Made by a program: the position numbers and the translations under genes | Source of the DNA: a bacterium | GTDB lineage: Bacteria > CG2-30-53-67 | Direction: 5' to 3' | Assembly: GCA_024277725.1 (NCBI GenBank) | Contig: JAJRUP010000097.1 | Span: forward strand, 264-64,263 | DNA: 64,000 bases | Notes under the pieces: generated by a model | Seen by the model: only the letters and a program-made list of their open reading frames with translations | Told to the model about the DNA's origin: nothing | Database searches by the model: none | Part shown: positions 1 through 64,000 of the stretch, piece after piece | Layout: each line of letters opens with the position of its first letter | Position numbering within the stretch: the stretch's first letter is position 1

Positions 1-1979
1 ATCGTAAGATAAGAATAAAGATCGTTCTGCTTCTTCTTTGTTCCCTGCTCATCCTCTCCATGGGGTGTGAGAACCGGGCGGAAAAGAGCACACGACACCG
101 GGAGAAGGGGATCGCCTATCTTCAGAAGGGGGACACACAAGGTGCCCTGCTCGAATTCAAGAACCTGGTGGAACTCGTACCGGAAAGTGGAGAAGCGCAC
201 TTCCTGCTTGGACAAGTTTACAGCCGGACGAAGAATTTCCATGCCGCATTCGACGAATATGAAGAAGCCATCTCAAAAGGGTGGAATACCTACGATCTCC
301 ACCTCCGGATGGCGGAGGCAAGCCACTTTCTTGGGAAAACCGAGCGGGCGGGGAAAGAGATCGGCATCTGTCTGCAGCAACGTAAAGACGACCCCATGAT
401 CTACCTTCTCTTAGGTATGATGGACGTTCAAAAACATGATCTTCGCAATGCGCACACACAATTCCAACATGCCCTAACGATCGACCCCGACTTTCAACCT
501 GCATTGCTTGAAGAGGGTCTACTCTATCTTCGGGAACATGCACTGGAGAAAGCGCTCTCATATCTGAACCAAGCGCAAAAGAATCAACCGGAAGATATCC
601 GACCCCTCATGGCCTTGGGGAATCTTTTCACTGAGGAGGGGAAGATCGATCAGGCACTGAGTGTCCTGCAGGCCGCTCGTGCCATCAAACCCGATTTTTT
701 CCCGGTCCATCTGAAACTCGGTGCATTGTACCTGAAGCAGGGGAAATATGATGACGCCATCTCAGAAGGAAAAGAAGCCCTTCACCTTGCTCCAAAGTCC
801 CTCAAACCACACTTCATCCTGGGTACCGGTTACTTCGGGCGGAAGGAATTCGATCAGGCGGAAAAAGAAATTCTCCTTTTCATACAAAATGATCCCCAAC
901 CCCCCCTTCCCTACCTGATCCTGGCAGAGATCTACCTGCAGGGACACAAGCTGCAACAGGCCCTTACCTATGCGCAGAAGACCCTGGAATACAGTCCGAA
1001 CCACTCCAAAGCTCATCTGATCGCCGGAATTTGCTCTCTCACTCAAAACTGGATGGAAGATGCCGTAAAACATTTCAAGGCGGTTACCGAGGTCGAACCG
1101 AAAAACATTCAGGCCCTGAATCTCCTCGCCATCAGTTATACAAAGGAAGGACGTCTGGATGAGGCCCTCGAAACCTTCAAAAAAGCCCTGACATTGAACC
1201 CGGATTCGCCGCAAACCCATGAAAACTTCGCCGATTATTACGGTTTCGTCGGCAACCTCGACCGAGCCATTGAGGAACTGCAAAAGAGCCTGGAACTGTC
1301 ACCGGACAGGATGGCGGCAGACATCCGGTTGATCCTCACCTACCTGAAAAAAGGAGATTACCCGAAGGCGATTGAAACGGGAAAACAGGGGCTGAAGAAG
1401 TACGGGGAGAATGCCGTCCTCTTCAATCTTCTCGGCGCAGCCTACGGGGGAAAGAAAGATACGGAAAAGGCCATCGCCTATTATGATGAGGCAATCAAGA
1501 AGAAAAAAGATTTTCTCGCTCCCTACCTGAACAAATCGAACCTGCTGAAGGAGTCGAATCGTCTCGATGAGGCGCTCCGCTGTTGCAGCCGGGCGGCAGA
1601 GGAGATCCCCGATCACCCCATGCCACATCTGTGCGCAGGGAAACTGTACACATCCATGGAGCAACCGGACAAGGCCATCGTAGAGTATAATCGGGCATTG
1701 GCGCTTGATGCCTCCCTTCTCAGTGCTCGTTCGCGCCTGGCGGAAATCTATCTGCAGCAACACGACCTGACGGCTGCCGCCAGGGAATTTCGGCAGATCC
1801 TCTCCCAGGCTCCGGAAGATGTTGCAGCTTTGAATAATCTTGCCTGGATCTATGCTGAAAAGGAGCAAAATCTTGCGGAAGCACTGGCAATGACGGAAAA
1901 GGCCGTACGGTTGAAACCGAACGAAGCCGGATTCCAGGACACTCTCGGTTGGGTTCTGTATAAAAAAGGTCAACTCTAA
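1..1979 (+). CDS. PEP-CTERM-system TPR-repeat lipoprotein (PrsT-like), 5' end outside window; the reading frame continues as TPR sequence past an in-frame TAA (1977-1979) to 2193
   Basis: 639-aa ORF made almost entirely of TPR repeats. In-frame sequence upstream of the annotated ATG back to base 3 encodes a hydrophobic signal ending ...LLILSMGC, which is lipoprotein-like, so the true start lies outside the window. The same frame after the TAA encodes 71 more TPR-like residues (AEEALKKALSRQPEEPEIHYHLGMVYWKEGNKDKAIQVLKKAL...). Confidence 0.6.
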   Translation, partial: RKIRIKIVLLLLCSLLILSMGCENRAEKSTRHREKGIAYLQKGDTQGALLEFKNLVELVPESGEAHFLLGQVYSRTKNFHAAFDEYEEAISKGWNTYDLHLRMAEASHFLGKTERAGKEIGICLQQRKDDPMIYLLLGMMDVQKHDLRNAHTQFQHALTIDPDFQPALLEEGLLYLREHALEKALSYLNQAQKNQPEDIRPLMALGNLFTEEGKIDQALSVLQAARAIKPDFFPVHLKLGALYLKQGKYDDAISEGKEALHLAPKSLKPHFILGTGYFGRKEFDQAEKEILLFIQNDPQPPLPYLILAEIYLQGHKLQQALTYAQKTLEYSPNHSKAHLIAGICSLTQNWMEDAVKHFKAVTEVEPKNIQALNLLAISYTKEGRLDEALETFKKALTLNPDSPQTHENFADYYGFVGNLDRAIEELQKSLELSPDRMAADIRLILTYLKKGDYPKAIETGKQGLKKYGENAVLFNLLGAAYGGKKDTEKAIAYYDEAIKKKKDFLAPYLNKSNLLKESNRLDEALRCCSRAAEEIPDHPMPHLCAGKLYTSMEQPDKAIVEYNRALALDASLLSARSRLAEIYLQQHDLTAAAREFRQILSQAPEDVAALNNLAWIYAEKEQNLAEALAMTEKAVRLKPNEAGFQDTLGWVLYKKGQL

Positions 1980-2191
1980 GAGGCCGAAGAGGCACTGAAA
2001 AAAGCGCTTTCCCGGCAACCGGAAGAACCCGAAATTCATTATCATCTCGGGATGGTATATTGGAAAGAAGGGAATAAAGACAAGGCGATACAGGTGCTGA
2101 AGAAGGCGCTGCGGATCGGCGGGAATTTCTACGATGTGGAGAATACCGAAAAGGCTTTGAAGGAGCTCAGCGACAACCGGCAGCACCGATA

Positions 2192-2222
2192 AAAAAGGCG
2201 TCCGCAATCACTGCAGACGCCC
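2192..2222 (-). terminator. Rho-independent terminator downstream of the PEP-CTERM gene (hairpin GGCGTCTGCA..TGCGGACGCC followed by a U-tract on the minus strand)
   Basis: A 10-bp stem with one mismatch at about 2198-2222. On the plus strand it is preceded by AAAAAA (2192-2197), which reads as a U6 tract following the hairpin on the minus strand. Confidence 0.5.
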
Positions 2223-2251
2223 ATTGAGAACAACAAGCCGGTCAAACCGTT

Positions 2252-2848
2252 TTATTCCCTGTTGAGTCGATATCTTCCATATCCGGCAACAGTGAGGAGA
2301 CTGATCCCGAACAAAAGCATGGTCGCCGGTTCGGGGATGGGAGCGGTCGATCCGCCGTCATCAACAATATCCTGACCCAAGAGATGCTTGGCAGTCCATT
2401 TCTGTTGCCAGTATCCCCCCTCATTCCAAAAGGAATCGAGACTCAACGCATCATCCAGCAAGGTATAATTCACTTGAAAGGAAAGGGTTTCCCCGGACAC
2501 AATGCCAACCGGATCAAATATAGTTTCTATATCATAATTGGGTCCCAGATGGATGGGAGGGGTAAAATGCCATCCCGGGGTCTGGCTGCCGTAAACCGGT
2601 GTCGTATGGGCAAGATCAAAGACATCTCCTTCAAAATGAAGCTGAATTTTGAAGGCCTTGCCTGCAGAGACTTCCGTCAGGTTCTTAAAATAATACGTCG
2701 CCGTACCTGCGGTTGTTGTTCCCAGATCGTATCCACTACCGAACCCCGGATCGACATACCCCAACACCGGGAAAGCAAAAAGATCGGGAGCAACCAAAAA
2801 TATTGCCAGCAAACCCCCCACAAGGACTTTCCGTGTTTTATGCAGCAT
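2252..2848 (-). CDS. PEP-CTERM sorting-domain protein (exosortase substrate) with N-terminal signal peptide
   Basis: The N-terminus MLHKTRKVLVGGLLAIFLVAPDLFA is signal-peptide-like. The C-terminus ...PIPEPATMLLFGISLLTVAGYGRYRLNRE shows PEP, then a TM helix, then an Arg-rich tail. A GAGGAGG ribosome-binding site lies 7 nt upstream of the ATG. Confidence 0.85.
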   Translation of the reverse strand: MLHKTRKVLVGGLLAIFLVAPDLFAFPVLGYVDPGFGSGYDLGTTTAGTATYYFKNLTEVSAGKAFKIQLHFEGDVFDLAHTTPVYGSQTPGWHFTPPIHLGPNYDIETIFDPVGIVSGETLSFQVNYTLLDDALSLDSFWNEGGYWQQKWTAKHLLGQDIVDDGGSTAPIPEPATMLLFGISLLTVAGYGRYRLNRE

Positions 2849-2927
2849 TTCTCTTACCTCCTCTACCGACTTTAACTTTAATAACGATAAACCAAGTTAA
2901 AACTTCCGTATCACAGCTTTCTTGATA

Positions 2928-2943
2928 TGCATAATTAATGCCA
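2928..2943 (-). promoter_or_regulatory. Sigma-54 (-24/-12) promoter candidate for the PEP-CTERM gene
   Basis: The minus strand reads TGGCAT-TAATT-ATGCA, compared with the consensus TGGCAC-N5-TTGCW. GG and GC are at the correct 10-nt spacing, and the site lies about 70-95 nt upstream of the ATG at 2848. Confidence 0.5.
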
Positions 2944-3240
2944 ACAGCAAATAAAACCTCATAACACATTGTTTTTCAAAGGAACATTTCCACAACCCCC
3001 GACGGAACATCTCTCCCCATCCGGGATGCGGACGGCATTCCTGTATGGAATTCCGACAGTTCCGGGCAACAAATCGGTCTATTAAAAGATATTACTTTAA
3101 AATCAATGAGTTATTAATGAAAGAAAATCCTACATATCCGGAAGTTTTTTGGTACGCAGGGGCGCGGATCGGAACCGGAAATTCGGAATACCGGACGGAG
3201 TCGACTCCATTATCTCTGTTTAAAACGAAGGATGCATTGA

Positions 3241-4281
3241 TTATTCCCGAGCGGGTACACCCGTAAGGGATTTCCGGAGTTTCTCCAGATGGGAGATCAC
3301 TTTTCTTCCCCGGTCGGATTCACCCGGCGGGAGGAGCCGGAGAAAGGTCTGATAACTGTAGACCGCTTCGATGCCGCGGCCTTGGGCCTCAAGCGTCCGG
3401 GCAAGATTGAAATGAATGCGGTAATCCTGCGGGGTAAGCTGCAAAGCACGACGGTAGGCATTTCCCGCTGCATCCGGTTTCCCGGCCCGCCCCTCGGCAA
3501 CGCCCAGATTGGTCCAGGCGGCGGCATCTTCCGGATGGTCTGCAACAATTTTCTCCAGGAAAGGTACGGCACGTTCAGGCTCCCCCCGTTTGATGTAGAG
3601 CAAGGCGAGGTTGTTCAAACAACGGACCGAGTCCGGTTCGATGACGATTCCTTTCCGGAAGGCCTCCTCGGCGGCCTCTCCTTCCCCCATTTCCATCAAG
3701 GCCAGTCCGAGATTGTTATAGGCCCGGACATCAAGAGGGTTGATGGAAAGGGTTCGATTGAAGTTCAGGACGGCTTCCAGAAAATCTCCGTTTTCCAGCG
3801 CTTCCACCCCCCGGTTAAAGGTCGACAGTTCCAGCACTTTACGGGAAGTCTTTTCTGAGACCCCGGATGTCTGCGGCTTTGCTGCAGGGATTTGCGGGTG
3901 TGAGAGGGGTTCCCCGGCGACTGCAGGCGGAGCGGATGGGACTTCCTGTTGTGGAATCGTCGCCGAAGGGGAAACACCCTTTGAAACGCCGGCATGGACC
4001 GCTTCGGTCCGGTCCGGGGTCACAACGTTTTTCGATTCCGGAACAACGGCTTTTCCCTCCTCCCGGACAACTGCAGGTGGTGATGGAATGAGGGGCGTAT
4101 CCGCACTTGTCAGTTTTTCTTCCGGAACGGGTGGAAAGAGGAGCTTCAGGGCGACCACGACAAGGAGGAGCAGGAACGTGAGCCCTCCATAGGTCCACAG
4201 CCGTTTTTTGTGCAGGAAGGAATGTCCGGCAATCCGATCTTCTCCCCCCGGTGGGGTCAGTGTCGCTTCTTCGGTGTTCAT
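3241..4281 (-). CDS. TPR-repeat protein with N-terminal TM anchor and Pro-rich linker (possible secretin-associated PilF/Tgl-like factor)
   Basis: N-terminal TM segment GGLTFLLLLVVVALKLLF, a Pro/Ala-rich spacer, then C-terminal TPR repeats (AYNNLGLALMEMG..., CLNNLALLYIKRG..., AWTNLGVAEGRAG...). It is the last gene of the pilus/secretion operon, downstream of the secretin. Confidence 0.55.
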   Translation of the reverse strand: MNTEEATLTPPGGEDRIAGHSFLHKKRLWTYGGLTFLLLLVVVALKLLFPPVPEEKLTSADTPLIPSPPAVVREEGKAVVPESKNVVTPDRTEAVHAGVSKGVSPSATIPQQEVPSAPPAVAGEPLSHPQIPAAKPQTSGVSEKTSRKVLELSTFNRGVEALENGDFLEAVLNFNRTLSINPLDVRAYNNLGLALMEMGEGEAAEEAFRKGIVIEPDSVRCLNNLALLYIKRGEPERAVPFLEKIVADHPEDAAAWTNLGVAEGRAGKPDAAGNAYRRALQLTPQDYRIHFNLARTLEAQGRGIEAVYSYQTFLRLLPPGESDRGRKVISHLEKLRKSLTGVPARE

Positions 4282-5912
4282 GGTCGCCTCATGGACAGGC
4301 CGGGCGCCGTTTCACTGGAGAAGGAAATGACATCCGGGCTTCTGCCGACGGTTACGGCCGGTTGCAACAGAATCACAAGTTCCGTATTCTCTTTTTCCTC
4401 CTCTATGCGCTGGAAGAGCTTCCCCAGGACCGGGAGATCCCCCAATACCGGAACGGAGGTAACTGTTTTATCGGTTTTCTCCCGCATCAGACCGGCAATG
4501 ACGATGGTTTCGCCGTCTTTGACCCGCACCATGGTATCAACCTCACGGACGTCGAGGACGGGCGCATTGGCGAGGATGTCGGCGCCGACGGCACCGGGGG
4601 GAAAGGTCTTTTCCTCGATGAATTCGGTGATGCTGGGATGAATGTTCATGATGATCTCCCCGGTCCGGGAGATCTGGGGCGTTACGTCGAGGACCACACC
4701 GATGGTGTAGTCTTCACGCTCAACGGTAAAGTTTTCCTGCAGTACGCCCCCTTCGGAATTGACCTCCTTCTGGAGGGTGAAGAAGGTATCCTCCCGTCCC
4801 GCCTTGATGATCGCCTTCTGGTTGTTCAGGGTGGAGATCCGCGGACTGGAGAGGACATGAATCTTTCCCTGTGTGGCGATCATGTCGAGGAGGAGGGAGA
4901 TATCCCCCTTGGTGGCGCCGATCTGGAAAAACCCGGTATCGGGACTCAGGTTCTGGACCACCGAGGCGGGCTGCGGCTGGGTCTCCGCCAGACCGGTGGT
5001 CAGGTTCCCCACGAAGGAGCCCCGCAGGTTAGGCACCCCCGCCCAATCGATCCCGGCCTTGAAGGTATCGGAAAGAGTAACTTCGATGATCTTGGCCTGG
5101 ATCATGACCTGCCGCTGGATCGATCCTTCCACCGCTTCCAGAAAATCGGCAATCTCCATCAGCTTTTCCGGCAGCGCCGTGACGAGGATGGTTCCGGAAT
5201 GCTCGTTGATTACGAGTCTTTGTCCCTCTCCCTCTCCTGCGCCTCCTTCTTCGCTACTGCCGAACAGAATCACATTGAGTCCCTGGCGAATCTCTTCCCA
5301 GAGGGCCACCTTGTTCGTCGACTTGACCGTTCCATAGTCTCCCGAAGAGGTATCTTCTCCGCCTCGCCCACCACTGCTGACGATCAGCCCCGTTTCCCCG
5401 GTCCGGGTGGCAGTGATATAATTCAGGGTAAAGACCCGCGTTTCCATCCGGGGACGGATTACTTCAATGGTATTTTTCCGGATTGTATATTCCAGATGAA
5501 GGGGGGAGAGGATCGCCTGCAGGGCATCTCCCATGGTCACCTCTTTCAGGTCGATCGTAACCGTGTCATCAATGGCGGGATCGACAATCACATTGTAACG
5601 GCTGTCCCGGGCCAGGACCATGAGCACATCCTTGAGCTTCGTGTCCTGAACGGCGATGGAAAACCGTTCCCCTCCAATCCCCTTCATGGACTGCTTCTTA
5701 TCCATCTGCGGAAGGAGGTACTCGTCCAGAGGGGCAGCCTGAACCTTCGGCGGCGGCGCATACTGTTCCATGAGACCGGGTTTTTCGACCTCCTGTCCAC
5801 CGGCGGCACACCCCCAGAGCAGGAGGAGTACAACCCCAAACATTTTTCCGTATGTATTTTTCAAGAGGTTCCCTCCTTTGCGTTTACGGGGTTGCCCCCC
5901 CTTCCAGTGCAA
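4278..5912 (-). CDS. Secretin (GspD/PilQ family), probable lipoprotein
   Basis: Conserved C-terminal secretin domain (VVLDVTPQISRTGEIIMNIHPSITEF...). The N-terminal signal has LLLLWGC. The likely true start is the Met at about 5843 (MFGVVLLLLWGCAAG). Confidence 0.8.
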   Translation of the reverse strand: MHWKGGQPRKRKGGNLLKNTYGKMFGVVLLLLWGCAAGGQEVEKPGLMEQYAPPPKVQAAPLDEYLLPQMDKKQSMKGIGGERFSIAVQDTKLKDVLMVLARDSRYNVIVDPAIDDTVTIDLKEVTMGDALQAILSPLHLEYTIRKNTIEVIRPRMETRVFTLNYITATRTGETGLIVSSGGRGGEDTSSGDYGTVKSTNKVALWEEIRQGLNVILFGSSEEGGAGEGEGQRLVINEHSGTILVTALPEKLMEIADFLEAVEGSIQRQVMIQAKIIEVTLSDTFKAGIDWAGVPNLRGSFVGNLTTGLAETQPQPASVVQNLSPDTGFFQIGATKGDISLLLDMIATQGKIHVLSSPRISTLNNQKAIIKAGREDTFFTLQKEVNSEGGVLQENFTVEREDYTIGVVLDVTPQISRTGEIIMNIHPSITEFIEEKTFPPGAVGADILANAPVLDVREVDTMVRVKDGETIVIAGLMREKTDKTVTSVPVLGDLPVLGKLFQRIEEEKENTELVILLQPAVTVGRSPDVISFSSETAPGLSMRRP

Positions 5913-6369
5913 TCATTACGCCGTCTCCTCCGCCGGAAAGGATCACTCCCTTCGGTTCGATCCGGAGAATCTTGCGGCCGTAGACCTCTTCCCCCTCCCG
6001 GTAAATTTCGCCGTTCAGCAAGGCAATCCGACGCTCCCCGCTCAACAGGACCGCCTTGAGACGGGGCAATACATTGTCACGTCCCGTCGCGTCCGGGGCC
6101 GTTGCCGCACGCTCTTCCCCCGCCGGCACAAAGGGATTGCGCCCCAATCCCCCTAAAAACCGCAACCGGGCGGCGGCGGAAAGTCCGGAAGGTCGATGCT
6201 CTTCTTCTTTCGCCGCAGACCGGGTGTCTTCTTTCTCCACGAAGAGGGGTGTCGCCATCACCTGCCGAGTCATTGTTCGTGCCCGTTGCCGGAAAAAAGT
6301 ATAATTCCGGTAGACGGCAAAGAGAACCGCCGTACCGAGAAGAAAAAGAAAGACCTTGCTACGCAGCAT
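5884..6369 (-). CDS. PilP/GspC-like small periplasmic pilus/secretion assembly protein
   Basis: N-terminal signal/TM segment. The C-terminal beta-rich segment KAVLLSGERRIALLNGEIYREGEEVYGRKILRIEPKGVILSGGG resembles the PilP/GspC HR domain. Position between the PilO-like gene and the secretin supports the call. Confidence 0.45.
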   Translation of the reverse strand: MLRSKVFLFLLGTAVLFAVYRNYTFFRQRARTMTRQVMATPLFVEKEDTRSAAKEEEHRPSGLSAAARLRFLGGLGRNPFVPAGEERAATAPDATGRDNVLPRLKAVLLSGERRIALLNGEIYREGEEVYGRKILRIEPKGVILSGGGDGVMIALEGGATP

Positions 6370-6991
6370 CGGGCTTCTCCCCGGGGTCGGTGAAATAATA
6401 AAGTTCCATCTTCATCTCCACGGATAACCCGTTGGACGTCTTTTTAAGACGCACCTCCCGGATATCGATCAACCGCTTTCCTTCCCGAAGGGATTTGAGA
6501 AAGTGATAGAGGGTACGATAGGCACACCGGAACTGTATCTTGACCGGAATTCCGTACAGCACATGGGAGTCCGTATCTATCGGGACGGGCAATGCCCCGA
6601 GTGATGAACGAGTAAGGACTTCTTCCATGTTGATCTGCTCCACCGCACCCCTGAAATAAGATATCTCGTCAATTCCCAGGGATCGTCCCACCTCTTTCAG
6701 ATTTTCCAGATAGGTGTAAAACCCATCCCTCTCGGGAAGCATTTTCCGATCCTTAGCATCCCGTGCATCGAGCATACGGATCCGCTCCGGCGACAGGGTC
6801 TCCAACTCCTGTGAAACCTGTTCCATCTCTTTGCCCAGTCTTTTCATTCTTTCCTGCAACGCTCTCCATTCCCGAACCTTGGGGACGATCAGTACCATGA
6901 CCAGGATCAGGATCACCAGACCCGGAAGGGCCATCTGCACCAGGTTCTGGTGTTCATTCATCCATTGTTTCACGCCCGCCCTCTGTGCCAT
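6359..6991 (-). CDS. PilO/GspM-like inner-membrane pilus assembly protein
   Basis: TM helix LPGLVILILVMVLIV, a coiled-coil region, then a conserved C-terminal PilO-like fold. The start is chosen at MAQRAGVKQW, just downstream of the PilM/N stop; the ORF track extends further upstream and overlaps PilM/N. Confidence 0.55.
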   Translation of the reverse strand: MAQRAGVKQWMNEHQNLVQMALPGLVILILVMVLIVPKVREWRALQERMKRLGKEMEQVSQELETLSPERIRMLDARDAKDRKMLPERDGFYTYLENLKEVGRSLGIDEISYFRGAVEQINMEEVLTRSSLGALPVPIDTDSHVLYGIPVKIQFRCAYRTLYHFLKSLREGKRLIDIREVRLKKTSNGLSVEMKMELYYFTDPGEKPDAA

Positions 6992-6995
6992 GGGG

Positions 6996-8591
6996 TTATT
7001 CTCCGACGATTTCAAACCGGATTTTCCGCAGCACGGCAGAAGCGATTCGGACCCGTCCCGATTCCCCCTGATCGGCGCCGGGGCCAAGCCGTCCACGGAC
7101 GTTCCGGAAGAGTCCCGACCTCTTACACCGGTCCAGAAAGTCATCAAGGACGGACTCACCACCGGAATAATCGTGCAACACGATCCAACCCGACAGTTTC
7201 ATGGAAAAAGGGCCTCTCCCCCCCTGCACCACTAACTGATCGAGAACAACCGGGTCCGGCGTGTACAGACTCAGGGCCGCCAGAACATCCTCAGGAGGAA
7301 TCGAAGCAGGTGCCAGCCCCTGACAGATCGCCCGACGCAACAAACGGTCGGCTTGGGCCTGAAACATCCGGCGAACCCCCTGAAATCGGTCATCCACCTT
7401 GGCATAACCCTGTTGTAATCCACGCACCTCCAGTCGATCATGATGTACCTTCCAGGAAAGCTGCACATAGAGAAAAAGCACCAGGACCGCCGCCGCCGCA
7501 TAGGCGATCTTGGCGACCCGCTGGGCGGATCTTTTCCTCCATCGCAACTGCAGATCCAGGGGAAGGAGATTTGCCGTGGAAAAAATCGATGGACTTTTGG
7601 CCACACCCACAGGAAGATCGTATTCGCCCTCCTCCCGAGGTGCCGGTGCACAGGCAGGGGGGCGAGTCATCCCCGGCAATTCATCGAGGACCGTCAACGG
7701 CAGTTTCAGGTGCCGCTTCAGATCCTCCGCCAGATGGGGCACGTTCCCCCCTTCACCGGTCAACCAGATCTGTTCAATGGATTTCTTGTGTTGCTGCTTC
7801 ACATAGAGAAAGGAGCGATTGATTTCGGTGCAGAGACGTTCGAAAGGATCGTCCCCCTCTCCTGCAATCTCTTCGGCAACGGTGGTGATCTCCATGGCCT
7901 CCCCGCCCTCATGGAGGGGAGTAGATACGTCCACAGCGGACGCCCCTTCGAACTGTGAGAAATCAATCTCTTTCTTGATCATCCGGGAAAACAGAAAATG
8001 TTTGCCCTGAGTCACGATAAGATCAACACCGACGCGGGTGACATGGAGACGGGCCACCGTCTCCTCCGTTCCGAGGATCAAATCGGCCGAAGGAGCGATC
8101 GTCTGTACAAAGGGGATGGTCAGGAGATAATGAGGAACCAGCCCGGCACTCTCCATGAGCGAAACGGCATTCTGCACCGCCTCCACGGGTACCGCCGCTG
8201 CGATCACCTCGATTTTCGGGACCCCTTCCTGACGGTAATGGGTATTGATTTTGTAGACAGTCCGGGTATCCTGACGAACACCGAAGGCTTTGCCGGCCTC
8301 AAAGGGGATCACGGCATCGATTTCCTTTTGTGTCATCTTCGGCAGGGCGAAAGCCCGGTGGAGAATACGGGCATCGTGGAGAACCATGCCGGCGGCCATT
8401 CCGGCAAGGCCGTGGTCGCGGACGGATGCGGCCAATGCCTGCCGAACCGCCTCGGGATGATCCGAAGGCGCCTCAACCCGGAAGAGCCCTTCCAGGCAGG
8501 ACTTCTTTCGCGACCGCCGGAGGACGGCCAGGCGAATCGCATTTCCGCTCACCTCGATACCGACAACCGGTGCTGATGAAAAAAGATTCAC
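6996..8591 (-). CDS. PilM-PilN fusion protein (actin-like ATPase PilM N-domain plus PilN-like TM/periplasmic domain)
   Basis: The N-terminus MNLFSSAPVVGIEVSGNAIRLAV is typical of PilM/FtsA-like proteins. Around residue 340 there is a TM segment (VAKIAYAAAAVLVLFLYVQL) followed by a PilN-like C-terminal region. The total of 531 aa is much longer than a solo PilM. Confidence 0.65.
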   Translation of the reverse strand: MNLFSSAPVVGIEVSGNAIRLAVLRRSRKKSCLEGLFRVEAPSDHPEAVRQALAASVRDHGLAGMAAGMVLHDARILHRAFALPKMTQKEIDAVIPFEAGKAFGVRQDTRTVYKINTHYRQEGVPKIEVIAAAVPVEAVQNAVSLMESAGLVPHYLLTIPFVQTIAPSADLILGTEETVARLHVTRVGVDLIVTQGKHFLFSRMIKKEIDFSQFEGASAVDVSTPLHEGGEAMEITTVAEEIAGEGDDPFERLCTEINRSFLYVKQQHKKSIEQIWLTGEGGNVPHLAEDLKRHLKLPLTVLDELPGMTRPPACAPAPREEGEYDLPVGVAKSPSIFSTANLLPLDLQLRWRKRSAQRVAKIAYAAAAVLVLFLYVQLSWKVHHDRLEVRGLQQGYAKVDDRFQGVRRMFQAQADRLLRRAICQGLAPASIPPEDVLAALSLYTPDPVVLDQLVVQGGRGPFSMKLSGWIVLHDYSGGESVLDDFLDRCKRSGLFRNVRGRLGPGADQGESGRVRIASAVLRKIRFEIVGE

Positions 8592-8594
8592 CGT

Positions 8595-9800
8595 TTATCC
8601 TCCGGCCACACTCATCATCTTGTAGAGGGGCAAAAAAACCGACATGGCAACAGTCCCGACGACACCGCCTAAAAGCAGGATGATTAAGGGCTCCATAACC
8701 CCGAAGACCTTCTTGACCGTCATGGGGACCTCCCGGTCGTAGAAACCACTGAGTTTTCCCAGGGTGAAATCGAGACTCCCCGTCTCCTCTCCGATAGAGA
8801 CCATCCGGAGAAAAAGAGGCGGAAAAAGTCCCGTCTCCCGCATCGACACGGCAAGGCCTCGCCCTTCCTGTACCCTCTGCCGAACCTCCACAACGGCCTT
8901 CTCAAAGACCCGGTTGCCCGTGGTCTTTTCCATCAATTCCAAAGCATGGATGATATTGACACCGGAGCGGTAGAGGGAACTGAAGGTATGGGCGAAGCGC
9001 GCCAGGATGATCTTATGATTCAGACTGCCGAAAACGGGGACCATCAGTTTGACCCGGTCGTAGGCAACACGGGTGGCCGGAATCCTCTTGATCAACCGCA
9101 GGGCAAGGATCAACAGAATCAATCCGCCCAGAAGAAAATCCCAGGAATGGACCATGAAACCGCTGATGGCGATGATGATCTTGGTCGGGAGAGGAAGGGC
9201 AACATTACTCTTTTCGAAAATCACGAGAAACTTCGGAAGTACGACGGTAAAGATCAGGGCCACCAGACCGGCGATAGCCCAGAAGACAATGATGGGATAG
9301 AGCGTCGCCTGCTTGATCTGCCCCATCAGTTCCTCCTGCCACTCCAGATAGGTGATCAGGCTCTGGAAGGATTCCTCCATCTTTCCCGTACTCTCTCCGG
9401 CGGAGATCATCGCCACGTACAATTCAGAAAAAACCTGGGGATATTCTCCCATGGCGCTGGAAAGAGAAAGACCGGCCTCGATATTCCGGTGGATGTCTTC
9501 AATGACCTGGCGGAAAAAACCGGTTTCCGTCTGCTCCAGCAGGTCCTGCAGACCGGCAAGAATCGGGACTCCCGAGGAGAGAATCGTACCGAGATGAACG
9601 GTAAAGGTGATCAGGTCTTTCCGGCTGACTTTTTTCTTTGCGATCAGGGAGGCATTCTTCTTTAATTCGAACCCCGTGGGATAACACCCGATACCGGAAA
9701 GCTTCGCATAGAGATCTTCCGGATTCACGGCAGCCATGACTCCATTGATGACCTTTCCCTTTGTATTGCGCGCTTTATATTGGTACTCCGGCATCTTCAA
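8595..9800 (-). CDS. Type II secretion / type IV pilus platform protein (GspF/PilC family)
   Basis: 401 aa with three TM regions and duplicated GspF-domain motifs (e.g. TGKMEESF, ETGSLDFTL). Confidence 0.85.
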   Translation of the reverse strand: MKMPEYQYKARNTKGKVINGVMAAVNPEDLYAKLSGIGCYPTGFELKKNASLIAKKKVSRKDLITFTVHLGTILSSGVPILAGLQDLLEQTETGFFRQVIEDIHRNIEAGLSLSSAMGEYPQVFSELYVAMISAGESTGKMEESFQSLITYLEWQEELMGQIKQATLYPIIVFWAIAGLVALIFTVVLPKFLVIFEKSNVALPLPTKIIIAISGFMVHSWDFLLGGLILLILALRLIKRIPATRVAYDRVKLMVPVFGSLNHKIILARFAHTFSSLYRSGVNIIHALELMEKTTGNRVFEKAVVEVRQRVQEGRGLAVSMRETGLFPPLFLRMVSIGEETGSLDFTLGKLSGFYDREVPMTVKKVFGVMEPLIILLLGGVVGTVAMSVFLPLYKMMSVAGG

Positions 9801-9810
9801 ACCTCACGGA

Positions 9811-11514
9811 TCATGTCAACCGCATAACTTCGTCGATGGTGGTCAATCCCACGACAACCTTCTTGAACCCGTCATTCCGCATCGGCATCATCCCCTGCCC
9901 CATTGCACATTTTTGGATCTCACCGGAGGAAGCCCCCTGCAGGATTAATTCACGAACGGCATCATTGACGGGAAGGAGTTCATAGATGGCGGCCCGCCCC
10001 CGGTAACCGCTCTGGTTGCATTTGTCGCAGCCCGTCCCCCGGTAGAAGGAGAACCCCTCCATTTCTCCCAGACCCAACGCCTGTAGTTCTTCGGCAGGGA
10101 CCGTGTAGGATTCCTTGCAGTCGGGACAGATCTTCCGCACCAGCCGTTGGGCCAGGACCATGATAATGGAAGAGGCCAGAAGATAGGGATCGAGTCCCAT
10201 GTCGATGAGTCGGGGAAGGGCCCCCGCCGCATCATTGGTATGGAGGGTGGAGAAGACAAGATGCCCCGTCAGGGCAGCCCGGATCGCCATTTCCGCCGTC
10301 TCCGAATCCCGCATCTCCCCGACGAGGATCACATCGGGGTCCTGCCGCAGGAGGGAGCGTAAACCGGAGGCAAAGGTCATTCCGATCTCTTCGTTGATCT
10401 GGGTCTGGCGGATCACCGAAAGCTGGTATTCCACGGGATCCTCAAGGGTGGCAATCTTCTTGTCAAGAGAGTTGATATGGGCAAGAGCCGTGTAGAGGGT
10501 CGTCGTCTTGCCCGAACCGGTGGGGCCGGTAACGAGGATGATCCCGTGGGGGCGCTGGATCATCTCCGTAAAGATCTCGAGATTCTGCGGGGAGAAACCG
10601 AGGTCCTCCAACCCCAGGATCACCTTCGACTTGTCGAGAATCCGCATGACGACGTTTTCACCATGGATGGTGGGGAGGGTCGAGACCCGAAGATCAACAT
10701 CCTTCTTCCCGACCTGGAAGCGGATCTTTCCGTCCTGGGGGATGCGCGATTCAGCGATATTCAGATCGGCCAGGATCTTGATCCGCGCGATCACGGAAGG
10801 CTGCAGTTGCTTCGGCAGCAGAAAACCCTGCTGTAGGGCACCGTCGAGACGATAACGAACGCGCAGTACCTTCTCATCCGGTTCAAAATGAACGTCCGTG
10901 GCTCCCTCGTTGACCCCCCGGAGGATCAGCTGATTCACCAATCGAATGATCGGAGCTTCCTGAGCCTCCTGATCGGCACGGTCCTTCCCCAATCCCTCGG
11001 CAAGGGCCTGATCGACGACTTCATCGATGGAGCCGGAAAATCCGTAATATTTGTTGATCGCCTCAAGGACATCCTTTTCCGAGGCGGCAATGACATTGAC
11101 CTCCAGCCCCGACTGGTTCTGGACTTCGTCAACGGCCACAACATCAAAAGTATCGACCATGGCAACAGTCAGGATATCCGACTCCCGGGAGATGGGGATG
11201 AGTTTGTATTTCCGGGCAATCTCCTCGGTGATCAGTTTCACGGCGTCAAGATCGATCTCGACGAATTCCAGGTTTTTCTGGACCGTCCCCGATTCCTGGG
11301 CCAGAGCCGCCTCGATCTGCTCCTGGGTCACGAAGCCGAGGCGGACCAGTATCTGGCCCAACATCTCCCGGGTCCGCTTCTGCTCCTTCAGGGAGATCCG
11401 GAGCTGTTCCGGGGTCAAAAGTCCCGCTTCAATCAACCGTTCGCCTAAAGGACGTGTTTTTGGGGGTGCACTCGCTGTCATCAGAAGAGGGCTTTCTTTC
11501 CAGGCACGGCTCAA
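9811..11514 (-). CDS. Type II secretion / type IV pilus assembly ATPase (GspE/PilB family) with N-terminal GspE_N (MshEN) domain
   Basis: Walker A box GPTGSGKTT, a tetracysteine zinc motif (CPDC...CDKC), and an N-terminal GspE_N helical domain (LGERLIEAGLLTPEQLRISLKEQ). The start may be the internal Met at about 11481. Confidence 0.9.
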   Translation of the reverse strand: MSRAWKESPLLMTASAPPKTRPLGERLIEAGLLTPEQLRISLKEQKRTREMLGQILVRLGFVTQEQIEAALAQESGTVQKNLEFVEIDLDAVKLITEEIARKYKLIPISRESDILTVAMVDTFDVVAVDEVQNQSGLEVNVIAASEKDVLEAINKYYGFSGSIDEVVDQALAEGLGKDRADQEAQEAPIIRLVNQLILRGVNEGATDVHFEPDEKVLRVRYRLDGALQQGFLLPKQLQPSVIARIKILADLNIAESRIPQDGKIRFQVGKKDVDLRVSTLPTIHGENVVMRILDKSKVILGLEDLGFSPQNLEIFTEMIQRPHGIILVTGPTGSGKTTTLYTALAHINSLDKKIATLEDPVEYQLSVIRQTQINEEIGMTFASGLRSLLRQDPDVILVGEMRDSETAEMAIRAALTGHLVFSTLHTNDAAGALPRLIDMGLDPYLLASSIIMVLAQRLVRKICPDCKESYTVPAEELQALGLGEMEGFSFYRGTGCDKCNQSGYRGRAAIYELLPVNDAVRELILQGASSGEIQKCAMGQGMMPMRNDGFKKVVVGLTTIDEVMRLT

Positions 11515-11572
11515 ACGACCGGACGTGGAAATACCGTCGACCGGAGGGGAGAATAATCACCGGTCGACATCA

Positions 11573-12193
11573 TTATTTCACGCGGAAACCGATGTCGTCG
11601 CCCCCCAGCGTCGGACTGTCGGAGATCAGCTGCTTCACATCGGTATTGATCACTCCATCGGGACCGGCGGAAAGAACAAACGTCGCCTGATATCCGCCTG
11701 TGCCATTTTTCCAGAGACCGATCACATTACAGTAGTATTTGTTTCCCCAGGGATCGCTTTTGATCTCGTTGATATAGGGCCCCTTCCATCGGAATTCCCC
11801 GCTCGTCGGATAGGGATTGCCGCCCCCTTCGGGATCGTTCAGGATCAACTGATTCTCAAAGGTGTCCCTTCGGGTCGCGCCCCAGGTCACCCAGCCGCCG
11901 GTATCGGTCCCGCTGTGACCGGGAGTATTTCCGTCGGACGTCTCCAGAACATAGAGATAATTGCTGCTCCCGGAGCTGGGGTCGTCATCGCTGGGCCATT
12001 TCCCCGTATCCTTGTAGAAATCCGCGATGGCCGCCCCCAAGACCTGGACATCGTTCTTGGCCCGGGCGATCTTGGAGTCATCAATGTTCTTGATGATCGA
12101 CGGGGTCATGATCGCCGCCAGGATCGCGATAACAGCAATGACCACGATAATCTCCACCAATGTGAACCCTTCCTGCCTGCCAAACCTTTTCAT
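11573..12193 (-). CDS. Type IV pilin / pseudopilin (prepilin-type N-terminal cleavage and methylation domain)
   Basis: MKRFGRQEG|FTLVEIIVVIAVIAILAAI is a class III signal with Gly at -1 and Glu at +5. An RBS AGGGGAGG precedes the ATG at 12193. The ORF track lists a longer 217-aa form. Confidence 0.8.
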   Translation of the reverse strand: MKRFGRQEGFTLVEIIVVIAVIAILAAIMTPSIIKNIDDSKIARAKNDVQVLGAAIADFYKDTGKWPSDDDPSSGSSNYLYVLETSDGNTPGHSGTDTGGWVTWGATRRDTFENQLILNDPEGGGNPYPTSGEFRWKGPYINEIKSDPWGNKYYCNVIGLWKNGTGGYQATFVLSAGPDGVINTDVKQLISDSPTLGGDDIGFRVK

Positions 12194-12515
12194 AGTGCAC
12201 CTCCCCTGATTTTTTTTCGACGCCACTGTAAACCGGGATCGTGGTCATCTTGCCGCAACAGCCGAAGATCACGGAAGCCTCCGGGCTTCATCCTTTTTTT
12301 GCAGGTTTCCGATAAAAAATCACACAGATATCCATCTTTGTTCGGATGAGTATCGCTCTTATCGGCATTACAACCTCCAAACTTTAGGAAAGCCTTTTCA
12401 AATGAGTAAAAATTTCCCCCAATTCCCCCCAAAAAAAGGTTCACCCCACGATACAAATGGAGTACAATTAGAAAAGTCAAGGAGTGAATATCTCTTCAAC
12501 TTTCAGGAGCGGAAC

Positions 12516-13469
12516 GTGAAAATTCTTGTCACCGGCGGCGCAGGATTTATCGGAAGCAACCTTGCGGAACGATGTATCGAGGCAGGACATACCGTGGTCG
12601 TCTTTGACGATTTCAGTACGGGACGAAAGGAAAATCTGGACGGAATCATCGACCATCCCGATTTCAGTCTCATCGAAGGGAGCATCCTCGATCGGGCCCA
12701 TCTGGCCGATGTGATGCAATCCTTCGGCATCGAGGCCATCTCCCACCAGGCGGCAAGACCGAGCGTCGCCCGAAGCGTGGAAGACCCGCTCGCCACCAAT
12801 GAAATCAACGTTACCGGGACCCTCAATCTGCTGAAGGCCGCTTTTGACTGCGGCATCGGAAAGGTTGTCGTGGCCATCTCCTCCTCCGTCTACGGCGACA
12901 CCCCGGAGCTTCCCAAGAAAGAATCGATGCCCTACAATCCACAGTCGCCTTATGCCGTCTCAAAGGTAACGAAAGAACTCTATCTCAAGGTCTTCCACGA
13001 CATCTACGGTCTCGACACGGTGGGACTGCGTTATTTCAACGTCTACGGTCGTCGCCAGGATCCGAAGTCCGACTATGCCGCCGTCATCCCCAAGTTCGTT
13101 TCGGCCGCCCTGAGGGGGGACCCGATCACCATTGAGGGCGACGGAAAACAGACAAGGGATTTCACCTACATCGACGATGTGGTTGATGCCAACCTTGCAG
13201 GATTTGTCAAGAACCCCGCGGCGGGCCGATCTTTCAACATCGCTTTCGGCAAGCGGATCAGCATCCTGGAACTGGCGGAAAAGATCATCGAGATCACCGG
13301 ATCAAAATCCCGGATCACCTTCCGGGAGAAACGGAAAGGAGATATCCGCCATTCCCTGGCCGATGTCTCTTATGCCGGAAAGTATCTCGACTATCAGCCG
13401 AAGTTCGATCTGGAAAAGGGACTGACCGAGACGATTCGCTGGTATCAAAGCGTTTTGATAAAAGCATAA
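12516..13469 (+). CDS. NAD-dependent epimerase/dehydratase (UDP-sugar 4-epimerase family)
   Basis: Rossmann motif VTGGAGFIGSNL and catalytic YAVSK (YxxxK). Probable GTG start at 12516 after an AGGAG RBS; the ORF track begins at 12402. Confidence 0.8.
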   Translation: MKILVTGGAGFIGSNLAERCIEAGHTVVVFDDFSTGRKENLDGIIDHPDFSLIEGSILDRAHLADVMQSFGIEAISHQAARPSVARSVEDPLATNEINVTGTLNLLKAAFDCGIGKVVVAISSSVYGDTPELPKKESMPYNPQSPYAVSKVTKELYLKVFHDIYGLDTVGLRYFNVYGRRQDPKSDYAAVIPKFVSAALRGDPITIEGDGKQTRDFTYIDDVVDANLAGFVKNPAAGRSFNIAFGKRISILELAEKIIEITGSKSRITFREKRKGDIRHSLADVSYAGKYLDYQPKFDLEKGLTETIRWYQSVLIKA

Positions 13470-13530
13470 AGGTTCTCGAATTCAGAACGTTGAAAAAGCC
13501 GGCCGGCATGCCGGCGATCCCACACCGGAA

Positions 13531-13546
13531 GGGAAGTTCCATTGCA
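13531..13546 (+). promoter_or_regulatory. Sigma-54 promoter candidate upstream of the exosortase gene
   Basis: GGGAAG-TTCCA-TTGCA, with GG and GC correctly spaced and a perfect TTGCA -12 element. Confidence 0.4.
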
Positions 13547-13569
13547 CGGGGGGTACCAAGTTCTCCCGA

Positions 13570-14496
13570 ATGGAACCGAAAGGGCGGAGCTGTATCAAAA
13601 CCACACGACAAACACACTCATCCACCATGCCAACCCTTCAGGGGGTAAAATTCTTCAAATTGCAGCTTGGTCTTCTGAGCCTCGGTTTGCTGATCCTTTA
13701 CGCCCCCGTCTTTCCCGAACTCTGGCGGGACTGGAATCAGGACCCCAATTACGGTTACGGTATCTTTGTTCCATTCATCTCCGCGTTTTGCGTCTGGCAC
13801 AAAAGAAAAGAAATCGCACAAATTCGTCCGGTCCCTTACGGCCCCGGATTGCTCATCGTTCTCTTCGGGTTGTCGATCTACCTGATCGGAATCGCAGGGA
13901 ACGAACTCTTTTCCACACGCGTCTCTTTCATCGTGGTTCTCCTCGGAATCCTCATGACAATCTGGGGAAAACGAGGGGCAAAAACCGTATCATTTCCTCT
14001 TTGTTATCTTTTTCTGATGATCCAGTTACCTTACATTCTTTACTATGCCATCGCATCGCCCATGAAACTCTTCGCCACGAAATGGGCTGTTTACGCCGTC
14101 GACATGCTTCACATCACCGTTCACCATCAAGGAAACATCATTTATCTTCCGAATACCACTCTGGAGGTCGCCAATGCCTGCAGCGGACTGCGTTCCCTGA
14201 CCTCACTTCTGACCTTCGGGATCGCCTTCGCCTACATCGCCCAGCAACGCTTCCTTCCCCGAGCGTTCCTGGTCGCCGCCATCTTTCCCATTGCCGTGAT
14301 CAGCAACATTCTCCGGATCGTCGTTACGGCCCTTCTGGCCGTCTACAGGGGACCGGAAGCGGCGCAAGGCTTTCTGCATGAAACCTCCGGGATTGTGGTC
14401 TATACGACCGCCACAATTCTTATCTTCGGGACCAATGAAGTTCTCCGGAGTATCCGCCGGTGGACGGCACAACCGCAATCGATGAAGCCGTCATGA
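13570..14496 (+). CDS. xrtA: Exosortase (XrtA/EpsH family) polytopic membrane transpeptidase
   Basis: Eight or more TM helices and conserved exosortase motifs (ANACSGLRSL, NILRIVVTALL). Alternative start at 13627 (MPTLQGVKFF). Adjacent to EpsI, with a PEP-CTERM protein in the window. Confidence 0.85.
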   Translation: MEPKGRSCIKTTRQTHSSTMPTLQGVKFFKLQLGLLSLGLLILYAPVFPELWRDWNQDPNYGYGIFVPFISAFCVWHKRKEIAQIRPVPYGPGLLIVLFGLSIYLIGIAGNELFSTRVSFIVVLLGILMTIWGKRGAKTVSFPLCYLFLMIQLPYILYYAIASPMKLFATKWAVYAVDMLHITVHHQGNIIYLPNTTLEVANACSGLRSLTSLLTFGIAFAYIAQQRFLPRAFLVAAIFPIAVISNILRIVVTALLAVYRGPEAAQGFLHETSGIVVYTTATILIFGTNEVLRSIRRWTAQPQSMKPS

Positions 14497-15131
14497 ACAG
14501 ATCCACTCTCTATTTTTCAGTGATTTTCATCCTCATGCTTGTCGTCTTTCTGTACGGACGGTCACTGTCACATCCCATTCCGGTACCCCTCGCACGGGAT
14601 CTTTCGACCTTTCCGCACCAAATCGGCGCATGGAAAAGCGAAGAAATCCCCCTGGCGCCGGCCATCCTGCAAAAGCTCGGCACCGATGAGATTCTGAACC
14701 GGGCCTACCGGTCCCCCTTCGGACAAACCCTTTGGCTCTACATCGGGTACTACCCGATGCAACAGAATGGTGCCCAGATTCATTCCCCCTTGCATTGTTA
14801 TCCGGGCAGCGGTTGGACCCCGGTCCAGCGGGACGTCGTTACCGTTCCGATCGGCAATCGGAAAGTTCATGTCAACCGGATGGTGATCCGAAACGGAAAC
14901 CAGAAACGACTCGTCACGTACTGGTACCAGGCACAAAACCGGGTGATCGCAAACGAGTATCTCCAACGGCTAAATTTGATTGTGACGGCTTTTTGGAAAC
15001 ATCGGACAGACGGCTCGCTCATCAGAATTTCAATGGCCGTTCATGATGATCGGCCCGAGGAAAACTGGAAGGCAATCGTTTCTTTCATGCAGGACATGTA
15101 TCCCCAACTCATCGCATATATTCCACAGTGA
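14493..15131 (+). CDS. epsI: EpsI-family exosortase-associated protein
   Basis: N-terminal TM segment, then conserved EpsI motifs (WLYIGYYPMQQNGAQIHSPLHCYPGSGW). The start overlaps the exosortase stop by 4 nt (ATGA). Confidence 0.8.
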   Translation: MNRSTLYFSVIFILMLVVFLYGRSLSHPIPVPLARDLSTFPHQIGAWKSEEIPLAPAILQKLGTDEILNRAYRSPFGQTLWLYIGYYPMQQNGAQIHSPLHCYPGSGWTPVQRDVVTVPIGNRKVHVNRMVIRNGNQKRLVTYWYQAQNRVIANEYLQRLNLIVTAFWKHRTDGSLIRISMAVHDDRPEENWKAIVSFMQDMYPQLIAYIPQ

Positions 15132-15220
15132 CCTTTCTTGTTCGTCACCTGTCCGGATGCGACTTCGTTTTTATTGAGACTTTCTTTTTGGGTTCTGCAA
15201 AGAGCTGGTAAAGCAGGAGC

Positions 15221-15607
15221 ATGCAAGAAATTATGGAAGAATCCAACCAAAGCAAGGTAGTCATCATCGGCGGTGGACCGGCAAGTTTGACAGCGGCCTA
15301 TGAGCTTTCGAAACGAGGCATGGAAGCGTTTGTTCTTGAGAAAGAACAAACCGTTGGGGGAATCTCAAAAACCGTAAATTACAAAAATTACTACTTTGAC
15401 TTGGGGGGACACCGCTTTTCCACGAAGGTCAAGCAAGTGGACGAGATGTGGCGTGAGATCCTGAGAGATGATTTCCTCCAGCGGAAACGGCTGTCGAGGA
15501 TTTATTATAATAAAAAATTCTTTTATTATCCCCTCCGTCCCATGAATGCCCTGTGGGGGTTAGGACTCTGGAAATGTGGAAGGAAAGTCTCTATTCAGCG
15601 GACTTAA
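15221..15607 (+). pseudogene. Truncated N-terminal fragment of an FAD/NAD(P)-binding oxidoreductase
   Basis: VVIIGGGPASLTAAYELSKRG is a dinucleotide-binding GxGxxG beta-alpha-beta motif. The ORF is only 128 aa and ends in an AT-rich intergenic stretch with no downstream continuation in any frame. Confidence 0.5.
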
Positions 15608-15705
15608 GAGGATTATAGGAAATCGATTTCCATGCCGGCGGACTACGGACTATAATTGCCTTATATTGTAGTAAGTAACGAATATTTGCCAGGCCCTTTT
15701 GCGTT

Positions 15706-15721
15706 TGGTAAAATTCTTGCA
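15706..15721 (+). promoter_or_regulatory. Sigma-54 promoter candidate upstream of the giant secreted protein gene
   Basis: TGGTAA-AATTC-TTGCA, with GG-N10-GC spacing and a perfect TTGCA -12 element, about 95 nt upstream of the ATG at 15816. Confidence 0.45.
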
Positions 15722-15815
15722 TAAATATCAGGCTGTACAATCAGGATGTAGATCGGTTCTCAAACGGATTTTATTATTGTGAAGTGGATTGAATGCCTGC
15801 TGAATCCTGCTAATT

Positions 15816-18800
15816 ATGAAGCCGCCGGCAGAAGCACATGGAGTTTGTTCTATGCGCTCCCTTTTCTGCCTTGCTCTCTTTCTTCTCTTCGCCGGGGCCA
15901 AGGGAGCGGGGGCAACGACATATTATGCCCATCCGGAGTGTTCGGACAATCCGTCGAGCCCGATTGAACAGGTCGGGACATATGACTGCTCTGCCCATGT
16001 TTGCACTGATGCCGATCCGGCCAGTGATGCCTGCTTTATTCGACGGGCTGCCGCCTTTGCCTCCGCTGACGGAGATGTGGTGGAGTTGGAGGATGGGACC
16101 TATCTTCTCAAGCAACCGGTGATATTTCCGGACCGGACGGCCACGACCTATATTAAGGCAGCGCATGCGGGTGCGGTTACGATCACGTCCGCGGGTGCCC
16201 TCACTAAGTTATTCGACATGGGAGGGGGAAACGGCTCGGATAACTGGCAGATCGAAGGACTCCTCTTTGATGGAAACGGGAAGACCGCCACCGGGATAGA
16301 AGCCTCCAGCGTGAAGGTCAAGATTTACAACAATACCTTCAGAAACTGTGATCACGGGATCAGCGCGGGGGGGGCGCCGGCCGGCAAAGGCAAGGACATT
16401 CAAGGGAATCTCTTCTATCACTGCAGCTATGCCATGGTGTGGAGTGGAGACTGGTATGATACAACGGTCAAGAATAATACAATCGTGGACAATGACCATG
16501 TGCTTTACTTCTCGGGATACTGGATGACGGGAAGCATTTTTACCAATAACCTCATCGCTTGGAACAACGGCACCTCGGGCGAACAAATCCTCTTTACCAA
16601 TCTTCCCGAAACCTTCCTGAACAACAATGTCTACAGCGATCAAACTGCTGCCAGAGCCTATGACTTCATCACCTGGAGGTACGAAGGTTTTCCGGGGAGC
16701 GTAGACGCCTCGAATCTCTCCCTGCCACCGAATTTTGTGGACCGTGCCGGGGGCGACTACAGCCTGGCCCCAGGTTCTCCCCTCATCGACAAAGGCGTAG
16801 CCTCGAGCCTTTCCACCGATCTTGCCGGGAATGGACGAAACCAGGGAAATGGGGTCGACATCGGCTGTTACGAATCTCCGTATACTGGGTGCGTCACCTA
16901 CAGTATTGCCACCATTCCGAACAAGGTAGTTGTGATTGGTAATTCCATTGCCGCCGGATACTCTGCGGTTTCTCCATCTGTCGGTATGGGTACGGATGCC
17001 ACGGATCCAAGTCAGGCCGGAACGCCCGCCAAATCCCTCCATGACCTTCTTGGGCCGTCGTGGACCGTTATTAACTGGGGCGTGCCAGGGCTCCATTCTG
17101 TATCGATGCCTCTTCTGGCCTACCGCGCCCTGGAAGAGGACCCGGAATGGGTGATTGTAGGGCCGGGATGGATCAATACCTTTGGCTGGCCGACCGCGAC
17201 GGTCAACAATATCACACCCGCGTATTTTGCGGAGTGCGCCAAGGAAACCGTGCGGGTTTTGAAGAATGCAGGGGTTGAGTCCAGGAAGATCATTCTTGTC
17301 GGCATGCTTGCCGAGGACTCCCAGCCGGACCAGGCGCCGACCCCCTCCGGTCACTACGCGAGCGTCAATATGAGCGCCGCCGAGATCCGGGACGTACTCG
17401 TGGATGTCGCCGTTGCGGAGGATGTACTGTTTGTGGATGCCTATCATATTTTTGCCGGCACGGAGATTCCGAACTGGAATACGACCTTTTTTAATAATGT
17501 TGACAACGACGTCCATCCCAATGTCCTCCACGGATATCCTCTCTTAGGCCGTCTCTGGTATAACATGATCTCCATGGGAGGAGCCTTTTTCATTCGGGAC
17601 GGTGCACCCCCCACGAACAATGAGATTTCCGTCTATCCCCTCTGCGAGGATGCCCGTTCCTATACGAACTCAGCCAGTAACGGTTGCATACTGACAAGCG
17701 ATAATACCTCGGCGGGAGTCCCATTCACGCCGATTAACAGGGGAGCACAGTTCAACCAAAAGATCCTTGATCTGCCCGGGGTACCGGACACTCCCGTGCG
17801 GGTCAAGGTGGATCCCACCATGCCCACGATGCATCTCTTGACCCTGGAGGAAGACGGAAATAACAGAAACGGAACGGAATTCAATCTGGAGCTGGGATCT
17901 TCCGGGAAGAGGACAGACATTACCATAGGTGCGATGGAGTATGGGGGGATTCATGTCGGGTCCTCCAGCCCTTCTCATGTCTTCACTATCCGGAACGAGG
18001 GCACGGAGGTGCTCGACATGGGGACGGTCTCAATCGCTGGAGGTGATGCCACCCAATTTGTTCTCCAAGGGGATACCTGTACGAGTATCTCTCTTCTTCC
18101 GGCGCAGACGTGCCAGGTCCGGGTTGCTTTCGCTCCCGGTACGGCAGGTACCAAAAGTGCTCGCCTTTCCATCCCGTTTGTTGATGTGGAGACAACCCGA
18201 CTGGACCTCCCGCTTACCGGTACGGGCATCGATCCCGATGATTTCGACGCCGACGGGCACAAGTCTATTTCCGCAGGCGGGGATGACTGTAATGACACCG
18301 ACTCCACCGTGTACGGAGGCGCACTCGAACTCTGCGACGGCCAGGATAATGACTGCGACACGGTAACGCCCCCGGACGAGGTTGACGATGACAGTGACGG
18401 TTATGTGGAGTGTACGCTGGACACCGGCGGATGGGACGGGGCTGTCTCCAAACTCGGGAACGACTGTGACGATAGCGATCCCAGTGTCCATCCGGGCGGT
18501 ACGGAAGGGCCCTTCGGAGACCTCACCTGTTCGGATCTGAAAGACAATGACTGCAACGGAGCTGTAGACAGTCTTGACCGTGCCTGCATGACCACGGGGG
18601 AAGTCATCGGCTATGTCCGCGAAGTGTGCGCGGGCTACACGAACTGCTACAACTCTCTGCAAGCCTGGCAACAAGCCAAGGGTGGTATCGATTTTACGGG
18701 ATGTTCTGTCGGGGATCTGGTCTGTGCCAACAAAATCGCAGTCGCTCAGATAGACGGAGCCTGGACCAATCCCGACACGGCGACGCTCACCATTGATGGA

Positions 18801-20237
18801 TGGACTACGGACGCAACAAGATATGTAAGAATTTATACGACGCCCGCGGCCCGCCACAACGGGATCTGGGGCAACGGTTATCGACTTCAGACAACGGCCA
18901 GAAATACCATTATGTCCAGTCATGTGAAACTGGAGGGACTGGCCATCAGTACCGGGACGAACAATGTGGATACTCTGGCCGTGATCGGTTCCGGCACCAC
19001 GGATGTTGAGATAGGCTATTGCCTGGTCATTAACGGCAATACGAGCACCAACTGGCGTAACGCATTCTATACCTATGACCTGGGCGCGGGCAACTCGGTC
19101 AGACTCTATAACTCTATTTTCATTGTCAACAGCCCTGGTGCTTCTTCGACCGCGATAGAGGCCTATCTGAACGGAACCATCTATGCTTCCAATGTAACCG
19201 GCGTGAACAAGACAACCGGTTCCGGTTATGTTTTCAAAGCGAACAGCGGCGGTGATATTGTGGCCTATAATTGCCTGGGGCAAAAAGGCACGAATGGGGC
19301 GGTCTTCGGATTAGCCGCGGGAACGATGTTTTGCAGCTACTGTGCCTCTACGGATGATACGGCGGACAATTTCGGAGGGACGGGTAACCGGATATCCCAG
19401 GTTTTCTCTTTCATCAATGCCGCGAGTGACAATTATCATCTCGACCCCTCCGATGGCGGAGCGAGAGATCACGGCGGTAACGCCGATCCCAACTTCACCT
19501 TTGTAGACGATATTGATGGATCCACACGGACCGGTGTCTGGGATATCGGTGCAGACGAAATGCTCAACTGTGCGGTAGATGATGCAACCTGTGACGGGGT
19601 GGACGATGATTGCGACGGGGATTTGGATGAGGACTATGTCAGTACTCCCACCTTCTGTGGTACGGGTGCCTGCGCGTCCTCCGGACAGCTTGAATGCCAG
19701 AGCGGGATGGTGGCCGACACCTGCACGCCGGGCGTGCCGGCGGCTGATGATGTGACCTGCGATGGTATCGATGACGACTGCGACGGCTTGGTTGATGAAG
19801 ACTATGTGGTAAATGCCGCCTGTGGTGTGGGCGCCTGCCGGACCAACAACACACCGAGCACGTGTGCGGGTGGCGTAGAGACCCTCTGTCAGCCGGGAGT
19901 TCCTCTTTCTCCGGACGATGCCACCTGCAACGGCATTGATGATGACTGCGACGGTCTCACCGATGAAGACTGTGATACCGATGGTGATGGACTCCCGGAT
20001 ATGGTGGATCCTTTGCCGCTCTACTTTAACTACCGCGACGGGGACGTTGATGCCTCCGGCGCCGTTGATATCGCGGATGCCCTGATTGCCATGCGGATCA
20101 CTTCAGGTCTGGAGCCACCGTCCACTCTCCAGTTGCAGCACGGCGATGTGACCCCCGCCGGCGCTCCGGATGGAGCAATCGATATCTCAGACGCCCTGGT
20201 GATCATGCGAAAGGCCATGGGTCTGGTTTCATTCTGA
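15816..20237 (+). CDS. Giant secreted multidomain protein: parallel beta-helix domains, SGNH/GDSL esterase domain, ASH/choice-of-anchor-D-like domain, MopE-type Cys-rich repeats, C-terminal dockerin-like module
   Basis: Signal peptide (MRSLFCLALFLLFAGAKGAGA; alternative start 15852). Beta-helix repeats (NNTFRNCDHGISAGG..., NNTIVDN...). The SGNH block is VVVIGNSIAAGY ... DNDVHPN. MopE-like repeats CDGxDDDCDGxxDEDY occur four times. The C-terminus has duplicated Ca-binding dockerin segments DVDASGAVDIADALIAMRI / DGAIDISDALVIMRKAMGL. Confidence 0.75.
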   Translation: MKPPAEAHGVCSMRSLFCLALFLLFAGAKGAGATTYYAHPECSDNPSSPIEQVGTYDCSAHVCTDADPASDACFIRRAAAFASADGDVVELEDGTYLLKQPVIFPDRTATTYIKAAHAGAVTITSAGALTKLFDMGGGNGSDNWQIEGLLFDGNGKTATGIEASSVKVKIYNNTFRNCDHGISAGGAPAGKGKDIQGNLFYHCSYAMVWSGDWYDTTVKNNTIVDNDHVLYFSGYWMTGSIFTNNLIAWNNGTSGEQILFTNLPETFLNNNVYSDQTAARAYDFITWRYEGFPGSVDASNLSLPPNFVDRAGGDYSLAPGSPLIDKGVASSLSTDLAGNGRNQGNGVDIGCYESPYTGCVTYSIATIPNKVVVIGNSIAAGYSAVSPSVGMGTDATDPSQAGTPAKSLHDLLGPSWTVINWGVPGLHSVSMPLLAYRALEEDPEWVIVGPGWINTFGWPTATVNNITPAYFAECAKETVRVLKNAGVESRKIILVGMLAEDSQPDQAPTPSGHYASVNMSAAEIRDVLVDVAVAEDVLFVDAYHIFAGTEIPNWNTTFFNNVDNDVHPNVLHGYPLLGRLWYNMISMGGAFFIRDGAPPTNNEISVYPLCEDARSYTNSASNGCILTSDNTSAGVPFTPINRGAQFNQKILDLPGVPDTPVRVKVDPTMPTMHLLTLEEDGNNRNGTEFNLELGSSGKRTDITIGAMEYGGIHVGSSSPSHVFTIRNEGTEVLDMGTVSIAGGDATQFVLQGDTCTSISLLPAQTCQVRVAFAPGTAGTKSARLSIPFVDVETTRLDLPLTGTGIDPDDFDADGHKSISAGGDDCNDTDSTVYGGALELCDGQDNDCDTVTPPDEVDDDSDGYVECTLDTGGWDGAVSKLGNDCDDSDPSVHPGGTEGPFGDLTCSDLKDNDCNGAVDSLDRACMTTGEVIGYVREVCAGYTNCYNSLQAWQQAKGGIDFTGCSVGDLVCANKIAVAQIDGAWTNPDTATLTIDGWTTDATRYVRIYTTPAARHNGIWGNGYRLQTTARNTIMSSHVKLEGLAISTGTNNVDTLAVIGSGTTDVEIGYCLVINGNTSTNWRNAFYTYDLGAGNSVRLYNSIFIVNSPGASSTAIEAYLNGTIYASNVTGVNKTTGSGYVFKANSGGDIVAYNCLGQKGTNGAVFGLAAGTMFCSYCASTDDTADNFGGTGNRISQVFSFINAASDNYHLDPSDGGARDHGGNADPNFTFVDDIDGSTRTGVWDIGADEMLNCAVDDATCDGVDDDCDGDLDEDYVSTPTFCGTGACASSGQLECQSGMVADTCTPGVPAADDVTCDGIDDDCDGLVDEDYVVNAACGVGACRTNNTPSTCAGGVETLCQPGVPLSPDDATCNGIDDDCDGLTDEDCDTDGDGLPDMVDPLPLYFNYRDGDVDASGAVDIADALIAMRITSGLEPPSTLQLQHGDVTPAGAPDGAIDISDALVIMRKAMGLVSF

Positions 20238-20407
20238 GAAATGACGCTACGGAGCATAAATGCTTCGGATCCTGGAAGGAGGAATGTGCTTCCAATCCCT
20301 TGGCGGCGATGCTCGTGTCACACTGGCTTGACAAAGGATCCACTTGGGCATAGGTTATCAAGTTCTTGGAAGCGTCGATTATACCCTTTCCTGGGTGTCT
20401 TTCGTTT

Positions 20408-20423
20408 TGGCAGGCAATTTGCC
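20408..20423 (+). promoter_or_regulatory. Sigma-54 promoter candidate upstream of the polysaccharide biosynthesis operon (GT2 gene)
   Basis: TGGCAGG-CAAT-TTGCC, which matches the TGGCAC-N5-TTGC consensus closely, about 95 nt upstream of the ATG at 20519. Confidence 0.5.
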
Positions 20424-20518
20424 CCGGGTGACACGAGAAGCGAGGATCTTATGGTAATCCAGAGTGCGGAGCATTGCTCGGCCGAAGGGAGGCCGGCAGA
20501 TAAGAAAAGGCTACGCGT

Positions 20519-21501
20519 ATGAAACTCATCGTTCAGATCCCGTGCTTTAACGAAGAGGCCACTCTTCCCATGACGATTCAGGATATTCCTCGCAACATAG
20601 AGGGAATAGACTCTGTCGAGATCCTCGTTATCGACGATGGAAGCACGGACGGGACGGTTCAGGTTGCGAGAGAGGGGGGAGCGGATCACGTACTGAGTTT
20701 CAAGAAGAACAAGGGCCTGGCGAGGGCCTTCACCACCGGTCTTGACGCTTCCGTCAAGCTTGGAGCGGATATCATTGTGAATACCGACGCCGACAACCAA
20801 TACCGGGGCGAAGACATTCCTAAGTTAATCCAACCTATTCTGGAGGCTCGGGCCGACATCGTGATCGGGGACCGGCAGATAGAGAGCGTTGAGGATTTCT
20901 CCCCCATGAAGAAGAGGTTGCAGAAGTTGGGGAGCCGGGTTGTCAGGATTCTTTCCGAGACGGATATCCCTGATACGACCAGTGGTTTCCGCGCTTACAG
21001 CAAGGACGCTGCGCTGAAGTTGAATATCGTTTCATCCTTTACGTATACGCTCGAATCCATTATCCAGGCTGGGAAAAAACATATAGCGGTAACCCATGTA
21101 CCGATCCGTACCAACAAAAAGCAGAGGGAATCCAGGCTGTTTCGGAGTGTGCCCGATTATATTCAGCGTTCCGTCGTAACGATCCTTCGAATGTACACCA
21201 TGTTCCAACCGCTGAGAGTCTTCTTCTATATCGGAGCGATGCTCTTCACCCTAGGGGCATTCGGTGTCATCAGATTCCTCTATTTCTATTTCACCCAGGG
21301 GGGATGGGCCACGTTCAGTCCCTGGTTCTGTCAGGAGCGCTGCTTACCTTGGGCTTCATGCTTTTTATGATTGGTCTGGTCGCCGACATCATATCTTTTA
21401 ATCGGAGGCTGATAGAAGACACCCTTTATAGGGTCAGGAAGATGGAACTGCACCTGTCCCGGGACCTCCGGACGCGAGTAAGAGAATCCGAGGATGCCTG
21501 A
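20519..21501 (+). CDS. GT2 glycosyltransferase (DPM1/GtrB/ArnC-like polyprenyl-phosphate sugar transferase), split by a frameshift at a G6 tract (21298-21303)
   Basis: The N-terminal GT-A domain (IPCFNEEATLPMTI..., VIDDGSTDGT, TDADNQY) sits in one frame (20519-21370). The characteristic C-terminal TM hairpin (HVQSLVLSGALLTLGFMLFMIGLVADIIS) is in a different frame (21304-21501). One extra G would restore a roughly 326-aa protein. Confidence 0.7.
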
Positions 21502-21525
21502 GGAAAGAAGACGTTCTCAAGACTT

Positions 21526-22641
21526 ATGAGACCTATCAACATTTTTTTGCCGGTTTATCTGGTGGGTCTTTTCATGGTTGGCTTGTGGCCCTTCGATTTT
21601 GGAATCCGCCGCACGGAGAACCACGTTCGATGGCTGCAAGGCCAGGAGGGGATTCGAATTCCGCCGGGTGGTATGGTGCGGACAGAGATGCCCCCTCGGA
21701 ATCTCTATCAGGCCATGACCGAGGCCAATGCTCTGACAATCGAAACCGTGATCCGTACGGATCATCACCGGCAGGGGGGGCCGGCGAGGATCGTTTCTTA
21801 CTCTATGGGTACCAGGGCCTGTAATTTTACCCTCGGGCAGGAGAAAGACTCTCTTGTTTTCAGGCTCAGGACAGGGAAGTCTGATGTAAACGGGCTCCCT
21901 TCCGTGAATGTCCCGGGTGTCTTTGTCACCGATGAGCCACTTCATATTGCAGCCACCTACGATGGCAGTTCGGCACGCCTCTATGTAAACGGCCGCCTCC
22001 TCAAGGAGCAGAGCTATATGGGAGGCGATCTCCAGAACTGGAATGATTCCTGCTTTCTCGTCCTGGGGAATGAGATCACCGGAAACCGGCCGTGGCAGGG
22101 AGAAATCCATTGTCTCGCCCTTTATGACCGGACACTGGGAAACGGCGAGATATTCCGGCATTATTCTATGGTCCGTCGGGGTGGGAGGCCCCTCAATCGA
22201 GCGGAGCCGGGCCTCCTTGCCTTATACACCTTTGAGGAAGGCAAGGGGAAGTATCTTTTCGATAAATCCCGGGCCGGCGGCAGTTCCCCTCTTTACATTC
22301 CTCCCGAGTTCAGGGTCTCGAACACCGTCTTTCCCATGTCCCCCTTCCATGATGTCATGGGGTATCTCGATCTACGGGATCTGTTGGTCAACATTCTCGG
22401 GTTTCTTCCTCTGGCGGTCCTGGTCTACCTCGTTTATTATAGGAGGTTGAAGTCCTTTCTCCTGGTGGGGATTGTGGCACTGGCCCTGGGACTGGCCGTC
22501 AGCCTCTCCGTCGAGATCGTCCAAACGTATTCTATGCAACGGTGGGCGCTGACGCTGGATACCCTTTACAATGTGAGCGGAACGGTCCTGGGGTTTCTGG
22601 GACTATTCATTTATCATCGCTTTATGCGTACCGAATCGTAA
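21526..22641 (+). CDS. Membrane protein with N-terminal TM anchor, concanavalin-A/LamG-like lectin domain and C-terminal VanZ-like TM domain
   Basis: TM segment near the N-terminus, a central jelly-roll-like block (LHIAATYDGSSARLYVNGRLL... GEIHCLALYDRTL), and a C-terminal polytopic VanZ-like region (VEIVQTYS...). Confidence 0.45.
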   Translation: MRPINIFLPVYLVGLFMVGLWPFDFGIRRTENHVRWLQGQEGIRIPPGGMVRTEMPPRNLYQAMTEANALTIETVIRTDHHRQGGPARIVSYSMGTRACNFTLGQEKDSLVFRLRTGKSDVNGLPSVNVPGVFVTDEPLHIAATYDGSSARLYVNGRLLKEQSYMGGDLQNWNDSCFLVLGNEITGNRPWQGEIHCLALYDRTLGNGEIFRHYSMVRRGGRPLNRAEPGLLALYTFEEGKGKYLFDKSRAGGSSPLYIPPEFRVSNTVFPMSPFHDVMGYLDLRDLLVNILGFLPLAVLVYLVYYRRLKSFLLVGIVALALGLAVSLSVEIVQTYSMQRWALTLDTLYNVSGTVLGFLGLFIYHRFMRTES

Positions 22642-22659
22642 GTCAGAGAGCGGGACAAA

Positions 22660-23421
22660 ATGAACCGGGTCAGCGATAGTCAGGTGACAGGTGAGGCGAT
22701 CCCCCGTAAGGGTCTCCTGGGAAAGGCCATGCTCTACGTTGTCCATGTCACGGGGGGGACAAGCCTGGTCAGATTCGCGGCGCAGGGACTACTCTTTCTT
22801 CTTTTCCGGGAATGCCCCACCATTCTCGGCACCTATGTCCGGCCCATGGTTTACGGCCCCCTTTTCGGGAGTATCGGAAAGGGGTGTCTCTTTGAACGGT
22901 CGGTCCGGGTTGAAGTCCCATCACGAGTTTTTGTCGGAGACCGGGTTATTCTGGGGCAGAACTGCTGGATCAGCGCCGGAGGCAATGAGGGGGAGATCCG
23001 GTTCGGAAGGGACACCTTTGTGGCCCATTCGTCGACCTTGAGAGGCGAGGGAGGCAGGATAACCATAGGGAACCATGTCCAGGTCAGCCGGAACTGCTAT
23101 ATCAATGGGGCCGGGGGCGTCGAGATCGGTGACGATAGCATGCTCGGTCCGAATACTGTCATCGTGAGTGTCAACCATCTCCATGACCGGATAGATCTTC
23201 CGATCCGAAAACAGGGGGTTGCAAAGGCAAAAGTCGTAATTGAGAATGATGTGTGGCTGGGGGCGAACACTTCAATCATGCCCGGAGTAACCATTGGGAA
23301 GGGTTCTGTGATCGGAGCAGGGGCTGTGGTGACAAAGGATATCCCCGCCTTTACCCTTGCCGTCGGCATCCCGGCAAGAGCCGTTGGTAAGAGAGACTCG
23401 GAAAGGAAACAGGAGGCATGA
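22660..23421 (+). CDS. Hexapeptide-repeat (LbH) acetyl/acyltransferase
   Basis: Repeated [LIV]GxxxxI hexapeptides (IGDDSMLGPNTVIVSV, VWLGANTSIMPGVTIGKGSVIGAGAVV). Confidence 0.8.
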   Translation: MNRVSDSQVTGEAIPRKGLLGKAMLYVVHVTGGTSLVRFAAQGLLFLLFRECPTILGTYVRPMVYGPLFGSIGKGCLFERSVRVEVPSRVFVGDRVILGQNCWISAGGNEGEIRFGRDTFVAHSSTLRGEGGRITIGNHVQVSRNCYINGAGGVEIGDDSMLGPNTVIVSVNHLHDRIDLPIRKQGVAKAKVVIENDVWLGANTSIMPGVTIGKGSVIGAGAVVTKDIPAFTLAVGIPARAVGKRDSERKQEA

Positions 23422-24341
23422 AGAAGAATATCATTGCCCTCTTGAGAAATCCCTGGGTGACGAGAACGTACCTGGCGGCTCTATTGATATCCGTTCTCCT
23501 TTTCCTTCTTTCCCACAGAGGGGAATTTCTCAAGATCCTGAGTGCATCGGAACCGGCCTTATTGCTCTTGGCTATCATTCCTTATGTATCGGTCGTTGCC
23601 TTGATTAATCCCTATTTGCATAGCTTCGCCTACAAGGAAATCGGATCTGATATTTCGTTGTGGCAGGCCTTCCGTATCTTTCACCTTTCCCGTATCGGCA
23701 ACTATCTTCCGGGCAGGATCTGGTTCGCCTCCAATTATTATATCTTCTCCAAGAAGATGAATGTAAGTACCGACAAGATTGCCAGGAATTTCATCGTGCT
23801 CAACGCCTTGTTGTTCATGACGGGGGGCATCTGCAGCCTGCCGATCATCAACCTGTTCGACCCCGCCATGCAGAATCTTATTCTGGTGTTTCCGATACTT
23901 ATGCTTCTTCTGATTCATCCAAGAATTCTCAATAGATTATTGAGACTCGTGTTGGTGCGCCAAACGGCAGAGGATTTCAAGTACAGATTCCTGTTGAAGG
24001 CGAGCGTCCTCTATGCCCTCGCATACGGCCTCCTGGGATTGGGGCTTTACATCGCTGTTTCCGCCTATACGCGGGTATCCCTCTATCATCTGCCTTTGAT
24101 TATTGCCGCGGCCTCCTGTTCACTTGTGATCGGGCTGTTGGCGATTTTCGCGCCCGCCGGCATCGGGGTCAGCGAAGGAATCGGTGCGGCCGTTCTCTCC
24201 CGGGTGGTTCCCCTGGAGGCGGCAGTCATGGCCGTCGTTTCTTTGCGCATGCTGATGGTTCTGGTTGACTTCAGCTGTGCTATCGTCTCGGCGGTCTCCG
24301 TTTCGAGAGAGGAGAAAGCCCTTGCCCTTTCGAGCAGATGA
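23418..24341 (+). CDS. Polytopic membrane protein of the flippase-like LPG_synthase_TM/UPF0104 family
   Basis: Eight or more TM helices; the C-terminal motif APAGIGVSEG is typical of this family. Confidence 0.5.
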   Translation: MKKNIIALLRNPWVTRTYLAALLISVLLFLLSHRGEFLKILSASEPALLLLAIIPYVSVVALINPYLHSFAYKEIGSDISLWQAFRIFHLSRIGNYLPGRIWFASNYYIFSKKMNVSTDKIARNFIVLNALLFMTGGICSLPIINLFDPAMQNLILVFPILMLLLIHPRILNRLLRLVLVRQTAEDFKYRFLLKASVLYALAYGLLGLGLYIAVSAYTRVSLYHLPLIIAAASCSLVIGLLAIFAPAGIGVSEGIGAAVLSRVVPLEAAVMAVVSLRMLMVLVDFSCAIVSAVSVSREEKALALSSR

Positions 24342-24596
24342 GTCAATGGTCTTTCCCTGGGAATGGGTGTAAAGTAATCTAATCATCACCTTTTTCTGAG
24401 AACGTAACAGATTCTTGCTCTTTGCTGTCTTTGGTCTGGGAGGAAAGGCAAAACGTTATGACTGGGACTGCAGCCTGGCGGATTATCTGGCCCGGTCCCT
24501 GGCGAGCGGGTGGTATTTCACATTGAGGCCCAGGGGGTCTGTGGGTATGCACCCCATGAGGTGTACGAGGTAAGGCTCCTGATCGATTGAGAAAGG

Positions 24597-25331
24597 ATGG
24601 ACAGAAGGAGGATGGACCGGACTCAGGACAAAGAAAACGAGATCGAGACAAACCTCCACCAGTTGGCAGTGGAGGGGGACGGCTACCATGGTTCGTGGTG
24701 GCCTGAGAAAAAATGGCAGCGGGTCCTGGCATTCTTCGAGCGGTATCATGACTCCTCGCGGAGCTATAGGGTCCTCGATCTCGGCTGCGGCGGGATGACT
24801 CTGACGCAGGCCCTGAGGCGGTATCCTAATTTTGAAGTCGTCGGCATCGACCTGGTCTTTGAGATACTGCGCCGCATTGCCAAAGCGCGGGCCCCCGAAG
24901 TTCCGATCATTGCAGGCGATGCCGAGTTCCTCCCTTTCCTGTCTGACAGTTTCGATATTGTCATACACAACCAGGTGCTGCACCATTTCCACCACCGGGA
25001 GATTATTCTTGGGGAAATCAGGAGAATATTGCGTCCGGGAGGACTCCTCGAAGGCATAGAAACCAACGGATGGAACCCCTACGTGGTCTACGAGCATTAC
25101 TGCAGTCTGAGCAAGATCAAGCCCTTTATCAGCAAGAACGAAAACCCCTTCAGTTGGCCCCGGTACAGAAAGGAACTGGAACGTTCTGGTTTTTGTACCC
25201 TGGACTGGCGCATGGTGAACTTTGATTTTGTAAAAGGACTCTCCCCCTTCGACGGGTTCTTGGGAAAGATTCCGATATTCAACCTCGTATTCGGTGGCTC
25301 TATGCTGGTCTGCTCGCAGAAAAGCGTTTGA
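24597..25331 (+). CDS. Class I SAM-dependent methyltransferase
   Basis: Motif I VLDLGCGGMT and post-I LRPGGLL. Confidence 0.8.
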   Translation: MDRRRMDRTQDKENEIETNLHQLAVEGDGYHGSWWPEKKWQRVLAFFERYHDSSRSYRVLDLGCGGMTLTQALRRYPNFEVVGIDLVFEILRRIAKARAPEVPIIAGDAEFLPFLSDSFDIVIHNQVLHHFHHREIILGEIRRILRPGGLLEGIETNGWNPYVVYEHYCSLSKIKPFISKNENPFSWPRYRKELERSGFCTLDWRMVNFDFVKGLSPFDGFLGKIPIFNLVFGGSMLVCSQKSV

Positions 25332-25383
25332 ACTACTCTGCGTTCTCAGATCCGCGGAATCAAGCCACCCTCAGGAACGGACC

Positions 25384-26553
25384 ATGAATTTTAGGGCATA
25401 TTTAACAGAGCTGTTACCGAAAACCTTGAACTATAGACTGGCGCGTCATCGAATAGTAAAACCTGCGACTCCCATCACCTTTACGTTCGCGGTGACCTAT
25501 AAGTGTCAGTCCCGTTGCAAAACCTGCAAGATCTGGGAACTCTATCGCAAGGAGCCGGAAAGACGAAAAGAGGAGTTGACCTTAGAGGAAATCCAAAAGA
25601 TCTTCAAGAGTCTGGGACATATCTATTTTTTCAACGTCAGCGGAGGCGAGCCTTTCCTAAGAAAGGATCTGTCTGAAATCGTCAGCTCGGCGATCCAATA
25701 CCTGACGCCCGGAATCATTCATATCCCAACCAATGCCCTGATGCCCAAGGTAATTGAACGTGAAGTCCAAAAGATGTTGACCCATATGGACAAAATCAAT
25801 TACCGTGTTCCCTTCACAGTCAAGCCATCCGTTGACGGCATCGGAAAAGAACAGGATCGTATTCGGGGGGTTCCAGGCAACTTCGAAAAATTGTTGGATA
25901 CGGTGAAAAGGCTTAAGGCCCTTCAGGATTCTTTCCCGTTTTTCCAGTTGGAGTTGGGGACCGTAATCTCGCGGGAGAATTTTGACAACATCGATGAGAT
26001 TTCCAGTTTTGTACATTCCCTAGGTGTGGAGAGTTATCGCAACGAGATTGCAGAACAGCGCTCCGAATTTTTCAATATCGGAGATCCCATCACCCCCAAT
26101 GCGGAGGAATACGTCGACACCATCGAAGTCTTCGCCGCTCGAATTCGAAAGAACCTGAATGGCAAGAAACCACTGAGCAAGGTCGTCGAATCGTTGCGCC
26201 TGGTCTATTATGACCTTGCCATTCGCATCCTCAAGGAAAACAGACAAGTCATCCCGTGCTATGCCGGAATTTACAATGTTCAAATGAATCCCTACGGCGA
26301 TGTCTGGCCCTGCTGTGTTTTGGGCTTCGAACAGAGTATGGGCAACCTCAGAGGCTACGACTACGATTTCAAGCGCCTCTTTAGGTCAGAAGAGGCTGCG
26401 AAGGTCCGGGGGTATATCAGGGAGGGGAAATGTGCTTGCCCGCTGGCCAACCAGGCTTACTCCAATATCCTGTGCCATGCGCCATCCATGGTAAAGTTCG
26501 GCAGGAACATCTTCTTCCATTCGAAAACGAAAAAAGAAAAAGAAGCTGAGTAA
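25384..26553 (+). CDS. Radical SAM protein with C-terminal Cys-rich (SPASM/twitch-like) extension
   Basis: The CxxxCxxC box is YKCQSRCKTC. The C-terminal Cys cluster is PCCVLG...GKCACP. The start is taken at MNFRAYL (25384); the ORF track extends to 25294. Confidence 0.75.
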   Translation: MNFRAYLTELLPKTLNYRLARHRIVKPATPITFTFAVTYKCQSRCKTCKIWELYRKEPERRKEELTLEEIQKIFKSLGHIYFFNVSGGEPFLRKDLSEIVSSAIQYLTPGIIHIPTNALMPKVIEREVQKMLTHMDKINYRVPFTVKPSVDGIGKEQDRIRGVPGNFEKLLDTVKRLKALQDSFPFFQLELGTVISRENFDNIDEISSFVHSLGVESYRNEIAEQRSEFFNIGDPITPNAEEYVDTIEVFAARIRKNLNGKKPLSKVVESLRLVYYDLAIRILKENRQVIPCYAGIYNVQMNPYGDVWPCCVLGFEQSMGNLRGYDYDFKRLFRSEEAAKVRGYIREGKCACPLANQAYSNILCHAPSMVKFGRNIFFHSKTKKEKEAE

Positions 26554-26603
26554 CAGACCGTTTTGATCCCTGAACTCACTCCGAACATGATTGTACCAGG
26601 TCG

Positions 26604-27803
26604 ATGAAAATCAGTATTGTCGCTCAAGTTGAAAACTGGCGAGGCGGGATTCAGCAATATTCGCAGAATTATGCGGAAGCCCTGTTTCGAAAGGCTGATA
26701 CCTGCGCTGTCGGTTATGAATCCTATTTTCCCCTTTGGCTGTATCCGGGGGAGAAAGAAAACATCACCCGGCAGCATCGGGAATGGAAAGAGCCAGTTCC
26801 CGTTTACAACATCCTGAAATACTACTCACTTCTCTCGGTGTACCGGGCCTATCGCCTCCTTCATAAGCAATTCAAGGCGGATGTCGTCGACATTCAATGG
26901 TGCAGTACCTTTCATGCCCCGATTCTCATCCCCCTCGTCCTTCTGTTGAAGCACTTTTCCAGGGCATCGGTCTTTCTCACTGTCCACAACGTCCTGCCTC
27001 ATGAAAACCGGAGGATCGACAAGAGCCTCTGCGGCATGATTTACCGGCTTGCCGACCGCCTGGTCGTTCACTCGATGGGAATGAAGCAGGATCTGGTAGA
27101 GATTTTCGGTACCCCTCCGGACAAAGTCACAGTGATCCCTCACGGGATCTGCTTTGAAGACAGCAGCCGGATCTCCCGTGAAGAGGCGAGGGCACAGCTG
27201 GGCATCAACGAAGAGCGGGTACTCCTTTTTTTCGGCCTGGTCCGCAAATACAAAGGGGTGGAGCATCTTTTAAACGCGTTTGGAAAAATCAAGGATGATT
27301 TCAATGCCGCCCTCCTGATTGCCGGCGATTTTGTGGAGGGCCGGGAAAAATACGATGAGATCATCGAGCGCTACAACATGAAGGACCGGGTCTACATTCA
27401 CGCCCGGTACATCGAGGACACCGAGGTACCTCTCTTCTTCTCAGCCGCCGATGTCCTGGTGCAACCTTACCAGAATTTTACGGGCCAAAGCGGCGTTCCA
27501 CCCACCGCATACCTGCATTCCAGGCCCGTGATTGCTTCCCGAGTCGGCGGATTTCCGGAGATCGTCATCGAAAATCAAACGGGGCTGCTTGTAGAGCCGG
27601 GAAAACCCGAAGAGATTGCAGAGGCCATGCGATTTTTTCTTAGGGATCCGGTCAAGATTGAGGAATATGGCGCGAACGGAAAACGGTTCCTGGAGACGGA
27701 ACTCTCCTGGGACAGTATTGCTGACAAGATGCTGGATGCCTACGCGGGCCAAATCGTCCTGTCATCTGCAGGCAAAGAATCCACACGGTTGGAGGAAAAA
27801 TGA
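26604..27803 (+). CDS. GT4-family glycosyltransferase (GT-B fold)
   Basis: C-terminal E-x7-E region (SRVGGFPEIVIENQTGLLVEPGKPEE). Confidence 0.8.
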   Translation: MKISIVAQVENWRGGIQQYSQNYAEALFRKADTCAVGYESYFPLWLYPGEKENITRQHREWKEPVPVYNILKYYSLLSVYRAYRLLHKQFKADVVDIQWCSTFHAPILIPLVLLLKHFSRASVFLTVHNVLPHENRRIDKSLCGMIYRLADRLVVHSMGMKQDLVEIFGTPPDKVTVIPHGICFEDSSRISREEARAQLGINEERVLLFFGLVRKYKGVEHLLNAFGKIKDDFNAALLIAGDFVEGREKYDEIIERYNMKDRVYIHARYIEDTEVPLFFSAADVLVQPYQNFTGQSGVPPTAYLHSRPVIASRVGGFPEIVIENQTGLLVEPGKPEEIAEAMRFFLRDPVKIEEYGANGKRFLETELSWDSIADKMLDAYAGQIVLSSAGKESTRLEEK

Positions 27804-28846
27804 AACGCGCACTGATTACGGGCTGCACGGGCCAGGACGGGGCCTATCTGGCCAAGTTTCTCCTCGAGAAGGGGTACCAGGTCTTCGGGACCTACCGGAG
27901 GGTTTCGACCCCAAACTTCTGGAGGCTCCAGTATCTCGACGTCCTGGACAAGATTACTCTCATCCCTGTCGACATGGCCGATATGGCCTCCATCCTGGAG
28001 GCGGTGACCCTGACGGATCCTCAGGAAGTCTACAATCTGGCCGCCCAGAGCTATGTGGGAGCCTCCTTTGATCAGCCGCTCTTGACCGCGGAAATCGACG
28101 GGAGCGGCGCCACGCGAATACTGGAGATCATCCGCCATCTGAGGAAAGACATCCGATTCTATCAGGCGTCGACCAGCGAACTCTATGGAACGGCGTCAGA
28201 GACACCGCAGACCGAGACGACCCGTTTCTGGCCCAATTCACCCTATGCCTCGGCCAAACTCATGTCTTTCCAGAATACCCGGATCTACCGGGAAGCCTAT
28301 GGCATGTTTGCCTGTAACGGGATTCTCTTCAACCACGAATCGCCATTGAGAGGCATGGAATTCGTGACCAGGAAAATCACGAATGCGGTGGCCCGAATCA
28401 AACTGGGTCTTCAGGAAGAACTCGTCCTTGGAAACCTTGCGGCCGGACGGGACTGGGGGTATGCTCCGGAGTATGTCGAGGCCATGTGGATGATTCTCCA
28501 GCAGGAAACACCGGATGATTTTGTCTGCGCCACCGGCGAAATTCACGCAGTCAAGGAACTGGTCGATGAGGCCTTTAGACTCGTCGATCTGGATCCGGGC
28601 CGCTATGTCCGGACCGACGAGACCCTTCTTCGCCCCAAGGATGTCGAACTACTCTGCGGAGACTGCTCCAAGATTACGAGGGTGGTTGGCTGGAAGCCGA
28701 AGACGACATTCAGGGAACTCGTAAAGATTATGGTTGATGCCGATCTGAAACGATGGCAGGACTATCTGAAAGGGGAGTCCTTCCCCTGGGACGCTCAGAA
28801 CTATCCCGGGGATATTACGCTTCTCATGCGGCACAAAAAGAAGTGA
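27800..28846 (+). CDS. gmd: GDP-mannose 4,6-dehydratase
   Basis: The N-terminus [30 protein letters not shown] and ...QASTSELYG are diagnostic of Gmd. Confidence 0.9.
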   Translation: [348 protein letters not shown]

Positions 28847-28924
28847 GACCGAACATCGGGCTTTTCCGCTGATGATAACAGGGCGCGACACCTGGCGCTC
28901 CTTTCAAATTGAAGAGGGTACAAG

Positions 28925-30034
28925 ATGAAAAAGTTCATTCCGATTGCCGAACCTTTGTTTGATGGCAATGAACTGAAGTACCTGACAGACTGTATTGAGA
29001 CCGGCTGGATATCCTCCATCGGAAGCTATGTCACCCGATTCGAGACGGAGTTTGCGTCTTACATCGGCTGTAAGTATGGTGTAGCCGTGCACACGGGAAC
29101 GGCGGCGCTCCATCTGGCTCTGGCGGCCCTGAGAGTTGGGCCTGGAGATGAGGTGATTATCCCAGATCTCACATTCGCCGCCACGGCAAATGCCGTGCTG
29201 TACACAGGTGCGAGGCCTGTGCTGGTTGACGTAGAGAAAGACACGTGGAATATCCGACCCGAAGCTATTCGACAAGCAATCACAGATCGCACCAAGGCGG
29301 TCATTCCGGTTCACCTTTACGGGCACCCCTGCGACATGGATGAGATCATGAAGGTGGCCCGCGAACATGGTCTCTTTGTGATCGAGGATGCCGCCGAAGC
29401 CCATGGCGCCGAGTATAAAGGGAAGAGGGTCGGCAGTTTCGGGACCATCAGTTGTTTCAGCTTTTTCGGAAACAAAACCATCACCACCGGTGAGGGAGGC
29501 ATATGTCTCAGTGATGATGAGGCTCTTCTCGAGCGGATCGCAAAACTTCGTGACCATGGTATGAATAAGGACAAGAAGTACTGGCACGATGAAGCCGGGT
29601 TCAATTACCGGATGACCAATCTACAAGCGGCAGTCGGAGTGGCACAGCTGGAGCGCATTGACTGGTTTGTTAATCGAAAGAGAGAAATTGCCAGGCTTTA
29701 CAACCAATACCTTGCCGATGTGAAGAACATCGTTTTGCCGATGGAGAAGGACTGGGCCAAGAACACCTATTGGATGTATACTTTCCTCTTGAAGACGGGA
29801 CAGAGTCAAATCAGCCGGGATGACTTGATTGATGCGTTGAAACGCGAGGGGATTGATAGCCGCCCGGTCTTTTATCCTCTACACAGCATGCCACCTTATG
29901 AAGTCGCCGGACGCTTTGTCAATGCCGAAGCGATTTCTGAAGCAGGGCTGAGCCTGCCCTCCTCCCCCACGCTGCGAAAAGAGGAGATACGAGAGATTGC
30001 CGAGGTGCTCAAGAGGCAGGTGAAGGGCCGCTAA
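28925..30034 (+). CDS. DegT/DnrJ/EryC1-family PLP-dependent sugar aminotransferase (GDP-perosamine synthase-like)
   Basis: Family motifs (FIPIAEP, GWISSIGSYV, HLYGHPCDMDE) and position directly downstream of gmd. Confidence 0.8.
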   Translation: MKKFIPIAEPLFDGNELKYLTDCIETGWISSIGSYVTRFETEFASYIGCKYGVAVHTGTAALHLALAALRVGPGDEVIIPDLTFAATANAVLYTGARPVLVDVEKDTWNIRPEAIRQAITDRTKAVIPVHLYGHPCDMDEIMKVAREHGLFVIEDAAEAHGAEYKGKRVGSFGTISCFSFFGNKTITTGEGGICLSDDEALLERIAKLRDHGMNKDKKYWHDEAGFNYRMTNLQAAVGVAQLERIDWFVNRKREIARLYNQYLADVKNIVLPMEKDWAKNTYWMYTFLLKTGQSQISRDDLIDALKREGIDSRPVFYPLHSMPPYEVAGRFVNAEAISEAGLSLPSSPTLRKEEIREIAEVLKRQVKGR

Positions 30035-30105
30035 CATGTCTTTACTGCCGGATCTCTACCGTTTTCGCATGATGGCTATTCTCCTGTTGCTGTTCATTTT
30101 ACCCC

Positions 30106-31776
30106 TTGTCGGAGGAGAAGAAAATAGGACCTCAATCGAATAGTAACCATGATTCCTTCAGGACAGCGTTTTATCTTATTCTGCTGTGTCTCGTCGTAGT
30201 GGTCCTGTCGGCAAAAGGCATCCGGAACGAGGCCGTTGTCTCTCTGGATGGAGACATGCCAAGGTACCTGATGAACGGGGCCTTCTTCCATGATTTCCTC
30301 AGAGATTTATCATTCCGAGACCCTCTGGGTTACGCCTATCAATATTTCGCGAGATATCCGGCCCTCTCACTGGGACACCACCCGCTCCTCCTCGGAGTGG
30401 CAGAAGTCCCTTTTTATGCGGTCTTCGGCATTTCCGTCTTTTCCGCCAGGATCACCGTGGTCTTCTTCATGCTTCTCGCCGCTCTGGCCTGGTTCCTTCT
30501 GGTCCGCTCGGCCTTTGACGATACGGTGGCTTTTCTGTCTTCATTGCTGTTCGTGACGGCTCCTTTTGTGGTGGAGCTTTCCAGAGTGGTGATGTCGGAG
30601 ATCCCCACCGTAGCCATGATCACTGTGGCGACCTTCTTCTTCTATCAGTATTGCAGATCGGACAAGGCCTTCTATGCCTATGCCGCGGCCGTCAGTCTGG
30701 CGCTCAGTGTCTACGGACGGCACATCGCCGTTTTTATGTTTCCCGTCTTTCTGATTTATCTGTTGGTCAGGAAAGGACCCAAAAGCCTCATGAAGAAGGA
30801 AGTTCTCACTTCCAGTGCCGTCCTGGTCCTGATTCTCCTGCCGCTCGTTCTGATCACGTTGAAATTCGCAAGTGCTGTACTCGATGTGGTTTCCGAGAAG
30901 AGCGTCTCCTCATCGCTCACCTGGGCCGGTCTTTCCTATTTTATTACAGTCCTGTGGAAATATCATCTCACCCACGCAGTTCTTGTCCTCGCACTTTTCG
31001 GGATCGTTCTGGCTCTCCGCCGCAGAGACGGGAGAACCTTGCTGTTTTTCCTGTGGATGGTCTCGTCCTTTCTCTTGTGCACTTACATGGGCCTGAAGGG
31101 TTTCCAGGCCCCCCGCTACGGGATGTACTGGATTCCCCCCTTCTGCCTTTTTGCCGTTTTGATTGTCGATCTTTCGGGGAACCGCGCCTGGAAGGCCATC
31201 GTATCAGCAGTGCTTGTCGTGATTTCAGGGTATCAATTTGCCCTGGCCTATCAGGGGAAGCAGGACTTTTGTGAAGGCTTTGAAGAGGCGGCACAGTATA
31301 TCACAGAAAACAGGAAGGGCACCTGTGTACTCTACAGCGGAGTCCATGATACGGGCTACTTCATCTTCTTTGTTCGAAAGCACGATCCCCGTCGGGAGTT
31401 TATTGTTCTCAGGGCCAACAAGATACTGGCGACATCAGAAATGCGTTCGATTGTGGAAGAGAGGATCGATGATCCGAGTGAGATCTATGAGATTCTGAAG
31501 GGTTTTGGCGTTGCCTACGTCGTCACTGAAGACACGAAAATGGAATCCCGCTCCTTGGAGTGGCTGAAAAAAGAAGTCAAATCGCCTAACTTCATCCTGC
31601 GCAAGGAGATCCCCCTGCGTTCGAGCAGCAGCAGGATCGATGGTGTTCCTCTGCGGATCTATGAATACAAGCATTATTCTACGCCGAAGAAGGGGCAGGT
31701 TTTAGATATGCACATTCCCCTCATGGAGGGATCCATTCGAGTTCCTCTGAGGAATCTCATGAAGGAAGATCAATAA
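30106..31776 (+). CDS. GT-C fold glycosyltransferase (ArnT/PMT-like, family 39/83-like) polytopic membrane protein
   Basis: More than 10 TM helices, an N-terminal periplasmic-loop acidic motif, and a large C-terminal soluble domain. Confidence 0.55.
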   Translation: MSEEKKIGPQSNSNHDSFRTAFYLILLCLVVVVLSAKGIRNEAVVSLDGDMPRYLMNGAFFHDFLRDLSFRDPLGYAYQYFARYPALSLGHHPLLLGVAEVPFYAVFGISVFSARITVVFFMLLAALAWFLLVRSAFDDTVAFLSSLLFVTAPFVVELSRVVMSEIPTVAMITVATFFFYQYCRSDKAFYAYAAAVSLALSVYGRHIAVFMFPVFLIYLLVRKGPKSLMKKEVLTSSAVLVLILLPLVLITLKFASAVLDVVSEKSVSSSLTWAGLSYFITVLWKYHLTHAVLVLALFGIVLALRRRDGRTLLFFLWMVSSFLLCTYMGLKGFQAPRYGMYWIPPFCLFAVLIVDLSGNRAWKAIVSAVLVVISGYQFALAYQGKQDFCEGFEEAAQYITENRKGTCVLYSGVHDTGYFIFFVRKHDPRREFIVLRANKILATSEMRSIVEERIDDPSEIYEILKGFGVAYVVTEDTKMESRSLEWLKKEVKSPNFILRKEIPLRSSSSRIDGVPLRIYEYKHYSTPKKGQVLDMHIPLMEGSIRVPLRNLMKEDQ

Positions 31777-31797
31777 ACCCGGTTAAGAAGGAACCTG

Positions 31798-32940
31798 TTG
31801 ACGTTGGAAGCCTATTTCTGGCTCTGTGCAATACTGGTTTTCTATGCCTACCTGGGGTATCCGATGATCCTAACCTTGATGGCCTGGATCAGGCCGAGGC
31901 CTGTTCAAAAGGTCTATGAGTTCCCCTCGGTCTCTGTCGTCATTGCCGCTTTCAACGAAGAGAAGAATATGGGGAGCAGAATTGAGAACCTCCTCGGTCA
32001 GGACTATCCACCCGAGAATATGGAAGTGATCGTGGTCTCAGACGGCTCCTCGGACAGGACGGAAGAGATCGTCCGTTCTTACGAGAGCAAGAACGTGAAG
32101 CTCTACGCCTTGGGAGAGCGCAAGGGCAAAGCGGAAGCCCTGAACTACGGTGTTTCGAAAGCCGCGGGCGAGATTCTCGTGTTTGCCGATGCCAGACAGA
32201 CCCTTAAGATCGATGCTGTGAAGGAACTGGTGGCGAATTTAAGTGACCCAGCGGTCGGTGCTGTCAGTGGAGAGCTCTTTCTGACACCCGCAGATGAGGG
32301 CCACATGGGGAGATCCATCGGCATGTATTGGGGCTATGAAAAATGGGTCCGAAAGAAAGAGAGCCTGATCGACTCCGTGGTCGGCGTCACTGGGGCCATC
32401 TACGCCATCCGGAGGGATTTGTATGAACCGATCCCGCGGGGTACGATTCTCGACGACGTCCTGGTCCCGATGCGAATCGCTCTGAAAGGATTCAGGGTCG
32501 TCCTGGACGAGGCAGCTCAAGCCTATGACAGTCTTGTCATCAGGTCCGAAGTGGAACTCAAACGGAAGATCAGGACCCTCATGGGCAATTTCCAGCTTCT
32601 GGTTCTCCTTCCGGAAACGCTCTCTGTCAGGAAAAACCGGCTGTTCCTTTATTATGTTTCCCATAAACTGCTGAGGCTCCTCGTCCCCTATTTTCTCATC
32701 AGCCTTTTTGCGGCAAATCTGTTTCTCCATGAAGGGGTCTATTCACTTACACTGGCGCTGCAAATCTTCTTTTACCTCTCGGCCTTTGTCGGATACCTTC
32801 TCAACCGTCAGGAGAGGCAGATCAAGTATTTCGCCTTTGCCTACACCATCGTCCTGCTCAACTATGCCGCGGTGCTGGGGCTGATCAGTTTCATCAAAAA
32901 GAATGAGGAGGTCTGGGTCGCCAAAGGACAGCCGCTATGA
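31798..32940 (+). CDS. GT2 glycosyltransferase with C-terminal TM helices (synthase-like)
   Basis: VSVVIAAFNEEKNM, VVSDGSSDRT, and a DxD-like FADARQ motif, followed by 3-4 C-terminal TM helices. Confidence 0.8.
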   Translation: MTLEAYFWLCAILVFYAYLGYPMILTLMAWIRPRPVQKVYEFPSVSVVIAAFNEEKNMGSRIENLLGQDYPPENMEVIVVSDGSSDRTEEIVRSYESKNVKLYALGERKGKAEALNYGVSKAAGEILVFADARQTLKIDAVKELVANLSDPAVGAVSGELFLTPADEGHMGRSIGMYWGYEKWVRKKESLIDSVVGVTGAIYAIRRDLYEPIPRGTILDDVLVPMRIALKGFRVVLDEAAQAYDSLVIRSEVELKRKIRTLMGNFQLLVLLPETLSVRKNRLFLYYVSHKLLRLLVPYFLISLFAANLFLHEGVYSLTLALQIFFYLSAFVGYLLNRQERQIKYFAFAYTIVLLNYAAVLGLISFIKKNEEVWVAKGQPL

Positions 32941-34073
32941 AGAGTAAACTGAAAATACTCAATGTCGTCGGAGCACGGCCGAACTTCATGAAAATTGCGC
33001 CCATCGCCGAAGCGATTGAGGCGCACAATCAGGCGAATCGAGACCATGGCATCGAATCCCTGATCGTCCATACCGGTCAGCATTACGATGAACAAATGTC
33101 CAAGCTATTCTTTGAGGATCTCGATATACCGAGGCCCGACTACAACCTGGGCGTGGGGTCCGGTTCCCACGCCTACCAGACGGCGGAAATCATGAAGCGC
33201 TTTGAGCCGGTGCTCGAGAAGGAAAGGCCCGATTATATCCTCGTTGTGGGGGACGTGAACTCCACAATTGCCTGCGCCCTAGTAGCCAAGAAACTGGGGG
33301 TGAAGGTCATCCATGTGGAGGCAGGCCTCAGAAGTTTTGACATGAGCATGCCCGAGGAAATCAACCGGATCCTCACCGATGCCATCTCGGATCTGCTCTT
33401 CATCACCGAGAAGAGCGGTGAGACCAACCTCCTGAAAGAAGGAGTGACCAGAGAAAAGATTCACTTTGTCGGGAACGTGATGATCGATACCCTGCTCAGG
33501 CACAAGGAGAAGGCGGAGTGCTCGGAGATCCTTGTCCGGGTGGGGCTTGCTGAAAAGGGGGACCTGTCGATCCAGCCATACGCCGTCCTGACCCTCCACA
33601 GGCCGTCCAATGTCGACGACCCTATGAATCTGGAGAATATCATGAAGGCAGTGACAGAAATATCAAGACACCTGCCTGTCGTGTTTCCGGTTCATCCAAG
33701 GACCAAAAAACAAATGGTTGGGTTGAACATCGGCATCGCAGATACGATCAAGCTTGTCGATCCACTGGGATATCTGGATTTTCTCAAATTGATGTCTCAT
33801 GCACGGATGGTACTGACCGACTCGGGCGGCATTCAGGAAGAAACGACCGTTCTTGGGGTACCCTGTATCACCCTTCGCGAGAACACGGAAAGGCCTGTGA
33901 CAGTTGAGCAGGGAACGAATGTGATCGTTGGGATGGAGCGAAAGAATATCGTTGATCAAAGCCTGAAGGTCCTGAACGGCAACTCGAAGGAAGGCCGCCT
34001 TCCCGAATTGTGGGACGGGAAAGCGGCGGAGAGGATTGTGGAAGTACTGGCAGGAGAATCGCCCCGACTATGA
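32937..34073 (+). CDS. wecB: UDP-N-acetylglucosamine 2-epimerase (non-hydrolysing)
   Basis: ILNVVGARPNFMKIAP ... HTGQHYD ... VGDVNSTIACALVA ... HVEAGLRSFD. Confidence 0.9.
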   Translation: MKSKLKILNVVGARPNFMKIAPIAEAIEAHNQANRDHGIESLIVHTGQHYDEQMSKLFFEDLDIPRPDYNLGVGSGSHAYQTAEIMKRFEPVLEKERPDYILVVGDVNSTIACALVAKKLGVKVIHVEAGLRSFDMSMPEEINRILTDAISDLLFITEKSGETNLLKEGVTREKIHFVGNVMIDTLLRHKEKAECSEILVRVGLAEKGDLSIQPYAVLTLHRPSNVDDPMNLENIMKAVTEISRHLPVVFPVHPRTKKQMVGLNIGIADTIKLVDPLGYLDFLKLMSHARMVLTDSGGIQEETTVLGVPCITLRENTERPVTVEQGTNVIVGMERKNIVDQSLKVLNGNSKEGRLPELWDGKAAERIVEVLAGESPRL

Positions 34074-35236
34074 AGATTTTTCTATATGTCGCTGCCGTTG
34101 TTCTCGTCATCCTTCTGTATTTCCTCTACCGTCAGGGCAGCAAGAAGAACGTCTGGATCTGGTTGGGGAGCTACGTCAAGCAGAAGATGAAAGGGAAACC
34201 CGAATTCCGGAGAGGAGAGCCTATCCACATTTTCTTTTGCGTCGTAGATCATTTTGAACCGATTCAGGAAGGATACACAAAAGCAGAAGAATGGGCCAGG
34301 ATGAATGCCTGGATAAAAGACTACCCTCAAATGGCGGGCAAGCATGCTGATTCCAATGGAAGAGTACCTCAGCACACTTGGTTTTACCCCGGCGAAGCTT
34401 ACGAATCGGAATACCTGGAGGGCTTGGTTGGGCTCTGCAAAATGGGCTATGGCGACATTGAATTTCATCATCATCACTATTATGAGTCGTCCAAGGGCCT
34501 GAGGGAAAAGATCAGGAAGGCCCTGAATGAGTTTGCTCAACATGGGGTGTTCGTTACGGACAACGGGTCCTCCGCCCTTTCGTATGGGTTCATTCACGGG
34601 AATATGGCACTGGACAATTCCAGATACGAAGACAAGTGGTGCGGCGTCAATGATGAATTGACCATTCTAAAAGAGACAGGATGTTACGCGGACTTCAGTT
34701 CACCCACGGCTCCAGCCAATAGCCAAGCCCGGAAGATAAATGCCATTTACTATGCAACGGATGATCCCGCAAAACCGAAGTCACACGATACGGGAATTGA
34801 TGTGGAAGTAGGCGGAAAACCTGCGGGAGATCTTATGATCATACAAGGCCCCCTCGCTCCAAATTGGGTAAAACGTAAATATGGGATTCTCCCGACCATT
34901 GACAACGGCGAGATCCACAACAATGCCCCTGGGACACCGGATAGAATAGAACGTTGGATCCGCCAGGCTATCCATGTAAGAGGGAAACCGAACTGGGTCT
35001 TCGTAAAAGCCTCCTGTCACGGGGCACAAGATGAGAATTACGATGTTCTGTTAGGTCGCCAAGCGGATCAAATGTACACTTATCTTGAAGAGAGATATCG
35101 GAACAGGGAGAGATATAAGCTGCACTACGTGACGGCCAGGGAGTTTTATAATATTGTGAAAGCCGCTGAGGCCGGGCAAGCGGGCAATCCGGTTCAATAC
35201 TATGATTACTCCATTCCGCGCTATCGTTATCGGTAA
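34070..35236 (+). CDS. Hypothetical membrane-anchored protein (possible polysaccharide deacetylase-like fold)
   Basis: N-terminal TM segment (MKIFLYVAAVVLVILLYFL); a His-rich segment EFHHHHYY. No confident family assignment. The start overlaps the wecB stop (ATGA). Confidence 0.4.
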   Translation: MKIFLYVAAVVLVILLYFLYRQGSKKNVWIWLGSYVKQKMKGKPEFRRGEPIHIFFCVVDHFEPIQEGYTKAEEWARMNAWIKDYPQMAGKHADSNGRVPQHTWFYPGEAYESEYLEGLVGLCKMGYGDIEFHHHHYYESSKGLREKIRKALNEFAQHGVFVTDNGSSALSYGFIHGNMALDNSRYEDKWCGVNDELTILKETGCYADFSSPTAPANSQARKINAIYYATDDPAKPKSHDTGIDVEVGGKPAGDLMIIQGPLAPNWVKRKYGILPTIDNGEIHNNAPGTPDRIERWIRQAIHVRGKPNWVFVKASCHGAQDENYDVLLGRQADQMYTYLEERYRNRERYKLHYVTAREFYNIVKAAEAGQAGNPVQYYDYSIPRYRYR

Positions 35237-35245
35237 AGAAATTCT

Positions 35246-36607
35246 ATGAGACGTTTGGATTTTATCGAAAGGCCTGCTTCGTTATCTTCACCGGACAATC
35301 CGGATTCCGAAGTGATATCAGGACCCCAAAGAACCGGTGCCGAAGCCAGAGAAAGCACGTTTCCCTTTTATGCGTTGCTGTTCTTTACATTTGTGGTCTA
35401 TATTGCGCCGCAAGTCTATTTTCCCGTCTTGAGGCCGTTTCGGTTGGCAATGGTTGCGGCGCTCTTGGCAAGTGTTTCATACCTGTTCAACAAGCTTAGT
35501 ACCGGCCAACCGTTACTAAAAATCGATGCGGAAACACGCCTCATGCTTGTTCTCATATTTTTGGCTGTTCTTTCGATTCCATTCTCTAGATGGCCTGGGG
35601 GTAGTTTCCAGGTCTTAAAAGATGAATATATCAAATCCATCATCATCTTCTTCCTATTAGCACATGTACTTACGTCCGTCCCTCGCACAAGAAAGATGCT
35701 TTGGTACATCATTTATTTTTGCTCATTTATCTCATGCATCGGCATCAAGAATTTTGTCGACGGGAACTTTTATGCCGGTGGCCGGATTAGTGGTGCCGCG
35801 GCGCCGATTACCTCCAATCCGAATGACTTGGCTCTCACCCTGGTTCTCATGATTCCTTTTGCGCTCTCATTTTATTTAACGAACAAAGGATGGAGAAAGC
35901 TATACAGCGGGGCCTATATCATTATGTCGACGTTCGCCATATTCTGTACTTTTTCCCGAGGGGGATTTATTGTCTTGGTCGTGGTTTACGCCTTATTTTT
36001 CTATAAGATGGCGAAGAAAACCGGGCCAAAGGCTATTTTTATAGCCATAGTACTAACGGCCGTGATTATCCCACTTTTGCCCGGGGGTTACACCGACAGG
36101 ATTCACTCCATTTTCGATTTCTCTGAGGATCAAACTGGGTCGGCCAACGCGAGAGAGGCATCTACTCTGGCTGCATTGGCCCTCGTGAAAGAGAGCCCCT
36201 TGTTGGGAGTTGGACTCGGGATGAATACGTTAGCTCTGAATGATAGGGGATTTTTCTGGACTCAAGTACATAATGTCTATCTTCAGATAGGCGTTGAGTT
36301 GGGAATCCCTGCGATGGTCATTTTCATTACTTTGTTATGGAAGTTGATACATAATATGCAAATGATTCAGAGGAATTTATCACAACTTGAAGGGGATATG
36401 GAAAAAGTGTATTTAGATCAAGGTATGGAGATTAGCCTGATCGGCTTTGCCGTAGCTGCGGTGTTTCATCCTGTAGCCTATCATTTTTATTTTTATTATC
36501 TTGCAGGTTTTGCGGTGGCCTTGAAACGCATATACTCATTTTCGATCGTCCAGACAGAAGAACTTACAAATTTCGATGAGCAAGCCAAGTGGAGAGAAAC
36601 TAGATGA
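35246..36607 (+). CDS. O-antigen ligase / Wzy-like polymerase family membrane protein (exosortase-system-associated O-antigen-ligase-like)
   Basis: About 11 TM helices and a Wzy_C-like periplasmic loop (RGGFIVLVVVYALFFY). Confidence 0.6.
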   Translation: MRRLDFIERPASLSSPDNPDSEVISGPQRTGAEARESTFPFYALLFFTFVVYIAPQVYFPVLRPFRLAMVAALLASVSYLFNKLSTGQPLLKIDAETRLMLVLIFLAVLSIPFSRWPGGSFQVLKDEYIKSIIIFFLLAHVLTSVPRTRKMLWYIIYFCSFISCIGIKNFVDGNFYAGGRISGAAAPITSNPNDLALTLVLMIPFALSFYLTNKGWRKLYSGAYIIMSTFAIFCTFSRGGFIVLVVVYALFFYKMAKKTGPKAIFIAIVLTAVIIPLLPGGYTDRIHSIFDFSEDQTGSANAREASTLAALALVKESPLLGVGLGMNTLALNDRGFFWTQVHNVYLQIGVELGIPAMVIFITLLWKLIHNMQMIQRNLSQLEGDMEKVYLDQGMEISLIGFAVAAVFHPVAYHFYFYYLAGFAVALKRIYSFSIVQTEELTNFDEQAKWRETR

Positions 36608-37998
36608 AGAAAAATCTTATTATAATTGTTCTTGATACGCTTCGCAAGGACAGGCTTTCTCTTTTTGGGAATGCAAGGAAGACAAGCCCCTTTCTGGATC
36701 AATTAGCTCAGGGTTCAGTCAACTTTCTGAATGCCTATGCAAACAGCGCATGGTCTCCTCCAAGCCATGCATCGCTTCTCACGGGTTTGCTACCACACAA
36801 TCATGGTGTCGATGGGGACGATACGGACCTGCCAGCCAACCTGCCATTCTTGTTCAGCATCTTGAAAAGTAATGGTTACCAAACAGCCAGTGTGGTTATC
36901 AACCCTTATCTGCTGACGGAAAGAGGCTTTATGAGAGACGTGGACCATTCGTTAGAGGTAGCACGAATGGGACGAAAACAGTTAAAACGAATCTTTTTGA
37001 TGAGGGCTTATAACAAGATTTTCCAACGGTGTGAAGCACTGGACAATAAGATCATCATAGAATACAGCAAGGACATTCTCAAGAAACTGAGGAAAGGCTC
37101 GGATCCCTTCTGCTTGTTCCTAAATCTCACAGAAGTACACAGCAAATATGCCCCTCCCAGGAGTTGTCTAAGAAGAATTGAGCCCGATTATGCCACATAC
37201 CTAAATGGTGACGCAAAGGATGAAATATCATTTGTCAGCGACCGCGGCGGGCTCAGATATATGGCGAAAAATCAAGTGGCAAGTGAAGCAATTATTGAGG
37301 GAACGAGACTGCTTTATGACGGGGAGGTCCGCTTCCTGGATGGGATGCTAAAGGACTTCTTTTCTTTCATGGACAGCAATCATACACTTCAAAATTCAGT
37401 CGTCCTGGTTATATCTGATCATGGCGAAAACCTTGGTGATCACGGGCTCTTTTATCACCAGTTTGCTTTGAACAAATCCTTGATTGAAATTCCTTTTTTC
37501 TGGGTTGATCCCGACCTGGCGTCCAAGGAGATAGGATTTCCCGTAAGCCAAATCGATGTTGTTCCTTCTGTTGTTGCATCGCTCCAACTGCGATGTGATT
37601 TTAAGTTTGACGGCATAGACATATTCTCATCAGAGCCCTCTCGTGACAGGGAGATCATCGGATGCTATAGACCTGCATCGGAGGTGCTTGGCTTGGTAAG
37701 AAAGCATGGCGGGAACGAGGAGAGAATCAGAGAGCTTGACAAATTCTATTCCTTCTCTGTCTTGGGTGACAAGCACGTGGAAATAGTCTCAGATGAGTCT
37801 GAGAAACAATTATTTGAATACAGAGGGCACAAGGATGAAAGGATCCGTCTCAAAGACGGCGAAGAGAAAAACCTTTATTTGAATAGATTCGATGAAATTT
37901 ACCCTTGCGATCTTATTCGGAGATATGGTCGAATGGGCAGAAGCTCTGAAGTCGATGAGGCTACGCGTGAAAGACTTAGAGCGCTTGGCTATCTCTAA
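36604..37998 (+). CDS. Sulfatase-like hydrolase/transferase (alkaline phosphatase superfamily) with non-canonical active-site motif
   Basis: IIVLDTLRKDRL matches the DxxRxDxL metal-binding motif. At the FGly-motif position the sequence is SPPSH rather than C/S-x-P-x-R. Confidence 0.7.
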   Translation: MKKNLIIIVLDTLRKDRLSLFGNARKTSPFLDQLAQGSVNFLNAYANSAWSPPSHASLLTGLLPHNHGVDGDDTDLPANLPFLFSILKSNGYQTASVVINPYLLTERGFMRDVDHSLEVARMGRKQLKRIFLMRAYNKIFQRCEALDNKIIIEYSKDILKKLRKGSDPFCLFLNLTEVHSKYAPPRSCLRRIEPDYATYLNGDAKDEISFVSDRGGLRYMAKNQVASEAIIEGTRLLYDGEVRFLDGMLKDFFSFMDSNHTLQNSVVLVISDHGENLGDHGLFYHQFALNKSLIEIPFFWVDPDLASKEIGFPVSQIDVVPSVVASLQLRCDFKFDGIDIFSSEPSRDREIIGCYRPASEVLGLVRKHGGNEERIRELDKFYSFSVLGDKHVEIVSDESEKQLFEYRGHKDERIRLKDGEEKNLYLNRFDEIYPCDLIRRYGRMGRSSEVDEATRERLRALGYL

Positions 37999-38046
37999 AC
38001 TGAGAAGTTGAAGACCTGGCGTTGGGTCGGGGTCTCAGAAAATTAA

Positions 38047-39552
38047 ATGAATATGGATAAGCAGCGGGCCGACCGCAACACACTTTCCCAGTCATTGACA
38101 AGACAGATGGCATCGCTCTTTTTAGGGCGGGTCTTTGGCTTTGTTTTTGCATTATCCATACCGGTGATTCTGGTCAGGACGTTTTCTGTAGAGCAATTCG
38201 GTCTTTATAAGCTGGTTTTCTTAGTATTTTCAACTCTTCTCGTCTTGCTCCGATTTGGCCTGGAACCAAGTCTGTATTATTTCATTCCTCGGGATGAGAA
38301 AGTGAAGAATATTTACATCTCACAAACCATAATTTTTTATGTCTGTATCGGGGTCGGATTGTTCCTGCTGTCCTACCCAGTAAGAGGTATGGTTGGTTAT
38401 CTCGTCAATAACCCCGCGGTTGCCGACCTTTTCCCGCTACTGACGTTTTACACGGCTCTCATGCTTGTTAGTATTCCTATGGAAACAATAATGATTTCAC
38501 TTAAGCAGGCAAAGGAAGCTTCCTTGGTCATAGTCTGCACTGAATTACTCAAGGCTCTCCTGATCATTGGTGCAGCAATAATTTTTAAGACTGTTTCTTC
38601 TTTGATCTACGCATTGTCTTTGCTAGCGGGACTCAGGGTAATCTCGCTTCTAACCTATCTATTCAAAAGAGTCCGTTTCTCCTTTAATAGAGTTCAGGCG
38701 GTCTACGTTCGTACACAAATTACATATTCGACACCTCTTTTCCTTGCGGCCATGTCTCGATCTTTTTCAGATACCATTCACTACTACATGGTTTCCTATT
38801 TCTTAAATGTACGGTTGTTCGCCGTCTATTCAGTCGGATTCCTTCAGCTACCTCTTATTTCTATTTTCTTCGATTCTATTGTGGAGCCTTCCATTGTTAG
38901 GTTGTCAGAATTTGCAAAAAAGAAGGATACAGACAGTATGGGCTTTATCATAACCGACGTTATCAAGAAGATTTCACTCATATTCTTTCCTGCCTGTTGT
39001 TTTCTGCTTATAAATGCCAAGGAATTCATTGTGACTCTTTACACGGTCAGTTTTCTTTAAAGTGTGCCTATTTTTATGCTTTCCATATCAACCCTCGTGA
39101 TTTCCATCTTTAATTTTGGTTATGTATTGCGGGCGGTCGGGAATACGCGAATCATATTAGCCGCCAATCTTCTTAGGCTGCTATCAACGCTCATCTTGTC
39201 GTGGACTGGACTACACTTCTATGGTCTGATCGGTGCCGCAACGGGTGTCATTAGCTCGATGATCATAGGAAATATATTCATTATCATTAAGGTAAGAAGT
39301 TTGGTCGGCCTGACAATTAGGAATATGTTCCCGTTTAATGAACTGTATCTAATATTGGCTTTCTCATCTCTCGCTTCGGCAATCATGCTCCTGGTCAAGA
39401 TGTATTTTCCCATGGATCCTCTAACAACTTTAGTAAGTACCGCAGCAGTTTTTGGTCTCATCTACTTTATATCAATACTCAAGGCCGGATTAGTATCAAA
39501 GGAACTCAGGATTATAGGTGCGATGTTGTTGCACCGTCCATTAAGATCGTAG
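38047..39552 (+). CDS. Wzx-type polysaccharide flippase (MOP superfamily), interrupted by an in-frame TAA at 39058-39060
   Basis: ORFs 38047-39060 and 39064-39552 are in the same frame and together give about 500 aa with 12-14 TM helices and a Polysacc_synt N-terminus plus Polysacc_synt_C tail. Confidence 0.7.
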
Positions 39553-39759
39553 CTCTACGTGAGAAAGGTTTTTATCGGCTGACTTCATGACTTTCAGCTG
39601 TTCGTCCAGTTCCAGGATCCAGCCACGTGTTCTTAATTCCAATAATTATTCAAGATAGATATTGAAAAACACCAAGAACAGAAGAAGTGCGGAACAATCT
39701 GAATTTGATGAGTGAAAGATATCCGAAAGTAATATCAGCTTAAATCGAGGTGGAGTATA

Positions 39760-41883
39760 ATGATCAAGTATAAATGCCTTAACTGTGGAGCCCCTCTTGC
39801 TGACGAAGAGGAACGCCTTGCTTGCTCAGGTTGCGATACTTCCTGGGGCAAGACTGATGGGATCGCCTGTTTTGACAAAACAGACTATTGGGGAGAAATC
39901 CCAAAGGAAAAACTTCAGAATATGATTGACAGAGCGTCCGAGGAAAATTGGCAAGAGATAGTAAGAACGTCATTTGGGAATGAGAATTCTGACATGCTTG
40001 CCTATATCACCGATTTGAACCGAGCCTGCTGGAAATCGTTGATTCCTGTCGGACCCGAGAGTGTTGTCTTGGATATAGGAGCCGGACTCGGAGCAATAAC
40101 CCACTCTCTTGCCCATCATTATCGGAAGGTTGTTGCTGTCGAGGCGGTGCCTGAGCGGATAAAGTTTCTAAATGTGAGAGCGAAGCAGGAGGGCTTGAAT
40201 AATGTTGATCTTGTGCAAACGACCGCCCAGAAATTACCATTTTTCAATAAGACCTTTGACTTGATTATTTTAAACGGAATACTGGAATGGATTGGAGAAT
40301 GGGACACGCTGTTTGCGCCTCGAGAAGCACAGTTGCGCTTCCTGATTAAGGTTCACGATCTTCTTAAACCAGGGGGCGTCATTCTTGTCGGCATTGAAAA
40401 CCGTATCGGCTTCTCATCGTTGCTGGGAAGAGTAGACCACTCGGGATTTAAGTACACAAGTCTTCTTCCGAGGAAGCTTGCGAGCCTCTATTTAAGATTT
40501 CGCTCCTCGTATGTATATCGGATGAAGCTTAACAAAGAAAAGGAATATAGGACGTATACATACTCGCAGATGGGATACGACAAGCTCCTTTCAGAAGCTG
40601 GTTTTGTGGGCAGAGAGTACTTCTACCCGGTGGATGGATATAATCTTCCTCACGTGATGCTTCCTCTCAGGAGACCTTCCGAGATTAATTCATATGTGAA
40701 TCAACAAATTCTAAATGCAAACCGGAGGTTTGGGAAAACTTGCACAAGAAGGATAAAGAAGTTTGTGGCTAATATAGGACTACTTAAATATATCGTTTCG
40801 GATTTTGTCATCATTGCCGAGAAGATTTACAAGAGCTCCCAGGACGTCAGTTCATCTGAAGCCGAGGAAAAGGAGTGGCCAAGACCATGCATTTTGGGGA
40901 GGATTGCCGAGGCGGTCCAGGATTATTTTCATCTGAAAAGCTCAAGGAGGTTCGCCTATTCTCTCTATTCCCAACCCTTCAAGAACAAAGCGGTCATTAA
41001 AGTTGGCTATACGGATGGGCAGGATTTGGCATTCTCGAAGATAACAAATAAATGTGTTGATGGATATGCAACATATTCCCGTGCCCATAGTTTGTTAGAA
41101 AGCCTGCGCAAAGCATGTGTGGATTATCCAAGTATAATAAACGCACTTCCAAAACCCATCGGTTCTTTTGATTTGGGGAATGTTTCCGTTGCAGTTGAAT
41201 CTGCAGTATCCGGCGTCCCGCTATCAGCAATTGTCTGGAAAGCAGATACGGCTCTGGAAAAAGAGCTGATAGGCACTATCTTTGAGGTTCTGGCTGACTG
41301 GTTTATAGACTTTATTAATGTCACTCGCAAGATAACTTGTAAGGATCAATTTTGTACATTATCTGGAAGTCTGCTGTTGCCGCCTTCCTTTGTTGATATG
41401 AAGGTTCCGAAGCCAAATTGCCCTGCCTACACGGAATTCATGCAGCATGGTGACTTCTGCGTAGACAATGTATTCTGGCAAAGCACGGACAATTCAATCG
41501 CTGTTATCGATTGGGATTCAGTGGGTATTGGGTATCCGCCATTATTTGATTTCTTTTGCCTGCTGAGTGAATTCTTTTACCTAGATAATTCACGAAGAAG
41601 TAAGATGGAAAATTCAGTAGAATTGAGGTCGTTCAAGGACACCTTTTTTGAGAACAACTGGTTTTCAAAATTGGTCAAAGAGGTTTGCATTAAGGTTTGT
41701 TCCAGGACGGGAATAGATAGCCGGCTTTTATCGGTTTATTTTTCGGAATTCTTATTTGCCAGATATCACATATTTTCTTCCCAGGGGAATGCAAAAGGGA
41801 AGCTTGAACAAAAGCTCATATATGAAGAATACATTTGGTACTACGTGGCACATCATGAGGAGTGTATTCTTAATTCCAAATAG
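39760..41883 (+). CDS. Tri-domain protein: N-terminal Zn-ribbon (Trm112-like) + class I SAM methyltransferase + C-terminal aminoglycoside-phosphotransferase-like kinase domain
   Basis: CLNCGAPL...CSGCDT is a Zn ribbon. VLDIGAGLGAIT plus LIILNGILEWI are methyltransferase motifs I and post-II. HGDFCVDNVFW ... VIDWDSVGIG is an APH/choline-kinase-type catalytic loop and DxD. Confidence 0.65.
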   Translation: MIKYKCLNCGAPLADEEERLACSGCDTSWGKTDGIACFDKTDYWGEIPKEKLQNMIDRASEENWQEIVRTSFGNENSDMLAYITDLNRACWKSLIPVGPESVVLDIGAGLGAITHSLAHHYRKVVAVEAVPERIKFLNVRAKQEGLNNVDLVQTTAQKLPFFNKTFDLIILNGILEWIGEWDTLFAPREAQLRFLIKVHDLLKPGGVILVGIENRIGFSSLLGRVDHSGFKYTSLLPRKLASLYLRFRSSYVYRMKLNKEKEYRTYTYSQMGYDKLLSEAGFVGREYFYPVDGYNLPHVMLPLRRPSEINSYVNQQILNANRRFGKTCTRRIKKFVANIGLLKYIVSDFVIIAEKIYKSSQDVSSSEAEEKEWPRPCILGRIAEAVQDYFHLKSSRRFAYSLYSQPFKNKAVIKVGYTDGQDLAFSKITNKCVDGYATYSRAHSLLESLRKACVDYPSIINALPKPIGSFDLGNVSVAVESAVSGVPLSAIVWKADTALEKELIGTIFEVLADWFIDFINVTRKITCKDQFCTLSGSLLLPPSFVDMKVPKPNCPAYTEFMQHGDFCVDNVFWQSTDNSIAVIDWDSVGIGYPPLFDFFCLLSEFFYLDNSRRSKMENSVELRSFKDTFFENNWFSKLVKEVCIKVCSRTGIDSRLLSVYFSEFLFARYHIFSSQGNAKGKLEQKLIYEEYIWYYVAHHEECILNSK

Positions 41884-42046
41884 AAAGCCTTATCCGAGTG
41901 CAAATAGTGGCTGGATCGGCAAACAAAAAAACACTTGCCTGTTCTAATGCATAATTTGAATCATAGCTGATTTTCAAATACACGTCCAAGGTGAAACAAG
42001 AGCGCTTAATGGATTATTCAGAGAAAAGAAGGGATCCTATCTAAAT

Positions 42047-43954
42047 ATGTGCGGTATTGCAGGTCAGATTTCATATAACCACCTCGTGTACTTTGACGAT
42101 ATTCGTTCGATGATCGATGTGATCTTCCACCGCGGACCGGATGATGAGGGTATATACATAAACGAGAAGTCTCCCGGAGAAGCCGTTTCAGGCTCTCTCC
42201 CCTCTGTTGGTCTCGGTCATCGGCGATTGAGCATCATTGACCTTTCAACAGGCCATCAACCCATCCACAACGAGGACAAGAAGACATGGGTCGTCTATAA
42301 TGGTGAAACGTACAATTTCCAGGCCCTGAAAAAGGAACTCATTGCAAAAGGGCACCGCTTCTATACGACAACGGACACGGAAGTCTTGGTCCATCTTTAC
42401 GAAGAATATGGAGAGGATTGTGTACAACACCTCAGGGGAATGTTTTCCTTTGCCTTGTGGGATGAAAATGAGAAGAAGCTTCTGATTGCCAGAGACCGGA
42501 TGGGCAAGAAACCCCTCTATTATAATTGGGACGGCAGCATGCTTCTCTTTGCGTCGGAGTTGAAGTCAATACTTGCTTGTCCTTCCTTTGAAAGAAAACT
42601 TAACCATGGGGCGTTCTTAAGCTTCTTGCTCTACGGCTATGTGCCGGATCCTCAGTCAATCTTTGAGGGGGTGAAGAAATTACCCCCAGCCCATGTGTTG
42701 ACACTGAGTAATAAAGACCTTAAAATCAGAGAATACTGGAGAGCGGATTTTACGCCTCAGGCGTTGGTTGGGGAGGAAGAAGTTTCGGAATTACTCCTTC
42801 AGAAACTTCGTGAGTCCGTGAAAATGCGTCTCATCAGCGATGTTCCCCTGGGCGCCTTTCTCAGCGGGGGGATTGATTCAAGTACAATCGTAGCCCTCAT
42901 GGCGCAGGAAATGACGGAGCCGGTGAAGACCTTTTCGATAGGTTTTGAAGAAGAGGAGTATAACGAGCTTCCCTATGCCAGGAAGGTTGCGGCGATATTC
43001 GGTACGGACCATCATGAGATGGTCATACGCCCGGAAAGTTTTGACCTGATAGAGAAAATCATCCGACATTTTGATGAGCCCTTTGGCGACGAATCGGCGA
43101 TCCCCACCTATTATGTATCCAAACTGGCAAGAGAATACGTAAAGGTTGTCCTGTCCGGTGATGGCGGTGATGAGCTTTTTGCCGGCTACGATAGTTATGC
43201 TGTTACAATGGGGCGGATGAAGTATGAGAGATTACCGGTCATTGCTCGAATGGGGTTACGAGGGCTTTCGCGTATTTTACCGCCTCAGATGTACGGAAAG
43301 AATTTTCTTTACAATATTTCTTTGCCGACCCGAGACCGTTTCATTGATTACGTTTCTCACTTGGCCTTCAACCGTCACGCACAACTTCTATCAAAGGATT
43401 TCCAGGGAGAGATAAAGCAGAGCAGTCTGCTTTTCAAAAAATATTTTGAAGATACCAAATCGTATCACGAATTATCGCAGTTACAATATGTGGATATGAG
43501 AAGCTACTTGCCGGGGGATATTCTGGTAAAAGTGGATCGTATGTCCATGGCCCATTCCCTTGAGACTCGAGTGCCCCTTCTCGATCACCGGGTTGTCGAG
43601 TACGTGAACGGGCTCCCTCCCCGCTATAAGATGAACGGAAAAAGGAGAAAACATATCTTCAAGAAGATTGCCGGGAACCTGCTTCCTACTGAAATCATTG
43701 AGAAAAGGAAAACCGGGTTTGGTGTTCCTTTGAAGTATTGGTTCAAGGGTAATCTTAAGAGCCATATTCGTCAAATTCTGATTGAGCCCAGAACGTGTCA
43801 GAGAGGATACTTCAATACGAGGTATATCGAGGCTCTTCTGGAGGAGCATGATAGAGGTAGAAGGGACCATAGTCGTTTACTTTGGAATCTTGTCGTTTTC
43901 GAACTATGGCATAGACTTTACCTTGACGAACAGGCTTTTAATGGCAGACCATGA
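42047..43954 (+). CDS. Asparagine synthase (glutamine-hydrolysing) family amidotransferase, paralog 1
   Basis: MCGIAG is the N-terminal nucleophile Cys2; SGGIDSS is the PP-loop. Confidence 0.9.
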   Translation: MCGIAGQISYNHLVYFDDIRSMIDVIFHRGPDDEGIYINEKSPGEAVSGSLPSVGLGHRRLSIIDLSTGHQPIHNEDKKTWVVYNGETYNFQALKKELIAKGHRFYTTTDTEVLVHLYEEYGEDCVQHLRGMFSFALWDENEKKLLIARDRMGKKPLYYNWDGSMLLFASELKSILACPSFERKLNHGAFLSFLLYGYVPDPQSIFEGVKKLPPAHVLTLSNKDLKIREYWRADFTPQALVGEEEVSELLLQKLRESVKMRLISDVPLGAFLSGGIDSSTIVALMAQEMTEPVKTFSIGFEEEEYNELPYARKVAAIFGTDHHEMVIRPESFDLIEKIIRHFDEPFGDESAIPTYYVSKLAREYVKVVLSGDGGDELFAGYDSYAVTMGRMKYERLPVIARMGLRGLSRILPPQMYGKNFLYNISLPTRDRFIDYVSHLAFNRHAQLLSKDFQGEIKQSSLLFKKYFEDTKSYHELSQLQYVDMRSYLPGDILVKVDRMSMAHSLETRVPLLDHRVVEYVNGLPPRYKMNGKRRKHIFKKIAGNLLPTEIIEKRKTGFGVPLKYWFKGNLKSHIRQILIEPRTCQRGYFNTRYIEALLEEHDRGRRDHSRLLWNLVVFELWHRLYLDEQAFNGRP

Positions 43955-43990
43955 GAAAAAGTTTGGTTTGAGGAGGCAATAGGTACTCAG

Positions 43991-45175
43991 ATGGCCTTTG
44001 GAAGCCCAAGTATAAAGGAGGTGAGCGACCCGCGGCCGAAGCTCCTGCATGTCATTGACAGTCTCAACATGGGGGGAACAGAAAAGCAGTGCGTGGAACT
44101 TGTAAGGCGGATCGATCAGGAAAAATTCACCGTTTGCCTGGCTACCTTCAATAAGAACGGGCCGCTTCTGGACGAGATAACGGCTTCGGGTATCCCACTG
44201 AAGGAGTTTGAGATTTCAGGCGGCTTCTACCACCCAAAGTCTCTTATACAAATCTTCAAACTTGCCTCGTTTATGAGGAAAGCAGGGTTTGATATTGTGC
44301 AGACTTATGGTTTTTACTCTACTGTTCCGGGAGTTATTGCGGCAAAACTCGCGCGGGTACCCGTCATTATTGCAGCCAAGCGTGAATTGAGCGAGATGCT
44401 CTCAAGGAGAAAGATGAACCTTGAAAAATTCCTGTGGAATTTCTGCGCGGCGATAGTCGTAAATGCCGATCGAATCAAAGAGCACCTGAGGGATTACGAG
44501 GGAATGACAAAGAAAAAAATTATCACTATCTATAACGGGGTGGATCTCAATGGTTATCCGGACGTACGGAGAGATGAATATTTGTCCAGGCCTGACACCG
44601 TCGGGATGGTGGCAAACTTCCGAGACCAGAAGGACCATCAGACTTTTCTCGAGGCGGCATCCCTTGTCTTGAGAGAAAAACCCGGTGTACGGTTCTTCCT
44701 TGTGGGAACTGGGCCTTTGGAAGAGGAGATGAAAAAGTATGCAAAGGATCTGGGGATAGGCAGGAGTGTCACATTTCACGGCAGGAAGATCGGGCGGGAA
44801 TTATATGAAATTGTGAATCAATTTACTATCTCTGTGCTCGTTGCTACCAATGAGGGAACCCCGAATGCGGTCCTGGAGGCCATGGCTCTTGCCTTGCCTG
44901 TGGTTGCGAATCCTTCAGGAGGTATTCCGGAGGCCGTTGAGGACAGTGTCACAGGCTTCCTAGTGCCTTACAAGAAACCGGAGATCCTTAAAAACAAGTT
45001 GCTTTACCTAATACAGCACAAGGAAGCGGCCCGACGTATGGGCGAAACGGGAAGGAAGAAGGCCGAAGAAAAGTATAATTACGATTTGATGTGTAGTAAA
45101 TATGAGGAACTCTATGAAGAAGTTCTTGGGAAACAAAATATTTGCCGGCGGACAGGAAGCAGGCTATTGGATTAA
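43991..45175 (+). CDS. GT4-family glycosyltransferase
   Basis: LLHVIDSLNMGGTEKQ N-terminus and the C-terminal GT-B E-x7-E region (NPSGGIPEAVEDSVTGFLV). Confidence 0.8.
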   Translation: MAFGSPSIKEVSDPRPKLLHVIDSLNMGGTEKQCVELVRRIDQEKFTVCLATFNKNGPLLDEITASGIPLKEFEISGGFYHPKSLIQIFKLASFMRKAGFDIVQTYGFYSTVPGVIAAKLARVPVIIAAKRELSEMLSRRKMNLEKFLWNFCAAIVVNADRIKEHLRDYEGMTKKKIITIYNGVDLNGYPDVRRDEYLSRPDTVGMVANFRDQKDHQTFLEAASLVLREKPGVRFFLVGTGPLEEEMKKYAKDLGIGRSVTFHGRKIGRELYEIVNQFTISVLVATNEGTPNAVLEAMALALPVVANPSGGIPEAVEDSVTGFLVPYKKPEILKNKLLYLIQHKEAARRMGETGRKKAEEKYNYDLMCSKYEELYEEVLGKQNICRRTGSRLLD

Positions 45176-45576
45176 GAGAGGCTATGTTCTGACAGATTAT
45201 CCTTTCGATGACTTCCCGGCAGGATCTCTGGTTCTGGACGTGGGCTGCGGCCCAGGAGAGCAGCTTGAGAAAATAAATGTCAAGGGCTGCAGGGGCATCG
45301 GCGTGGATTGTTCATGGGAAGCAGTTAGGAAATCTTCAGAGAAGGGATTACCCGTCGTCCTTGCAAAGTCTGAGGAACTGCCCTTTTCAGATCGATCCTT
45401 CCATGGTGTTCTCTGTAAGGTCGTTCTTCCCTATACCGATGAAGAGGCAGTCATGAAAAGTATCGGTAGCGTAATCCTTCCGGGAGGGACGGTTCTGCTT
45501 TGCTGCCATGGTATTGGTTACTATCTTCATTATATGATCTTCTCCGGTGTTTTCAAGACACGTATTTATTCTCTTT
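45102..45576 (+). pseudogene. Class I SAM methyltransferase, 3' end truncated by ISL3 insertion
   Basis: Motif I is LVLDVGCGPGEQ. The ORF runs into the IS inverted repeat. Reading across the target-site duplication into 46891-47115 restores a roughly 223-aa protein. Confidence 0.65.
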
Positions 45577-46882
45577 GGTTCTCAACAGGATTGTGTGGGT
45601 AAGTCCAATTTTCCTGCGACGAGATAAATAATGGTTCGATAATATTGGAAACTCTTAAAGCCATAGGCCCTTTTTATTAAGGCGGTTTTAATCTTGCTGT
45701 TAATCCCTTCTACAATACCGTTGGTGATTCGGGATCGCGTGTAGTTGAGCACGCCGTCCCAATGCTTTTTAAGCGTTTTGGCAAACGCAACGACCGGTTC
45801 AAGACGACTATGGGTTGCCCAGTAATACCATTTCTTCAAATAGCGTTCGGCCACTTTCGGATATCGAAAGCTCCAAAGCCGTTGTAGCGCTAATTTGATG
45901 TGATAGGCACGTGATGTTTTCAAGTCCAGGGATTTGAGGTCGGTGATCCGTGCTGTCTGAGTACCACTGAGATTCTCGGGATTTTTCAGCCAAAGATAGC
46001 GGGAACGTTTCAGGAGTTCGGGTTGTTCCTTGGTTTCAGAGCGGCGAACCTCATCGATGGCGCGATTCATCATGGACATGACATGGTAACGGTCGAAGGT
46101 GATTGCAGCATTCGGCAGGTGTTCATGAATCCCTGAAATGTACGCCGGCCACATGTCGCAACAGACTTGCTGAATCTGCTCGACGTTTCCTTTGTGGTCC
46201 TTGAAATCCTGGGCAAATTCCTGAAGAACTTCGGCATGACGATGTTCAGCCACATAAAGCACCCGGGATCTCTCCAGGTCACAAAAGGTCGTGATGTATT
46301 GATGGCCCTTTTGCTTGGAGCATTCATCGATTCCTATGGCAACAACTTTCGAAAGATCCAGATTCTGGCGAGCTTGCTCCACATAATGCATGAGTATTCG
46401 CCAAATACTGTCCGGATGTACGCGAAGTTCTCTCGACAAGGGCAAAACGGGCATCTGCTCAGCTAAATGCAATACAAGGGCCTCAAAGAGCAGAGTAAAG
46501 CCACTTCCCGGCCTGGCCCAGGGGACATGAACCGTTTTCACGCCACAGGTGGGACATTCCATTCTGGGCACTCGGGCATGAAGGAGCGTCTCATATTGAA
46601 AGAAGTCCAGATGTCTCCAGGTGCGTTCTTTGGTATCGTAAACAGGGCGTGACGCTCCCGGGCAGGTCGGGCAGGAGAAACGGCCCCCTTTTTCGAAGTC
46701 GATGAAGATATCAAGCTTTTTGTTTTCAAGATCGAGTTTCACGTCTTTTACTGTCCAGGGGGATAAAAGGCCCAAGGCCAATTCAAGTAACTTTTTGTCT
46801 TGCATGGTGGTATCCTCCTCTTTGTGGGTTGAGGAGAACACATTATCATAAATGGGTTACCCACACAAAACTGTATAGAACC
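45577..46882 (-). mobile_element. ISL3-family insertion sequence (about 1.3 kb) with about 30-bp imperfect terminal inverted repeats and 8-bp target-site duplication TTCTCTTT
   Basis: IR-R is GGTTCTCAACAGGATTGTGTGGGTAAGTCC (45577-45606). IR-L reverse complement is GGTTCTATACAGTTTTGTGTGGGTAACCCA (46853-46882). Direct repeats TTCTCTTT lie at 45569-45576 and 46883-46890. Confidence 0.85.
45582..46841 (-). CDS. ISL3-family DDE transposase
   Basis: N-terminal zinc-finger pairs (FSCPTCPG ... MECPTCGV) and a DDE domain. The likely start is MQDKKLL at about 46805. Confidence 0.8.
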   Translation of the reverse strand: MFSSTHKEEDTTMQDKKLLELALGLLSPWTVKDVKLDLENKKLDIFIDFEKGGRFSCPTCPGASRPVYDTKERTWRHLDFFQYETLLHARVPRMECPTCGVKTVHVPWARPGSGFTLLFEALVLHLAEQMPVLPLSRELRVHPDSIWRILMHYVEQARQNLDLSKVVAIGIDECSKQKGHQYITTFCDLERSRVLYVAEHRHAEVLQEFAQDFKDHKGNVEQIQQVCCDMWPAYISGIHEHLPNAAITFDRYHVMSMMNRAIDEVRRSETKEQPELLKRSRYLWLKNPENLSGTQTARITDLKSLDLKTSRAYHIKLALQRLWSFRYPKVAERYLKKWYYWATHSRLEPVVAFAKTLKKHWDGVLNYTRSRITNGIVEGINSKIKTALIKRAYGFKSFQYYRTIIYLVAGKLDLPTQSC

Positions 46883-47156
46883 TTCTCTTTTAACCATTCT
46901 GAATACCTGGTTTTATGCCCTGACAGGAAAACGATGGACGAACACGATCTACCAATCGAAAAAGCGCATGGAAAAGTATTTCAACAGAACAGGCCTCGAT
47001 TTGGAGGTTTTGACACACTCCAGGCTGTTTCTAAACGCGCCTGTCTTCCTTTATTATCGCCTTCGCAAAAGAAATTCCTGACCGTTTTCACCAGTTTCCT
47101 GGATCTTGCTCCAGGGTCGTCTCCTACCCATTCCTTGAGAAAGGAACTCTATTCAA

Positions 47157-49037
47157 ATGTGCGGCATTTGCGGGCGAGTTAATCACGACGAAAACCAAGC
47201 CGTCGATGAAGACTTGCTGAAACGAATGACGGCAACGATGGTTTACAGGGGCCCCGATGACCAGGGGTTCTTCCTTCATGGAAATGTCGGTCTGGGTCAT
47301 AGGCGGCTGAGTATTATCGATCTTGACTCGGGGCGACAGCCGATTTTCAATGAGGACAGTTCTGTCTGTGTTGTCTTCAATGGTGAAATCTACAATTACA
47401 AAGAGCTAAGACAGTCTTTGCTGGATAAGGGCCATGCCTTCAGGACCCATTCAGATACGGAGGTCCTGGTACATCTCTACGAAGAGGTTGGAGACATGTT
47501 CGTCCAACAATTGAGAGGAATGTTCTCCATTGCTCTTTGGGATGATCGAGGGAAAAAGCTTGTTCTCGCAAGAGACAGGGTCGGGAAGAAGCCTTTGTAC
47601 TATACCTATCTGGATGAGCAGTGTTTCCTCTTTGGCTCGGAGATCAAGGCGATCCTGGAAGATAAGGAAGTGAGCCGTCAGGTCGATCTCGAAGCACTTG
47701 ACAGTTATCTCAGCCTACTTTATGTGCCGGCTCCTTTGACGATGTTCAGAGGGATAAAAAAGCTGCCTGCCGGACATCTCCTTGTTTTTCAGAATGGCAA
47801 AGTCAATATTAAGAAATACTGGGATCTCCACTTTCAGGAAGACGGGGGGCATAGCGAGAATCATTATATTGAAAGGCTGAGAGAGGTTCTCTACGAAGCG
47901 GTAAGAATAAGGCTTCGCAGCAATGTTCCTTTGGGCGCTTTCTTGAGCGGGGGCATTGATTCAACGGTTGTGGTCTCTATCATGTCCGATCTCCTCGATA
48001 GGCCGGTTACAACATCATCTGTTGGTTTCGAGCTGGAAGGATATAACGAACTCCCCTATGCAAGAGAAGTGGCAGAACAGATTCGCAGCAACCATCGGGA
48101 ATTCACGGTGCAGCCCAATGTTGAGAGCCTAATCTCCGAACTTGTCTGGCACTTTGACGAACCTTTTGCGGATTCCTCTGCCATTCCGACCTATTACGTT
48201 TCTAAGACGACGAGAGAGGCGGTAAAAGTGGCCCTCTCCGGTGACGGTGGCGACGAGATTTTTGCAGGGTATTCCCGTTACTACGTCGACTCCCTGGAGC
48301 AATACCTGAGAAAGGGTTCCAGGTTTATCAAGCCTTATCTGCTTGGCCGTCTCGCAGGAGCGATGCCCGAATGGGTGAAAGGCAGGAATATGATCGGGCA
48401 TTTGGCGCTTGACCCCGCAGAGGCTTATGCCAGAAAACATTCCCACGATCTGTTTAGCCGGGAGGCCAAGAAGCTGCTTTATTCTGGTCCCGTCAGAGAA
48501 GAATTAGCTGATTTTGATGTCTATCAGATATTTAGGGACTATTACGAAGATAACGATGCCACGAATCCTCTGGACAGGGCGCTTTATGTAGATTTGAAGA
48601 CCTATCTTGTTGATGACATTCTGGTCAAAGTGGACAGGATGAGTATGGCAAATTCTCTGGAGGTCAGAGCTCCTCTGTTAGATCATCACGTTATTGAGTT
48701 TATGGCTACACTTCCCCCTTCTTTTAAGATACGTTTTGGGACGAGAAAATATATACTCAAAAAAACCATGTCTCATAAGTTTTCCCGGAGTCTTCTTGCG
48801 AGGAAGAAACACGGTTTTACGGTGCCGCTGGCGGAATGGCTGAGCCATGAACTGAGAGGGATGGTGGAATCCCATATCTTTGATCCCAATGCCCGGTGCA
48901 GAAGCTATTTTGATGTGGGTTATCTTTGGAAGATTTGGTCTGACCACCTCAATGGAGTCAGAGACCACAGTCATATGATCTGGATGGTTCTCATGCTTGA
49001 ATTGTGGCACAGAAGGTTCATTAATGGAGAACAGTAA
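47157..49037 (+). CDS. Asparagine synthase family amidotransferase, paralog 2
   Basis: MCGICG N-terminus; SGGIDST PP-loop. Confidence 0.9.
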   Translation: MCGICGRVNHDENQAVDEDLLKRMTATMVYRGPDDQGFFLHGNVGLGHRRLSIIDLDSGRQPIFNEDSSVCVVFNGEIYNYKELRQSLLDKGHAFRTHSDTEVLVHLYEEVGDMFVQQLRGMFSIALWDDRGKKLVLARDRVGKKPLYYTYLDEQCFLFGSEIKAILEDKEVSRQVDLEALDSYLSLLYVPAPLTMFRGIKKLPAGHLLVFQNGKVNIKKYWDLHFQEDGGHSENHYIERLREVLYEAVRIRLRSNVPLGAFLSGGIDSTVVVSIMSDLLDRPVTTSSVGFELEGYNELPYAREVAEQIRSNHREFTVQPNVESLISELVWHFDEPFADSSAIPTYYVSKTTREAVKVALSGDGGDEIFAGYSRYYVDSLEQYLRKGSRFIKPYLLGRLAGAMPEWVKGRNMIGHLALDPAEAYARKHSHDLFSREAKKLLYSGPVREELADFDVYQIFRDYYEDNDATNPLDRALYVDLKTYLVDDILVKVDRMSMANSLEVRAPLLDHHVIEFMATLPPSFKIRFGTRKYILKKTMSHKFSRSLLARKKHGFTVPLAEWLSHELRGMVESHIFDPNARCRSYFDVGYLWKIWSDHLNGVRDHSHMIWMVLMLELWHRRFINGEQ

Positions 49038-50088
49038 GCGGAAGATTCTTCTCGTTGGTCCTTATCCGCCCCCATATGGAGGCATATCGACTCAAATAGA
49101 GCGTCTCCGAAAATACATGGATCAGATGGGATCTGTTGATTGCCAGGTTATCAATGTGGGAAAGAACAGGCGAGAGAAAATTCCAGGGGTGCTTTCAGCA
49201 AGCACCTATGCGGATTTCATCTTTAAGCTAAGTCGTTTCTGTTTGAAGAAATATACCTGCCATCTGGTCACCAACGGCCACAACTTCAAGAGTTGGCTCA
49301 GTGCCTTCTGCTGCGCCTTGGTGGGGCTTCTGAACGGGAAAAAAACAGTTGTGACCTTTGGTTCAGGGCTGATGGGCGATTATATGGAAGGGGCAAATTC
49401 TTGGGTGAAGTGGCTCATTAGAAGGACCCTGAGTCTTTCTGGGGCTGTAGTCTGTCGAAACGAAAAAACAAAAAACATCCTTGAGGCCTTCGGTGTGGCG
49501 AGAGAAAAAGTGAGAATTATGTCAGGCTTCCTCGGTGTGGATCCTTCCCTCGTTGGTTCTCTCCCTCCCGGGGTTGCCGATTTTATCGCTACCCACAGGC
49601 CGATCATCGGTGCCCATGCAACGGACAGCGCCGAGTACGGGATACCGCTGCTGATAGAAGCGGTAAGAGAATTACGGAAAGGTTACAAGAGAATGGGCCT
49701 TGTTCTTGTCGGACTGGACGAGACAACCGGAAACATCGTTCAAAACGATTCTGTGCGAGAGAGTATTTTCCTTACTGGTGTTCTGCCTCACGGAGAAGCC
49801 CTGGCCGTGGTAAAATCCCTGGATCTCTTCGTGCGAGCGACCTACTTTGACGGAGATGCAAATTCGGTAAGGGAGGCACTTGCACTGAACATACCCGTTG
49901 TTGCAAGCGATACTGATTATCGCCCCGATGGAGTTGTCTTGTTTGAAAAGGGAAATGTCCATGATCTGGTTAAGCGAGTAGACCAGTGCCTCAAGGACAA
50001 GAGACCAAAACAAGCACCTGTCCAGAGCGGCAACGTTCCCAAGAATCTCGAGGTTCTGTTTCATCTCTACGATGAAGTTCCACTCTAA
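49024..50088 (+). CDS. GT-B fold glycosyltransferase (GT4-like)
   Basis: KILLVGPYPPPYGGIST N-terminus; C-terminal IPVVASDTDYRPDGVVLFEKGNVHDL. Confidence 0.55.
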   Translation: MENSKRKILLVGPYPPPYGGISTQIERLRKYMDQMGSVDCQVINVGKNRREKIPGVLSASTYADFIFKLSRFCLKKYTCHLVTNGHNFKSWLSAFCCALVGLLNGKKTVVTFGSGLMGDYMEGANSWVKWLIRRTLSLSGAVVCRNEKTKNILEAFGVAREKVRIMSGFLGVDPSLVGSLPPGVADFIATHRPIIGAHATDSAEYGIPLLIEAVRELRKGYKRMGLVLVGLDETTGNIVQNDSVRESIFLTGVLPHGEALAVVKSLDLFVRATYFDGDANSVREALALNIPVVASDTDYRPDGVVLFEKGNVHDLVKRVDQCLKDKRPKQAPVQSGNVPKNLEVLFHLYDEVPL

Positions 50089-50123
50089 CCGCCGAGGGGC
50101 CAAGGAAAAACAGAAGGGTCAGA

Positions 50124-52208
50124 GTGCCTGTTGGGGAAGACCGCATTGAGACCGCCGGAATCCAGATGAGGCAATGGTTGACTCACCGTAAACAGTCCGA
50201 GTTCTTTTTCCGAGGCAAGCAGTTTCTCTGGAATCTCACAGATCGACTGCGTGTCAATGCATGGAAGGCCATCCCTCGGGAAAGCAGAAGCCGGAAGACC
50301 GTCCCACAAGGCAATTCTTTCTTGAATCCTGAGATCCTGAAATTAATCAGAGAAAGATACGGCAACTTTCCCAGTTGGCGAAAGAAAAATCTTGCCAAAG
50401 GGACAAATGTCCTCGAACATCGATTTGACCTCCTTGGCAATGAGGGCCTCTCTTTTGGTTCCCGGAACGGCAAGATCGATTGGCACCTGGATCCCATTCA
50501 TAACATACAAGTCCCGCTTGTTTGGTGGCGGAAGATTGATCTGAGCGATCCTGAGGTTGTTGGGGACCCGAAGATTGTCTGGGAGTTCAACCGTCATCAG
50601 CACCTCGTCTCTCTCGCGAAGGCCTACGTCTTGACGGAAGAAGATTCGTACCGGCGGGAATTTATGGATCAGATAAGCTCCTGGTGTGATGCAAACCCTC
50701 CCAAGTACGGCATCAACTGGGCCAGCAGTCTGGAGCTGGCCTATCGGTCCATTGCCTGGATCTGGGTTGTCCAAATGTTTCATGCCGTCAAGCCCCTTCC
50801 GGAAGCGTTTCTCCACCTCTTCTGCAATTTTCTGAGTCTCCAGGCTGAGCACATCGAGCATAACCTTTCCGTCTATTACAGCCCCAATACCCACCTCACC
50901 GGTGAGGCATTGGGTCTTTTTTATATCGGAACCTTCTTCAAAGGGACAGGACCCGCCAGAGTCTGGACGGAGAAAGGCAAAGAAATCCTTCTGGAGTGCC
51001 TTTCAAAACATGTATTGTCGGACGGGGGATATATGGAGCGATCCCTCTGGTATCATAGATATTCGCTCGATATCTATCTCCATTTCCTCCTGCTGGCAAA
51101 GGCCAACGATATTGCCCTGCCGGGCGAGGTGGAAGAAAAAATCCTTCAACTGGGTGAATTCCTGGCCTACGCCTCCACTCCGGACAGGGGCTTCCCTCTC
51201 ATTGGTGACGACGACGGAGGAAGGCTCCTGCCTCTTGACAGCCTCGGAGGCAACGATCTTCGGGGGCTTTTTTCAACCCTGGCCGTTCTTTTCAGTCGGG
51301 GTGACTTTAAATACCTTTCAGAAGGTTATCAGGAGGAGACCCTGTGGCTTCTCGGGCCGGACAGTCAGGAGACCTACGACAGGGTAAAAGCGCAGCCGCC
51401 GTCCACGGTTTCCAGGGCCTTCAAAGAGACGGGCTATTTTTTTATGCGGAGCGGTTGGTCCCCGGAAGCCAATTATATGGCCTTTGATTGCGGGCCCCAT
51501 GGCTGGCTGAATTGCGGCCATGCCCACGCCGATCTTCTGAGTTTTCAGCTCTGCGCGGGCGGCAGCAGTATTGTGATTGATCCGGGGACCTACACCTATT
51601 CGGGCGGAATGAGGGATTATTTCCGGGGAGCAGATGCACACAGCACTCTGAAGGTCGACGGCTTCTATCCGGCGGCTCCCAGGGGACCGTTTCACTGGGC
51701 CGTGGTCCCCCGGCACGAGTTGATCGAGTGGTCTACAAGCGATGAATACGATTACGTTTCGGGCCGCCTGAAAGGAGACTTCGGGTGGGGGCACATCCGA
51801 GAGGTATTCTTCGTGAAACCCTCTATATTCTTCATTGTGGATACAGTGGGAGGGCAGGGCGAGAGAAAGGTCGAGATCAGGTTCCCTCTTTACGGTAAGA
51901 ATTGGAACATGGTTGAAAACCGATGTGTTACGAGGCCGAGCAACCCTCCTTGCACTATTGAAGTCTTCGCACCGGGAGACTCCCGGCTTAGCCTCATTGA
52001 TTCCTGGGTGTCCACATGCTATGGTCACAAAGAACCGTCTTTTACGCTGATGTTTAAAGAGAATCTTTTTCTACCCTGCAGGATCGGAAGCCTGATAAAC
52101 CTGTCTGGAGCGCCGCTTAGAGTGGAATTTGTTACTGTTCCTGAAGAAGGAAAGACCCATTTCAAGATCATTTCGAGGGAGACGGACTCGCCCATTTTTA
52201 TTTACTGA
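50124..52208 (+). CDS. Heparinase II/III-like (alginate-lyase-fold) family protein
   Basis: An alpha/alpha toroid-like N-domain (WEFNRHQHLVSLAKAY, NWASSLELAYRSIAWIW) and a beta-sandwich C-domain. Likely start at 50175. Confidence 0.5.
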   Translation: MPVGEDRIETAGIQMRQWLTHRKQSEFFFRGKQFLWNLTDRLRVNAWKAIPRESRSRKTVPQGNSFLNPEILKLIRERYGNFPSWRKKNLAKGTNVLEHRFDLLGNEGLSFGSRNGKIDWHLDPIHNIQVPLVWWRKIDLSDPEVVGDPKIVWEFNRHQHLVSLAKAYVLTEEDSYRREFMDQISSWCDANPPKYGINWASSLELAYRSIAWIWVVQMFHAVKPLPEAFLHLFCNFLSLQAEHIEHNLSVYYSPNTHLTGEALGLFYIGTFFKGTGPARVWTEKGKEILLECLSKHVLSDGGYMERSLWYHRYSLDIYLHFLLLAKANDIALPGEVEEKILQLGEFLAYASTPDRGFPLIGDDDGGRLLPLDSLGGNDLRGLFSTLAVLFSRGDFKYLSEGYQEETLWLLGPDSQETYDRVKAQPPSTVSRAFKETGYFFMRSGWSPEANYMAFDCGPHGWLNCGHAHADLLSFQLCAGGSSIVIDPGTYTYSGGMRDYFRGADAHSTLKVDGFYPAAPRGPFHWAVVPRHELIEWSTSDEYDYVSGRLKGDFGWGHIREVFFVKPSIFFIVDTVGGQGERKVEIRFPLYGKNWNMVENRCVTRPSNPPCTIEVFAPGDSRLSLIDSWVSTCYGHKEPSFTLMFKENLFLPCRIGSLINLSGAPLRVEFVTVPEEGKTHFKIISRETDSPIFIY

Positions 52209-52223
52209 CTAGGCGGATGACGC

Positions 52224-54116
52224 ATGTGCGGGATTTGCGGCATATTTCACTTTGAGAAGAGTCGGACGGCCGATGATGGACTCCTTGTGGCAATGAGGGA
52301 TCTGATGGTTCACCGCGGTCCGGACGATGCGGGCCATTATATTGACGGGCCCATCGGACTCGCGCACCGGAGATTGAGTATTATTGACCTTTCCACCGGA
52401 CACCAACCCATGTTCAATGAAGAAGGAACCGTTGCCATTGTCTATAATGGCGAAGTTTATAATTATATAGAGATCAAGAACGAGCTGATCAAGAAAGGAC
52501 ATAATTTCAGGACCCGTTCAGATACCGAAGTCATCATACACGCTTACGAAGAATTTGGTGAACAATGTGTCGAAAAGTTTAGAGGGATGTTTGCCTTCGC
52601 TCTCTGGGATAAGCGGAATGAAAAGGTTCTCATCGTCCTGGACAGGCTTGGTATTAAGCCACTTTTCTATACGGAGGTTGACGGGACGCTCGTTTTTGCC
52701 TCTGAGATCAAATCGATCCTTCTTTATCCGGGGATTGAGAGGGCGCTCGACTTCGAGAGCCTCGACCTGTACCTCAGTCTCAGGTATGTTCCAGGGCCCC
52801 TGACGATGTTTCATAACATCTTCAAGCTCCTTCCGGGTCATATGATGGTGGCAACTCCTGAGGGGACTGAAATCAGGAAGTACTGGGACGTTGAATTTAC
52901 CCCATCCGATACCGTTCTCGGAGAAACCCATCTGGAAGAGTTCCGTGAGATCCTTGAGGAGTCGATCCGGATACGCTTGAGAAGTGACGTTCCTCTTGGG
53001 GTCTTTCTGAGCGGAGGTGTTGACTCCAGTTCCGTGGTGGCCCTGATGAGTCAAATGGTTTCGGCACCGATCAAAACCTTTTCCGTAGGATATCCGGAAA
53101 AGATGGCAGATAATGAATTCGACTTTGCCCGCCGGGTCGCGGATCGCTTTCACACCGACCATCATGAATTCCGACTTTCCCCCGTTGATTTCCTCGACTT
53201 CATCCCGAAGCTGGTATGGCACCTGGACGAGCCCGTTGCCGATTCCTCCACCATTCCCCTCTATTATATTTCCAAGCTGGCCCGGGAGTTTGTCACCGTG
53301 ATTCTCTCCGGGGAAGGGGCGGACGAAATCCTTGCGGGGTATTACATCTATAAGAAAATGCTCGGAATTGAAAAACTGAGGAACCTACCGCTGTTCCCCC
53401 TGGTGGCCGGTTTGATGACTTTGGTCAGACCCCTCCTTAGACATCAGAAGCTTGCGAAGTACGCGGAACTCATCCGGCACCCAATTGAGGAGAGATATCT
53501 CGGTGTTTCCTCTGTGTTCTCCGATGGGGCGAAGAAAGACCTCTACGCGGCCAATGAAAACGGGCTTCGTGACCGAAGTGTCCATCAATTTCTTCAGCCC
53601 TACTACGAAAAAACGAGACACTGTGACTTGTTGAATAGAACGCTCTATCTCGACCTGAAGGTCTGGCTCCCGGACGATCTTCTCATGAAAGCCGATAAGA
53701 TGACCATGGCCACATCCATGGAGCTTAGAGTTCCCTTTCTCGACCATCGACTTGTCGAGTTTGCGGCGACATTGCCGACGGAAGGAAAACTTCAGAACGG
53801 TGAATCGAAATACATTTTGAAGAAACTGATGAGCGCCTATCTTCCGGAGTCCATCCTTTTTCGAAAAAAGAAGGGATTCCCGGTCCCGATCCAGCGATGG
53901 TTTCAGTCGGACCTGCAGAAAAATCTTAAAGAAACTCTCCTGGACAGCGGAAGCGCCTGTCTGAATTTTTTTAAGAGGGAGCAAATCAGCCGGCTCATAG
54001 CCCTTCACGAGGCGGGACGGGGGGACTACAGCGACCACCTGTGGACGCTTCTGGTCTTTGAATACTGGCACAAGATGTTTATCGAGGGAACCCTCACGGG
54101 AGGGGCCCATGCTTAG
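52224..54116 (+). CDS. Asparagine synthase family amidotransferase, paralog 3
   Basis: MCGICG N-terminus; SGGVDSS PP-loop. Confidence 0.9.
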   Translation: MCGICGIFHFEKSRTADDGLLVAMRDLMVHRGPDDAGHYIDGPIGLAHRRLSIIDLSTGHQPMFNEEGTVAIVYNGEVYNYIEIKNELIKKGHNFRTRSDTEVIIHAYEEFGEQCVEKFRGMFAFALWDKRNEKVLIVLDRLGIKPLFYTEVDGTLVFASEIKSILLYPGIERALDFESLDLYLSLRYVPGPLTMFHNIFKLLPGHMMVATPEGTEIRKYWDVEFTPSDTVLGETHLEEFREILEESIRIRLRSDVPLGVFLSGGVDSSSVVALMSQMVSAPIKTFSVGYPEKMADNEFDFARRVADRFHTDHHEFRLSPVDFLDFIPKLVWHLDEPVADSSTIPLYYISKLAREFVTVILSGEGADEILAGYYIYKKMLGIEKLRNLPLFPLVAGLMTLVRPLLRHQKLAKYAELIRHPIEERYLGVSSVFSDGAKKDLYAANENGLRDRSVHQFLQPYYEKTRHCDLLNRTLYLDLKVWLPDDLLMKADKMTMATSMELRVPFLDHRLVEFAATLPTEGKLQNGESKYILKKLMSAYLPESILFRKKKGFPVPIQRWFQSDLQKNLKETLLDSGSACLNFFKREQISRLIALHEAGRGDYSDHLWTLLVFEYWHKMFIEGTLTGGAHA

Positions 54117-55251
54117 AGGCCAGGACATCGTCTGTTTCGCCAATGACTGGCACAACGACCCCACGAGCAAGCATCAGGTCATGAAACTTCTTTCCAGAGA
54201 GAACCGGATTCTCTGGATCAACTCCATTGCCATGCGGAAGCCTTCGGCAACGGCTTCGGATCTCAAAAGGATCCTGAATAAACTCAAAGGCTGGAGCAAA
54301 GGCCTGGATCAGATTAACGAGAATCTTTTTGTGTTTACGCCGATCGTGCTGCCTCTGCCGTCCTCGCCAATGGCCAGGAAGATAAACGCCTGGCTCCTGA
54401 GACAGTCGATCCGCTACTATACCAGAAAACTCAACATGAATGATATCCAGCTCTGGACGTTTGTTCCGACCATGGTCGAATTGGCAGGCCAATTGAACGA
54501 GAAGAAGCTGATCTATTACTGTGTCGATGAGTGGTCGAAGTTCTCTTTTATGGATGGTAACTCTCTTCGGCAGATGGAAATTGACTTGATGAAAAAGGCG
54601 GACATTGTTTTTGTGACGGCCGATCACTTATTGAAGGACAAGATCCAGTTTAATCCCAACACCCACCTGATTGCACATGGTGTTGATCATGATCATTTTT
54701 CGAAGGCATTGTATCAGGGGATGGAGCTCCCGAAAGACGTTAGAGAGATCAAGAAACCGATCCTGGGTTTTTTCGGTCTAATCCATGAATGGATTGACCT
54801 GGAACTGATTGAATTTATTGCCAAAGCACGGCCGGATTGGTCCATCGTAATGATCGGCAAGGTCTCTGTGGATGACCGGGCAGTAAGGACTTTGAAAAAT
54901 GTCCATCTACTGGGCCAGAAGGCTTACGAAGCGCTTCCGGCTTACTGCAAGGCCTTTGACGTCGGGCTCATCCCTTTTGTGATCAATGACATGACGGTCA
55001 ATGTCAACCCGATCAAGCTCAGAGAGTATCTTTCAGCCGGCCTCCCGGTGGTTTCCACTGCCTTGCCGGAGGTTGAGAAATATCAGGACATTGTGGAGAT
55101 CGCGCAGACCGGTGATCAGTTCGTCACCAAGGTAGAGGCCGCCTTGAAGACGGACGGGAACGACGTCAAGATGGAACGATCAAAAAGAATGGAAAGCGAG
55201 ACTTGGGAGCAGAAAGTGGAGTTGCTCTCAAGCTACGTGATTGGAAATTAA
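54109..55251 (+). CDS. GT-B fold glycosyltransferase (GT4-like)
   Basis: C-terminal GT-B motif (REYLSAGLPVVSTALPEV). Start at MLRGQDIVCF, overlapping the asnB-3 stop. Confidence 0.55.
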   Translation: MLRGQDIVCFANDWHNDPTSKHQVMKLLSRENRILWINSIAMRKPSATASDLKRILNKLKGWSKGLDQINENLFVFTPIVLPLPSSPMARKINAWLLRQSIRYYTRKLNMNDIQLWTFVPTMVELAGQLNEKKLIYYCVDEWSKFSFMDGNSLRQMEIDLMKKADIVFVTADHLLKDKIQFNPNTHLIAHGVDHDHFSKALYQGMELPKDVREIKKPILGFFGLIHEWIDLELIEFIAKARPDWSIVMIGKVSVDDRAVRTLKNVHLLGQKAYEALPAYCKAFDVGLIPFVINDMTVNVNPIKLREYLSAGLPVVSTALPEVEKYQDIVEIAQTGDQFVTKVEAALKTDGNDVKMERSKRMESETWEQKVELLSSYVIGN

Positions 55252-55288
55252 GTATTCTATGGTTTTTCTGATTCTTCTCTTTGATGAC

Positions 55289-55412
55289 CTCGTAAAAAGT
55301 CGAAGAACGCCTTTTTACGAGGCGGGGGAGGGGAATCCTCCCCCGCCATTTGAAGTAAATTCAAATGGTTCCACCCCCACCCCAGGCCGAGGCTTACCCG
55401 CCTTCGGCCTGT
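55289..55412. repeat. Cluster of four perfect palindromes/hairpins in a 125-bp intergenic stretch
   Basis: CCTCGTAAAAAG..CTTTTTACGAGG (55289-55322); GCGGGGGAGG-ggaat-CCTCCCCCGC (55323-55347); CATTTGAA-gtaaa-TTCAAATG (55348-55368); CAGGCCGAGGC..GCCTTCGGCCTG (55383-55412). Confidence 0.6.
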
Positions 55413-55446
55413 TGATGACTTCTTACGAAGCCATCCTCTTTGGATC

Positions 55447-56037
55447 ATGAAGAAACGAATATTCCTGATAGCCCTTTTCGGAGTCCTTGTAGCATTGTTC
55501 CTTTTGCGTCGTCCCCTCTTGACGGCGATCGCTGAGTTTCTCATTGTGCCCGATCGGCCTCGAAAGGCGGATGTGATTATAGTACTCAGCGGTGATGCTT
55601 CTGGGGGGAGAGTTGTCAAGGGTGTAGAATTATTTAAGAAAGGTTATGCAAAAAAAATTATTATGAGTGGAGGAAAACTCCAATGGAATACCTACGAGCC
55701 TGAAATTATGAAAAACCATGCGATTCATTTAGGTATGGCAGAAGGGAATATTGTTATTATAACCCAAGGAGGTTCCACGAATAATCAGGCAACGAAACTC
55801 ACGCTTTTTATGCAAGAACATGGTCTAAGGTCTGCCTTACTGGTTACGTCTGACTTCCATTCGAGAAGAGCAAGATACATATTCAAAAAAAAATTCTTGA
55901 AGGAAGGACTAGATCTCCAGATATGTACGTCGCATTCAAAAGAATTTAATCCATCAGAATGGTGGACAAATACGAATAGTGCCGAAACTGTTTTCTACGA
56001 GTACACAAAATTAATCTGGTATCTCTTGCGCTATTGA
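55447..56037 (+). CDS. DUF218 (YdcF/ElyC/SanA-like) domain protein
   Basis: ADVIIVLSGDASGGRVVKGVELFKKGYAKKIIMSGG. Confidence 0.7.
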   Translation: MKKRIFLIALFGVLVALFLLRRPLLTAIAEFLIVPDRPRKADVIIVLSGDASGGRVVKGVELFKKGYAKKIIMSGGKLQWNTYEPEIMKNHAIHLGMAEGNIVIITQGGSTNNQATKLTLFMQEHGLRSALLVTSDFHSRRARYIFKKKFLKEGLDLQICTSHSKEFNPSEWWTNTNSAETVFYEYTKLIWYLLRY

Positions 56038-56185
56038 GTGATGCAACCGGCCATGGACTAGTGGAACAGAAAAACCCCGCCGGGCAAAAGACTTAATGCT
56101 CCAAACAGACTCTTACGCTGGATCCAGAGCCTTTCTTCTAGATTGAAGGTCTGGACAGCAGGAGTCTATAATAACCGGCTTGGCC

Positions 56186-57556
56186 TCAAGGATTGACCGT
56201 AGGTGGCGCAAGCCACGGTGTTGCAGGAGCCATAGCATCCCCTGAGCCTCCGCCTGCCCCCGGCACTTTAAGGATAAAAACGTCGTGTCTGTTGCCGGTT
56301 TGGTGCTCCCAATCACTAGTGAACATCACGAACTTCCCATCAAAGCTCACGTTTCCCTGTGGGTATTCCCAATAGTTATCGGCATTGCTACGGTGGTGTG
56401 CCAGGCGTTGAACGTGCGTGGTATTTTTGTCTGTCCATACTTTCATAATTTCTCCTTGCCACGGACCATTCACTACTTGGCCTCCAATCAGAAAAGTAGT
56501 GACAATGATAGAAGATTAATCTGTGGGAAAAGCACTTGTATATCCTTCCTGTGCTGATCCTCCACCAGTTGGAGGAAGCATCATATAGTACCAATTTGTG
56601 TCAGCGTTGCTGGTTAAATCCCTTGCAATGACATGCCGAGTATCTCCGTTATATGCGTCAACTTGGTATAATTTCCCATCTCCTATAGCCCTGTGACCTA
56701 CCCCCCTGTCAGTAGCGTCATAATCTATTCTCGTTATCGTATTTGTAGCGAACTTCCATAGATACCAAGGCGAACCCGCACCCTGGGCCGCAAGAACGTA
56801 TTTCCCAGACTTATCAATCATTATGGCATGAAGAGAGCTGAACCCTTGCGCGGCGAAGTCGTGCGTCCACGTTTTGTCTGTAGAACGTTGATAGACCTTA
56901 GCTACAGTAGTATTGCCGGCAGGGCCATCAAGAAAGGCAAAATAGTCGTTGTCGGCGCTCATGGTCATGTAGTCCATCCAGGAGCCGAACGCCTTTATCA
57001 GTGTCCATGTATTATTGCTTGGGCTATAAGGAGCGCTTAGGTCAAGATCGACTTGATATAAGTTGGTTGAATTACTGCCATACCCAAACCCATAAATTCT
57101 GTTGGGATGATCAGACCCTCTATGCCATTGCATCGTATCATCTTGTAAGCCTGTCCCTCCGCCCCACATGGAAGTTTGTGCGGCATTCAAACGTTGAATA
57201 GCAAGAGTAGTAGGGTTAAATGTATACAGCGATACGGCAGCCGGAGAAGATGAATTGTATTTTATCCAGAACGCTGTCGAATTCCAGTTGAAAGCAGGCC
57301 AAAAAGACGCATATAAATGACAGTTGTCATTTCCATCATTCTGGTCTGTGACTCTTAAGATTGTCGTACCGAATGTGGGATCGGTAAAGGTTTTTCCCGC
57401 AGCCGGTAACGTTGGCAAGGACGGTGGAGGGCAGACCTTCGTGCTGTTCAGTGCCGCACATCCAGGATCCAGGGCAATGGCGGGCCCCGGCTCGCCAAGG
57501 AAGAAAGAAAAGACGAATAAGGAACTCATCAATAATCTGCTTGCGATCTTTCTCAT
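56186..57556 (-). CDS. Secreted beta-propeller protein (oligogalacturonide-lyase-like family), interrupted by an in-frame TAA at 56516-56518
   Basis: Signal peptide MRKIASRLLMSSLFVFSFFLG, with a GGAGG RBS before this Met. ORFs 56516-57589 and 56186-56473 are in the same frame, separated by a single TAA. The downstream segment continues the propeller-like sequence (NADNYWEYPQGNVSFDGKFVMFTSDWEH). Confidence 0.55.
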
Positions 57557-57656
57557 TATCAAATACCTCCAAAACTTGATGCTATGCATTAATTTCCAGA
57601 TAGCCTTCTCAAGAAGTGAGTCGGTATTAGCTTCTGGCTATTCATCCTGATCCCAA

Positions 57657-57869
57657 TCACCACTGTCGGCAATACCAGCCAAATTCCTCCACTACATTTG
57701 TCCCTCCTCCGCCTCCGGACGAAGCCGTTTCACCAACGTCGCTCGCGGTGTCTGGCACCGAGCTGGCCTGCGGGATCTCCACGAACTCCGGATCCGCGAT
57801 CAGAGCATTGATCATACCGTCATCGTCTCCGGCCCTGCCGTCGGTATAATCTGCTCTATCAGTACGATC
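57657..57869 (-). pseudogene. Relic 3'-terminal gene fragment homologous to the C-terminal region of the PKD/TSP3 protein gene
   Basis: In frame directly after the dockerin gene's TAA, it encodes ...AGDDDGMINALIADPEFVEIPQASSVPDTASDVGETASSGGGGG..., compared with TGDDDGMTNGLISDPGYVGIPQAASVSDTVNGGGDPGSSGGGGGGG in 59711-62044. The +2 frame after the Gly-run encodes a Cys-hydrophobic-basic tail (CSGGIWLVLPTVVIGIRMNSQK). Confidence 0.5.
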
Positions 57870-59531
57870 TTAAGACGAAATCAATCCCACTGCGTTTCGC
57901 ATGATTGCTAAGACATCTCCCGTATCAATGATACCATCCGGCGCAGGGGCTCCGCCTACCAACGGCGCAACATCTCCATGGACAAACTGCTGTACGGAAG
58001 GCGAATAAGTTCCGATAACAATGCGCAGGGCCAGAAGTGCATCCGCTATGTCCACGGTGCCGTCCAGGTTGATGTCTCCATCAGGAAGATCGCTTCCCCC
58101 TTCGTTTCCCTGCCGATCCACCGAAGAGATGGTGTAGTATCCGGGCTGGGAGGTGTCGGCCAGCCAGTCCAGGTAGGTGGTGGTTCCCACCGGTACCGAG
58201 GCGATCCGGTATCTCCGATCCACCGGCGGGGCGCCGGTCGCCGAATAGTAGATGTTGTAATACCGGATTTTGGAGTTGTTCGGCTCCGACCAGGACAGGC
58301 GGTACGGCCCTCCGGCGGAGATGGTAAAGCTGGAGGGGGTCGGCGCCGGCGGTGGGGTGGTCCAGAATCCCGTTTTTCCCTCTGGAGCATATTGCGAATC
58401 CGTAAGATTGCCGTTCCCATCCAGGGTCACCCGCCGGACCTCGGATAGCCTACGGCTTTCCAGGCGGCTGTACTCTTCCGAGGTGACGGCGTAATACACG
58501 GTCGTATTGTTGGTTTGGGGGGTGTCGTAGGACTCGGTGGCCACAGCATCGGCCGTTAGCTCCGTCCACCCCGTCTCCCCGTCCGGGCTCGCCCAGACAT
58601 GGTATCCCTTGATCTCCTCGGCCCCAGGGGGCGGGTCCGTGGCCTCATCGGGCCAGCCCCGCGTGGTGTAGGAGGGGCGCTCCCACGTGAGGTGCACCAG
58701 GGATCCGTTTTTGGAAACCCTCACGTTTACAGAGGGATGGGGATAGTAGACAACGGCCCAGCAGATATAGGGGAAACGGTCGCCGTTGTTGTTCAACCAG
58801 ACCGCCTGGAACGCCACCTTGGTGCCGTCCGGCGACTGACTGGGCCTCGGATAGCTGTTGTAGTTTCCGGCGTAGCCCGGGTAGTGCATATCCGCGATCT
58901 GGAAGGCATTCTTGTAGGAATCCGTATACTTGTTCGCCATGAGGAAGAGGGTATAGGGATTTACGCCGATCACGTAGTCGGTCCATCCGGTCCAGGAGTG
59001 GTGCTGGCCGTCATACTTGTTATACGCCAGCACATAATTGGGCTCCAAGGCGTTGGTTTTCATGTTGTAGATCCTGGTCCCGGGCTTGGGATTGTCGGTG
59101 TAGGTTCCTACCAGGGCGTACTTGCCCCAGCGGTCGAACACGGGATGGCCGAAGTAAGGGGTGCCGTAGGGATTGGCCGTGGGCCGCTGTGTAGAGAAGA
59201 AGCCCACTCGGGATCCGTCGTAAGACCAGACGTTGGTGCCATGTTCCTTGGAGTAGATCTCCTCCTGGTCCGGTGCATGAACCAGGACCCACACCTCGTG
59301 TCCCGTGGTCAGATCCTGGTAAGCCAGGGTCTCGGGCTGCCAGATATAGTGGTTTGACGGGTCCTCGAGCTGGGTGGTGGGCCACCCGTTTGTCCCGTAG
59401 CAGGTTTTTCTCGCGACTGCTTCCTCGAGGTTCTCGTTTGCCGCAAGGGCCTGGATCGTCGTGAGGAGAAGGATGACTGAAACGAGAGTAAACAGTTTTG
59501 CTGCCTGCGAAGAAATATCGGTGATTTTCAT
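57870..59531 (-). CDS. Secreted beta-propeller (oligogalacturonide-lyase-like) + FN3-like protein with C-terminal dockerin-like module
   Basis: Signal peptide MKITDISSQAAKLFTLVSVILLLTTIQALA (Met 96 of the track ORF). TolB-like PDG repeats (SQSPDGTKVAF, ASPDGETGW). The C-terminus DGDINLDGTVDIADALLALRI ... PDGIIDTGDVLAIMRNAVGL is dockerin-like. Confidence 0.7.
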   Translation of the reverse strand: MKITDISSQAAKLFTLVSVILLLTTIQALAANENLEEAVARKTCYGTNGWPTTQLEDPSNHYIWQPETLAYQDLTTGHEVWVLVHAPDQEEIYSKEHGTNVWSYDGSRVGFFSTQRPTANPYGTPYFGHPVFDRWGKYALVGTYTDNPKPGTRIYNMKTNALEPNYVLAYNKYDGQHHSWTGWTDYVIGVNPYTLFLMANKYTDSYKNAFQIADMHYPGYAGNYNSYPRPSQSPDGTKVAFQAVWLNNNGDRFPYICWAVVYYPHPSVNVRVSKNGSLVHLTWERPSYTTRGWPDEATDPPPGAEEIKGYHVWASPDGETGWTELTADAVATESYDTPQTNNTTVYYAVTSEEYSRLESRRLSEVRRVTLDGNGNLTDSQYAPEGKTGFWTTPPPAPTPSSFTISAGGPYRLSWSEPNNSKIRYYNIYYSATGAPPVDRRYRIASVPVGTTTYLDWLADTSQPGYYTISSVDRQGNEGGSDLPDGDINLDGTVDIADALLALRIVIGTYSPSVQQFVHGDVAPLVGGAPAPDGIIDTGDVLAIMRNAVGLISS

Positions 59532-59710
59532 GGTCTTTCTTCCTGCTTGGCTGCCGTGTCCTAATGGTGACCGGGGCAGCGTGACGTCTGGCTTCCTTCC
59601 CAACAGTCTTTCCTGACCCCGGAGCCCCCGGGGTGCTGAAATCGGCCCATAACAGGTGGAGAGACCGGGTTGTTCCTCTCCGGAGCGAGGCCGCTTGCTT
59701 TTTTCGGGTC

Positions 59711-62044
59711 CTACACCCTCCCCGAAGGTCTTTTCCTCCGGCAGGCCGTGAAGACCGGAGGCAGCAGGACCCACCAGAGATCCAAGGGGTTGCCCGGCCG
59801 GCGTGACAGCGCGCATCCCCCGCCTCCTCCGCCCCCGGAGGAACCCGGGTCTCCGCCGCCGTTCACCGTGTCCGACACCGAGGCGGCCTGGGGAATCCCC
59901 ACGTAGCCGGGGTCCGAGATCAGGCCGTTGGTCATGCCGTCATCGTCCCCGGTCCCGCCGTCGGCGAGGGCAAAAGATATTTGATTGCCGCTCACCTGGG
60001 AGGTGAGTTTCCGAAACCCGTTGTTGTCGTCGTACTTCCAGTACTCGGCATCGTCAGGCAGAACGTCCGGCATCACAATGGTTACCAATACGATTTCGCC
60101 GACCGAAATGCCTGCAATCTGATATTCAACTCCGCCGTAGGGAAAACTCACATTCGGCTGACTTCCGCTTGAAACAACGGTCTCAATAAATTCGGTTTGA
60201 GCCAGTCTCGCCGTCGGATGGTTGATGACCACGGACATCTTCCCCTGCGGAGTCGCCATGGTTGCCGCTTGGTTATCCACCCGATCGAGAGTTCCATCCT
60301 GATCGGAATCTACGCCATCTTCATCAAGATCGGAAACTCCGTCATCGTCTGAGTCCGTATCCAATGCATCGACAACACCGTCCGCATCGGTATCTGCCGG
60401 GGTGTCGGAGGAGCCCCACTCCGCCAAGTCAGAGGCATCATCATGATCGCTATCCGACAAATTCGGGTTGAGTCCGTAGGTCGTCTCATCAATATTCAAA
60501 ATTCCATCCATGTCCTGATCGCCGGTGGGGCCGTCTGCATCATCCATGTCGATATAGTTGAGTGCTCCGTCCTTGTCTGCGTCATTGGTCCCCTCGGCAA
60601 CATCCGGTTTCCCGTCGTTGTCGGAATCGAGATCAAGGGCGTCAATCGTTCCGTCGGCATCGGTATCGATCGGAGCATCCCCGGCCCCCCATTCGACAAA
60701 GTCGGAGATTCCGTCGCCGTCGGAATCGGTGACCCCCGGATTCAGTCCGTAAGCAAATTCTTGCCCATTCGTCAGTCCATCTTCATCCGAATCCATTTCC
60801 GGATCATAAACGGTAATTGTTTTTTCAACGGTCGTTTCTCCCCCATCATTATCGGTCACACGGAGAGAGACTGTGAAACGGCCCGACGTGGCAAAGATAT
60901 GCGAAGGGTTAGCAGTATATGAAGAAGACTGGTCGCCGAAGTCCCAGACATATCGGGTGACCGTCCCGTCACTGTCGCTTGCGTTCGCCGTGAAATTTAT
61001 CGTCAAAGGCATTAATCCGCTCGTTGTATCGGCTGAGATTGAGGCAGTCGGCAACACATTGGGCCGATCCGTCACGACAATCGAGACAGAGGCAATATCC
61101 GTCGCTCCCTGGTCATCGGTGACCGTCAACGTCGCCGTATAGGTGCCGGACGCTGTATAGGTATGTGTCGGAGCTGCACCGGATCCGCTGTCCCCATCGC
61201 CGAAGCTCCAGGCATAGGAATCAATCGTCCCATCCGTATCGATCCCCAGACCGTAGAACCGGACGGAGAGTGGAGCCTCCCCCTGCGTGGGCGTGGCGCT
61301 TGCCGAGGCGGTCGGCGGAGCATTGCCCGGAGACGCCGCCTGCTCCACAACGACCCGGACCGTATCCGTACTGCTCGCCTGCCCGTCGCTCACGGTCAAC
61401 TGGAAAACCAGGGTCTGGCCGGAGAGGGCGGAGGTGAGCGAAAAAAACGGTGTGGCCGTAGTACTCCCCAAGAGATTCACCGTCCCGCCGGAGATCTCTA
61501 CCCACGAATATGTCAGGCTGTCCCCGTCCGGATCGGAACTCCCGCTCCCGTCGAGGTTGATCTGGATACTCCCTCCCGACAGTTGCGATTGTGCAACCGT
61601 CTGGTCCGAACCGGCCGAGGCCGTGGGGGCATGGTTGACCGCTGCCGTTTCCGTGACCGTCACCTCATTGGAATAACCGCTCTCGTTTCCGCTTGTGTCA
61701 TAGGAGGTAACCGCAAGATGGTAGGTAACATCTGCCGTCAGGCCGGAGAGGACGAATTCCGGATTCGCCGGGTCGGAAAGGGATGTCACCGTGACCGAGA
61801 TCGGGGAATCCCCCTCTGTAAGGCCCGTGCCGTTGTAGGGAGCGCCCGCACCGTCCGTATCATAATAGAGCCTGTACCCGGCAAGATCGGTACAGACGCT
61901 TCCATCCGAGTTGGTCGTCGTTTGATCCCAGAAAACCGTTACGGAGGCCTCGGCAAACCCTGCACTGATGAATAATACCATGAAACAAAGGATCAAAGTA
62001 ATCAAATATTGACTTCGGATTGTCCTCATTTGAAAAGCTTTCAT
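59711..62044 (-). CDS. Secreted FN3 / PKD-domain / thrombospondin-type-3 Ca-binding-repeat protein with C-terminal Gly-run/Cys - TM - RRKR tail (putative sorting signal)
   Basis: Signal peptide; PKD motifs (WSFGDGDSGSGAAPTHTYTASGTYTATLTVTDDQGA, WDFGDQSSSYTANPSHIFATSGRFTVSLRVTDNDG). About 12 DxDxDG TSP3-like repeats. C-terminal GGGGGGGCALSRRPGNPLDLWWVLLPPVFTACRRKRPSGRV. Confidence 0.75.
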   Translation of the reverse strand: MKAFQMRTIRSQYLITLILCFMVLFISAGFAEASVTVFWDQTTTNSDGSVCTDLAGYRLYYDTDGAGAPYNGTGLTEGDSPISVTVTSLSDPANPEFVLSGLTADVTYHLAVTSYDTSGNESGYSNEVTVTETAAVNHAPTASAGSDQTVAQSQLSGGSIQINLDGSGSSDPDGDSLTYSWVEISGGTVNLLGSTTATPFFSLTSALSGQTLVFQLTVSDGQASSTDTVRVVVEQAASPGNAPPTASASATPTQGEAPLSVRFYGLGIDTDGTIDSYAWSFGDGDSGSGAAPTHTYTASGTYTATLTVTDDQGATDIASVSIVVTDRPNVLPTASISADTTSGLMPLTINFTANASDSDGTVTRYVWDFGDQSSSYTANPSHIFATSGRFTVSLRVTDNDGGETTVEKTITVYDPEMDSDEDGLTNGQEFAYGLNPGVTDSDGDGISDFVEWGAGDAPIDTDADGTIDALDLDSDNDGKPDVAEGTNDADKDGALNYIDMDDADGPTGDQDMDGILNIDETTYGLNPNLSDSDHDDASDLAEWGSSDTPADTDADGVVDALDTDSDDDGVSDLDEDGVDSDQDGTLDRVDNQAATMATPQGKMSVVINHPTARLAQTEFIETVVSSGSQPNVSFPYGGVEYQIAGISVGEIVLVTIVMPDVLPDDAEYWKYDDNNGFRKLTSQVSGNQISFALADGGTGDDDGMTNGLISDPGYVGIPQAASVSDTVNGGGDPGSSGGGGGGGCALSRRPGNPLDLWWVLLPPVFTACRRKRPSGRV

Positions 62045-62057
62045 AAGTCTACCTCAC

Positions 62058-62093
62058 TACAAAAAAAGGCCGCCAGAAAAAATCCTCTGGCGG
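62058..62093 (-). terminator. Intrinsic-terminator-like hairpin plus U7 immediately upstream of the RBS of the PKD/TSP3 gene (putative riboswitch expression platform)
   Basis: Minus-strand RNA GGCCGCCAGAGGAUUUUUUCUGGCGGCC followed by UUUUUUU, then GUAGUGAGGUAGACUUAUG (RBS and start). Confidence 0.6.
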
Positions 62094-62139
62094 CCCGGCT
62101 GACATAGATGCAGTCATCAGATCACGGGAATCAGGTTAC

Positions 62140-62256
62140 AGGGAAAGTCCAATCATTCAACCGATCCTGTTGCCTGTTTCCCAACGACTGGTTGCTGCCT
62201 CTTTAGTCCCGAAGCTCTGCGCCCCCCGGTTTCCCGAGGTTTGCTCTGAGCAAAGG
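62140..62256 (-). promoter_or_regulatory. Candidate c-di-GMP-I (GEMM) riboswitch aptamer in the 5' leader of the PKD/TSP3 gene
   Basis: Minus-strand RNA: ..CUCAGAGCAAACC-UCGGGAAACCGGGG-GGCGCAGAGCU-UCGGGACUAAAGAGGCAGC... Compare the Vc2 aptamer ..CACAGGGCAAACC-[P1 hairpin with GAAA loop]-GGACGCAAAGCC-UCCGGCCUAAACC.. The GCAAACC box, a GNRA (GAAA) capped P1, a GGCGCAGAGC box and a CUAAAG receptor-like element are all present. Confidence 0.45.
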
Positions 62257-62484
62257 AAAAGTTTTTTATTTCAATATCTTACATGTCCTTTTCTCCACAA
62301 AAAAACCCAGCATACCGAAAAAGGCATCCTGGGTAAAAAACCTCGGGCATTATGCTGCCCACTATTTTACCACTTCGGGAGGTTATGACCGACCTTCTGT
62401 TCAAGGCCTCACAACTCTGCGACCCGGCTCTTCCAAGCCGGGCTGCCTTTATCGGTGGTTCTATACTAAACATTACCCTCACTC

Positions 62485-62512
62485 GTCAAAAATGTCAATG
62501 TCAATTTTTGAC
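62485..62512. promoter_or_regulatory. Perfect 9-bp inverted repeat GTCAAAAAT-N10-ATTTTTGAC (operator-like)
   Basis: Seen directly in the sequence. The spacer gtcaatgtca itself repeats GTCAA. Confidence 0.4.
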
Positions 62513-63066
62513 ACCTTGAGTCGAATCCAAATGCAAGGAGAATGCCAAACTATCGCTTAAACCCTTTTGTTTTCAAAACCCCTTTATTTCCCATATGTTG
62601 TATGGCTTACAATATGTCCATACAAAATCTGGAGAGAAATGCCAACAATTTATGCATGTTTTCTTGTACAATTTGCAGGAAAGACCGTATCGGATTAGAT
62701 ACGTTTGCAATCTTTGAGAAGAGTGCCGCAATAGGGATGAATCAGCATAACTCATAAATTGTATACAGAAGAAAAATAGTGTCTTTCCGTTGGACTCTAC
62801 CTGCTAAACTATGCCATAATGGCCCTACATTCCTTATGATCATAATGGTTTCAGCAATATTTCCCGGTTTTCTCACATTTATTTTCATCCCTGGGAGATC
62901 GATCCGGATCAGCCCCGGCAGGCGGTCAACGCGGTGACCCGGTTCCGGCACTACCACAACCTGGACCGGATGGAAGAAAAGATCGAAAGATTGTTAAACG
63001 AATTTTCCTTCACGACTATTTCCGAGTTGTTGCATCCCCTGTTTCCCGGTGTTTGCAACAGCTTGA

Positions 63067-64000
63067 ATGAAACCGAGTCCCGAAATGATTCTTGATGCAC
63101 TCTTAACGTTGAGTTTGATAATCACCGGCATTGTCTGTATCCTCCTGTTATCACAACGGAATAAAGGATTGCCGCTTCGAACCTTAGGACAAACAGCAGG
63201 CTTACATGCCGCATGGATTTTCGGTTTGCTCATTTTTGCACGCCGATCGCTGCCATTTCTGCATTTGCTGCCACTCCGGATCGTCCTCTCCATCTTATCG
63301 ATGACCTTCTATACTTCTGTGTTGTCTTCTTTCCATATCGTCCGGTTTCGCGAGCCTTTGCTGCCGGAATTTCAAAAAGTTTCAACCTTTTTTGCAGCCC
63401 TTATGGCGTCCATTTTCGGACTGCTGTCCCTCCATCCAAGTCTACTCAGCACCCTCGACTTTACGATCGATCAACACATGGAACTTCGTTTCGGGCCCGC
63501 CGGCTATTATTTCAGTTGCGCCATGATTCTTTGCCAGTTGATCGTTCTGTTTCAGATGGAACAGGTTTACCGATCTTCTTCGACGGCACAGCGGATTCGA
63601 CTCAAATTCATGATTCTTGGAATCAGCTGCCAAAGCCTTTATCTCCTTTTCTTGGGGGGGCAGATCCTCTTAATGCATTCGCTGGTCATCGACTATCTGC
63701 ATTCAGCCGCCGTTGTAACGACACTCTGCTGGTCCATGATTCTCTGGGCCATCCTGCGTCATCGATTGTTTCTCACGGATCTTTATATTTCTCAACAGAT
63801 CACCTTTTCCTCCGTTGCCCTTTTCGGCATTGGGACTTATCTTCTGATTGCAGGCACCATCGGCTTTTTCATCCGAAAACAACCCAGCGAATGGCATCTG
63901 CTCTTCATCATCATCTACGTGGCCCTGACCATCATCCTCTTCGCCATGCTTCTCTATTCCCCGGTCCTGCAGCGGCGGATCAAACATTTTATCCATACCC
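63067..64000 (+). CDS. Polytopic membrane protein, 3' end beyond window (possibly the membrane sensing domain of a histidine kinase such as PrsK); not in the supplied ORF track because no stop is reached
   Basis: Open frame from ATG 63067 (or 63085) to the window end, about 310 codons with 8 or more hydrophobic helices (ILDALLTLSLIITGIVCILLL, IFGLLIFARR..., ILGISCQSLYLLFLGG...). Confidence 0.45.
   Translation, partial: MKPSPEMILDALLTLSLIITGIVCILLLSQRNKGLPLRTLGQTAGLHAAWIFGLLIFARRSLPFLHLLPLRIVLSILSMTFYTSVLSSFHIVRFREPLLPEFQKVSTFFAALMASIFGLLSLHPSLLSTLDFTIDQHMELRFGPAGYYFSCAMILCQLIVLFQMEQVYRSSSTAQRIRLKFMILGISCQSLYLLFLGGQILLMHSLVIDYLHSAAVVTTLCWSMILWAILRHRLFLTDLYISQQITFSSVALFGIGTYLLIAGTIGFFIRKQPSEWHLLFIIIYVALTIILFAMLLYSPVLQRRIKHFIHT

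Follow-up and report, generated by a model that had tools for sequence, protein, structure and literature searches.

Two genes on either side of an exopolysaccharide (EPS)/exosortase biosynthesis cluster encode secreted proteins with similar C-terminal tails. The question raised by this locus is what these tails are and what they do for the proteins that end in them. The initial annotation of the 64,000-nucleotide stretch of DNA analyzed here (the window) had taken them for dockerins that tether polysaccharide-active enzymes. Its account of the secreted hosts (a signal peptide is present on both), of their position flanking the cluster, and of the tail residues, found letter-for-letter in the translations, holds. 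The 553-aa product (57870-59531, minus strand) ends with ...DGDINLDGTVDIADALLALRIVIGTYSPSVQQFVHGDVAPLVGGAPAPDGIIDTGDVLAIMRNAVGLISS, and the 1473-aa product (15816-20237, plus strand) ends with ...DGDVDASGAVDIADALIAMRITSGLEPPSTLQLQHGDVTPAGAPDGAIDISDALVIMRKAMGLVSF. The two tails share 57% identity over 69 residues (BLASTP, E 7e-23). A tail HMM run against the six-frame translation of the window found exactly these two sites, at E 8e-36 for the 553-aa tail and E 3e-31 for the 1473-aa tail. The first comprises residues 481-553 plus the stop codon (57870-58091, minus strand; delimited by translation, Pfam, tail HMM, AlphaFold, and Foldseek). The second comprises residues 1405-1473 plus the stop codon (20028-20237, plus strand; translation, Pfam, and tail HMM). 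The last residue of the 1473-aa protein is Phe, and the 553-aa protein has no terminal aromatic residue. Other DxDxDG matches, in a 777-aa protein and at 19974, belong to TSP3-type repeats and were set aside.

Each tail had been described as a duplicated Ca-binding segment of the pattern DxDxDGxxDxxD. The duplication is real, but it is asymmetric, because only the first segment has the full loop and the second loop is split. The complete 12-residue Ca loops, DINLDGTVDIAD and DVDASGAVDIAD, have ligands at positions 1, 3, 5, 9, and 12 and are encoded at 58041-58082 (minus strand) in the 553-aa tail and at 20043-20078 (plus strand) in the 1473-aa tail. Neither tail has a second canonical 12-residue F-hand loop of the kind that a near-perfect internal duplication would give. 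Instead, the second segment of both reads D-V-[AT]-P, a Pro/Gly-rich insert of 7 or 3 residues, and P-D-G-x-I-D-x-x-D, spelled DVAP-LVGGAPA-PDGIIDTGD in one tail and DVTP-AGA-PDGAIDISD in the other. This split loop lies at 57915-57974 (minus strand) in the 553-aa tail (DVAPLVGGAPAPDGIIDTGD), and its short form lies at 20145-20192 (plus strand) in the 1473-aa tail (DVTPAGAPDGAIDISD).

A search with Pfam Dockerin_1 (PF00404) and a structure prediction of the tail had been suggested as checks on the dockerin assignment, and the first gave a divided answer. Against a gathering threshold of 22.9 bits, the isolated 1473-aa tail scored 22.9 bits, exactly at threshold, and the isolated 553-aa tail 18.7 bits, below it; as whole proteins, the former scored 13.7 bits (below threshold) and the latter gave no match. 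The predicted structure, in contrast, is a dockerin fold. The AlphaFold model (pLDDT 92.9, pTM 0.82) has the three helices of that fold, at residues 18-29, 36-42, and 60-70 of the modelled tail, and the helix after the first Ca loop is present. Dockerins made up 36 of the 40 Foldseek PDB matches of the model. The rmsd to solved type I dockerins was 1 to 2 Å, and 1.0 to 1.4 Å to the Clostridium thermocellum chains 1ohz_B and 2ccl_B (1.0 Å to 1ohz_B), with TM values up to 0.74/0.91 for this pair and 0.74/0.89 for 2ccl_B. A profile search of the PDB with the tail likewise returned dockerin chains in 17 of 18 matches. One might still ask whether the resemblance is a chance or generic EF-hand similarity between two unrelated low-complexity ends, as the sub-threshold whole-protein Pfam scores and the centrins among the weak matches of a single-sequence PDB search would allow. 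However, the homology of the tails to one another (E 7e-23), the size of their family (1757 members at E<=1e-10), and a dockerin-specific fold match that outranks every EF-hand protein already contradict this explanation, which we regard as hardly credible. Both tails are thus real but divergent dockerin-fold modules, as judged from the model, and they would be expected to bind Ca2+.

The tails resemble type I dockerins (PF00404; e.g., C. thermocellum Xyn10B, 1ohz_B, and 2ccl_B) in being C-terminal modules of about 70 residues on secreted modular hosts, with two F-hand segments, three helices, and a first loop that is a perfect D-x-[DN]-x-[DS]-G-x-V-D-x-x-D. They differ from them in the second loop, split by the 3- or 7-residue Pro/Gly-rich insert, and in the Trp or Phe conserved at the terminus across the tail family. 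A dockerin-type C-terminal domain serving as an anchor is also the idea behind NCBIfam NF041540, ‘GC-type dockerin domain-anchored protein’. The tails are not members of this family, since against its cut-off of 29 bits one tail (tail 1) scored 14.9 bits and the other (tail 2) gave no match.

An exhaustive profile search placed the tails in a subfamily of 6532 representative proteins at E<=1e-3, including the 1757 at E<=1e-10. The tail lies within 3 residues of the C-terminus in 143 of 156 cases, and the last residue is W, F, or Y in 137 of these 143. Loop 2 carries a 7-residue insert in 116 of 153 members and a 3-residue insert in 9 of 153; two canonical loops were seen in 1 of 153. Conserved residues (L/I-R-K positions) lie on the helix faces. 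In some proteins, the module is internal or occurs 2 to 12 times. Pfam recognizes 9 of 47 members at E<=1e-3. The hosts elsewhere include adhesin-like giants, cytochrome c peroxidase-like proteins, and FG-GAP proteins. The module is not confined to polysaccharide-active enzymes. On sequence evidence, the subfamily is very large and under-annotated, and it caps the C-terminal end of numerous extracytoplasmic proteins, otherwise unrelated, in Gram-negative-type bacteria. Other routes to the subfamily were less productive: the tail alignment, run against species-representative genomes, gave seven matches, all canonical rumen dockerins, a metagenome scan gave six loci, one of them useful (L013), and a word-index search gave 10 fragments only. 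One protein, P0131, combines two tails with a weak cohesin match. It is encoded in an RHS-toxin locus, which is uninformative, and its cohesin-like segment returned no matches as a word-index query.

What, then, do the tails carry in this locus? The 553-aa protein, identical to NCBI protein P0001 (encoded on a 67.8-kb contig), combines a signal peptide and the tail with two Fn3 domains and what is left of a larger beta-rich domain (translation, AlphaFold, and Foldseek). Relative to all of its approximately 120 homologues, it has a clean, in-frame internal deletion of about 234 residues. In the alignment, the part that is missing here corresponds to residues 123-356 of P0002, a full-length homologue. 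By tblastn, residues 5-122 of P0002 map to 59510-59172 and residues 357-712 to 59174-58095, which puts the junction at 59172-59174 (minus strand), and the missing part was found nowhere else in the window. The gene is probably a deletion derivative. With this crippling deletion and the terminal aromatic missing, the protein may be non-functional. Although the whole-protein AlphaFold model reached a pLDDT of 87, Fn3 tandems dominate its Foldseek matches, which leaves the N-terminal domain without an assignable function; a sequence search of the PDB with the propeller family gave Fn3 hints only. No lyase relative appeared among the homologues, in the PDB sequence search, or in Foldseek. Given this and the deletion, the label of a lyase-like propeller is not supported. 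Among the other members of the propeller family, some have no tail, and others end in a canonical dockerin, in a TM anchor, or in a domain like the C-terminal one of the T9SS; this end is thus an exchangeable anchor slot.

The 1473-aa protein contains a beta-helix, an SGNH/GDSL-like hydrolase with GNS...DxxH motifs, choice-of-anchor D and Q domains, MopE-type Cys-rich repeats, and the tail (Pfam and NCBIfam); a second beta-helix-like region is possible from its sequence. A sequence search of the PDB with this protein found nothing, and its gene is missing from two otherwise syntenic relatives (L008 and L009). The protein is plausibly an EPS-modifying enzyme. Glycoside hydrolase families were not found in either tail-bearing protein of the window, whose domains are beta-helix, SGNH-like hydrolase, Fn3, and the unknown propeller remnant. 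Immediately upstream of the 1473-aa gene lie the exosortase EpsH (13570-14496; PF09721, E 6e-68) and EpsI (14460-15131; PF11984, E 1.5e-57), both on the plus strand. Furthermore, a T2SS/type IV pilus-like operon (4278-12226, minus strand) encodes a secretin, T2SSB-like and PilO-like proteins, PilM, GspF, a GspE-type ATPase with MshEN, and a pseudopilin. A 198-aa protein (2252-2848) matches the PEP-CTERM models PF07589 and TIGR02595, which match neither tail-bearing protein.

If the tails are dockerin-like, a partner is to be expected. The initial annotation had found no cohesin-type partner in the window, and none of the 33 window proteins matches Cohesin (PF00963). The PEP-CTERM protein was considered as a cohesin-like receptor and found no support. 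Outside the window, we examined eight loci that carry the tail on long contigs, six of them independent (L013 and L019-L025). A lipoprotein family defined from these loci adjoins the tail gene in all eight, including that of Geotalea uraniireducens Rf4. The 10 tail-gene/lipoprotein pairs are separated by gaps of 38 to 308 nt, a lipobox is present in 12 of 12 family members, and the common domain of about 130 residues is C-terminal. Cohesin was the sole Pfam family matched by more than one member (3 of 10), with a best E of 9e-4 and all matches sub-threshold; the 173-aa Geotalea lipoprotein matched it at 0.0034, also sub-threshold. A profile search of the PDB with the lipoprotein domain returned no cohesin, and hhalign against the verified CipA cohesin 2 gave a probability of 0.04. 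The domain may thus be weakly cohesin-like. The divergence of the tails tracks that of their neighbors with r 0.81, a value confounded by shared phylogeny. Within one locus (L020), tails 96% identical adjoin lipoproteins 96% identical, and tails about 65% identical adjoin lipoproteins about 49% identical. These patterns suggest that the tail has a protein partner, for which the adjacent lipoprotein would be the best candidate in the other genomes. In the 64-kb window itself, an HMM search with --max found no member of this family (best E 3). Nor was there a plausible lipobox ORF, the single regex match lying on the antisense strand inside the 777-aa gene. A receptor would therefore have to be encoded elsewhere in the genome.

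Taken together, the reading that we favor, with some confidence, is that the tails are divergent dockerin-fold localization modules that dock their proteins onto a membrane-anchored receptor encoded outside the window. Each tail has a canonical, putatively Ca2+-binding F-hand with its helix, which a short linker helix joins to a second F-hand with the Pro/Gly-rich insert in its loop. The host protein would first be exported by Sec, the tail would then dock it onto the membrane-anchored receptor (in other genomes, the lipoprotein encoded beside the tail gene), and the docked protein would thereby be kept at the cell envelope or in the EPS layer. The cargo here would be the beta-helix/SGNH-hydrolase protein and the internally deleted member of the propeller/Fn3 family. 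We infer the physical docking, the identity of the receptor, and the retention at the surface or matrix from the gene pairing and the predicted fold. Many bacterial lipoproteins point into the periplasm, so that anchoring at the surface is uncertain.

The tail could instead act without a partner, as a Ca2+-dependent stabilizing or polysaccharide/LPS-binding module that holds its protein in anionic EPS. We consider this quite unlikely. The putative Ca-binding loops, the EPS locus with a neighboring protein rich in TSP3-type Ca repeats, and the absence of a partner gene from the window are all compatible with it, but it hardly explains why genes of a single lipoprotein family lie so closely and so repeatedly beside tail genes in other genomes, or why tail and neighbor diverge in parallel. 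Against it also stand the conserved residues on the helix faces, which recall cohesin-binding surfaces.

More serious, if still unlikely, is the possibility that the tail, instead of being a static anchor, is read as a C-terminal signal for sorting or secretion, with the lipoprotein as a dedicated pilot or chaperone that leads the protein to outer-membrane export, e.g., through the neighboring T2SS-like machine. The tail fills the same C-terminal slot as the sorting domains of the PEP-CTERM/exosortase and T9SS systems, at the extreme end of the protein and with a final aromatic residue in 137 of 143 cases. In the propeller family, it swaps with a T9SS C-terminal domain and with TM anchors; tail and lipoprotein genes are paired 1:1 with no multi-cohesin scaffold, and the same locus holds a T2SS-like operon and an exosortase. 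In contrast to PEP-CTERM and T9SS signals, however, the tails lack a PEP motif, a TM helix, and a basic cluster, and unlike cleaved sorting signals, they are predicted to form a folded, helical Ca-binding domain. Such a fold is that of a protein-protein docking module, and cellulosomal dockerins, too, are C-terminal. The proteins with internal or multiple (2 to 12) copies also argue against a sorting signal, as does the fact that we know of no secretion system that reads a dockerin fold. The window proteins also carry domains of the choice-of-anchor families (D, Q, and U; NCBIfam), which speaks for the anchor reading. ‘Choice-of-anchor’ names denote domains found with alternative C-terminal anchors.

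Very unlikely, in our view, is a classical cellulosome-like assembly, in which a multi-cohesin scaffoldin encoded elsewhere would gather dockerin-tailed polysaccharide enzymes on the matrix. The predicted dockerin fold, the beta-helix and SGNH domains of one cargo protein, suited to polysaccharide modification, and the non-cellulosomal scaffoldin-like proteins reported in ANME archaea (PMC9012536) could be cited for it. Yet the window holds no cohesin and two tails only, one of them on a deleted gene, and the candidate partners in related loci are single-domain lipoproteins paired 1:1 with tail genes. Furthermore, the asymmetric loop 2 speaks against dual-binding symmetry, which cellulosomal type I dockerins typically show, and the cargo elsewhere consists mostly of adhesin-like or redox proteins. 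The setting also differs from a cellulosomal one: the host is Gram-negative-type with an exosortase, and neither glycoside hydrolase cargo nor a scaffoldin is seen in the window.

Non-cellulosomal cohesin/dockerin-like modules were catalogued by Peer et al. 2009, as cited in PMC5244752, PMC9012536, and PMC10066038, and dockerin-type modules occur in ANME archaea and syntrophic sulfate reducers (PMC10553843). Our tails agree with these in their varied extracellular hosts, in organisms that do not degrade cellulose, and in the adhesion/matrix role proposed. In contrast to those reports, which relied on standard domain annotation, the present subfamily mostly escapes PF00404 and is coupled, in the loci examined, to single lipoproteins instead of annotated cohesin proteins. 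Since the 2009 catalogue, papers on ANME archaea, sulfate reducers, and Omnitrophota have listed the non-cellulosomal dockerin-like modules only as possible adhesins. The present study reveals a dockerin subfamily of very large size that the standard Pfam model mostly overlooks and that marks proteins of an exopolysaccharide/exosortase locus, and it offers a concrete and testable receptor candidate, the small lipoprotein beside the tail gene, e.g., in the cultured G. uraniireducens. Should this pairing hold up, it would account for the way in which numerous giant surface proteins and secreted enzymes of such bacteria remain attached to the cell, and surface display would gain new orthogonal docking pairs. 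For both tails, “dockerin-like C-terminal domain” is a suitable annotation.

A broader proposal, possible but doubtful, is that the split-loop, Trp/Phe-terminated tail and the neighboring lipoprotein constitute a widespread, undescribed 1:1 tethering (or sorting) system that attaches varied extracytoplasmic proteins to the outer membrane of Gram-negative-type bacteria such as Geotalea. The window proteins would then be clients whose receptor is encoded elsewhere, one of them in an operon switched on by a cyclic-dinucleotide (possibly cGAMP) riboswitch. The 553-aa gene of that operon lies between two neighbors. Downstream lies a 357-aa protein with a signal peptide and no family match (56516-57589, minus strand); it shows no similarity to the propeller family or to the lipoprotein family and was rejected both as the missing propeller part and as the receptor. 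Upstream, the 777-aa protein (59711-62044, minus strand) has an Fn3-like domain, three PKD domains, the TSP3-type Ca repeats, and a choice-of-anchor U domain. Its C-terminus, GGGGGGGC followed by a hydrophobic stretch and RRKR, matches no recognized type and is a putative sorting signal.

A c-di-GMP-I (GEMM-I) riboswitch aptamer (Rfam RF01051) lies 5′ of the 777-aa gene at 62086-62255 (minus strand). It scored 50.9 bits (gathering score 35; E 5e-7) with the full-length model (1-87) covered. No riboswitch was found upstream of the 1473-aa gene or in the loci L008, L013, and L019. The aptamer has an 87-nt insert in one hairpin loop and an A at the position equivalent to G20 of Vc2. For the significance of G20A in Vc2-type aptamers, we followed PMC6140456; the ligand would be a cyclic dinucleotide, either c-di-GMP or cGAMP, and possibly the latter. 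An intrinsic terminator with a 13-bp stem (8 GC pairs) and a T run follows at 62067-62096 (minus strand). Because its 5′ arm overlaps the 3′ strand of the closing helix of the aptamer, this terminator is the likely expression platform. Both elements lie ahead of the operon with the 553-aa gene, and this operon may well be under cyclic-dinucleotide control.

The two secreted proteins share a homologous C-terminal module. The ORF at 57870-59816 (minus strand) most likely starts at the ATG at 59531, since this start provides a signal peptide and avoids overlap with the upstream gene ending at 59711; the product is a 553-aa protein. The 1473-aa product of the ORF at 15816-20237 (plus strand) has a signal peptide as well. 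The initial annotation had quoted the tail sequences at both C-termini, and our translations match them exactly. The tails are 57% identical over 69 residues (E 7e-23), and a regular-expression scan and the family HMM agree that these are the only two copies in the six frames of the window. Other DxDxDG matches belong to TSP3-type repeats, in the 777-aa protein and just upstream of the 1473-aa tail, and were ruled out as further tails.

At the sequence level, the evidence for a dockerin is borderline. Pfam Dockerin_1 (PF00404) scored 13.7 bits (E 0.073) on the whole 1473-aa protein and did not match the whole 553-aa protein; on the isolated tails, the PF00404 search proposed in the initial annotation placed one exactly at the gathering score (22.9 bits) and the other at 18.7 bits. 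One tail searched against PDB sequences gave weak matches only, to dockerins and centrins, and of the 18 PDB sequences hit by a 10-sequence tail profile (A2), 17 are dockerin chains, with weak E values (0.0015 to 4). The structural evidence is clear. The AlphaFold tail model (mean pLDDT 92.9, pTM 0.82) places helices at its residues 18-29, 36-42, and 60-70, and the top 36 of its 40 Foldseek matches in the PDB are dockerins, among them 2ccl_B (TM 0.74/0.89, rmsd 1.4 Å) and 1ohz_B (rmsd 1.0 Å). We conclude that both tails, with their predicted dockerin fold, belong to the dockerin superfamily as remote members; the dockerin-type modules claimed initially are thereby borne out at the level of predicted structure. 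That the borderline sequence scores reflect a chance similarity to dockerins is extremely improbable.

An exhaustive search of 1.84 billion representative proteins with the tail profile retrieved 6532 at E≤1e-3 and 1757 at E≤1e-10. The module lies no more than 3 residues from the C-terminus in 143 of 156 proteins sampled, and the terminal residue is aromatic in 137 of these 143 tails (Trp 106, Phe 27, Tyr 4). Calcium loop 1 is canonical, and loop 2 reads D-[VIL]-[ATSN]-P, an insert, then P-[DN]-G-x-I-D-x-x-D. The insert, where the AlphaFold tail model places a small beta-hairpin, spans 7 residues in 116 of 153 tails, including that of the 553-aa protein, and 3 residues in 9, as in the 1473-aa protein; only one of the 153 has two canonical loops. 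Pfam at E≤1e-3 picks up just 9 of 47 full-length members. Thus, while the window modules share their predicted fold with known dockerins, their subfamily differs from these in the systematic split of the second loop, the terminal aromatic residue, the poor Pfam coverage, and a neighbouring lipoprotein gene in other genomes. Membership of the NCBIfam "GC-type dockerin domain-anchored protein" family was ruled out (14.9 bits against a cut-off of 29).

Host proteins of the subfamily range from 79 to 5987 aa and carry Ig-like, TIG, Fn3, FG-GAP, PKD, Lcl_C, and other extracellular domains. One member, WP_198134517.1 of Geotalea uraniireducens Rf4, owes its NCBI name to Fn3 and IPT/TIG rather than to a dockerin. 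The initial annotation had the tails tethering polysaccharide-active enzymes; in the best-supported reading, the split-loop tail would instead be a general-purpose anchor, untied to such enzymes. Tandem dockerin-like modules, 6-12 per protein, make up most of three further proteins, P0132 (928 aa), P0222 (546 aa), and P0273 (693 aa). Peer et al. (2009), as cited in PMC5244752, PMC9012536, and PMC10066038, place non-cellulosomal dockerin and cohesin modules in all domains of life and describe their extra-cellulosomal function as unknown. An adhesin role has been proposed for cohesin/dockerin proteins in ANME-SRB consortia (PMC10553843). Our literature search found no paper tying dockerins to PEP-CTERM systems and none characterising natural dockerins of Gram-negative bacteria.

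Partners were surveyed in eight loci on long contigs from outside the window that bear the same tail subfamily: L013, L019 (Geotalea uraniireducens CP000698, 880030-906158), L020, L021, L022, L023, L024, and L025. As L019, L021, and L024 are mutually syntenic, six loci are independent. Together they hold 14 tail-bearing genes, and one lipoprotein family is present in all eight, with 12 genes. All 12 products begin with a lipobox-bearing signal peptide, after which most have a Gly-rich linker, and share a C-terminal domain of ~130 residues; short forms have 163-175 aa and long forms, with an extra N-terminal region, 381-505 aa. The lipoprotein gene directly adjoins a tail gene in ten cases (gap 38-308 nt) and lies 2.7 kb away in L022, and in L020 three tail-gene/lipoprotein pairs stand in succession. 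Tail identity and partner-domain identity rise together (Pearson r 0.81, 55 comparisons), a correlation confounded by shared phylogeny; in L020, tails 96% identical adjoin partners 96% identical, and tails of ~65% identity adjoin partners of ~49%. Loci without the tail subfamily (L001-L009, L014-L018) contain no member of the lipoprotein family, and L010-L012, the loci of P0131, contain no separate one. P0131 itself has two split-loop tails and, between them, a weakly cohesin-like segment with a sub-threshold match to the lipoprotein-domain HMM (E 0.003); given this composition, it is possibly an adaptor.

In the best-supported interpretation, both tails are docking modules and would hold their proteins on a receptor anchored in the membrane. 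By analogy with the eight loci, this receptor would probably be a lipoprotein of the same family, encoded outside the window. A reading in which the tail is a sorting signal and the lipoprotein its pilot is unlikely. As to relationship with cohesins, Cohesin is the sole Pfam family matched by more than one lipoprotein domain (3 of 10, best E 9e-4, all sub-threshold); the domain profile found no cohesin in the PDB, and hhalign against CipA cohesin 2 (its sequence confirmed at 304 bits against 2ccl_A and 1ohz_A) gave a probability of 0.04. The core of the cohesin-type partner idea in the initial annotation is kept in altered form: tails and lipoproteins seem to be paired 1:1 instead of gathered on a scaffoldin, a true scaffoldin system being very improbable. 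Within the window, no partner was found: Pfam detected no Cohesin among the 33 proteins scanned, the lipoprotein HMM with filters off gave nothing better than E 3, and no ORF has a plausible lipobox, as the one regular-expression match is antisense within the 777-aa gene. That the tail works without any partner, through binding of calcium or EPS, is quite improbable.

The 553-aa protein belongs to an uncharacterised family of ~730 aa, matched by no Pfam model except occasionally PD40. Compared with every homologue, it lacks ~234-250 residues in the middle of its N-terminal beta-rich domain, corresponding to residues 123-356 of the full-length homologue P0002. In tblastn, the junction is clean and in-frame at ~59173 (59172-59174, minus strand), and the rest of the window does not contain the missing segment. 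Decay into a non-functional derivative may explain this gene, as may an assembly artefact or collapse; damage to one of the two cargo genes is part of the best-supported reading. The full-length model is confident for residues 1-480 (pLDDT 87), and its PDB matches are mostly to its two Fn3 domains. Neither a PDB sequence search nor Foldseek of the model found a lyase or other enzyme relative; therefore, the earlier "lyase-like propeller" label, already strained by the large internal deletion, is unsupported. Most family members end after the second Fn3, and others end in canonical dockerins (n=4), a T9SS-like C-terminal domain (n=4), or a Gly-rich/Cys and TM tail (n=1), the split-loop tail being confined to the window protein. 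Such variation is the behaviour expected of an exchangeable anchoring module. The 1473-aa protein has a right-handed beta-helix scoring at the Pfam threshold, an SGNH/GDSL-like domain (30 bits against a threshold of 32.9) with readable GNS and DxxH catalytic motifs, choice-of-anchor D and Q domains, and MopE-type Cys-rich repeats; plausibly, it modifies a polysaccharide.

Upstream of the 777-aa gene, a c-di-GMP-I riboswitch (RF01051; 62086-62255, minus strand) scores 50.9 bits against a gathering score of 35 and ends 42 nt before the gene start. The 5′ arm of a strong intrinsic terminator (62096-62067, minus strand; 13 pairs, then a T run) overlaps the 3′ strand of the riboswitch, an arrangement typical of ligand-induced ON switches. 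One hairpin loop carries an unusual 87-nt insert, and by our own mapping onto the Rfam consensus an A (GAGCAAACC) occupies the equivalent of Vibrio Vc2 G20. In Geobacter, the G20A substitution marks the cGAMP-sensing GEMM-Ib riboswitches, and it can confer dual specificity (PMC6140456). Since the minus-strand interval from the 777-aa gene to the 553-aa gene showed no terminator-like site, the two are likely co-transcribed, and the riboswitch would tie this operon to cyclic-dinucleotide control of surface-associated life. The 777-aa protein ends (59711-59840, minus strand) in SSGGGGGGGC, a Pro-containing hydrophobic stretch, and RRKRPSGRV, which looks like a C-terminal sorting signal, although it fits none of the CTERM models in NCBIfam or Pfam. 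A GGGC and TM tail resembling it occurs in P0005, a homologue from the propeller family. The ~1.7 kb upstream of the riboswitch (62256-64000) has a low GC of 0.46 and, on both strands, no ORF above 99 aa; Rfam at gathering thresholds found neither a tRNA nor any other family there.

Elsewhere in the window, Pfam identified TPR proteins and a PEP-CTERM protein (2252-2848), followed by a T2SS/pilus-like operon (4278-12226) with secretin, PilM, PilO-like, GspF, GspE-type ATPase, and pseudopilin genes. The ATPase (9811-11514, minus strand) has an MshEN domain (E 5e-16). MshEN is a c-di-GMP-binding domain and would connect the locus with cyclic dinucleotides a second time. An epimerase and exosortase EpsH with EpsI (13570-15131) come next, as does a long polysaccharide cluster of glycosyltransferases, a Wzy-like polymerase, a sulfatase, a radical SAM enzyme, and a heparinase II/III-like protein. 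This EPS cluster further includes, within 12 kb, three glutamine-hydrolysing asparagine synthase paralogues (42047-43954, 47157-49037, and 52224-54116, plus strand; Asn_synthase E 1e-100 to 1e-116), a redundancy that is unusual and perhaps related to the amidation of sugar or uronic acid residues. The cluster also encloses a complete ISL3-family transposase (45582-46841, minus strand). The lower GC of the 34-50 kb segment (0.42-0.48 versus 0.52-0.57 elsewhere in the window) suggests that it is horizontally acquired or mosaic. In a close relative (L008 and L009; JGI 3300009408 and 3300023503), synteny runs from the TPR gene through secretin, GspEF, epimerase, and EpsH to EpsI, and its epimerase clusters with that of the window at ≥90% identity. 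Synteny stops right after EpsI (15131 onward), and the 1473-aa gene is absent there; therefore, the tail genes fall within the variable portion of the locus. In the relative, FemAB-like acetyltransferases take the place of the 1473-aa gene.

Follow-up and report, generated by a model that had tools for sequence, protein, structure and literature searches.

A conserved Cys-type C-terminal tail outside current sorting-signal models on a secreted PKD protein preceded by a predicted c-di-GMP riboswitch

The 777-residue secreted protein encoded near the end of the 64-kb stretch of DNA analysed here (the window) closes with a C-terminal tail that, judged by its conservation, marks a family and is not a chance anchor, and that, as far as the model searches reach, is of a flavour covered by no current sorting-signal model. 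The signature of this tail opens with a Gly run and a single Cys that is invariant; about 10 polar residues then lead to an Asp that is nearly so, often as Pro-Asp-Gly, and next come a short, Leu-rich hydrophobic segment, whose Pro at Asp+7 never varies, and a basic cluster. With modest confidence, and by analogy with better-characterized signals, we take it for a Cys-type variant not yet covered by a model, in which the Cys is probably modified and the tail cleaved by a CPBP-type protease encoded at an unlinked site.

Cys-type C-terminal sorting signals were defined in 2023 (10.1101/2023.06.07.544157), and the pair of MYXO-CTERM and MrtX was validated experimentally in 2025 (PMC11980579). The four Cys-type signals are all predicted substrates of CPBP-family proteases (10.1101/2023.06.07.544157); MYXO-CTERM is described from Myxococcota and Bradymonadales, JDVT-CTERM from some Pseudomonadota, Synerg-CTERM from Synergistetes and CGP-CTERM from Thermococcales.

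The protein and the architecture of its tail

59711..62044, minus strand: gene of the 777-aa secreted PKD / TSP3-like / choice-of-anchor U protein with Cys-type tail (ORF list and translation; Pfam and NCBIfam domains)
61946..62044, minus strand: putative Sec-type signal peptide, aa 1-33 (MKAFQMRTIRSQYLITLILCFMVLFISAGFAEA), with a basic n-region, a hydrophobic core and a cleavage-like site between AEA and S
60785..61636, minus strand: three PKD domains, aa 137-420 (PF18911 140 bits, PF00801 98 bits, PF22352 89 bits)
60245..60793, minus strand: Asp-rich TSP3-like repeats of the calcium-binding type, aa ~418-600 (DxDxDG-type repeats in the translation)
59897..60160, minus strand: choice-of-anchor U domain, aa 629-716, directly N-terminal of the tail (NCBIfam NF041766)
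59813..59836, minus strand: signature motif, a Gly7 run (aa 737-743) and the invariant Cys744 (alignments)
59780..59812, minus strand: polar spacer ALSRRPGNPL and the near-invariant Asp755, at Cys+11 (alignments A3, A4)
59741..59779, minus strand: short hydrophobic segment LWWVLLPPVFTAC with the invariant Pro762 (alignments A2, A3, A4)
59711..59740, minus strand: RRKR as the basic cluster, with PSGRV and the stop after it (translation)

An earlier, sequence-only reading had described a secreted 777-aa PKD/TSP3 protein with a sorting-like tail, and ORF translation and domain searches confirm this description. From its letters, the N-terminal MKAFQMRTIRSQYLITLILCFMVLFISAGFAEA, followed by S, would be a Sec-type signal peptide; the public annotation (P0177) comprises residues 22-777, a start that would drop half of it. 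The TSP3-like repeats score below threshold (Pfam TSP3_bac 13 bits, cut-off 25), and the match to NF041766 (86.4 bits, cut-off 32, E 1.8e-24) makes the protein a member of the choice-of-anchor U family.

The C-terminus has the layout GGGGGGGC-ALSRRPGNPL-D-LWWVLLPPVFTAC-RRKR, and the protein ends with SSGGGGGGGCALSRRPGNPLDLWWVLLPPVFTACRRKRPSGRV, 43 residues which together with the stop codon span 59711-59842. The tail thus lies where it had been placed, at 59711-59840, its extent being 2 nt greater, and the proposed tripartite build of motif, hydrophobic helix and basic cluster is borne out as a family trait. Only four Cys residues occur in the whole protein (positions 20, 51, 744 and 768), the last of which, a second Cys within the tail at the end of the hydrophobic segment, is not conserved. 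The mean hydropathy of LWWVLLPPVFTAC is 1.63 over 13 residues. A frameshift artefact at the tail is unlikely, because the other two frames of this region give no alternative sorting-like sequence.

A conserved tail in an interchangeable slot

In alignments A1, A2, A3 and A4, the Cys and the Gly just before it are invariant. The Asp, found family-wide 10-11 residues past the Cys, is kept in at least 90% of the rows of A4 and in most of A3, often with a preceding Pro (PDG); Pro762, 7 residues past Asp755, is invariant in A2, A3 and A4, and every family member has the basic cluster. The relatives' tails are only 20-48% identical to the window tail, yet Cys and Pro are invariant and Asp nearly so. 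With an HMM built from 16 relatives' tails, the window left out, the window tail scored 43.6 bits; the highest of 2000 composition-preserving shuffles reached 15.1. Of the remaining ORF ends, none in the window or the first 12 related loci exceeded 8 bits, and the best non-member in the later loci scored 10.6 bits; throughout the window and the related loci scanned there is one such tail per locus, and the 64 kb hold just this Cys-type tail and one PEP-CTERM tail (2252-2848).

All full-length orthologues retain the tail (P0178, 78%; P0004, 73%; P0179, P0180, P0181-P0183, P0186), and the same tail ends proteins of other architectures, namely the S8 peptidases P0018, P0155 and P0240 and the CBM96 protein P0014. 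The sequence-only reading had allowed for a tail unique to this one protein or for an ordinary transmembrane anchor lacking family conservation; neither applies, because the tail is common to all orthologues and to many paralogous architectures. The same-sample pairs P0178/P0155 and P0014/P0002, each of two different tail proteins, might point to more than one substrate in a genome, but GC content and tetranucleotide profiles did not establish a shared genome.

A search of the representative library with the domain preceding the tail gave 2972 relatives at E<=1e-3; the relative P0016 bears the NCBI name 'choice-of-anchor U domain-containing protein'. Among the best 150 of the 2972, 40 have tails of the type Gly run-Cys, transmembrane segment and basic cluster, 10 have GlyGly-like, four IPTL-like and four PEF/PGF-like tails. 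As homologues of the domain carry such differing tails, the position is an interchangeable slot for sorting signals. Independence of the tail from the domain is weakly indicated by the fragments P0153 and P0154, since nearly all tails examined share the domain. Among the matches listed in a contig profile search were four distant loci, one from Nitrospirota with a Cys tail and the others with IPTL- or GlyGly-type tails; a 44-aa tail profile gave four matches among those listed, with Gly-run words swamping the candidates, and a word-index search for homologues of the last 180 aa gave no match.

Comparison with known sorting signals

The window tail matched no NCBIfam sorting model at E<=10, in agreement with the earlier judgement that it is not PEP-CTERM, GlyGly-CTERM, LPXTG or PGF-CTERM. 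Among the tails of 29 relatives, the JDVT-CTERM model NF033191 matched 17 (best 3.2e-12), the MYXO-CTERM model TIGR03901 eight, and any other sorting model at most three, by which measure the HMMs show JDVT-CTERM and MYXO-CTERM to be the closest models. When the nine closest tails were tested singly, three had no match, one matched MYXO-CTERM only and five matched JDVT-CTERM at 9.2-20.1 bits, all below the curated cut-offs of 27 bits for JDVT-CTERM and 20 bits for MYXO-CTERM. The tail of P0053, which is of the DP type, reached 45.8 bits with JDVT-CTERM and 18.8 bits with MYXO-CTERM, that of P0002 16.8 bits with MYXO-CTERM. The likeness to MYXO-CTERM that the Gly run and single Cys had suggested is therefore real but sub-threshold, with the best single tail at 18.8 against 20 bits.

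With JDVT-CTERM, the tail has in common a Gly-rich lead-in, a single invariant Cys (here Cys744), an acidic residue about 10 positions past it, a Leu-rich hydrophobic segment with Pro, and a basic cluster. However, JDVT-CTERM has a near-invariant Asp-Pro about 9 residues past the Cys, inside the helix, whereas in the window tail the Asp at Cys+11 is followed by Leu, the Pro comes 7 residues further on, and the interval between Cys and Asp is polar; the motif is D-x6-P, often with PDG, instead of DP-LLP. JDVT genes adjoin mrtJ in 16 of 17 cases (10.1101/2023.06.07.544157), while an adjacent MrtJ (NF033192) CPBP gene was not found at the window or about 10 related loci. Moreover, the taxon-labelled relatives are Nitrospirota MAGs, whereas the description of JDVT-CTERM came from Pseudomonadota.

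MYXO-CTERM resembles the tail in its tripartite design, its invariant Cys, its presence on large, adhesin-like surface proteins, a sorting enzyme unlinked to its substrates, and the availability of a T2SS-type system, here in the window locus. MYXO-CTERM goes together with a myxosortase (MrtX, MrtC or MrtP; core model NF040914) and with many substrates in a genome; the 64 kb of the window and the flanks of at most 10 kb read in relatives show one tail per locus. Cleavage of MYXO-CTERM by MrtX is Cys-dependent by experiment, and surface display depends on the T2SS (PMC11980579). The GCGC frequent in MYXO-CTERM and its transmembrane segment free of charged and Pro residues (10.1101/2023.06.07.544157) differ, however, from the single Cys after a Gly run, the invariant Pro and the Asp at the segment boundary seen here, and the tail is found outside Myxococcota and Bradymonadales. 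Synerg-CTERM (TIGR04564) likewise has an invariant Cys, and its Leu-rich hydrophobic stretch also contains a Pro that is invariant, but it is shorter and without the spacer, and its model matched none of the 29 tails. In CGP-, PEP-, PGF- and GlyGly-CTERM, too, the signature abuts the transmembrane segment without a spacer (Haft preprint 10.1101/2023.06.07.544157).

Genomic neighbourhood and the search for a processing enzyme

63085..63999, plus strand: N-terminal 304 aa of PrsK (XrtA/PEP-CTERM histidine kinase), cut by the window end (tblastn)
62877..63044, plus strand: remnant of a polysaccharide deacetylase of the XrtA system, with only aa 222-277 left out of 289 (tblastn)
13570..15131, plus strand: exosortase (13570-14496) and EpsI (14460-15131) (TIGR02602, TIGR02914)
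2252..2848, minus strand: canonical PEP-CTERM protein with tail PIPEPATMLLFGISLLTVAGYGRYRLNRE (weak matches to PepA, NF038129)
4278..12226, minus strand: T2SS / type IV pilus-like cluster of secretin, GspF-like protein, MshE/GspE-like ATPase and pseudopilin (HMM scores)

The PrsK fragment, oriented divergently from the tail gene, is 60-61% identical to the PrsK of related locus L002 (tblastn), and the PrsK proteins of L002, L011 and L012 score 414-437 bits with TIGR02916 (cut-off 300). The deacetylase remnant is 78.6% identical over 56 aa to the deacetylase of L002, which scores 398 bits with TIGR03006; the remainder of the gene is absent. Five related loci (L002, L027, L011, L012 and L013) show the same synteny with PrsK, PrsR or the deacetylase of the XrtA system, and the tail genes of L001 and L009 lie in housekeeping neighbourhoods without XrtA genes.

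An exosortase had been noted in the window, as had a textbook PEP-CTERM tail at 2252-2848, and both hold: the exosortase scores 173.8 bits with TIGR02602 (cut-off 105.6), with XrtD, XrtW and XrtA as its best subtypes, all below their cut-offs, and the PEP-CTERM tail is the only one in the 64 kb. EpsI scores 149 bits with TIGR02914. In the T2SS-like cluster, MshL (235.7 bits), GspF (321 bits) and PilB/GspE (619-623 bits) are each below the equivalog cut-off; the pseudopilin is GspG-like, and the N-domain of the MshE/GspE-like ATPase matches the MshE-related c-di-GMP-binding model NF053729 (66.4 bits, cut-off 38). Taken with the leader RNA described below, the exosortase and exopolysaccharide locus and the T2SS-like cluster are a context that fits a surface or biofilm role.

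The exosortase is the sole sorting enzyme found in the window. Searches of selected ORFs with Pfam and NCBIfam found no CPBP/PF02517-type gene there, and a CPBP motif scan of its multi-pass membrane ORFs was negative; no CPBP gene was found within 10 kb in L001, L002, L009/L010, L011, L012, L013, L014 and L027, nor was a rhomboid gene seen in any locus examined. The suggestion that the tail may mark a second processing system is unproven, because neither the window nor about 10 related loci yielded a gene for a CPBP protein, a rhombosortase or a second exosortase, and for the same reason the sorting enzyme is one that we infer. The missing CPBP adjacency is weaker evidence than it appears, since the positive controls P0053 and P0049, which have canonical JDVT-like tails, themselves lie on short contigs or have no protease neighbour. 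One candidate, a polytopic membrane protein of about 515 aa encoded after PrsK in L002, L012 and L027, had no Pfam, NCBIfam or PDB sequence match; it was set aside because of a motif which, by eye, we take to be like that of NCS2/AzgA-type permeases.

How might the tail work?

By analogy with the myxosortase model, we infer membrane topology, Cys modification, cleavage, enzyme identity and export route as follows. The protein would be exported by Sec via its N-terminal signal peptide, and its C-terminal helix would hold it in the inner membrane with RRKR in the cytoplasm. The Cys would then be modified, probably by lipidation, and a CPBP/Rce1-type intramembrane protease encoded elsewhere in the genome would remove the helix. 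The folded PKD / calcium-binding protein could then pass to the cell surface, possibly via the T2SS-like machine of the same locus. There it would serve the XrtA-associated exopolysaccharide system as a matrix or adhesion protein induced by c-di-GMP. Speaking against this course, besides the negative CPBP searches of the window and related loci and the sub-threshold JDVT-CTERM and MYXO-CTERM scores of the closest tails, is the build of the tail itself, in which about 10 polar residues part the Cys from a hydrophobic segment of about 13 residues with two Pro. A bolder version, which we entertain tentatively and regard as doubtful, is that the tail founds a fifth Cys-type class, G(n)-C-x10-D-x6-P-hydrophobic-basic. 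It would mark a family of surface proteins of Nitrospirota-like bacteria, under the control of c-di-GMP riboswitches and wired to the exopolysaccharide system of PrsK/PrsR-XrtA, and its enzyme would be a new myxosortase-like CPBP clade or, the more surprising case, the exosortase itself.

Could the exosortase of the locus process the tail? With PEP-CTERM (TIGR02595) and its XrtA system, the tail shares the neighbourhood of exosortase, EpsI, PrsT and PrsK, the tripartite layout and a biofilm/exopolysaccharide context. PEP-CTERM identity as such is excluded: there is no PEP motif, the model matched one of the 29 relatives' tails at E=3.8, the Cys is invariant, and the gene has a c-di-GMP riboswitch of its own; a genome-encoded exosortase is necessary for a PEP-CTERM substrate but not sufficient. 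What may be asked is whether the tail is a divergent substrate, in which (P)D(G), where the hydrophobic segment begins, serves as in PEP or VPDSG signals and is cut by the exosortase of the locus, and the Gly run and Cys are accessory. The tail gene adjoins PrsK in an exosortase/EPS locus, the XrtA-system synteny recurs, many relatives have xPDG at the membrane boundary like VPDSG-type signals, and the window exosortase, with all subtype scores below cut-off, belongs to no defined subtype. However, the VPDSG, VPLPA and VPEID models matched none of the 29 tails, about half of the tails, and not that of the window (PLD-L), have a Pro before the Asp where the Cys never varies, and the same window already holds a canonical PEP-CTERM substrate; furthermore, the synteny may reflect co-regulation instead of processing, and the members in L001 and L009 lack XrtA neighbours. 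We consider a divergent exosortase substrate unlikely, though the recurrent linkage to XrtA-system genes leaves room for some exosortase involvement.

It is rather improbable that the tail is a permanent, uncleaved inner-membrane anchor with Cys, Asp and Pro serving in folding, acylation or oligomerisation. Such an anchor would account for the lack of a processing enzyme in the loci examined and for the single copy per locus, and a hydrophobic segment with a basic cluster is enough for stop-transfer. Yet a generic anchor would not be expected to keep Cys, Asp and Pro unchanged and evenly placed across tails of about 30-45% identity, a 13-residue segment containing two Pro makes a poor permanent transmembrane helix, the slot after the choice-of-anchor U domain holds recognised cleavable signals in homologues, and an inner-membrane tether is ill-suited to a 700-aa PKD / calcium-binding adhesin of a diderm with an EPS and T2SS locus. 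Very improbable, finally, is that the tail acts like GlyGly-CTERM, with a rhombosortase cutting at the Gly run, for although the run is long and some domain homologues have Cys-free Gly-run tails resembling GlyGly-CTERM, that signal has its Gly-Gly directly before the transmembrane segment where here the Cys and 10 polar residues intervene, TIGR03501 matched none of the 29 tails at E<=10, and no locus examined showed a rhomboid gene.

A conserved, model-negative variant in a different lineage, as we read the tail, would extend the range of Cys-type sorting chemistry, and its alignment is a clean seed for a new HMM. Should an exosortase turn out to be its enzyme, Cys-type signals and exosortases would be linked for the first time. 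As each locus has a single substrate gene, Cys, Asp and Pro offer themselves as invariant targets for mutation, and c-di-GMP is a known inducer, the system is a tractable test case, and it joins three biofilm systems that are usually separate: c-di-GMP riboswitches, PrsK/PrsR-exosortase EPS loci and surface-protein anchoring.

A tandem leader RNA upstream of the tail gene

62086..62255, minus strand: c-di-GMP-I riboswitch aptamer in the 5' leader (Rfam RF01051)
62062..62112, minus strand: terminator-like hairpin with a 13-bp stem and U-run between aptamer and RBS/ATG (expression platform)
62339..62460, minus strand: conserved structured RNA 'R1', 5' of the riboswitch (covariance model)
62533..62547, minus strand: sigma-54-type -24/-12 box TGGCATTCTCCTTGC, with one mismatch to TGGCAC-N5-TTGC

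By its Rfam match, the tail gene is predicted to be controlled by a c-di-GMP riboswitch: RF01051 scores 50.9 bits (gathering threshold 35, E 1e-8) on the gene's strand, 42 nt upstream of the ATG, and is the only gathering-level Rfam match in the window. A c-di-GMP-I riboswitch also lies directly 5' of the homologous gene in seven of the 11 related loci scanned (L001, L002, L003, L009, L011, L014 and L027). The 13-bp stem of the following hairpin, GGGCCGCCAGAGG..CTGGCGGCCT, is succeeded by TTTTTTT, and in the alignment the aptamer's 3' strand shares nucleotides with its 5' half; the riboswitch would presumably act as an ON-switch.

A sigma-54 box is conserved 5' of the orthologues in L027 (-534), L002 (-494) and L013 (-106). 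It is this conservation that counts as evidence, because across the window such boxes are no more frequent than chance would give.

Upstream of the riboswitch, R1 has a GEMM-I-like layout, and hairpins with U-tracts follow it down to about 62298. It has no Rfam match at E<=10, and its own covariance model scores 94-99 bits in L001, L011, L014 (twice) and L016. Nine pairs show compensatory changes, and covariation is 0.319, as against 0.193 in shuffled and at most 0.093 in slid alignments. In the window and the related loci, the riboswitch often comes after R1, and such a tandem leader, in which a GEMM-like RNA without an Rfam match comes before a canonical c-di-GMP-I riboswitch, may interest riboswitch researchers in its own right.

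Nature and conservation of the tail

What kind of signal ends the secreted protein encoded by the tail gene? Its last 43 residues, SSGGGGGGGCALSRRPGNPLDLWWVLLPPVFTACRRKRPSGRV in the ORF translation, are as the sequence-only reading gave them, and as the other two frames of this stretch, searched for a sorting-like tail, hold nothing similar, a frameshift artefact is unlikely. From its sequence, the N-terminus is predicted to be a Sec-type signal peptide. The public annotation (P0177, 756 aa) places the start at Met22, which would remove the n-region of this peptide together with half of its hydrophobic core (61982-62044, minus strand); the full signal peptide is obtained from an upstream ATG at 62044, 42 nt past the riboswitch aptamer of the leader and 17 nt past its terminator hairpin.

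Features of the tail gene and its product
59711-62044, minus: tail gene, product of 777 aa
Body of the product: three PKD domains
Body of the product: Asp-rich TSP3-like repeats (Pfam TSP3_bac sub-threshold)
aa 629-716 of the product: choice-of-anchor U domain (NCBIfam NF041766; 86.4 bits, cut-off 32)

With the C-terminal 220 aa as query, a full HMMER scan returned 2972 relatives from 1.84 billion cluster representatives, and many of the best carry the same kind of tail. The aligned tails share a Gly run and then an invariant Cys, usually with [AS]-L-[SA] next; a polar spacer leads to an Asp that is nearly invariant and lies 10 or 11 residues after the Cys, frequently within Pro-Asp-Gly; exactly seven residues beyond this Asp, in a short Leu-rich hydrophobic segment, stands an invariant Pro, and a basic cluster ends the tail. 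Against a profile from 16 relatives' tails, with the window left out, the window tail scores 43.6 bits, while 2000 composition-preserving shuffles peak at 15.1 bits. Other ORF ends in the window and the first 12 related loci all stay at 8 bits or less, and the top non-member ORF end of the later loci reaches 10.6 bits. With its retention in all full-length orthologues (P0178, 78% identity; P0004, 73%; P0179, P0180, P0181-P0183, P0186), the tripartite architecture proposed in the sequence-only reading is borne out as a conserved family, which extends to other architectures, namely S8 peptidases and one CBM96 protein. Among the close full-length orthologues, the window tail scores lowest; it is intact, with Pro-Pro in its short hydrophobic segment. 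Two taxonomic indications speak for Nitrospirota: proteins of Nitrospirae bacterium CG2_30_53_67 are among the members of one relative's cluster (P0007), and a related locus from a Nitrospirota MAG (L005) has a tetranucleotide similarity of 0.91 to the window.

Comparison with known sorting signals

Matches to the sorting models of NCBIfam release 20.0 (June 2026) were read down to E<=10, and even at this level the window tail has none. For 29 relatives' tails, JDVT-CTERM (NF033191) matches 17 (best 3.2e-12), MYXO-CTERM (TIGR03901) matches eight, and GlyGly-CTERM and Synerg-CTERM match none; PEP-CTERM matches a single one at E=3.8, so that the earlier verdict of "not PEP-CTERM" holds. The nine tails closest to that of the window give 9-20 bits with JDVT-CTERM (cut-off 27), ~17 bits with MYXO-CTERM (cut-off 20), or no match; in the same individual test, the DP-LLP-type tail of P0053 reaches 45.8 bits (JDVT cut-off 27). 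The likeness to MYXO-CTERM suggested earlier is genuine, though it stays below the cut-off. The NCBI name of one relative refers to the domain alone ("choice-of-anchor U domain-containing protein").

According to the comparative analysis of Haft (10.1101/2023.06.07.544157), JDVT-CTERM has one Cys, followed nine residues later by a DP that is nearly invariant, and an adjacent mrtJ gene, MYXO-CTERM a helix without Pro or charge and often GCGC, and Synerg-CTERM a Leu-rich helix with an invariant Pro. The window tail family resembles JDVT-CTERM in its Cys-to-Asp spacing and Synerg-CTERM in its embedded Pro; to these traits come a spacer of polar residues and D-x6-P in a fixed register. Tested for membership, it falls outside each named Cys-type family; it is best seen as one more flavour of this class. 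The tail is thus neither ordinary nor categorically new; among the Cys-type C-terminal sorting signals it forms a new variant that no current model covers, borne by a c-di-GMP-riboswitch-controlled, PrsK-linked surface protein family.

Interchangeable tails

The name "choice-of-anchor" denotes a shared domain with interchangeable tails behind it. C-terminal types were counted over the 150 best choice-of-anchor U relatives.

C-termini of the 150 best choice-of-anchor U relatives
Gly-run-Cys, TM and basic cluster: 40
Other TM and basic cluster: 42
TM/basic tail absent, or protein truncated: 34
Short Gly-run-CF[IVL], no TM: 16
GlyGly-like (Gly run, no Cys): 10
IPTL-CTERM-like: 4
PEF/PGF-CTERM-like: 4

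That tails interchange after the shared domain argues for the window tail being a functional sorting module, not an incidental anchor.

A second recurrent C-terminus consists of a Gly run, Cys-Phe-[Ile/Val/Leu] and just 6-13 further residues (e.g. GGGGGGGCFISTGIGSLVAR, GGGGSCFITTAMGQ), with both hydrophobic helix and basic cluster absent. It is found on P0013, P0024, P0030, P0033, P0042, P0054-56, P0058, P0060, P0063, P0068, P0103, P0134, P0140 and P0142, and likewise on the PKD proteins P0202, P0212, P0215 and P0250. Two examples were searched against NCBIfam without a match; this C-terminus is possibly a distinct short signal built on Cys.

Genomic context and proposed processing

The window is an exopolysaccharide locus, with many glycosyltransferases and asparagine synthases; within its 64 kb there is one tail of the Cys type and one canonical PEP-CTERM tail (2252-2848).

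Features of the surrounding locus
2252-2848: PEP-CTERM protein
9811-11514, minus: GspE/PilB-like ATPase of a T2SS/type IV pilus-like cluster, with N-terminal MshE-related c-di-GMP-binding domain
13570-14496 and 14460-15131, plus: exosortase with EpsI, overlapping ORFs in different frames
62877-63044, plus: C-terminal remnant (56 aa) of an XrtA-system polysaccharide deacetylase, directly upstream of the tail gene, divergent
63085-63999, plus, continuing beyond the window end: start of PrsK, upstream of the tail gene, divergent
In the window: PrsT (336.7 bits, cut-off 312)

Which enzyme would act on the tail? In our best-supported reading, it is a Cys-type sorting signal that would, by analogy, be processed like MYXO-CTERM. 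The main rival holds that the locus exosortase reads the (P)D(G) boundary motif. Speaking for it is the recurrent XrtA-system synteny: the tail protein lies beside the deacetylase (TIGR03006) and/or PrsK (TIGR02916) also in L002, L027, L012 and L011, and one gene from PrsR (TIGR02915) in L013. However, it is the Cys that is invariant while the Pro of (P)D(G) varies, PEP-type models do not match, and family members exist outside XrtA neighbourhoods, those of L001 and L009/L010 lying among housekeeping genes. For the exosortase/EpsI pair, the top models are the fused XrtD and XrtW, but neither reaches its cut-off, nor does XrtA (182 bits, cut-off 208), which places the exosortase outside every defined subtype. 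Two further readings, an anchor that stays uncleaved and a rhombosortase signal, are less probable. Neither the window nor the 10 kb around the tail genes in the related loci examined showed a rhomboid, a CPBP/Rce1-type protease or a second exosortase.

The steps of MYXO-CTERM-like processing proposed here draw on the experimentally supported myxosortase model (PMC11980579) and on the analysis of Haft (10.1101/2023.06.07.544157). The protein would be exported by Sec and transiently anchored by its C-terminal helix, with RRKR facing the cytoplasm; the invariant Cys would be modified, an unlinked intramembrane protease of the CPBP type would cut off the helix, and the protein would pass to the cell surface. 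This last step could run via the T2SS-like machine that this locus encodes. Given the MshE-related domain of its ATPase (NF053729; 66.4 bits, cut-off 38), secretion and the tail gene both appear c-di-GMP-responsive.

Several further observations concern this locus and its relatives. Directly after PrsK, a polytopic membrane protein of ~515 aa is encoded in L002 (3152-4720, minus), L012 (6023-7555, plus) and L027 (4633-6174, minus), with 76-86% identity between loci and no match in Pfam, NCBIfam or PDB sequences; by eye, we take it to resemble NCS2/AzgA-type permeases. Two large secreted proteins of the window (15816-20237, plus; 57870-59531, minus) share at their C-termini a module of ~70 aa, which contains two DxDxDG-type, dockerin/EF-hand-like repeats and ends in ...GDV.P....APDG.ID..D.L.IMR.A.GL.S; the 553-aa bearer has no Pfam or NCBIfam match. 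A flippase-like multi-pass membrane ORF (38047-39552, plus) is split by an in-frame TAA (39058-39060) into parts of 337 and 162 aa, and may be a pseudogene. At 62500-62900, a GC content of 35-39% and short ORFs (<=71 aa) suggest a deletion or replacement scar.

Regulatory elements upstream of the tail gene

Features of the leader and upstream region
62062-62112, minus: strong terminator hairpin of 13 bp, after the riboswitch and immediately before the RBS
62086-62255, minus: c-di-GMP-I riboswitch (RF01051; 50.9 bits, gathering 35) in the 5' leader
62339-62460, minus: R1, structured RNA of ~120 nt, with U-tract hairpins to ~62298, in tandem with the riboswitch on its upstream side
62533-62547, minus: sigma-54-type -24/-12 box TGGCATTCTCCTTGC (TGGCAT-N5-TTGCA), ~500 nt upstream of the tail-gene ATG

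The riboswitch, which has an 87-nt insertion within one hairpin, is the sole gathering-level Rfam match in the window. In seven of the 11 loci scanned (L001, L002, L003, L009, L011, L014, L027), it again immediately precedes the homologous gene; L012 and L013 gave no match there, and L004 and L005 are without upstream sequence.

R1 is more conserved than the coding sequence and has its own U-tract hairpins. By eye its layout is GEMM-I-like, with P1, a GGAA-tetraloop hairpin, CGCAGAG and a second hairpin; Rfam gave no match at E<=10. A covariance model built on three copies found independent ones at 94-99 bits in L001, L011, L014 (twice) and L016, always with a c-di-GMP-I aptamer downstream.

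Copies of R1 in related loci (locus coordinates)
L001: 7438-7559
L002: 9594-9715
L011: 208-330
L014: 4117-4238
L014: 3069-3191, minus
L027: 9553-9674

The fold has support from covariation: in an alignment fitted to the model, and hence biased toward structure, nine of its pairs show compensatory changes, and the covariation score is 0.319, compared with 0.193 for shuffled and <=0.093 for slid alignments. R1 may represent either a variant type of cyclic-dinucleotide aptamer or a leader element of a new kind. The sigma-54-type box recurs at the equivalent site in L002 and L027, and L013 has it at -106; its conservation is consistent with control of the tail gene by the sigma-54-dependent PrsR.

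Follow-up and report, generated by a model that had tools for sequence, protein, structure and literature searches.

The leader of a gene for a 777-aa secreted protein with PKD repeats, which lies on the minus strand near one end of the 64,000-nucleotide stretch analysed here (the window), probably carries two riboswitch modules in series: a GEMM-I aptamer with A at position 20 (module 2, ON), which is preceded by a divergent GEMM-I-like module with G at the same position (module 1, OFF), forming together a NOT A AND B gate. The initial annotation had read this leader as containing a single riboswitch. The aptamer that it flagged holds, whereas a conserved module with its own terminator, lying about 110 nt upstream of module 2 and outside the flagged span, had been missed. 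Each of the two aptamers is followed by its own intrinsic terminator (62334-62299 and 62096-62061) within one 5' leader, and the composite recurs beyond the window in loci L025-L029, L032/33/35 and L036, for at least seven distinct loci; in L033 it is present twice, divergently.

The best explanation of the genomic context is that the leader serves a secreted PKD-repeat surface protein within an XrtA/PEP-CTERM exopolysaccharide locus, which also encodes PrsK and PrsT. The features surrounding the two modules are the following:

62532-62547 (minus strand): sigma54-type -24/-12 box TGGCATTCTCCTTGCA, candidate promoter for the entire leader
62470-62513 (minus strand): conserved palindrome TGTCAAAAATTGACA with TTGACA repeats, putative operator or second promoter
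62498-62493 and 62475-62470 (minus strand): sigma70-like -35 (TTGACA) and -10 (TAATGT), 17-nt spacer
59711-62055 (minus strand): regulated gene with its RBS, 777-aa secreted PKD-repeat protein (Pfam, translation)
62055-62052 and 62044 (minus strand): RBS GAGG and ATG

The sigma54-type box is the sole match to TGGCAYN5TTGCW in 64 kb, where 0.04 would be expected, and it is conserved in L025, L026, L027, L029 and L036; the palindrome/TTGACA region is nearly invariant in five loci. The regulated protein matches PKD_4 (2.5e-41), PKD and K319L-like_PKD in Pfam, and its translation displays a signal peptide, repeats rich in Asp and, at the C-terminus, a tail with Cys that resembles a sorting signal; its RBS and N-terminus are kept in orthologues. 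The context had been described as Geobacter-like, but a housekeeping protein has its closest named relatives among MAGs of Thermodesulfobacteriota and Syntrophales, with 70% identity at most.

The aptamer preceding the PKD gene

The flagged RNA is a genuine aptamer of the GEMM-I family, with a three-helix junction of P1, P2 and P3:

62083-62257 (minus strand): module 2 aptamer, A20 (GEMM-Ib) type (RF01051 score, covariation)
62257-62251 / 62089-62083 (minus strand): P1, UCCUUUG/CAGAGGA
62245 (minus strand): A20-equivalent; J1/2 is CUCAGA
62244-62219 (minus strand): P2, with GAAA loop at 62233-62230
62218 and 62090 (minus strand): A47- and C92-equivalents (Rfam alignment)
62215-62206 / 62103-62093 (minus strand): base of P3
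62104-62205 (minus strand): distal P3 extension, a hypervariable 102-nt irregular hairpin with CUAAAG/CUAUG at its base
62061-62096 (minus strand): intrinsic terminator, 13-bp stem with perfect 10-bp GC-rich core, then U7

The Rfam covariance model for c-di-GMP-I, RF01051, matches 62255-62086 of the minus strand with 50.9 bits (gathering threshold 35; E = 5.3e-7 over the whole window), spanning all 87 model positions (1-87), and this is its sole match at gathering level. The model for c-di-GMP-II (RF01786), which had been suggested as a further check, returned nothing even at E <= 10, while Rfam families other than RF01051 gave only noise between 61000 and 64000. Orthologues of module 2 score 58.0, 40.2 and 51.1 bits against RF01051; L027 and L028 have no Rfam match at gathering level even if their aptamer sequences align fully, probably because of a bulge in P2 and a long insertion. 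Across eight related loci the 24 pairs of the core are paired in 100% of 192 cells, against 30-50% in slid controls, and three of them carry compensatory changes, the comparison comprising only 8-9 distinct and fairly closely related sequences; in this set the P1 helices have no double compensatory changes.

All the sequence elements listed in the initial annotation are present on the minus strand: the GAGCAAACC box (62246-62238), the CUCGG-GAAA-CCGGGG hairpin (62238-62224), the GGCGCAGAGCU box (62223-62213), CUAAAG (62206-62201) and the perfect 10-bp stem GGCCGCCAGA (62095-62086) / UCUGGCGGCC (62077-62068) with its U7 (62067-62061). The RBS follows 12 nt after the end of the stem and 5 nt after the end of the U-tract. 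In one detail the description needs amending: CUAAAG does not belong to a small local hairpin but to the base of a P3 arm of about 124 nt, the 3' strand of which, CUAUG..GUCAGCCGGGC (62107-62093), follows 100 nt downstream, past the 102-nt distal extension. The GNRA tetraloop of P2 (GAAA) and its P3 receptor (CUAAAG, 62206-62201 / CUAUG, 62107-62103) are both present here; L032 has a degenerate receptor and L036 none. The extension varies from 40 to 102 nt between loci, folding into a long hairpin in each case; between L032 and L033, 380 of 381 and 257 of 258 flanking positions are identical, while the P3 inserts are unrelated. For P1, a Vc2-like register (G62246-C62089 onward, 4 bp with mismatches) was dropped in favour of the 7-bp register UCCUUUG/CAGAGGA, which is paired in 100% of cells and fits the 6-nt J1/2 and 2-nt J3/1 of the Rfam GGC-variant consensus.

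Which second messenger would this aptamer bind? The initial annotation equated GAGCAAACC with GGGCAAACC of Vc2, but opposite Vc2 G20 the alignment places an A (62245), invariant in nine of the nine copies examined (the Vc2 and Gs1761 sequences behind the numbering were cross-checked against the Rfam consensus only). Hence, the name c-di-GMP riboswitch is probably a wrong or incomplete call of the ligand. Module 2 lacks the G20 of c-di-GMP-specific, Vc2-type aptamers and combines A20 with retained equivalents of A47 and C92 (A62245, A62218, C62090), as GEMM-Ib aptamers do (PMC6140456, PMC9481103). The change of G20 to A defines this cGAMP-binding subclass, which includes bispecific members (PMC6140456, PMC9481103); wild-type G20 discriminates against cGAMP, and binding of c-di-GMP is still good in some A20 aptamers (PMC6140456), while in a Thermodesulfobacteriota species an A-variant gains affinity for cGAMP (PMC9481103). 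Judging from these residues, module 2 is probably of the cGAMP type, sensing 3',3'-cGAMP or being bispecific; 3',3'-cGAMP is the likeliest ligand, and c-di-GMP may cross-bind. Since the selectivity of A20 aptamers ranges from about 1,000-fold for cGAMP to bispecific, c-di-GMP could still be a physiological ligand. The A at this ligand-contact position changes the second messenger that probably controls the surface-protein/exopolysaccharide locus. A simple motif scan of the 64-kb window found no gene for a cGAMP or c-di-GMP synthase, and no GG[DE]EF motif within a long open frame.

The terminator-type expression platform that had been recognised directly before the PKD gene stands; its polarity had been left open as OFF/ON, and the overlap of strands indicates ON. 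The 5' arm of the terminator (62096-62084) covers the 3' end of P3, the ligand-pairing C (62090) and the 3' strand of P1, with an overlap of 14 nt (62096-62083) between aptamer 3' strands and terminator arm, which indicates that the two structures are mutually exclusive. The full-length MFE fold forms the terminator, at -84.4 kcal/mol versus -65.4 with P1 enforced. In the cGAMP ON switch of G. metallireducens pilM, the terminator likewise sequesters C75 (PMC9262584). With ligand bound, P1 and P3 of module 2 would hold the strand needed for the terminator 5' arm, and RNA polymerase would consequently read through into the gene.

The upstream GEMM-like module

Module 1 appears, from its alignments and covariation, to be a structurally slimmed and unrecognised relative of GEMM-I:

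62369-62459 (minus strand): module 1 aptamer, divergent GEMM-I-like three-helix junction (covariation, sub-threshold Rfam)
P1, J1/2 and J3/1 of this aptamer (minus strand): ACCAC(CG)/(CG)AAGUGGU, AUAAAG and CUCC
62447 (minus strand): G in the position-20 column (sub-threshold alignment)
62446-62419 (minus strand): P2 hairpin with GNRA loop
62415-62382 (minus strand): P3 with invariant GG bulge
62345-62360 (minus strand): linker hairpin (GGGCAG..UGCCC), A-run and U-run on its flanks
62299-62334 (minus strand): intrinsic terminator, ACCCAGGAUGCC / GGUAUGCUGGGU plus U7 (fold)

Its 29 pairs are formed in 97.4% of cells and seven of them show compensatory changes (0/500 shuffles); RNAalifold agrees with the structure, in which invariant junction strands surround covarying helices. 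Every copy lies below the gathering thresholds of the Rfam clan CL00126 (RF01051 / RF03167). Yet the best matches always fall in this c-di-GMP-I clan and are full-length in three independent copies, namely the window copy, with 20 bits to RF03167 (gathering 59), and those of L034 and L033b, with 29.0 and 21.6 bits to RF01051 (gathering 35). The covariance model that we built from module 1, called R1, recovers 12 copies of the module at 95-118 bits and matches weakly a module 2 aptamer (19.8 bits, E = 3.5e-4); a CGCAGAG box is common to both modules. G62447, A62418 and the conserved CC of J3/1 align to the G20, A47 and C92 columns, in sub-threshold alignments only. The distinction between G in module 1 and A in module 2 at the position-20 column is strictly conserved in every locus. 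Module 1 has neither the tetraloop receptor nor the AAA/GAC internal loop, and its J3/1 is longer, so that it may have a pocket and a ligand unlike those of any GEMM-I. It is also modular, since in L034 it and its terminator occur on their own ahead of another gene, the RBS and ORF of which follow within about 20 nt. A 67-aa ORF covering the module (62279-62482, minus strand) was rejected as coding, given the RNA-type covariation and invariant junctions; the region has no codon-pattern variation.

The linker hairpin covaries in its stem (GGGUG/CACCC in L027, AGGCGU/ACGCCU in L032). A terminator formed by hairpin 62361-62344 and U6 was considered and rejected, because the U-run lacks conservation and is itself engaged in pairing with the A-run before it. 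The terminator assigned to module 1 lies further downstream, and its apex UGCCUUUUUCGGU (62326-62314) is complementary to the 5' segment of the aptamer, ACCGAUAAAGGCA (62456-62444). This duplex has a dG of -16.7 to -22.5 kcal/mol in eight of eight loci; shuffled sequences give -7 to -10, and at most 6/300 of them do as well. Such complementarity of the aptamer 5' strand to its own terminator predicts an OFF switch. In the free state, this strand (the 5' side of P1, J1/2 and the beginning of P2) would pair with the terminator apex, and the P1 3' strand and A-run with the U-run/ACC at the terminator foot, the two pairings together preventing termination; with ligand bound, the same strands would be locked into the aptamer and the terminator would form. 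An antiterminator deriving from the aptamer 5' strand is unusual. The MFE fold holds aptamer and terminator together, and antiterminator and aptamer states are nearly isoenergetic (-4 to +9 kcal/mol apart across loci). The predicted polarity depends on computed energies and on a pairing over about 125 nt that has to compete with the earlier-formed P1. In L036, module 1 has no recognisable terminator.

Combined logic and alternative readings

An ON module placed after an OFF module gives NOT A AND B logic: full-length mRNA would be made only in the presence of ligand 2 and the absence of ligand 1. The strand overlaps and energies described above suggest the order OFF then ON; the bases in the position-20 column, G in one module and A in the other, suggest different ligands, ligand 2 being probably cGAMP and ligand 1 possibly c-di-GMP. 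A more specific form of this reading, which we hold as tentative and rather doubtful, is that c-di-GMP vetoes expression via the G20-type OFF module and 3',3'-cGAMP permits it via the A20-type ON module, making the leader a device that discriminates between the two messengers. If so, genes for matrix, adhesins and cytochromes would be expressed only in the state of cGAMP AND NOT c-di-GMP, the RNA itself would compensate for the fact that A20 aptamers are known to cross-react with c-di-GMP, and the antagonism of the two messengers would extend beyond Geobacter to uncultured Thermodesulfobacteriota-like bacteria. To our knowledge, cGAMP riboswitches have been characterised so far mainly in Geobacter. 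While the flagged aptamer alone would add one more member to a well-studied riboswitch family, G-type OFF and A-type ON modules in series would constitute a compact natural form of c-di-GMP/cGAMP discrimination, and the leader makes the insulation of the two pathways directly testable with two short RNAs and two commercial ligands.

Several other explanations bear upon the same evidence. A single, ordinary c-di-GMP-specific GEMM-I could control the PKD gene, with the upstream sequence irrelevant, as the name of the matched Rfam family, the canonical equivalents of A47 and C92, the good binding of c-di-GMP by some A20 aptamers (PMC6140456) and the common control of adhesin and matrix genes by c-di-GMP would all allow. 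We regard it as unlikely, given the A in nine of nine copies at the very position where G discriminates against cGAMP in the wild type (PMC6140456), and an upstream module that is strongly conserved, covarying, equipped with its own terminator and oriented along the same transcript. Alternatively, the two modules might sense the same or overlapping cyclic dinucleotides with opposite polarity, producing a band-pass or pulse filter; the relatedness of both aptamers to one fold, their common CGCAGAG box and the bispecificity possible for A20 aptamers (PMC6140456) fit this idea, which we nevertheless consider improbable because one ligand hardly explains the strict conservation of G versus A at a ligand-contact column.

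Module 1 could also be no metabolite riboswitch, but either an sRNA gene, transcribed from a promoter of its own and ending at its terminator, or a leader that binds protein or RNA: a sigma70-like promoter lies immediately upstream, a strong terminator follows about 165 nt on, and the Rfam scores are below gathering. We give this, too, little credence, for the module always lies in sense orientation just ahead of either a gene or module 2, its terminator in L034 leads straight to RBS and ORF, and its invariant junctions, covarying helices and conserved choice between aptamer and antiterminator are typical riboswitch anatomy. As for chance resemblance, with the hairpins being just the Rho-independent terminator of an upstream transcript, nothing speaks for it except the general abundance of GC hairpins; it is effectively refuted by the RF01051 matches (E = 5.3e-7 in the window) and by nine conserved copies with compensatory changes, and no gene lies upstream of the leader on the same strand, the neighbour being divergent. 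Such a coincidence would be exceedingly improbable.

Comparison with known systems

Module 2 resembles most closely the Geobacter GEMM-Ib riboswitches (Gs1761/pgcA, Gm0970, pilM), with which it has in common the GEMM-I fold, the A at the G20 position and the GNRA loop on P2; as in pilM, the layout is that of an ON switch acting on transcription, with the terminator taking the ligand-pairing C (C75 there, 62090 here). The regulon is also similar, comprising surface, polysaccharide and cytochrome functions, with tandem occurrence possible. In some metagenomic loci the composite appears to precede a gene for a multihaem cytochrome, and in L036 the A-type aptamer lies before the gene for a protein that has a signal peptide and two CxxCH motifs, which matches the cytochrome/polysaccharide regulon of Geobacter GEMM-Ib (PMC6456294). 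Module 2 differs in its host, which is not Geobacter, in its hypervariable P3 extension of 40-102 nt and in its J1/2, CUCAGA; moreover, its tandem partner is a different, G-type module instead of a second GEMM-Ib. With Vc2-type members of RF01051 it has in common the GCAAACC and CGCA.AG boxes, the A47/C92 equivalents and the GAAA tetraloop with CUAA/UAUG receptor, differing in the A for G20, the large insertion in P3 and an A.C mismatch that replaces an A-U pair at the base of P3. RF03167, the c-di-GMP-I-GGC variant that is the best Rfam match of module 1 in the window, has likewise the cg/AAAGGCA 5' junction, the CCGAAG 3' end and a P1 with AA bulge; module 1 departs from it in having A instead of G at the position-47 column, no AAA/GAC loop and another P3.

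Two tandem systems are close to the composite leader. In G. sulfurreducens, tandem GEMM-Ib aptamers occur, for example, upstream of GSU2885 omcAHG, with termination observed at each (PMC6456294); there are two GEMM-type aptamers per leader as here, but that pair is described as homotypic, with both ON, whereas our modules differ in details of fold, in the base at position 20 and in predicted polarity. In Desulfobacca acetoxidans, an AdoCbl riboswitch (OFF) precedes a c-AMP-GMP or c-di-GMP-I riboswitch (ON), forming a NOT-A-AND-B gate (PMC9481103). This tandem, too, consists of two complete riboswitches in series with their own intrinsic terminators, the second being an A-variant GEMM-I, and the same order of OFF then ON is predicted here. 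The pair of c-di-GMP and cGAMP is absent from the logic-gate tables of the same study (PMC9481103). The difference lies in the first module, which in our leader is GEMM-like and has a G at position 20; both inputs may accordingly be cyclic dinucleotides.

The flagged aptamer and its ligand

The leader of the gene for the 777-aa PKD-repeat protein contains a real, conserved aptamer, here module 2, in which every sequence box named by the initial annotation was found on the minus strand:

62257-62251 with 62089-62083, minus: P1, UCCUUUG with CAGAGGA
62246..62238, minus: conserved box GAGCAAACC
62238..62224, minus: P2 hairpin CUCGG-GAAA-CCGGGG
62223..62213, minus: conserved box GGCGCAGAGCU
62206..62201, minus: CUAAAG
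62096-62084, minus: terminator 5' arm, GGGCCGCCAGAGG
62095..62086 with 62077..62068, minus: perfect 10-bp stem, then U7 at 62067..62061
62055..62052, minus: RBS, GAGG
62044, minus: ATG

The assignment to GEMM-I was right at the family level: RF01051 (c-di-GMP-I) matches 62255..62086 (minus strand) with 50.9 bits against a gathering threshold of 35 (whole-window E = 5.3e-7), its alignment covers 87 of 87 model positions, and this is the sole gathering-level Rfam match in the 64 kb, RF01786 and the remaining families giving only noise in 61000-64000. In the alignment the two strands of P3 are separated by 87 nt of unaligned insertion; hence CUAAAG, placed initially in the next hairpin, is present but forms the foot of a ~124-nt P3 arm rather than part of a small neighbouring hairpin.

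No close relative of the 777-aa protein occurs in the species-representative genome set. Orthologues sharing 54-78% identity were found in a large protein collection and lie on syntenic contigs (a divergent PrsK-like histidine kinase and a polysaccharide deacetylase, a gap of ~870 nt, the PKD gene), and the entire leader is alignable across the window and the metagenomic loci L025, L026, L027/28 and L029; a metagenome pattern scan supplied L032/L035, L033, L034 and L036. With distal P3 masked, the core (P1 7 bp, P2 8 bp, P3 base 9 bp) has standard pairs in 100% of 192 cells, with compensatory changes at 3 pairs, against 30-50% pairing in slid controls. Distal P3 of the A-type aptamer (window 62104-62205, minus) forms a long, hypervariable hairpin, 40-102 nt in length. 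L032 and L033 have flanks identical at 380/381 and 257/258 positions and wholly unlike P3 inserts, with short GATCAC/CGACAC-like words in common, a pattern suggestive of cassette replacement, or of gene conversion between the two divergent copies.

The ligand first proposed, c-di-GMP, is probably not the right one, or not the only one. Vc2 recognises G-alpha through G20 and pairs G-beta with C92, while cGAMP riboswitches carry A in place of G20 (A14 of Gs1761); position 11 of RF01051, the unpaired G directly before the G-C/C-G pairs, is Vc2 G20. Module 2 has A (62245) in this column, unchanged in 9 of 9 copies seen, and canonical equivalents of A47 (62218) and C92 (62090). Vc2 carrying the G20A mutation accepts both ligands, and bispecificity also occurs in several natural members of the A type (PMC6140456; PMC5888326). 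From the same G/A position Sherlock et al. predict specificity, and in-line probing confirmed gain of c-AMP-GMP affinity in the A-variant of Desulfobacca acetoxidans (PMC9481103). Given these residues and this literature, module 2 fits, by sequence, the GEMM-Ib subclass (A20-type, 3',3'-cGAMP-sensing or bispecific) and not c-di-GMP-specific GEMM-I. Gene context agrees with a cGAMP-type regulon: Geobacter GEMM-Ib riboswitches lie ahead of genes for cytochromes, pili and polysaccharides (PMC6456294), and in L036 the A-type aptamer lies before the gene for a protein that has a signal peptide and, within 94 residues, two CxxCH haem motifs.

Of the terminator-type platform, left initially as an OFF/ON switch, the terminator is present, and its polarity can be read from strand overlap. 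The terminator 5' arm takes in the final five bases of the P3 3' strand, G62091 and C62090 (the C92 equivalent), and 6 of the 7 P1 3' bases, so that aptamer and terminator are mutually exclusive. At full length the minimum-energy fold contains the terminator (-84.4 kcal/mol; -65.4 with P1 enforced), and on these modelled energies the decision must be kinetic: ligand caught during transcription would prevent the terminator from forming. The cGAMP ON switch of G. metallireducens pilM has the same layout, its terminator sequestering C75 (PMC9262584), and we infer that module 2 is likewise an ON switch.

The upstream module

The single riboswitch flagged initially is real as an aptamer, but the functional unit extends further, to include module 1, a 91-nt element (62459..62369, minus) between the conserved promoter region and module 2. 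Its helices covary (of 29 pairs, 7 show compensatory changes, and pairing holds in 97.4% of cells; slid controls 30-48%; score matched by 0 of 500 shuffles), its junction strands are nearly invariant (CGAUAAAG, AGA(G) and CUCCCGAA), and its three helices meet in a junction, with a GNRA loop capping P2 and an invariant GG bulge in P3. Rfam likeness is limited to the c-di-GMP-I clan, full-length and below gathering each time (RF03167, 20 bits in the window; RF01051, 29.0 bits in L034 and 21.6 bits in the second L033 copy). R1, a covariance model made from module 1, finds 12 copies at 95-118 bits, among them a second, divergent tandem leader in L033/L035, and weakly cross-matches a module-2 aptamer (19.8 bits, E = 3.5e-4). 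In the sub-threshold alignments the position-20 column holds G (62447), the position-47 column holds A, and C92 falls on a conserved CC. Module 1 departs from GEMM-I in having no tetraloop receptor, a P2 internal loop of 2x2 where GEMM-I has 3x3, and a longer J3/1; because of these differences and the scores below gathering, we describe it as GEMM-I-like, outside formal membership. In L034 (1015-1197, minus) module 1 and its terminator occur by themselves, immediately upstream of another gene, whose product is a membrane/coiled-coil protein (MILRNLIIWPSYPML...) of 338 aa or more that extends past the end of the locus; module 1 is thus an independent regulatory module.

In L036, a 1215-nt contig, module 1 is without a recognisable terminator, keeps an anti-aptamer-like CUGCCUCUAUCG, and has a strong RBS and an ATG-TAA start-stop behind it; P3 of the A-type aptamer is short there, and the product with two CxxCH motifs is c-type cytochrome-like.

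Downstream of the module 1 aptamer in the window lie:

62360..62345, minus: covarying linker hairpin
62334..62305, minus: strong terminator, plus U7

Aptamer, linker hairpin and terminator all form together in the minimum-energy fold. When the transcript ends before the terminator 3' arm, most loci adopt an alternative fold, in which AAAGGCA (J1/2 and the first P2 bases) pairs with terminator UGCCUUU, and GGUAAAA (P1 3' strand and A-run) with UUUUACC at the terminator foot. The long complementarity of ACCGAUAAAGGCA (62456..62444) to UGCCUUUUUCGGU (62326..62314) occurs in 8 of 8 loci; duplex energies lie between -16.7 and -22.5 kcal/mol, whereas shuffled terminators give -7 to -10, and no more than 6 of 300 shuffles equal the real duplex. 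This duplex takes in the terminator loop, free of constraint from the hairpin itself, and follows sequence changes (ACCAU:AUGGU in L034; CACCG:CGGUG in L032 and the second L033 copy, L033b). Aptamer plus terminator has -68.4 kcal/mol in the window versus -65.7 for the antiterminator, and over the loci the gap lies between roughly -4 and +9 kcal/mol. Ligand would fix the 5' strand within the aptamer and let the terminator form, the anatomy of a predicted OFF switch.

Promoter region, locus and host

62547..62532, minus: sigma54-type -24/-12 box, TGGCATTCTCCTTGCA, just upstream of the leader
62470-62513, minus: nearly invariant palindrome, TGTCAAAAATTGACA, with overlapping TTGACA repeats
42047-43954, 47157-49037 and 52224-54116, plus: three paralogous XrtA/PEP-CTERM-system amidotransferases (asparagine-synthase-like), within 12 kb
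57870-59816 and 56516-57589, minus: ORFs of 648 and 357 aa downstream of the PKD gene

The sigma54-type box is the sole TGGCAYN5TTGCW match in the 64 kb (0.04 expected) and is kept upstream of the leader in most orthologues (L025, L026, L027, L029, L036), which suggests that enhancer-dependent transcription of PrsK/PrsR type feeds into the riboswitches. The palindromic region, which includes a sigma70-like -35/-10 pair directly before module 1, may serve as an operator or as another promoter.

The window, an XrtA/PEP-CTERM exopolysaccharide locus, encodes PrsT and PrsK as well as these amidotransferases, stp2/stp3-type glycosyltransferases, WecB and an O-antigen-ligase-like protein; an ISL3-family transposase gene lies inside the cluster (45582-46841, minus; NCBIfam 363.7 bits). 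The 777-aa protein combines a signal peptide with PKD repeats and Asp-rich repeats, and its Cys-containing, sorting-signal-like C-terminal tail (GGGGGGGC-ALSRRPGNPLDLWWVLLPPVFTAC-RRKRPSGRV; window 59711-59830, minus) resembles MYXO-CTERM and not the PEP-CTERM motif, despite the XrtA-type locus. In the public annotation its start lies 21 codons past the conserved RBS and ATG. The 648-aa and 357-aa ORFs, with zero matches in Pfam/NCBIfam, may be co-transcribed and co-regulated with the PKD gene. The host is an uncultured bacterium whose presumed 'Geobacter-like' nature is not established, since the closest named WecB relatives belong to Thermodesulfobacteriota (70%) and Syntrophales MAGs.

The tandem leader and known systems

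Two modules in series, each with its terminator, would amount to NOT(ligand 1) AND (ligand 2). The difference between G in module 1 and A in module 2 at the ligand-contact column is strictly maintained in every locus, which makes a possible 'cGAMP AND NOT c-di-GMP' gate the most interesting reading of the leader. L033 (6650-7010, minus, and 7933-8400, plus) and also L035 have two complete tandem leaders back to back, each with module 1 and an A-type GEMM, before paralogous secreted-protein genes; both proteins have an N-terminal 'WQPSTTNADGTPCTDLAGYKIYYDTD' domain.

The flagged aptamer by itself belongs to a known family, and the novelty comes from the upstream module, which is divergent, and from the heterotypic pairing; the two-module leader is readily testable, and the locus is of moderate interest. 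The same formal logic was described by Breaker's group for AdoCbl/c-AMP-GMP pairs, in a tandem-riboswitch survey from which a G-type/A-type pair of opposite polarity is absent (PMC9481103). Tandems known from G. sulfurreducens are homotypic GEMM-Ib pairs (PMC6456294), whereas the present leader joins a G-type to an A-type module.
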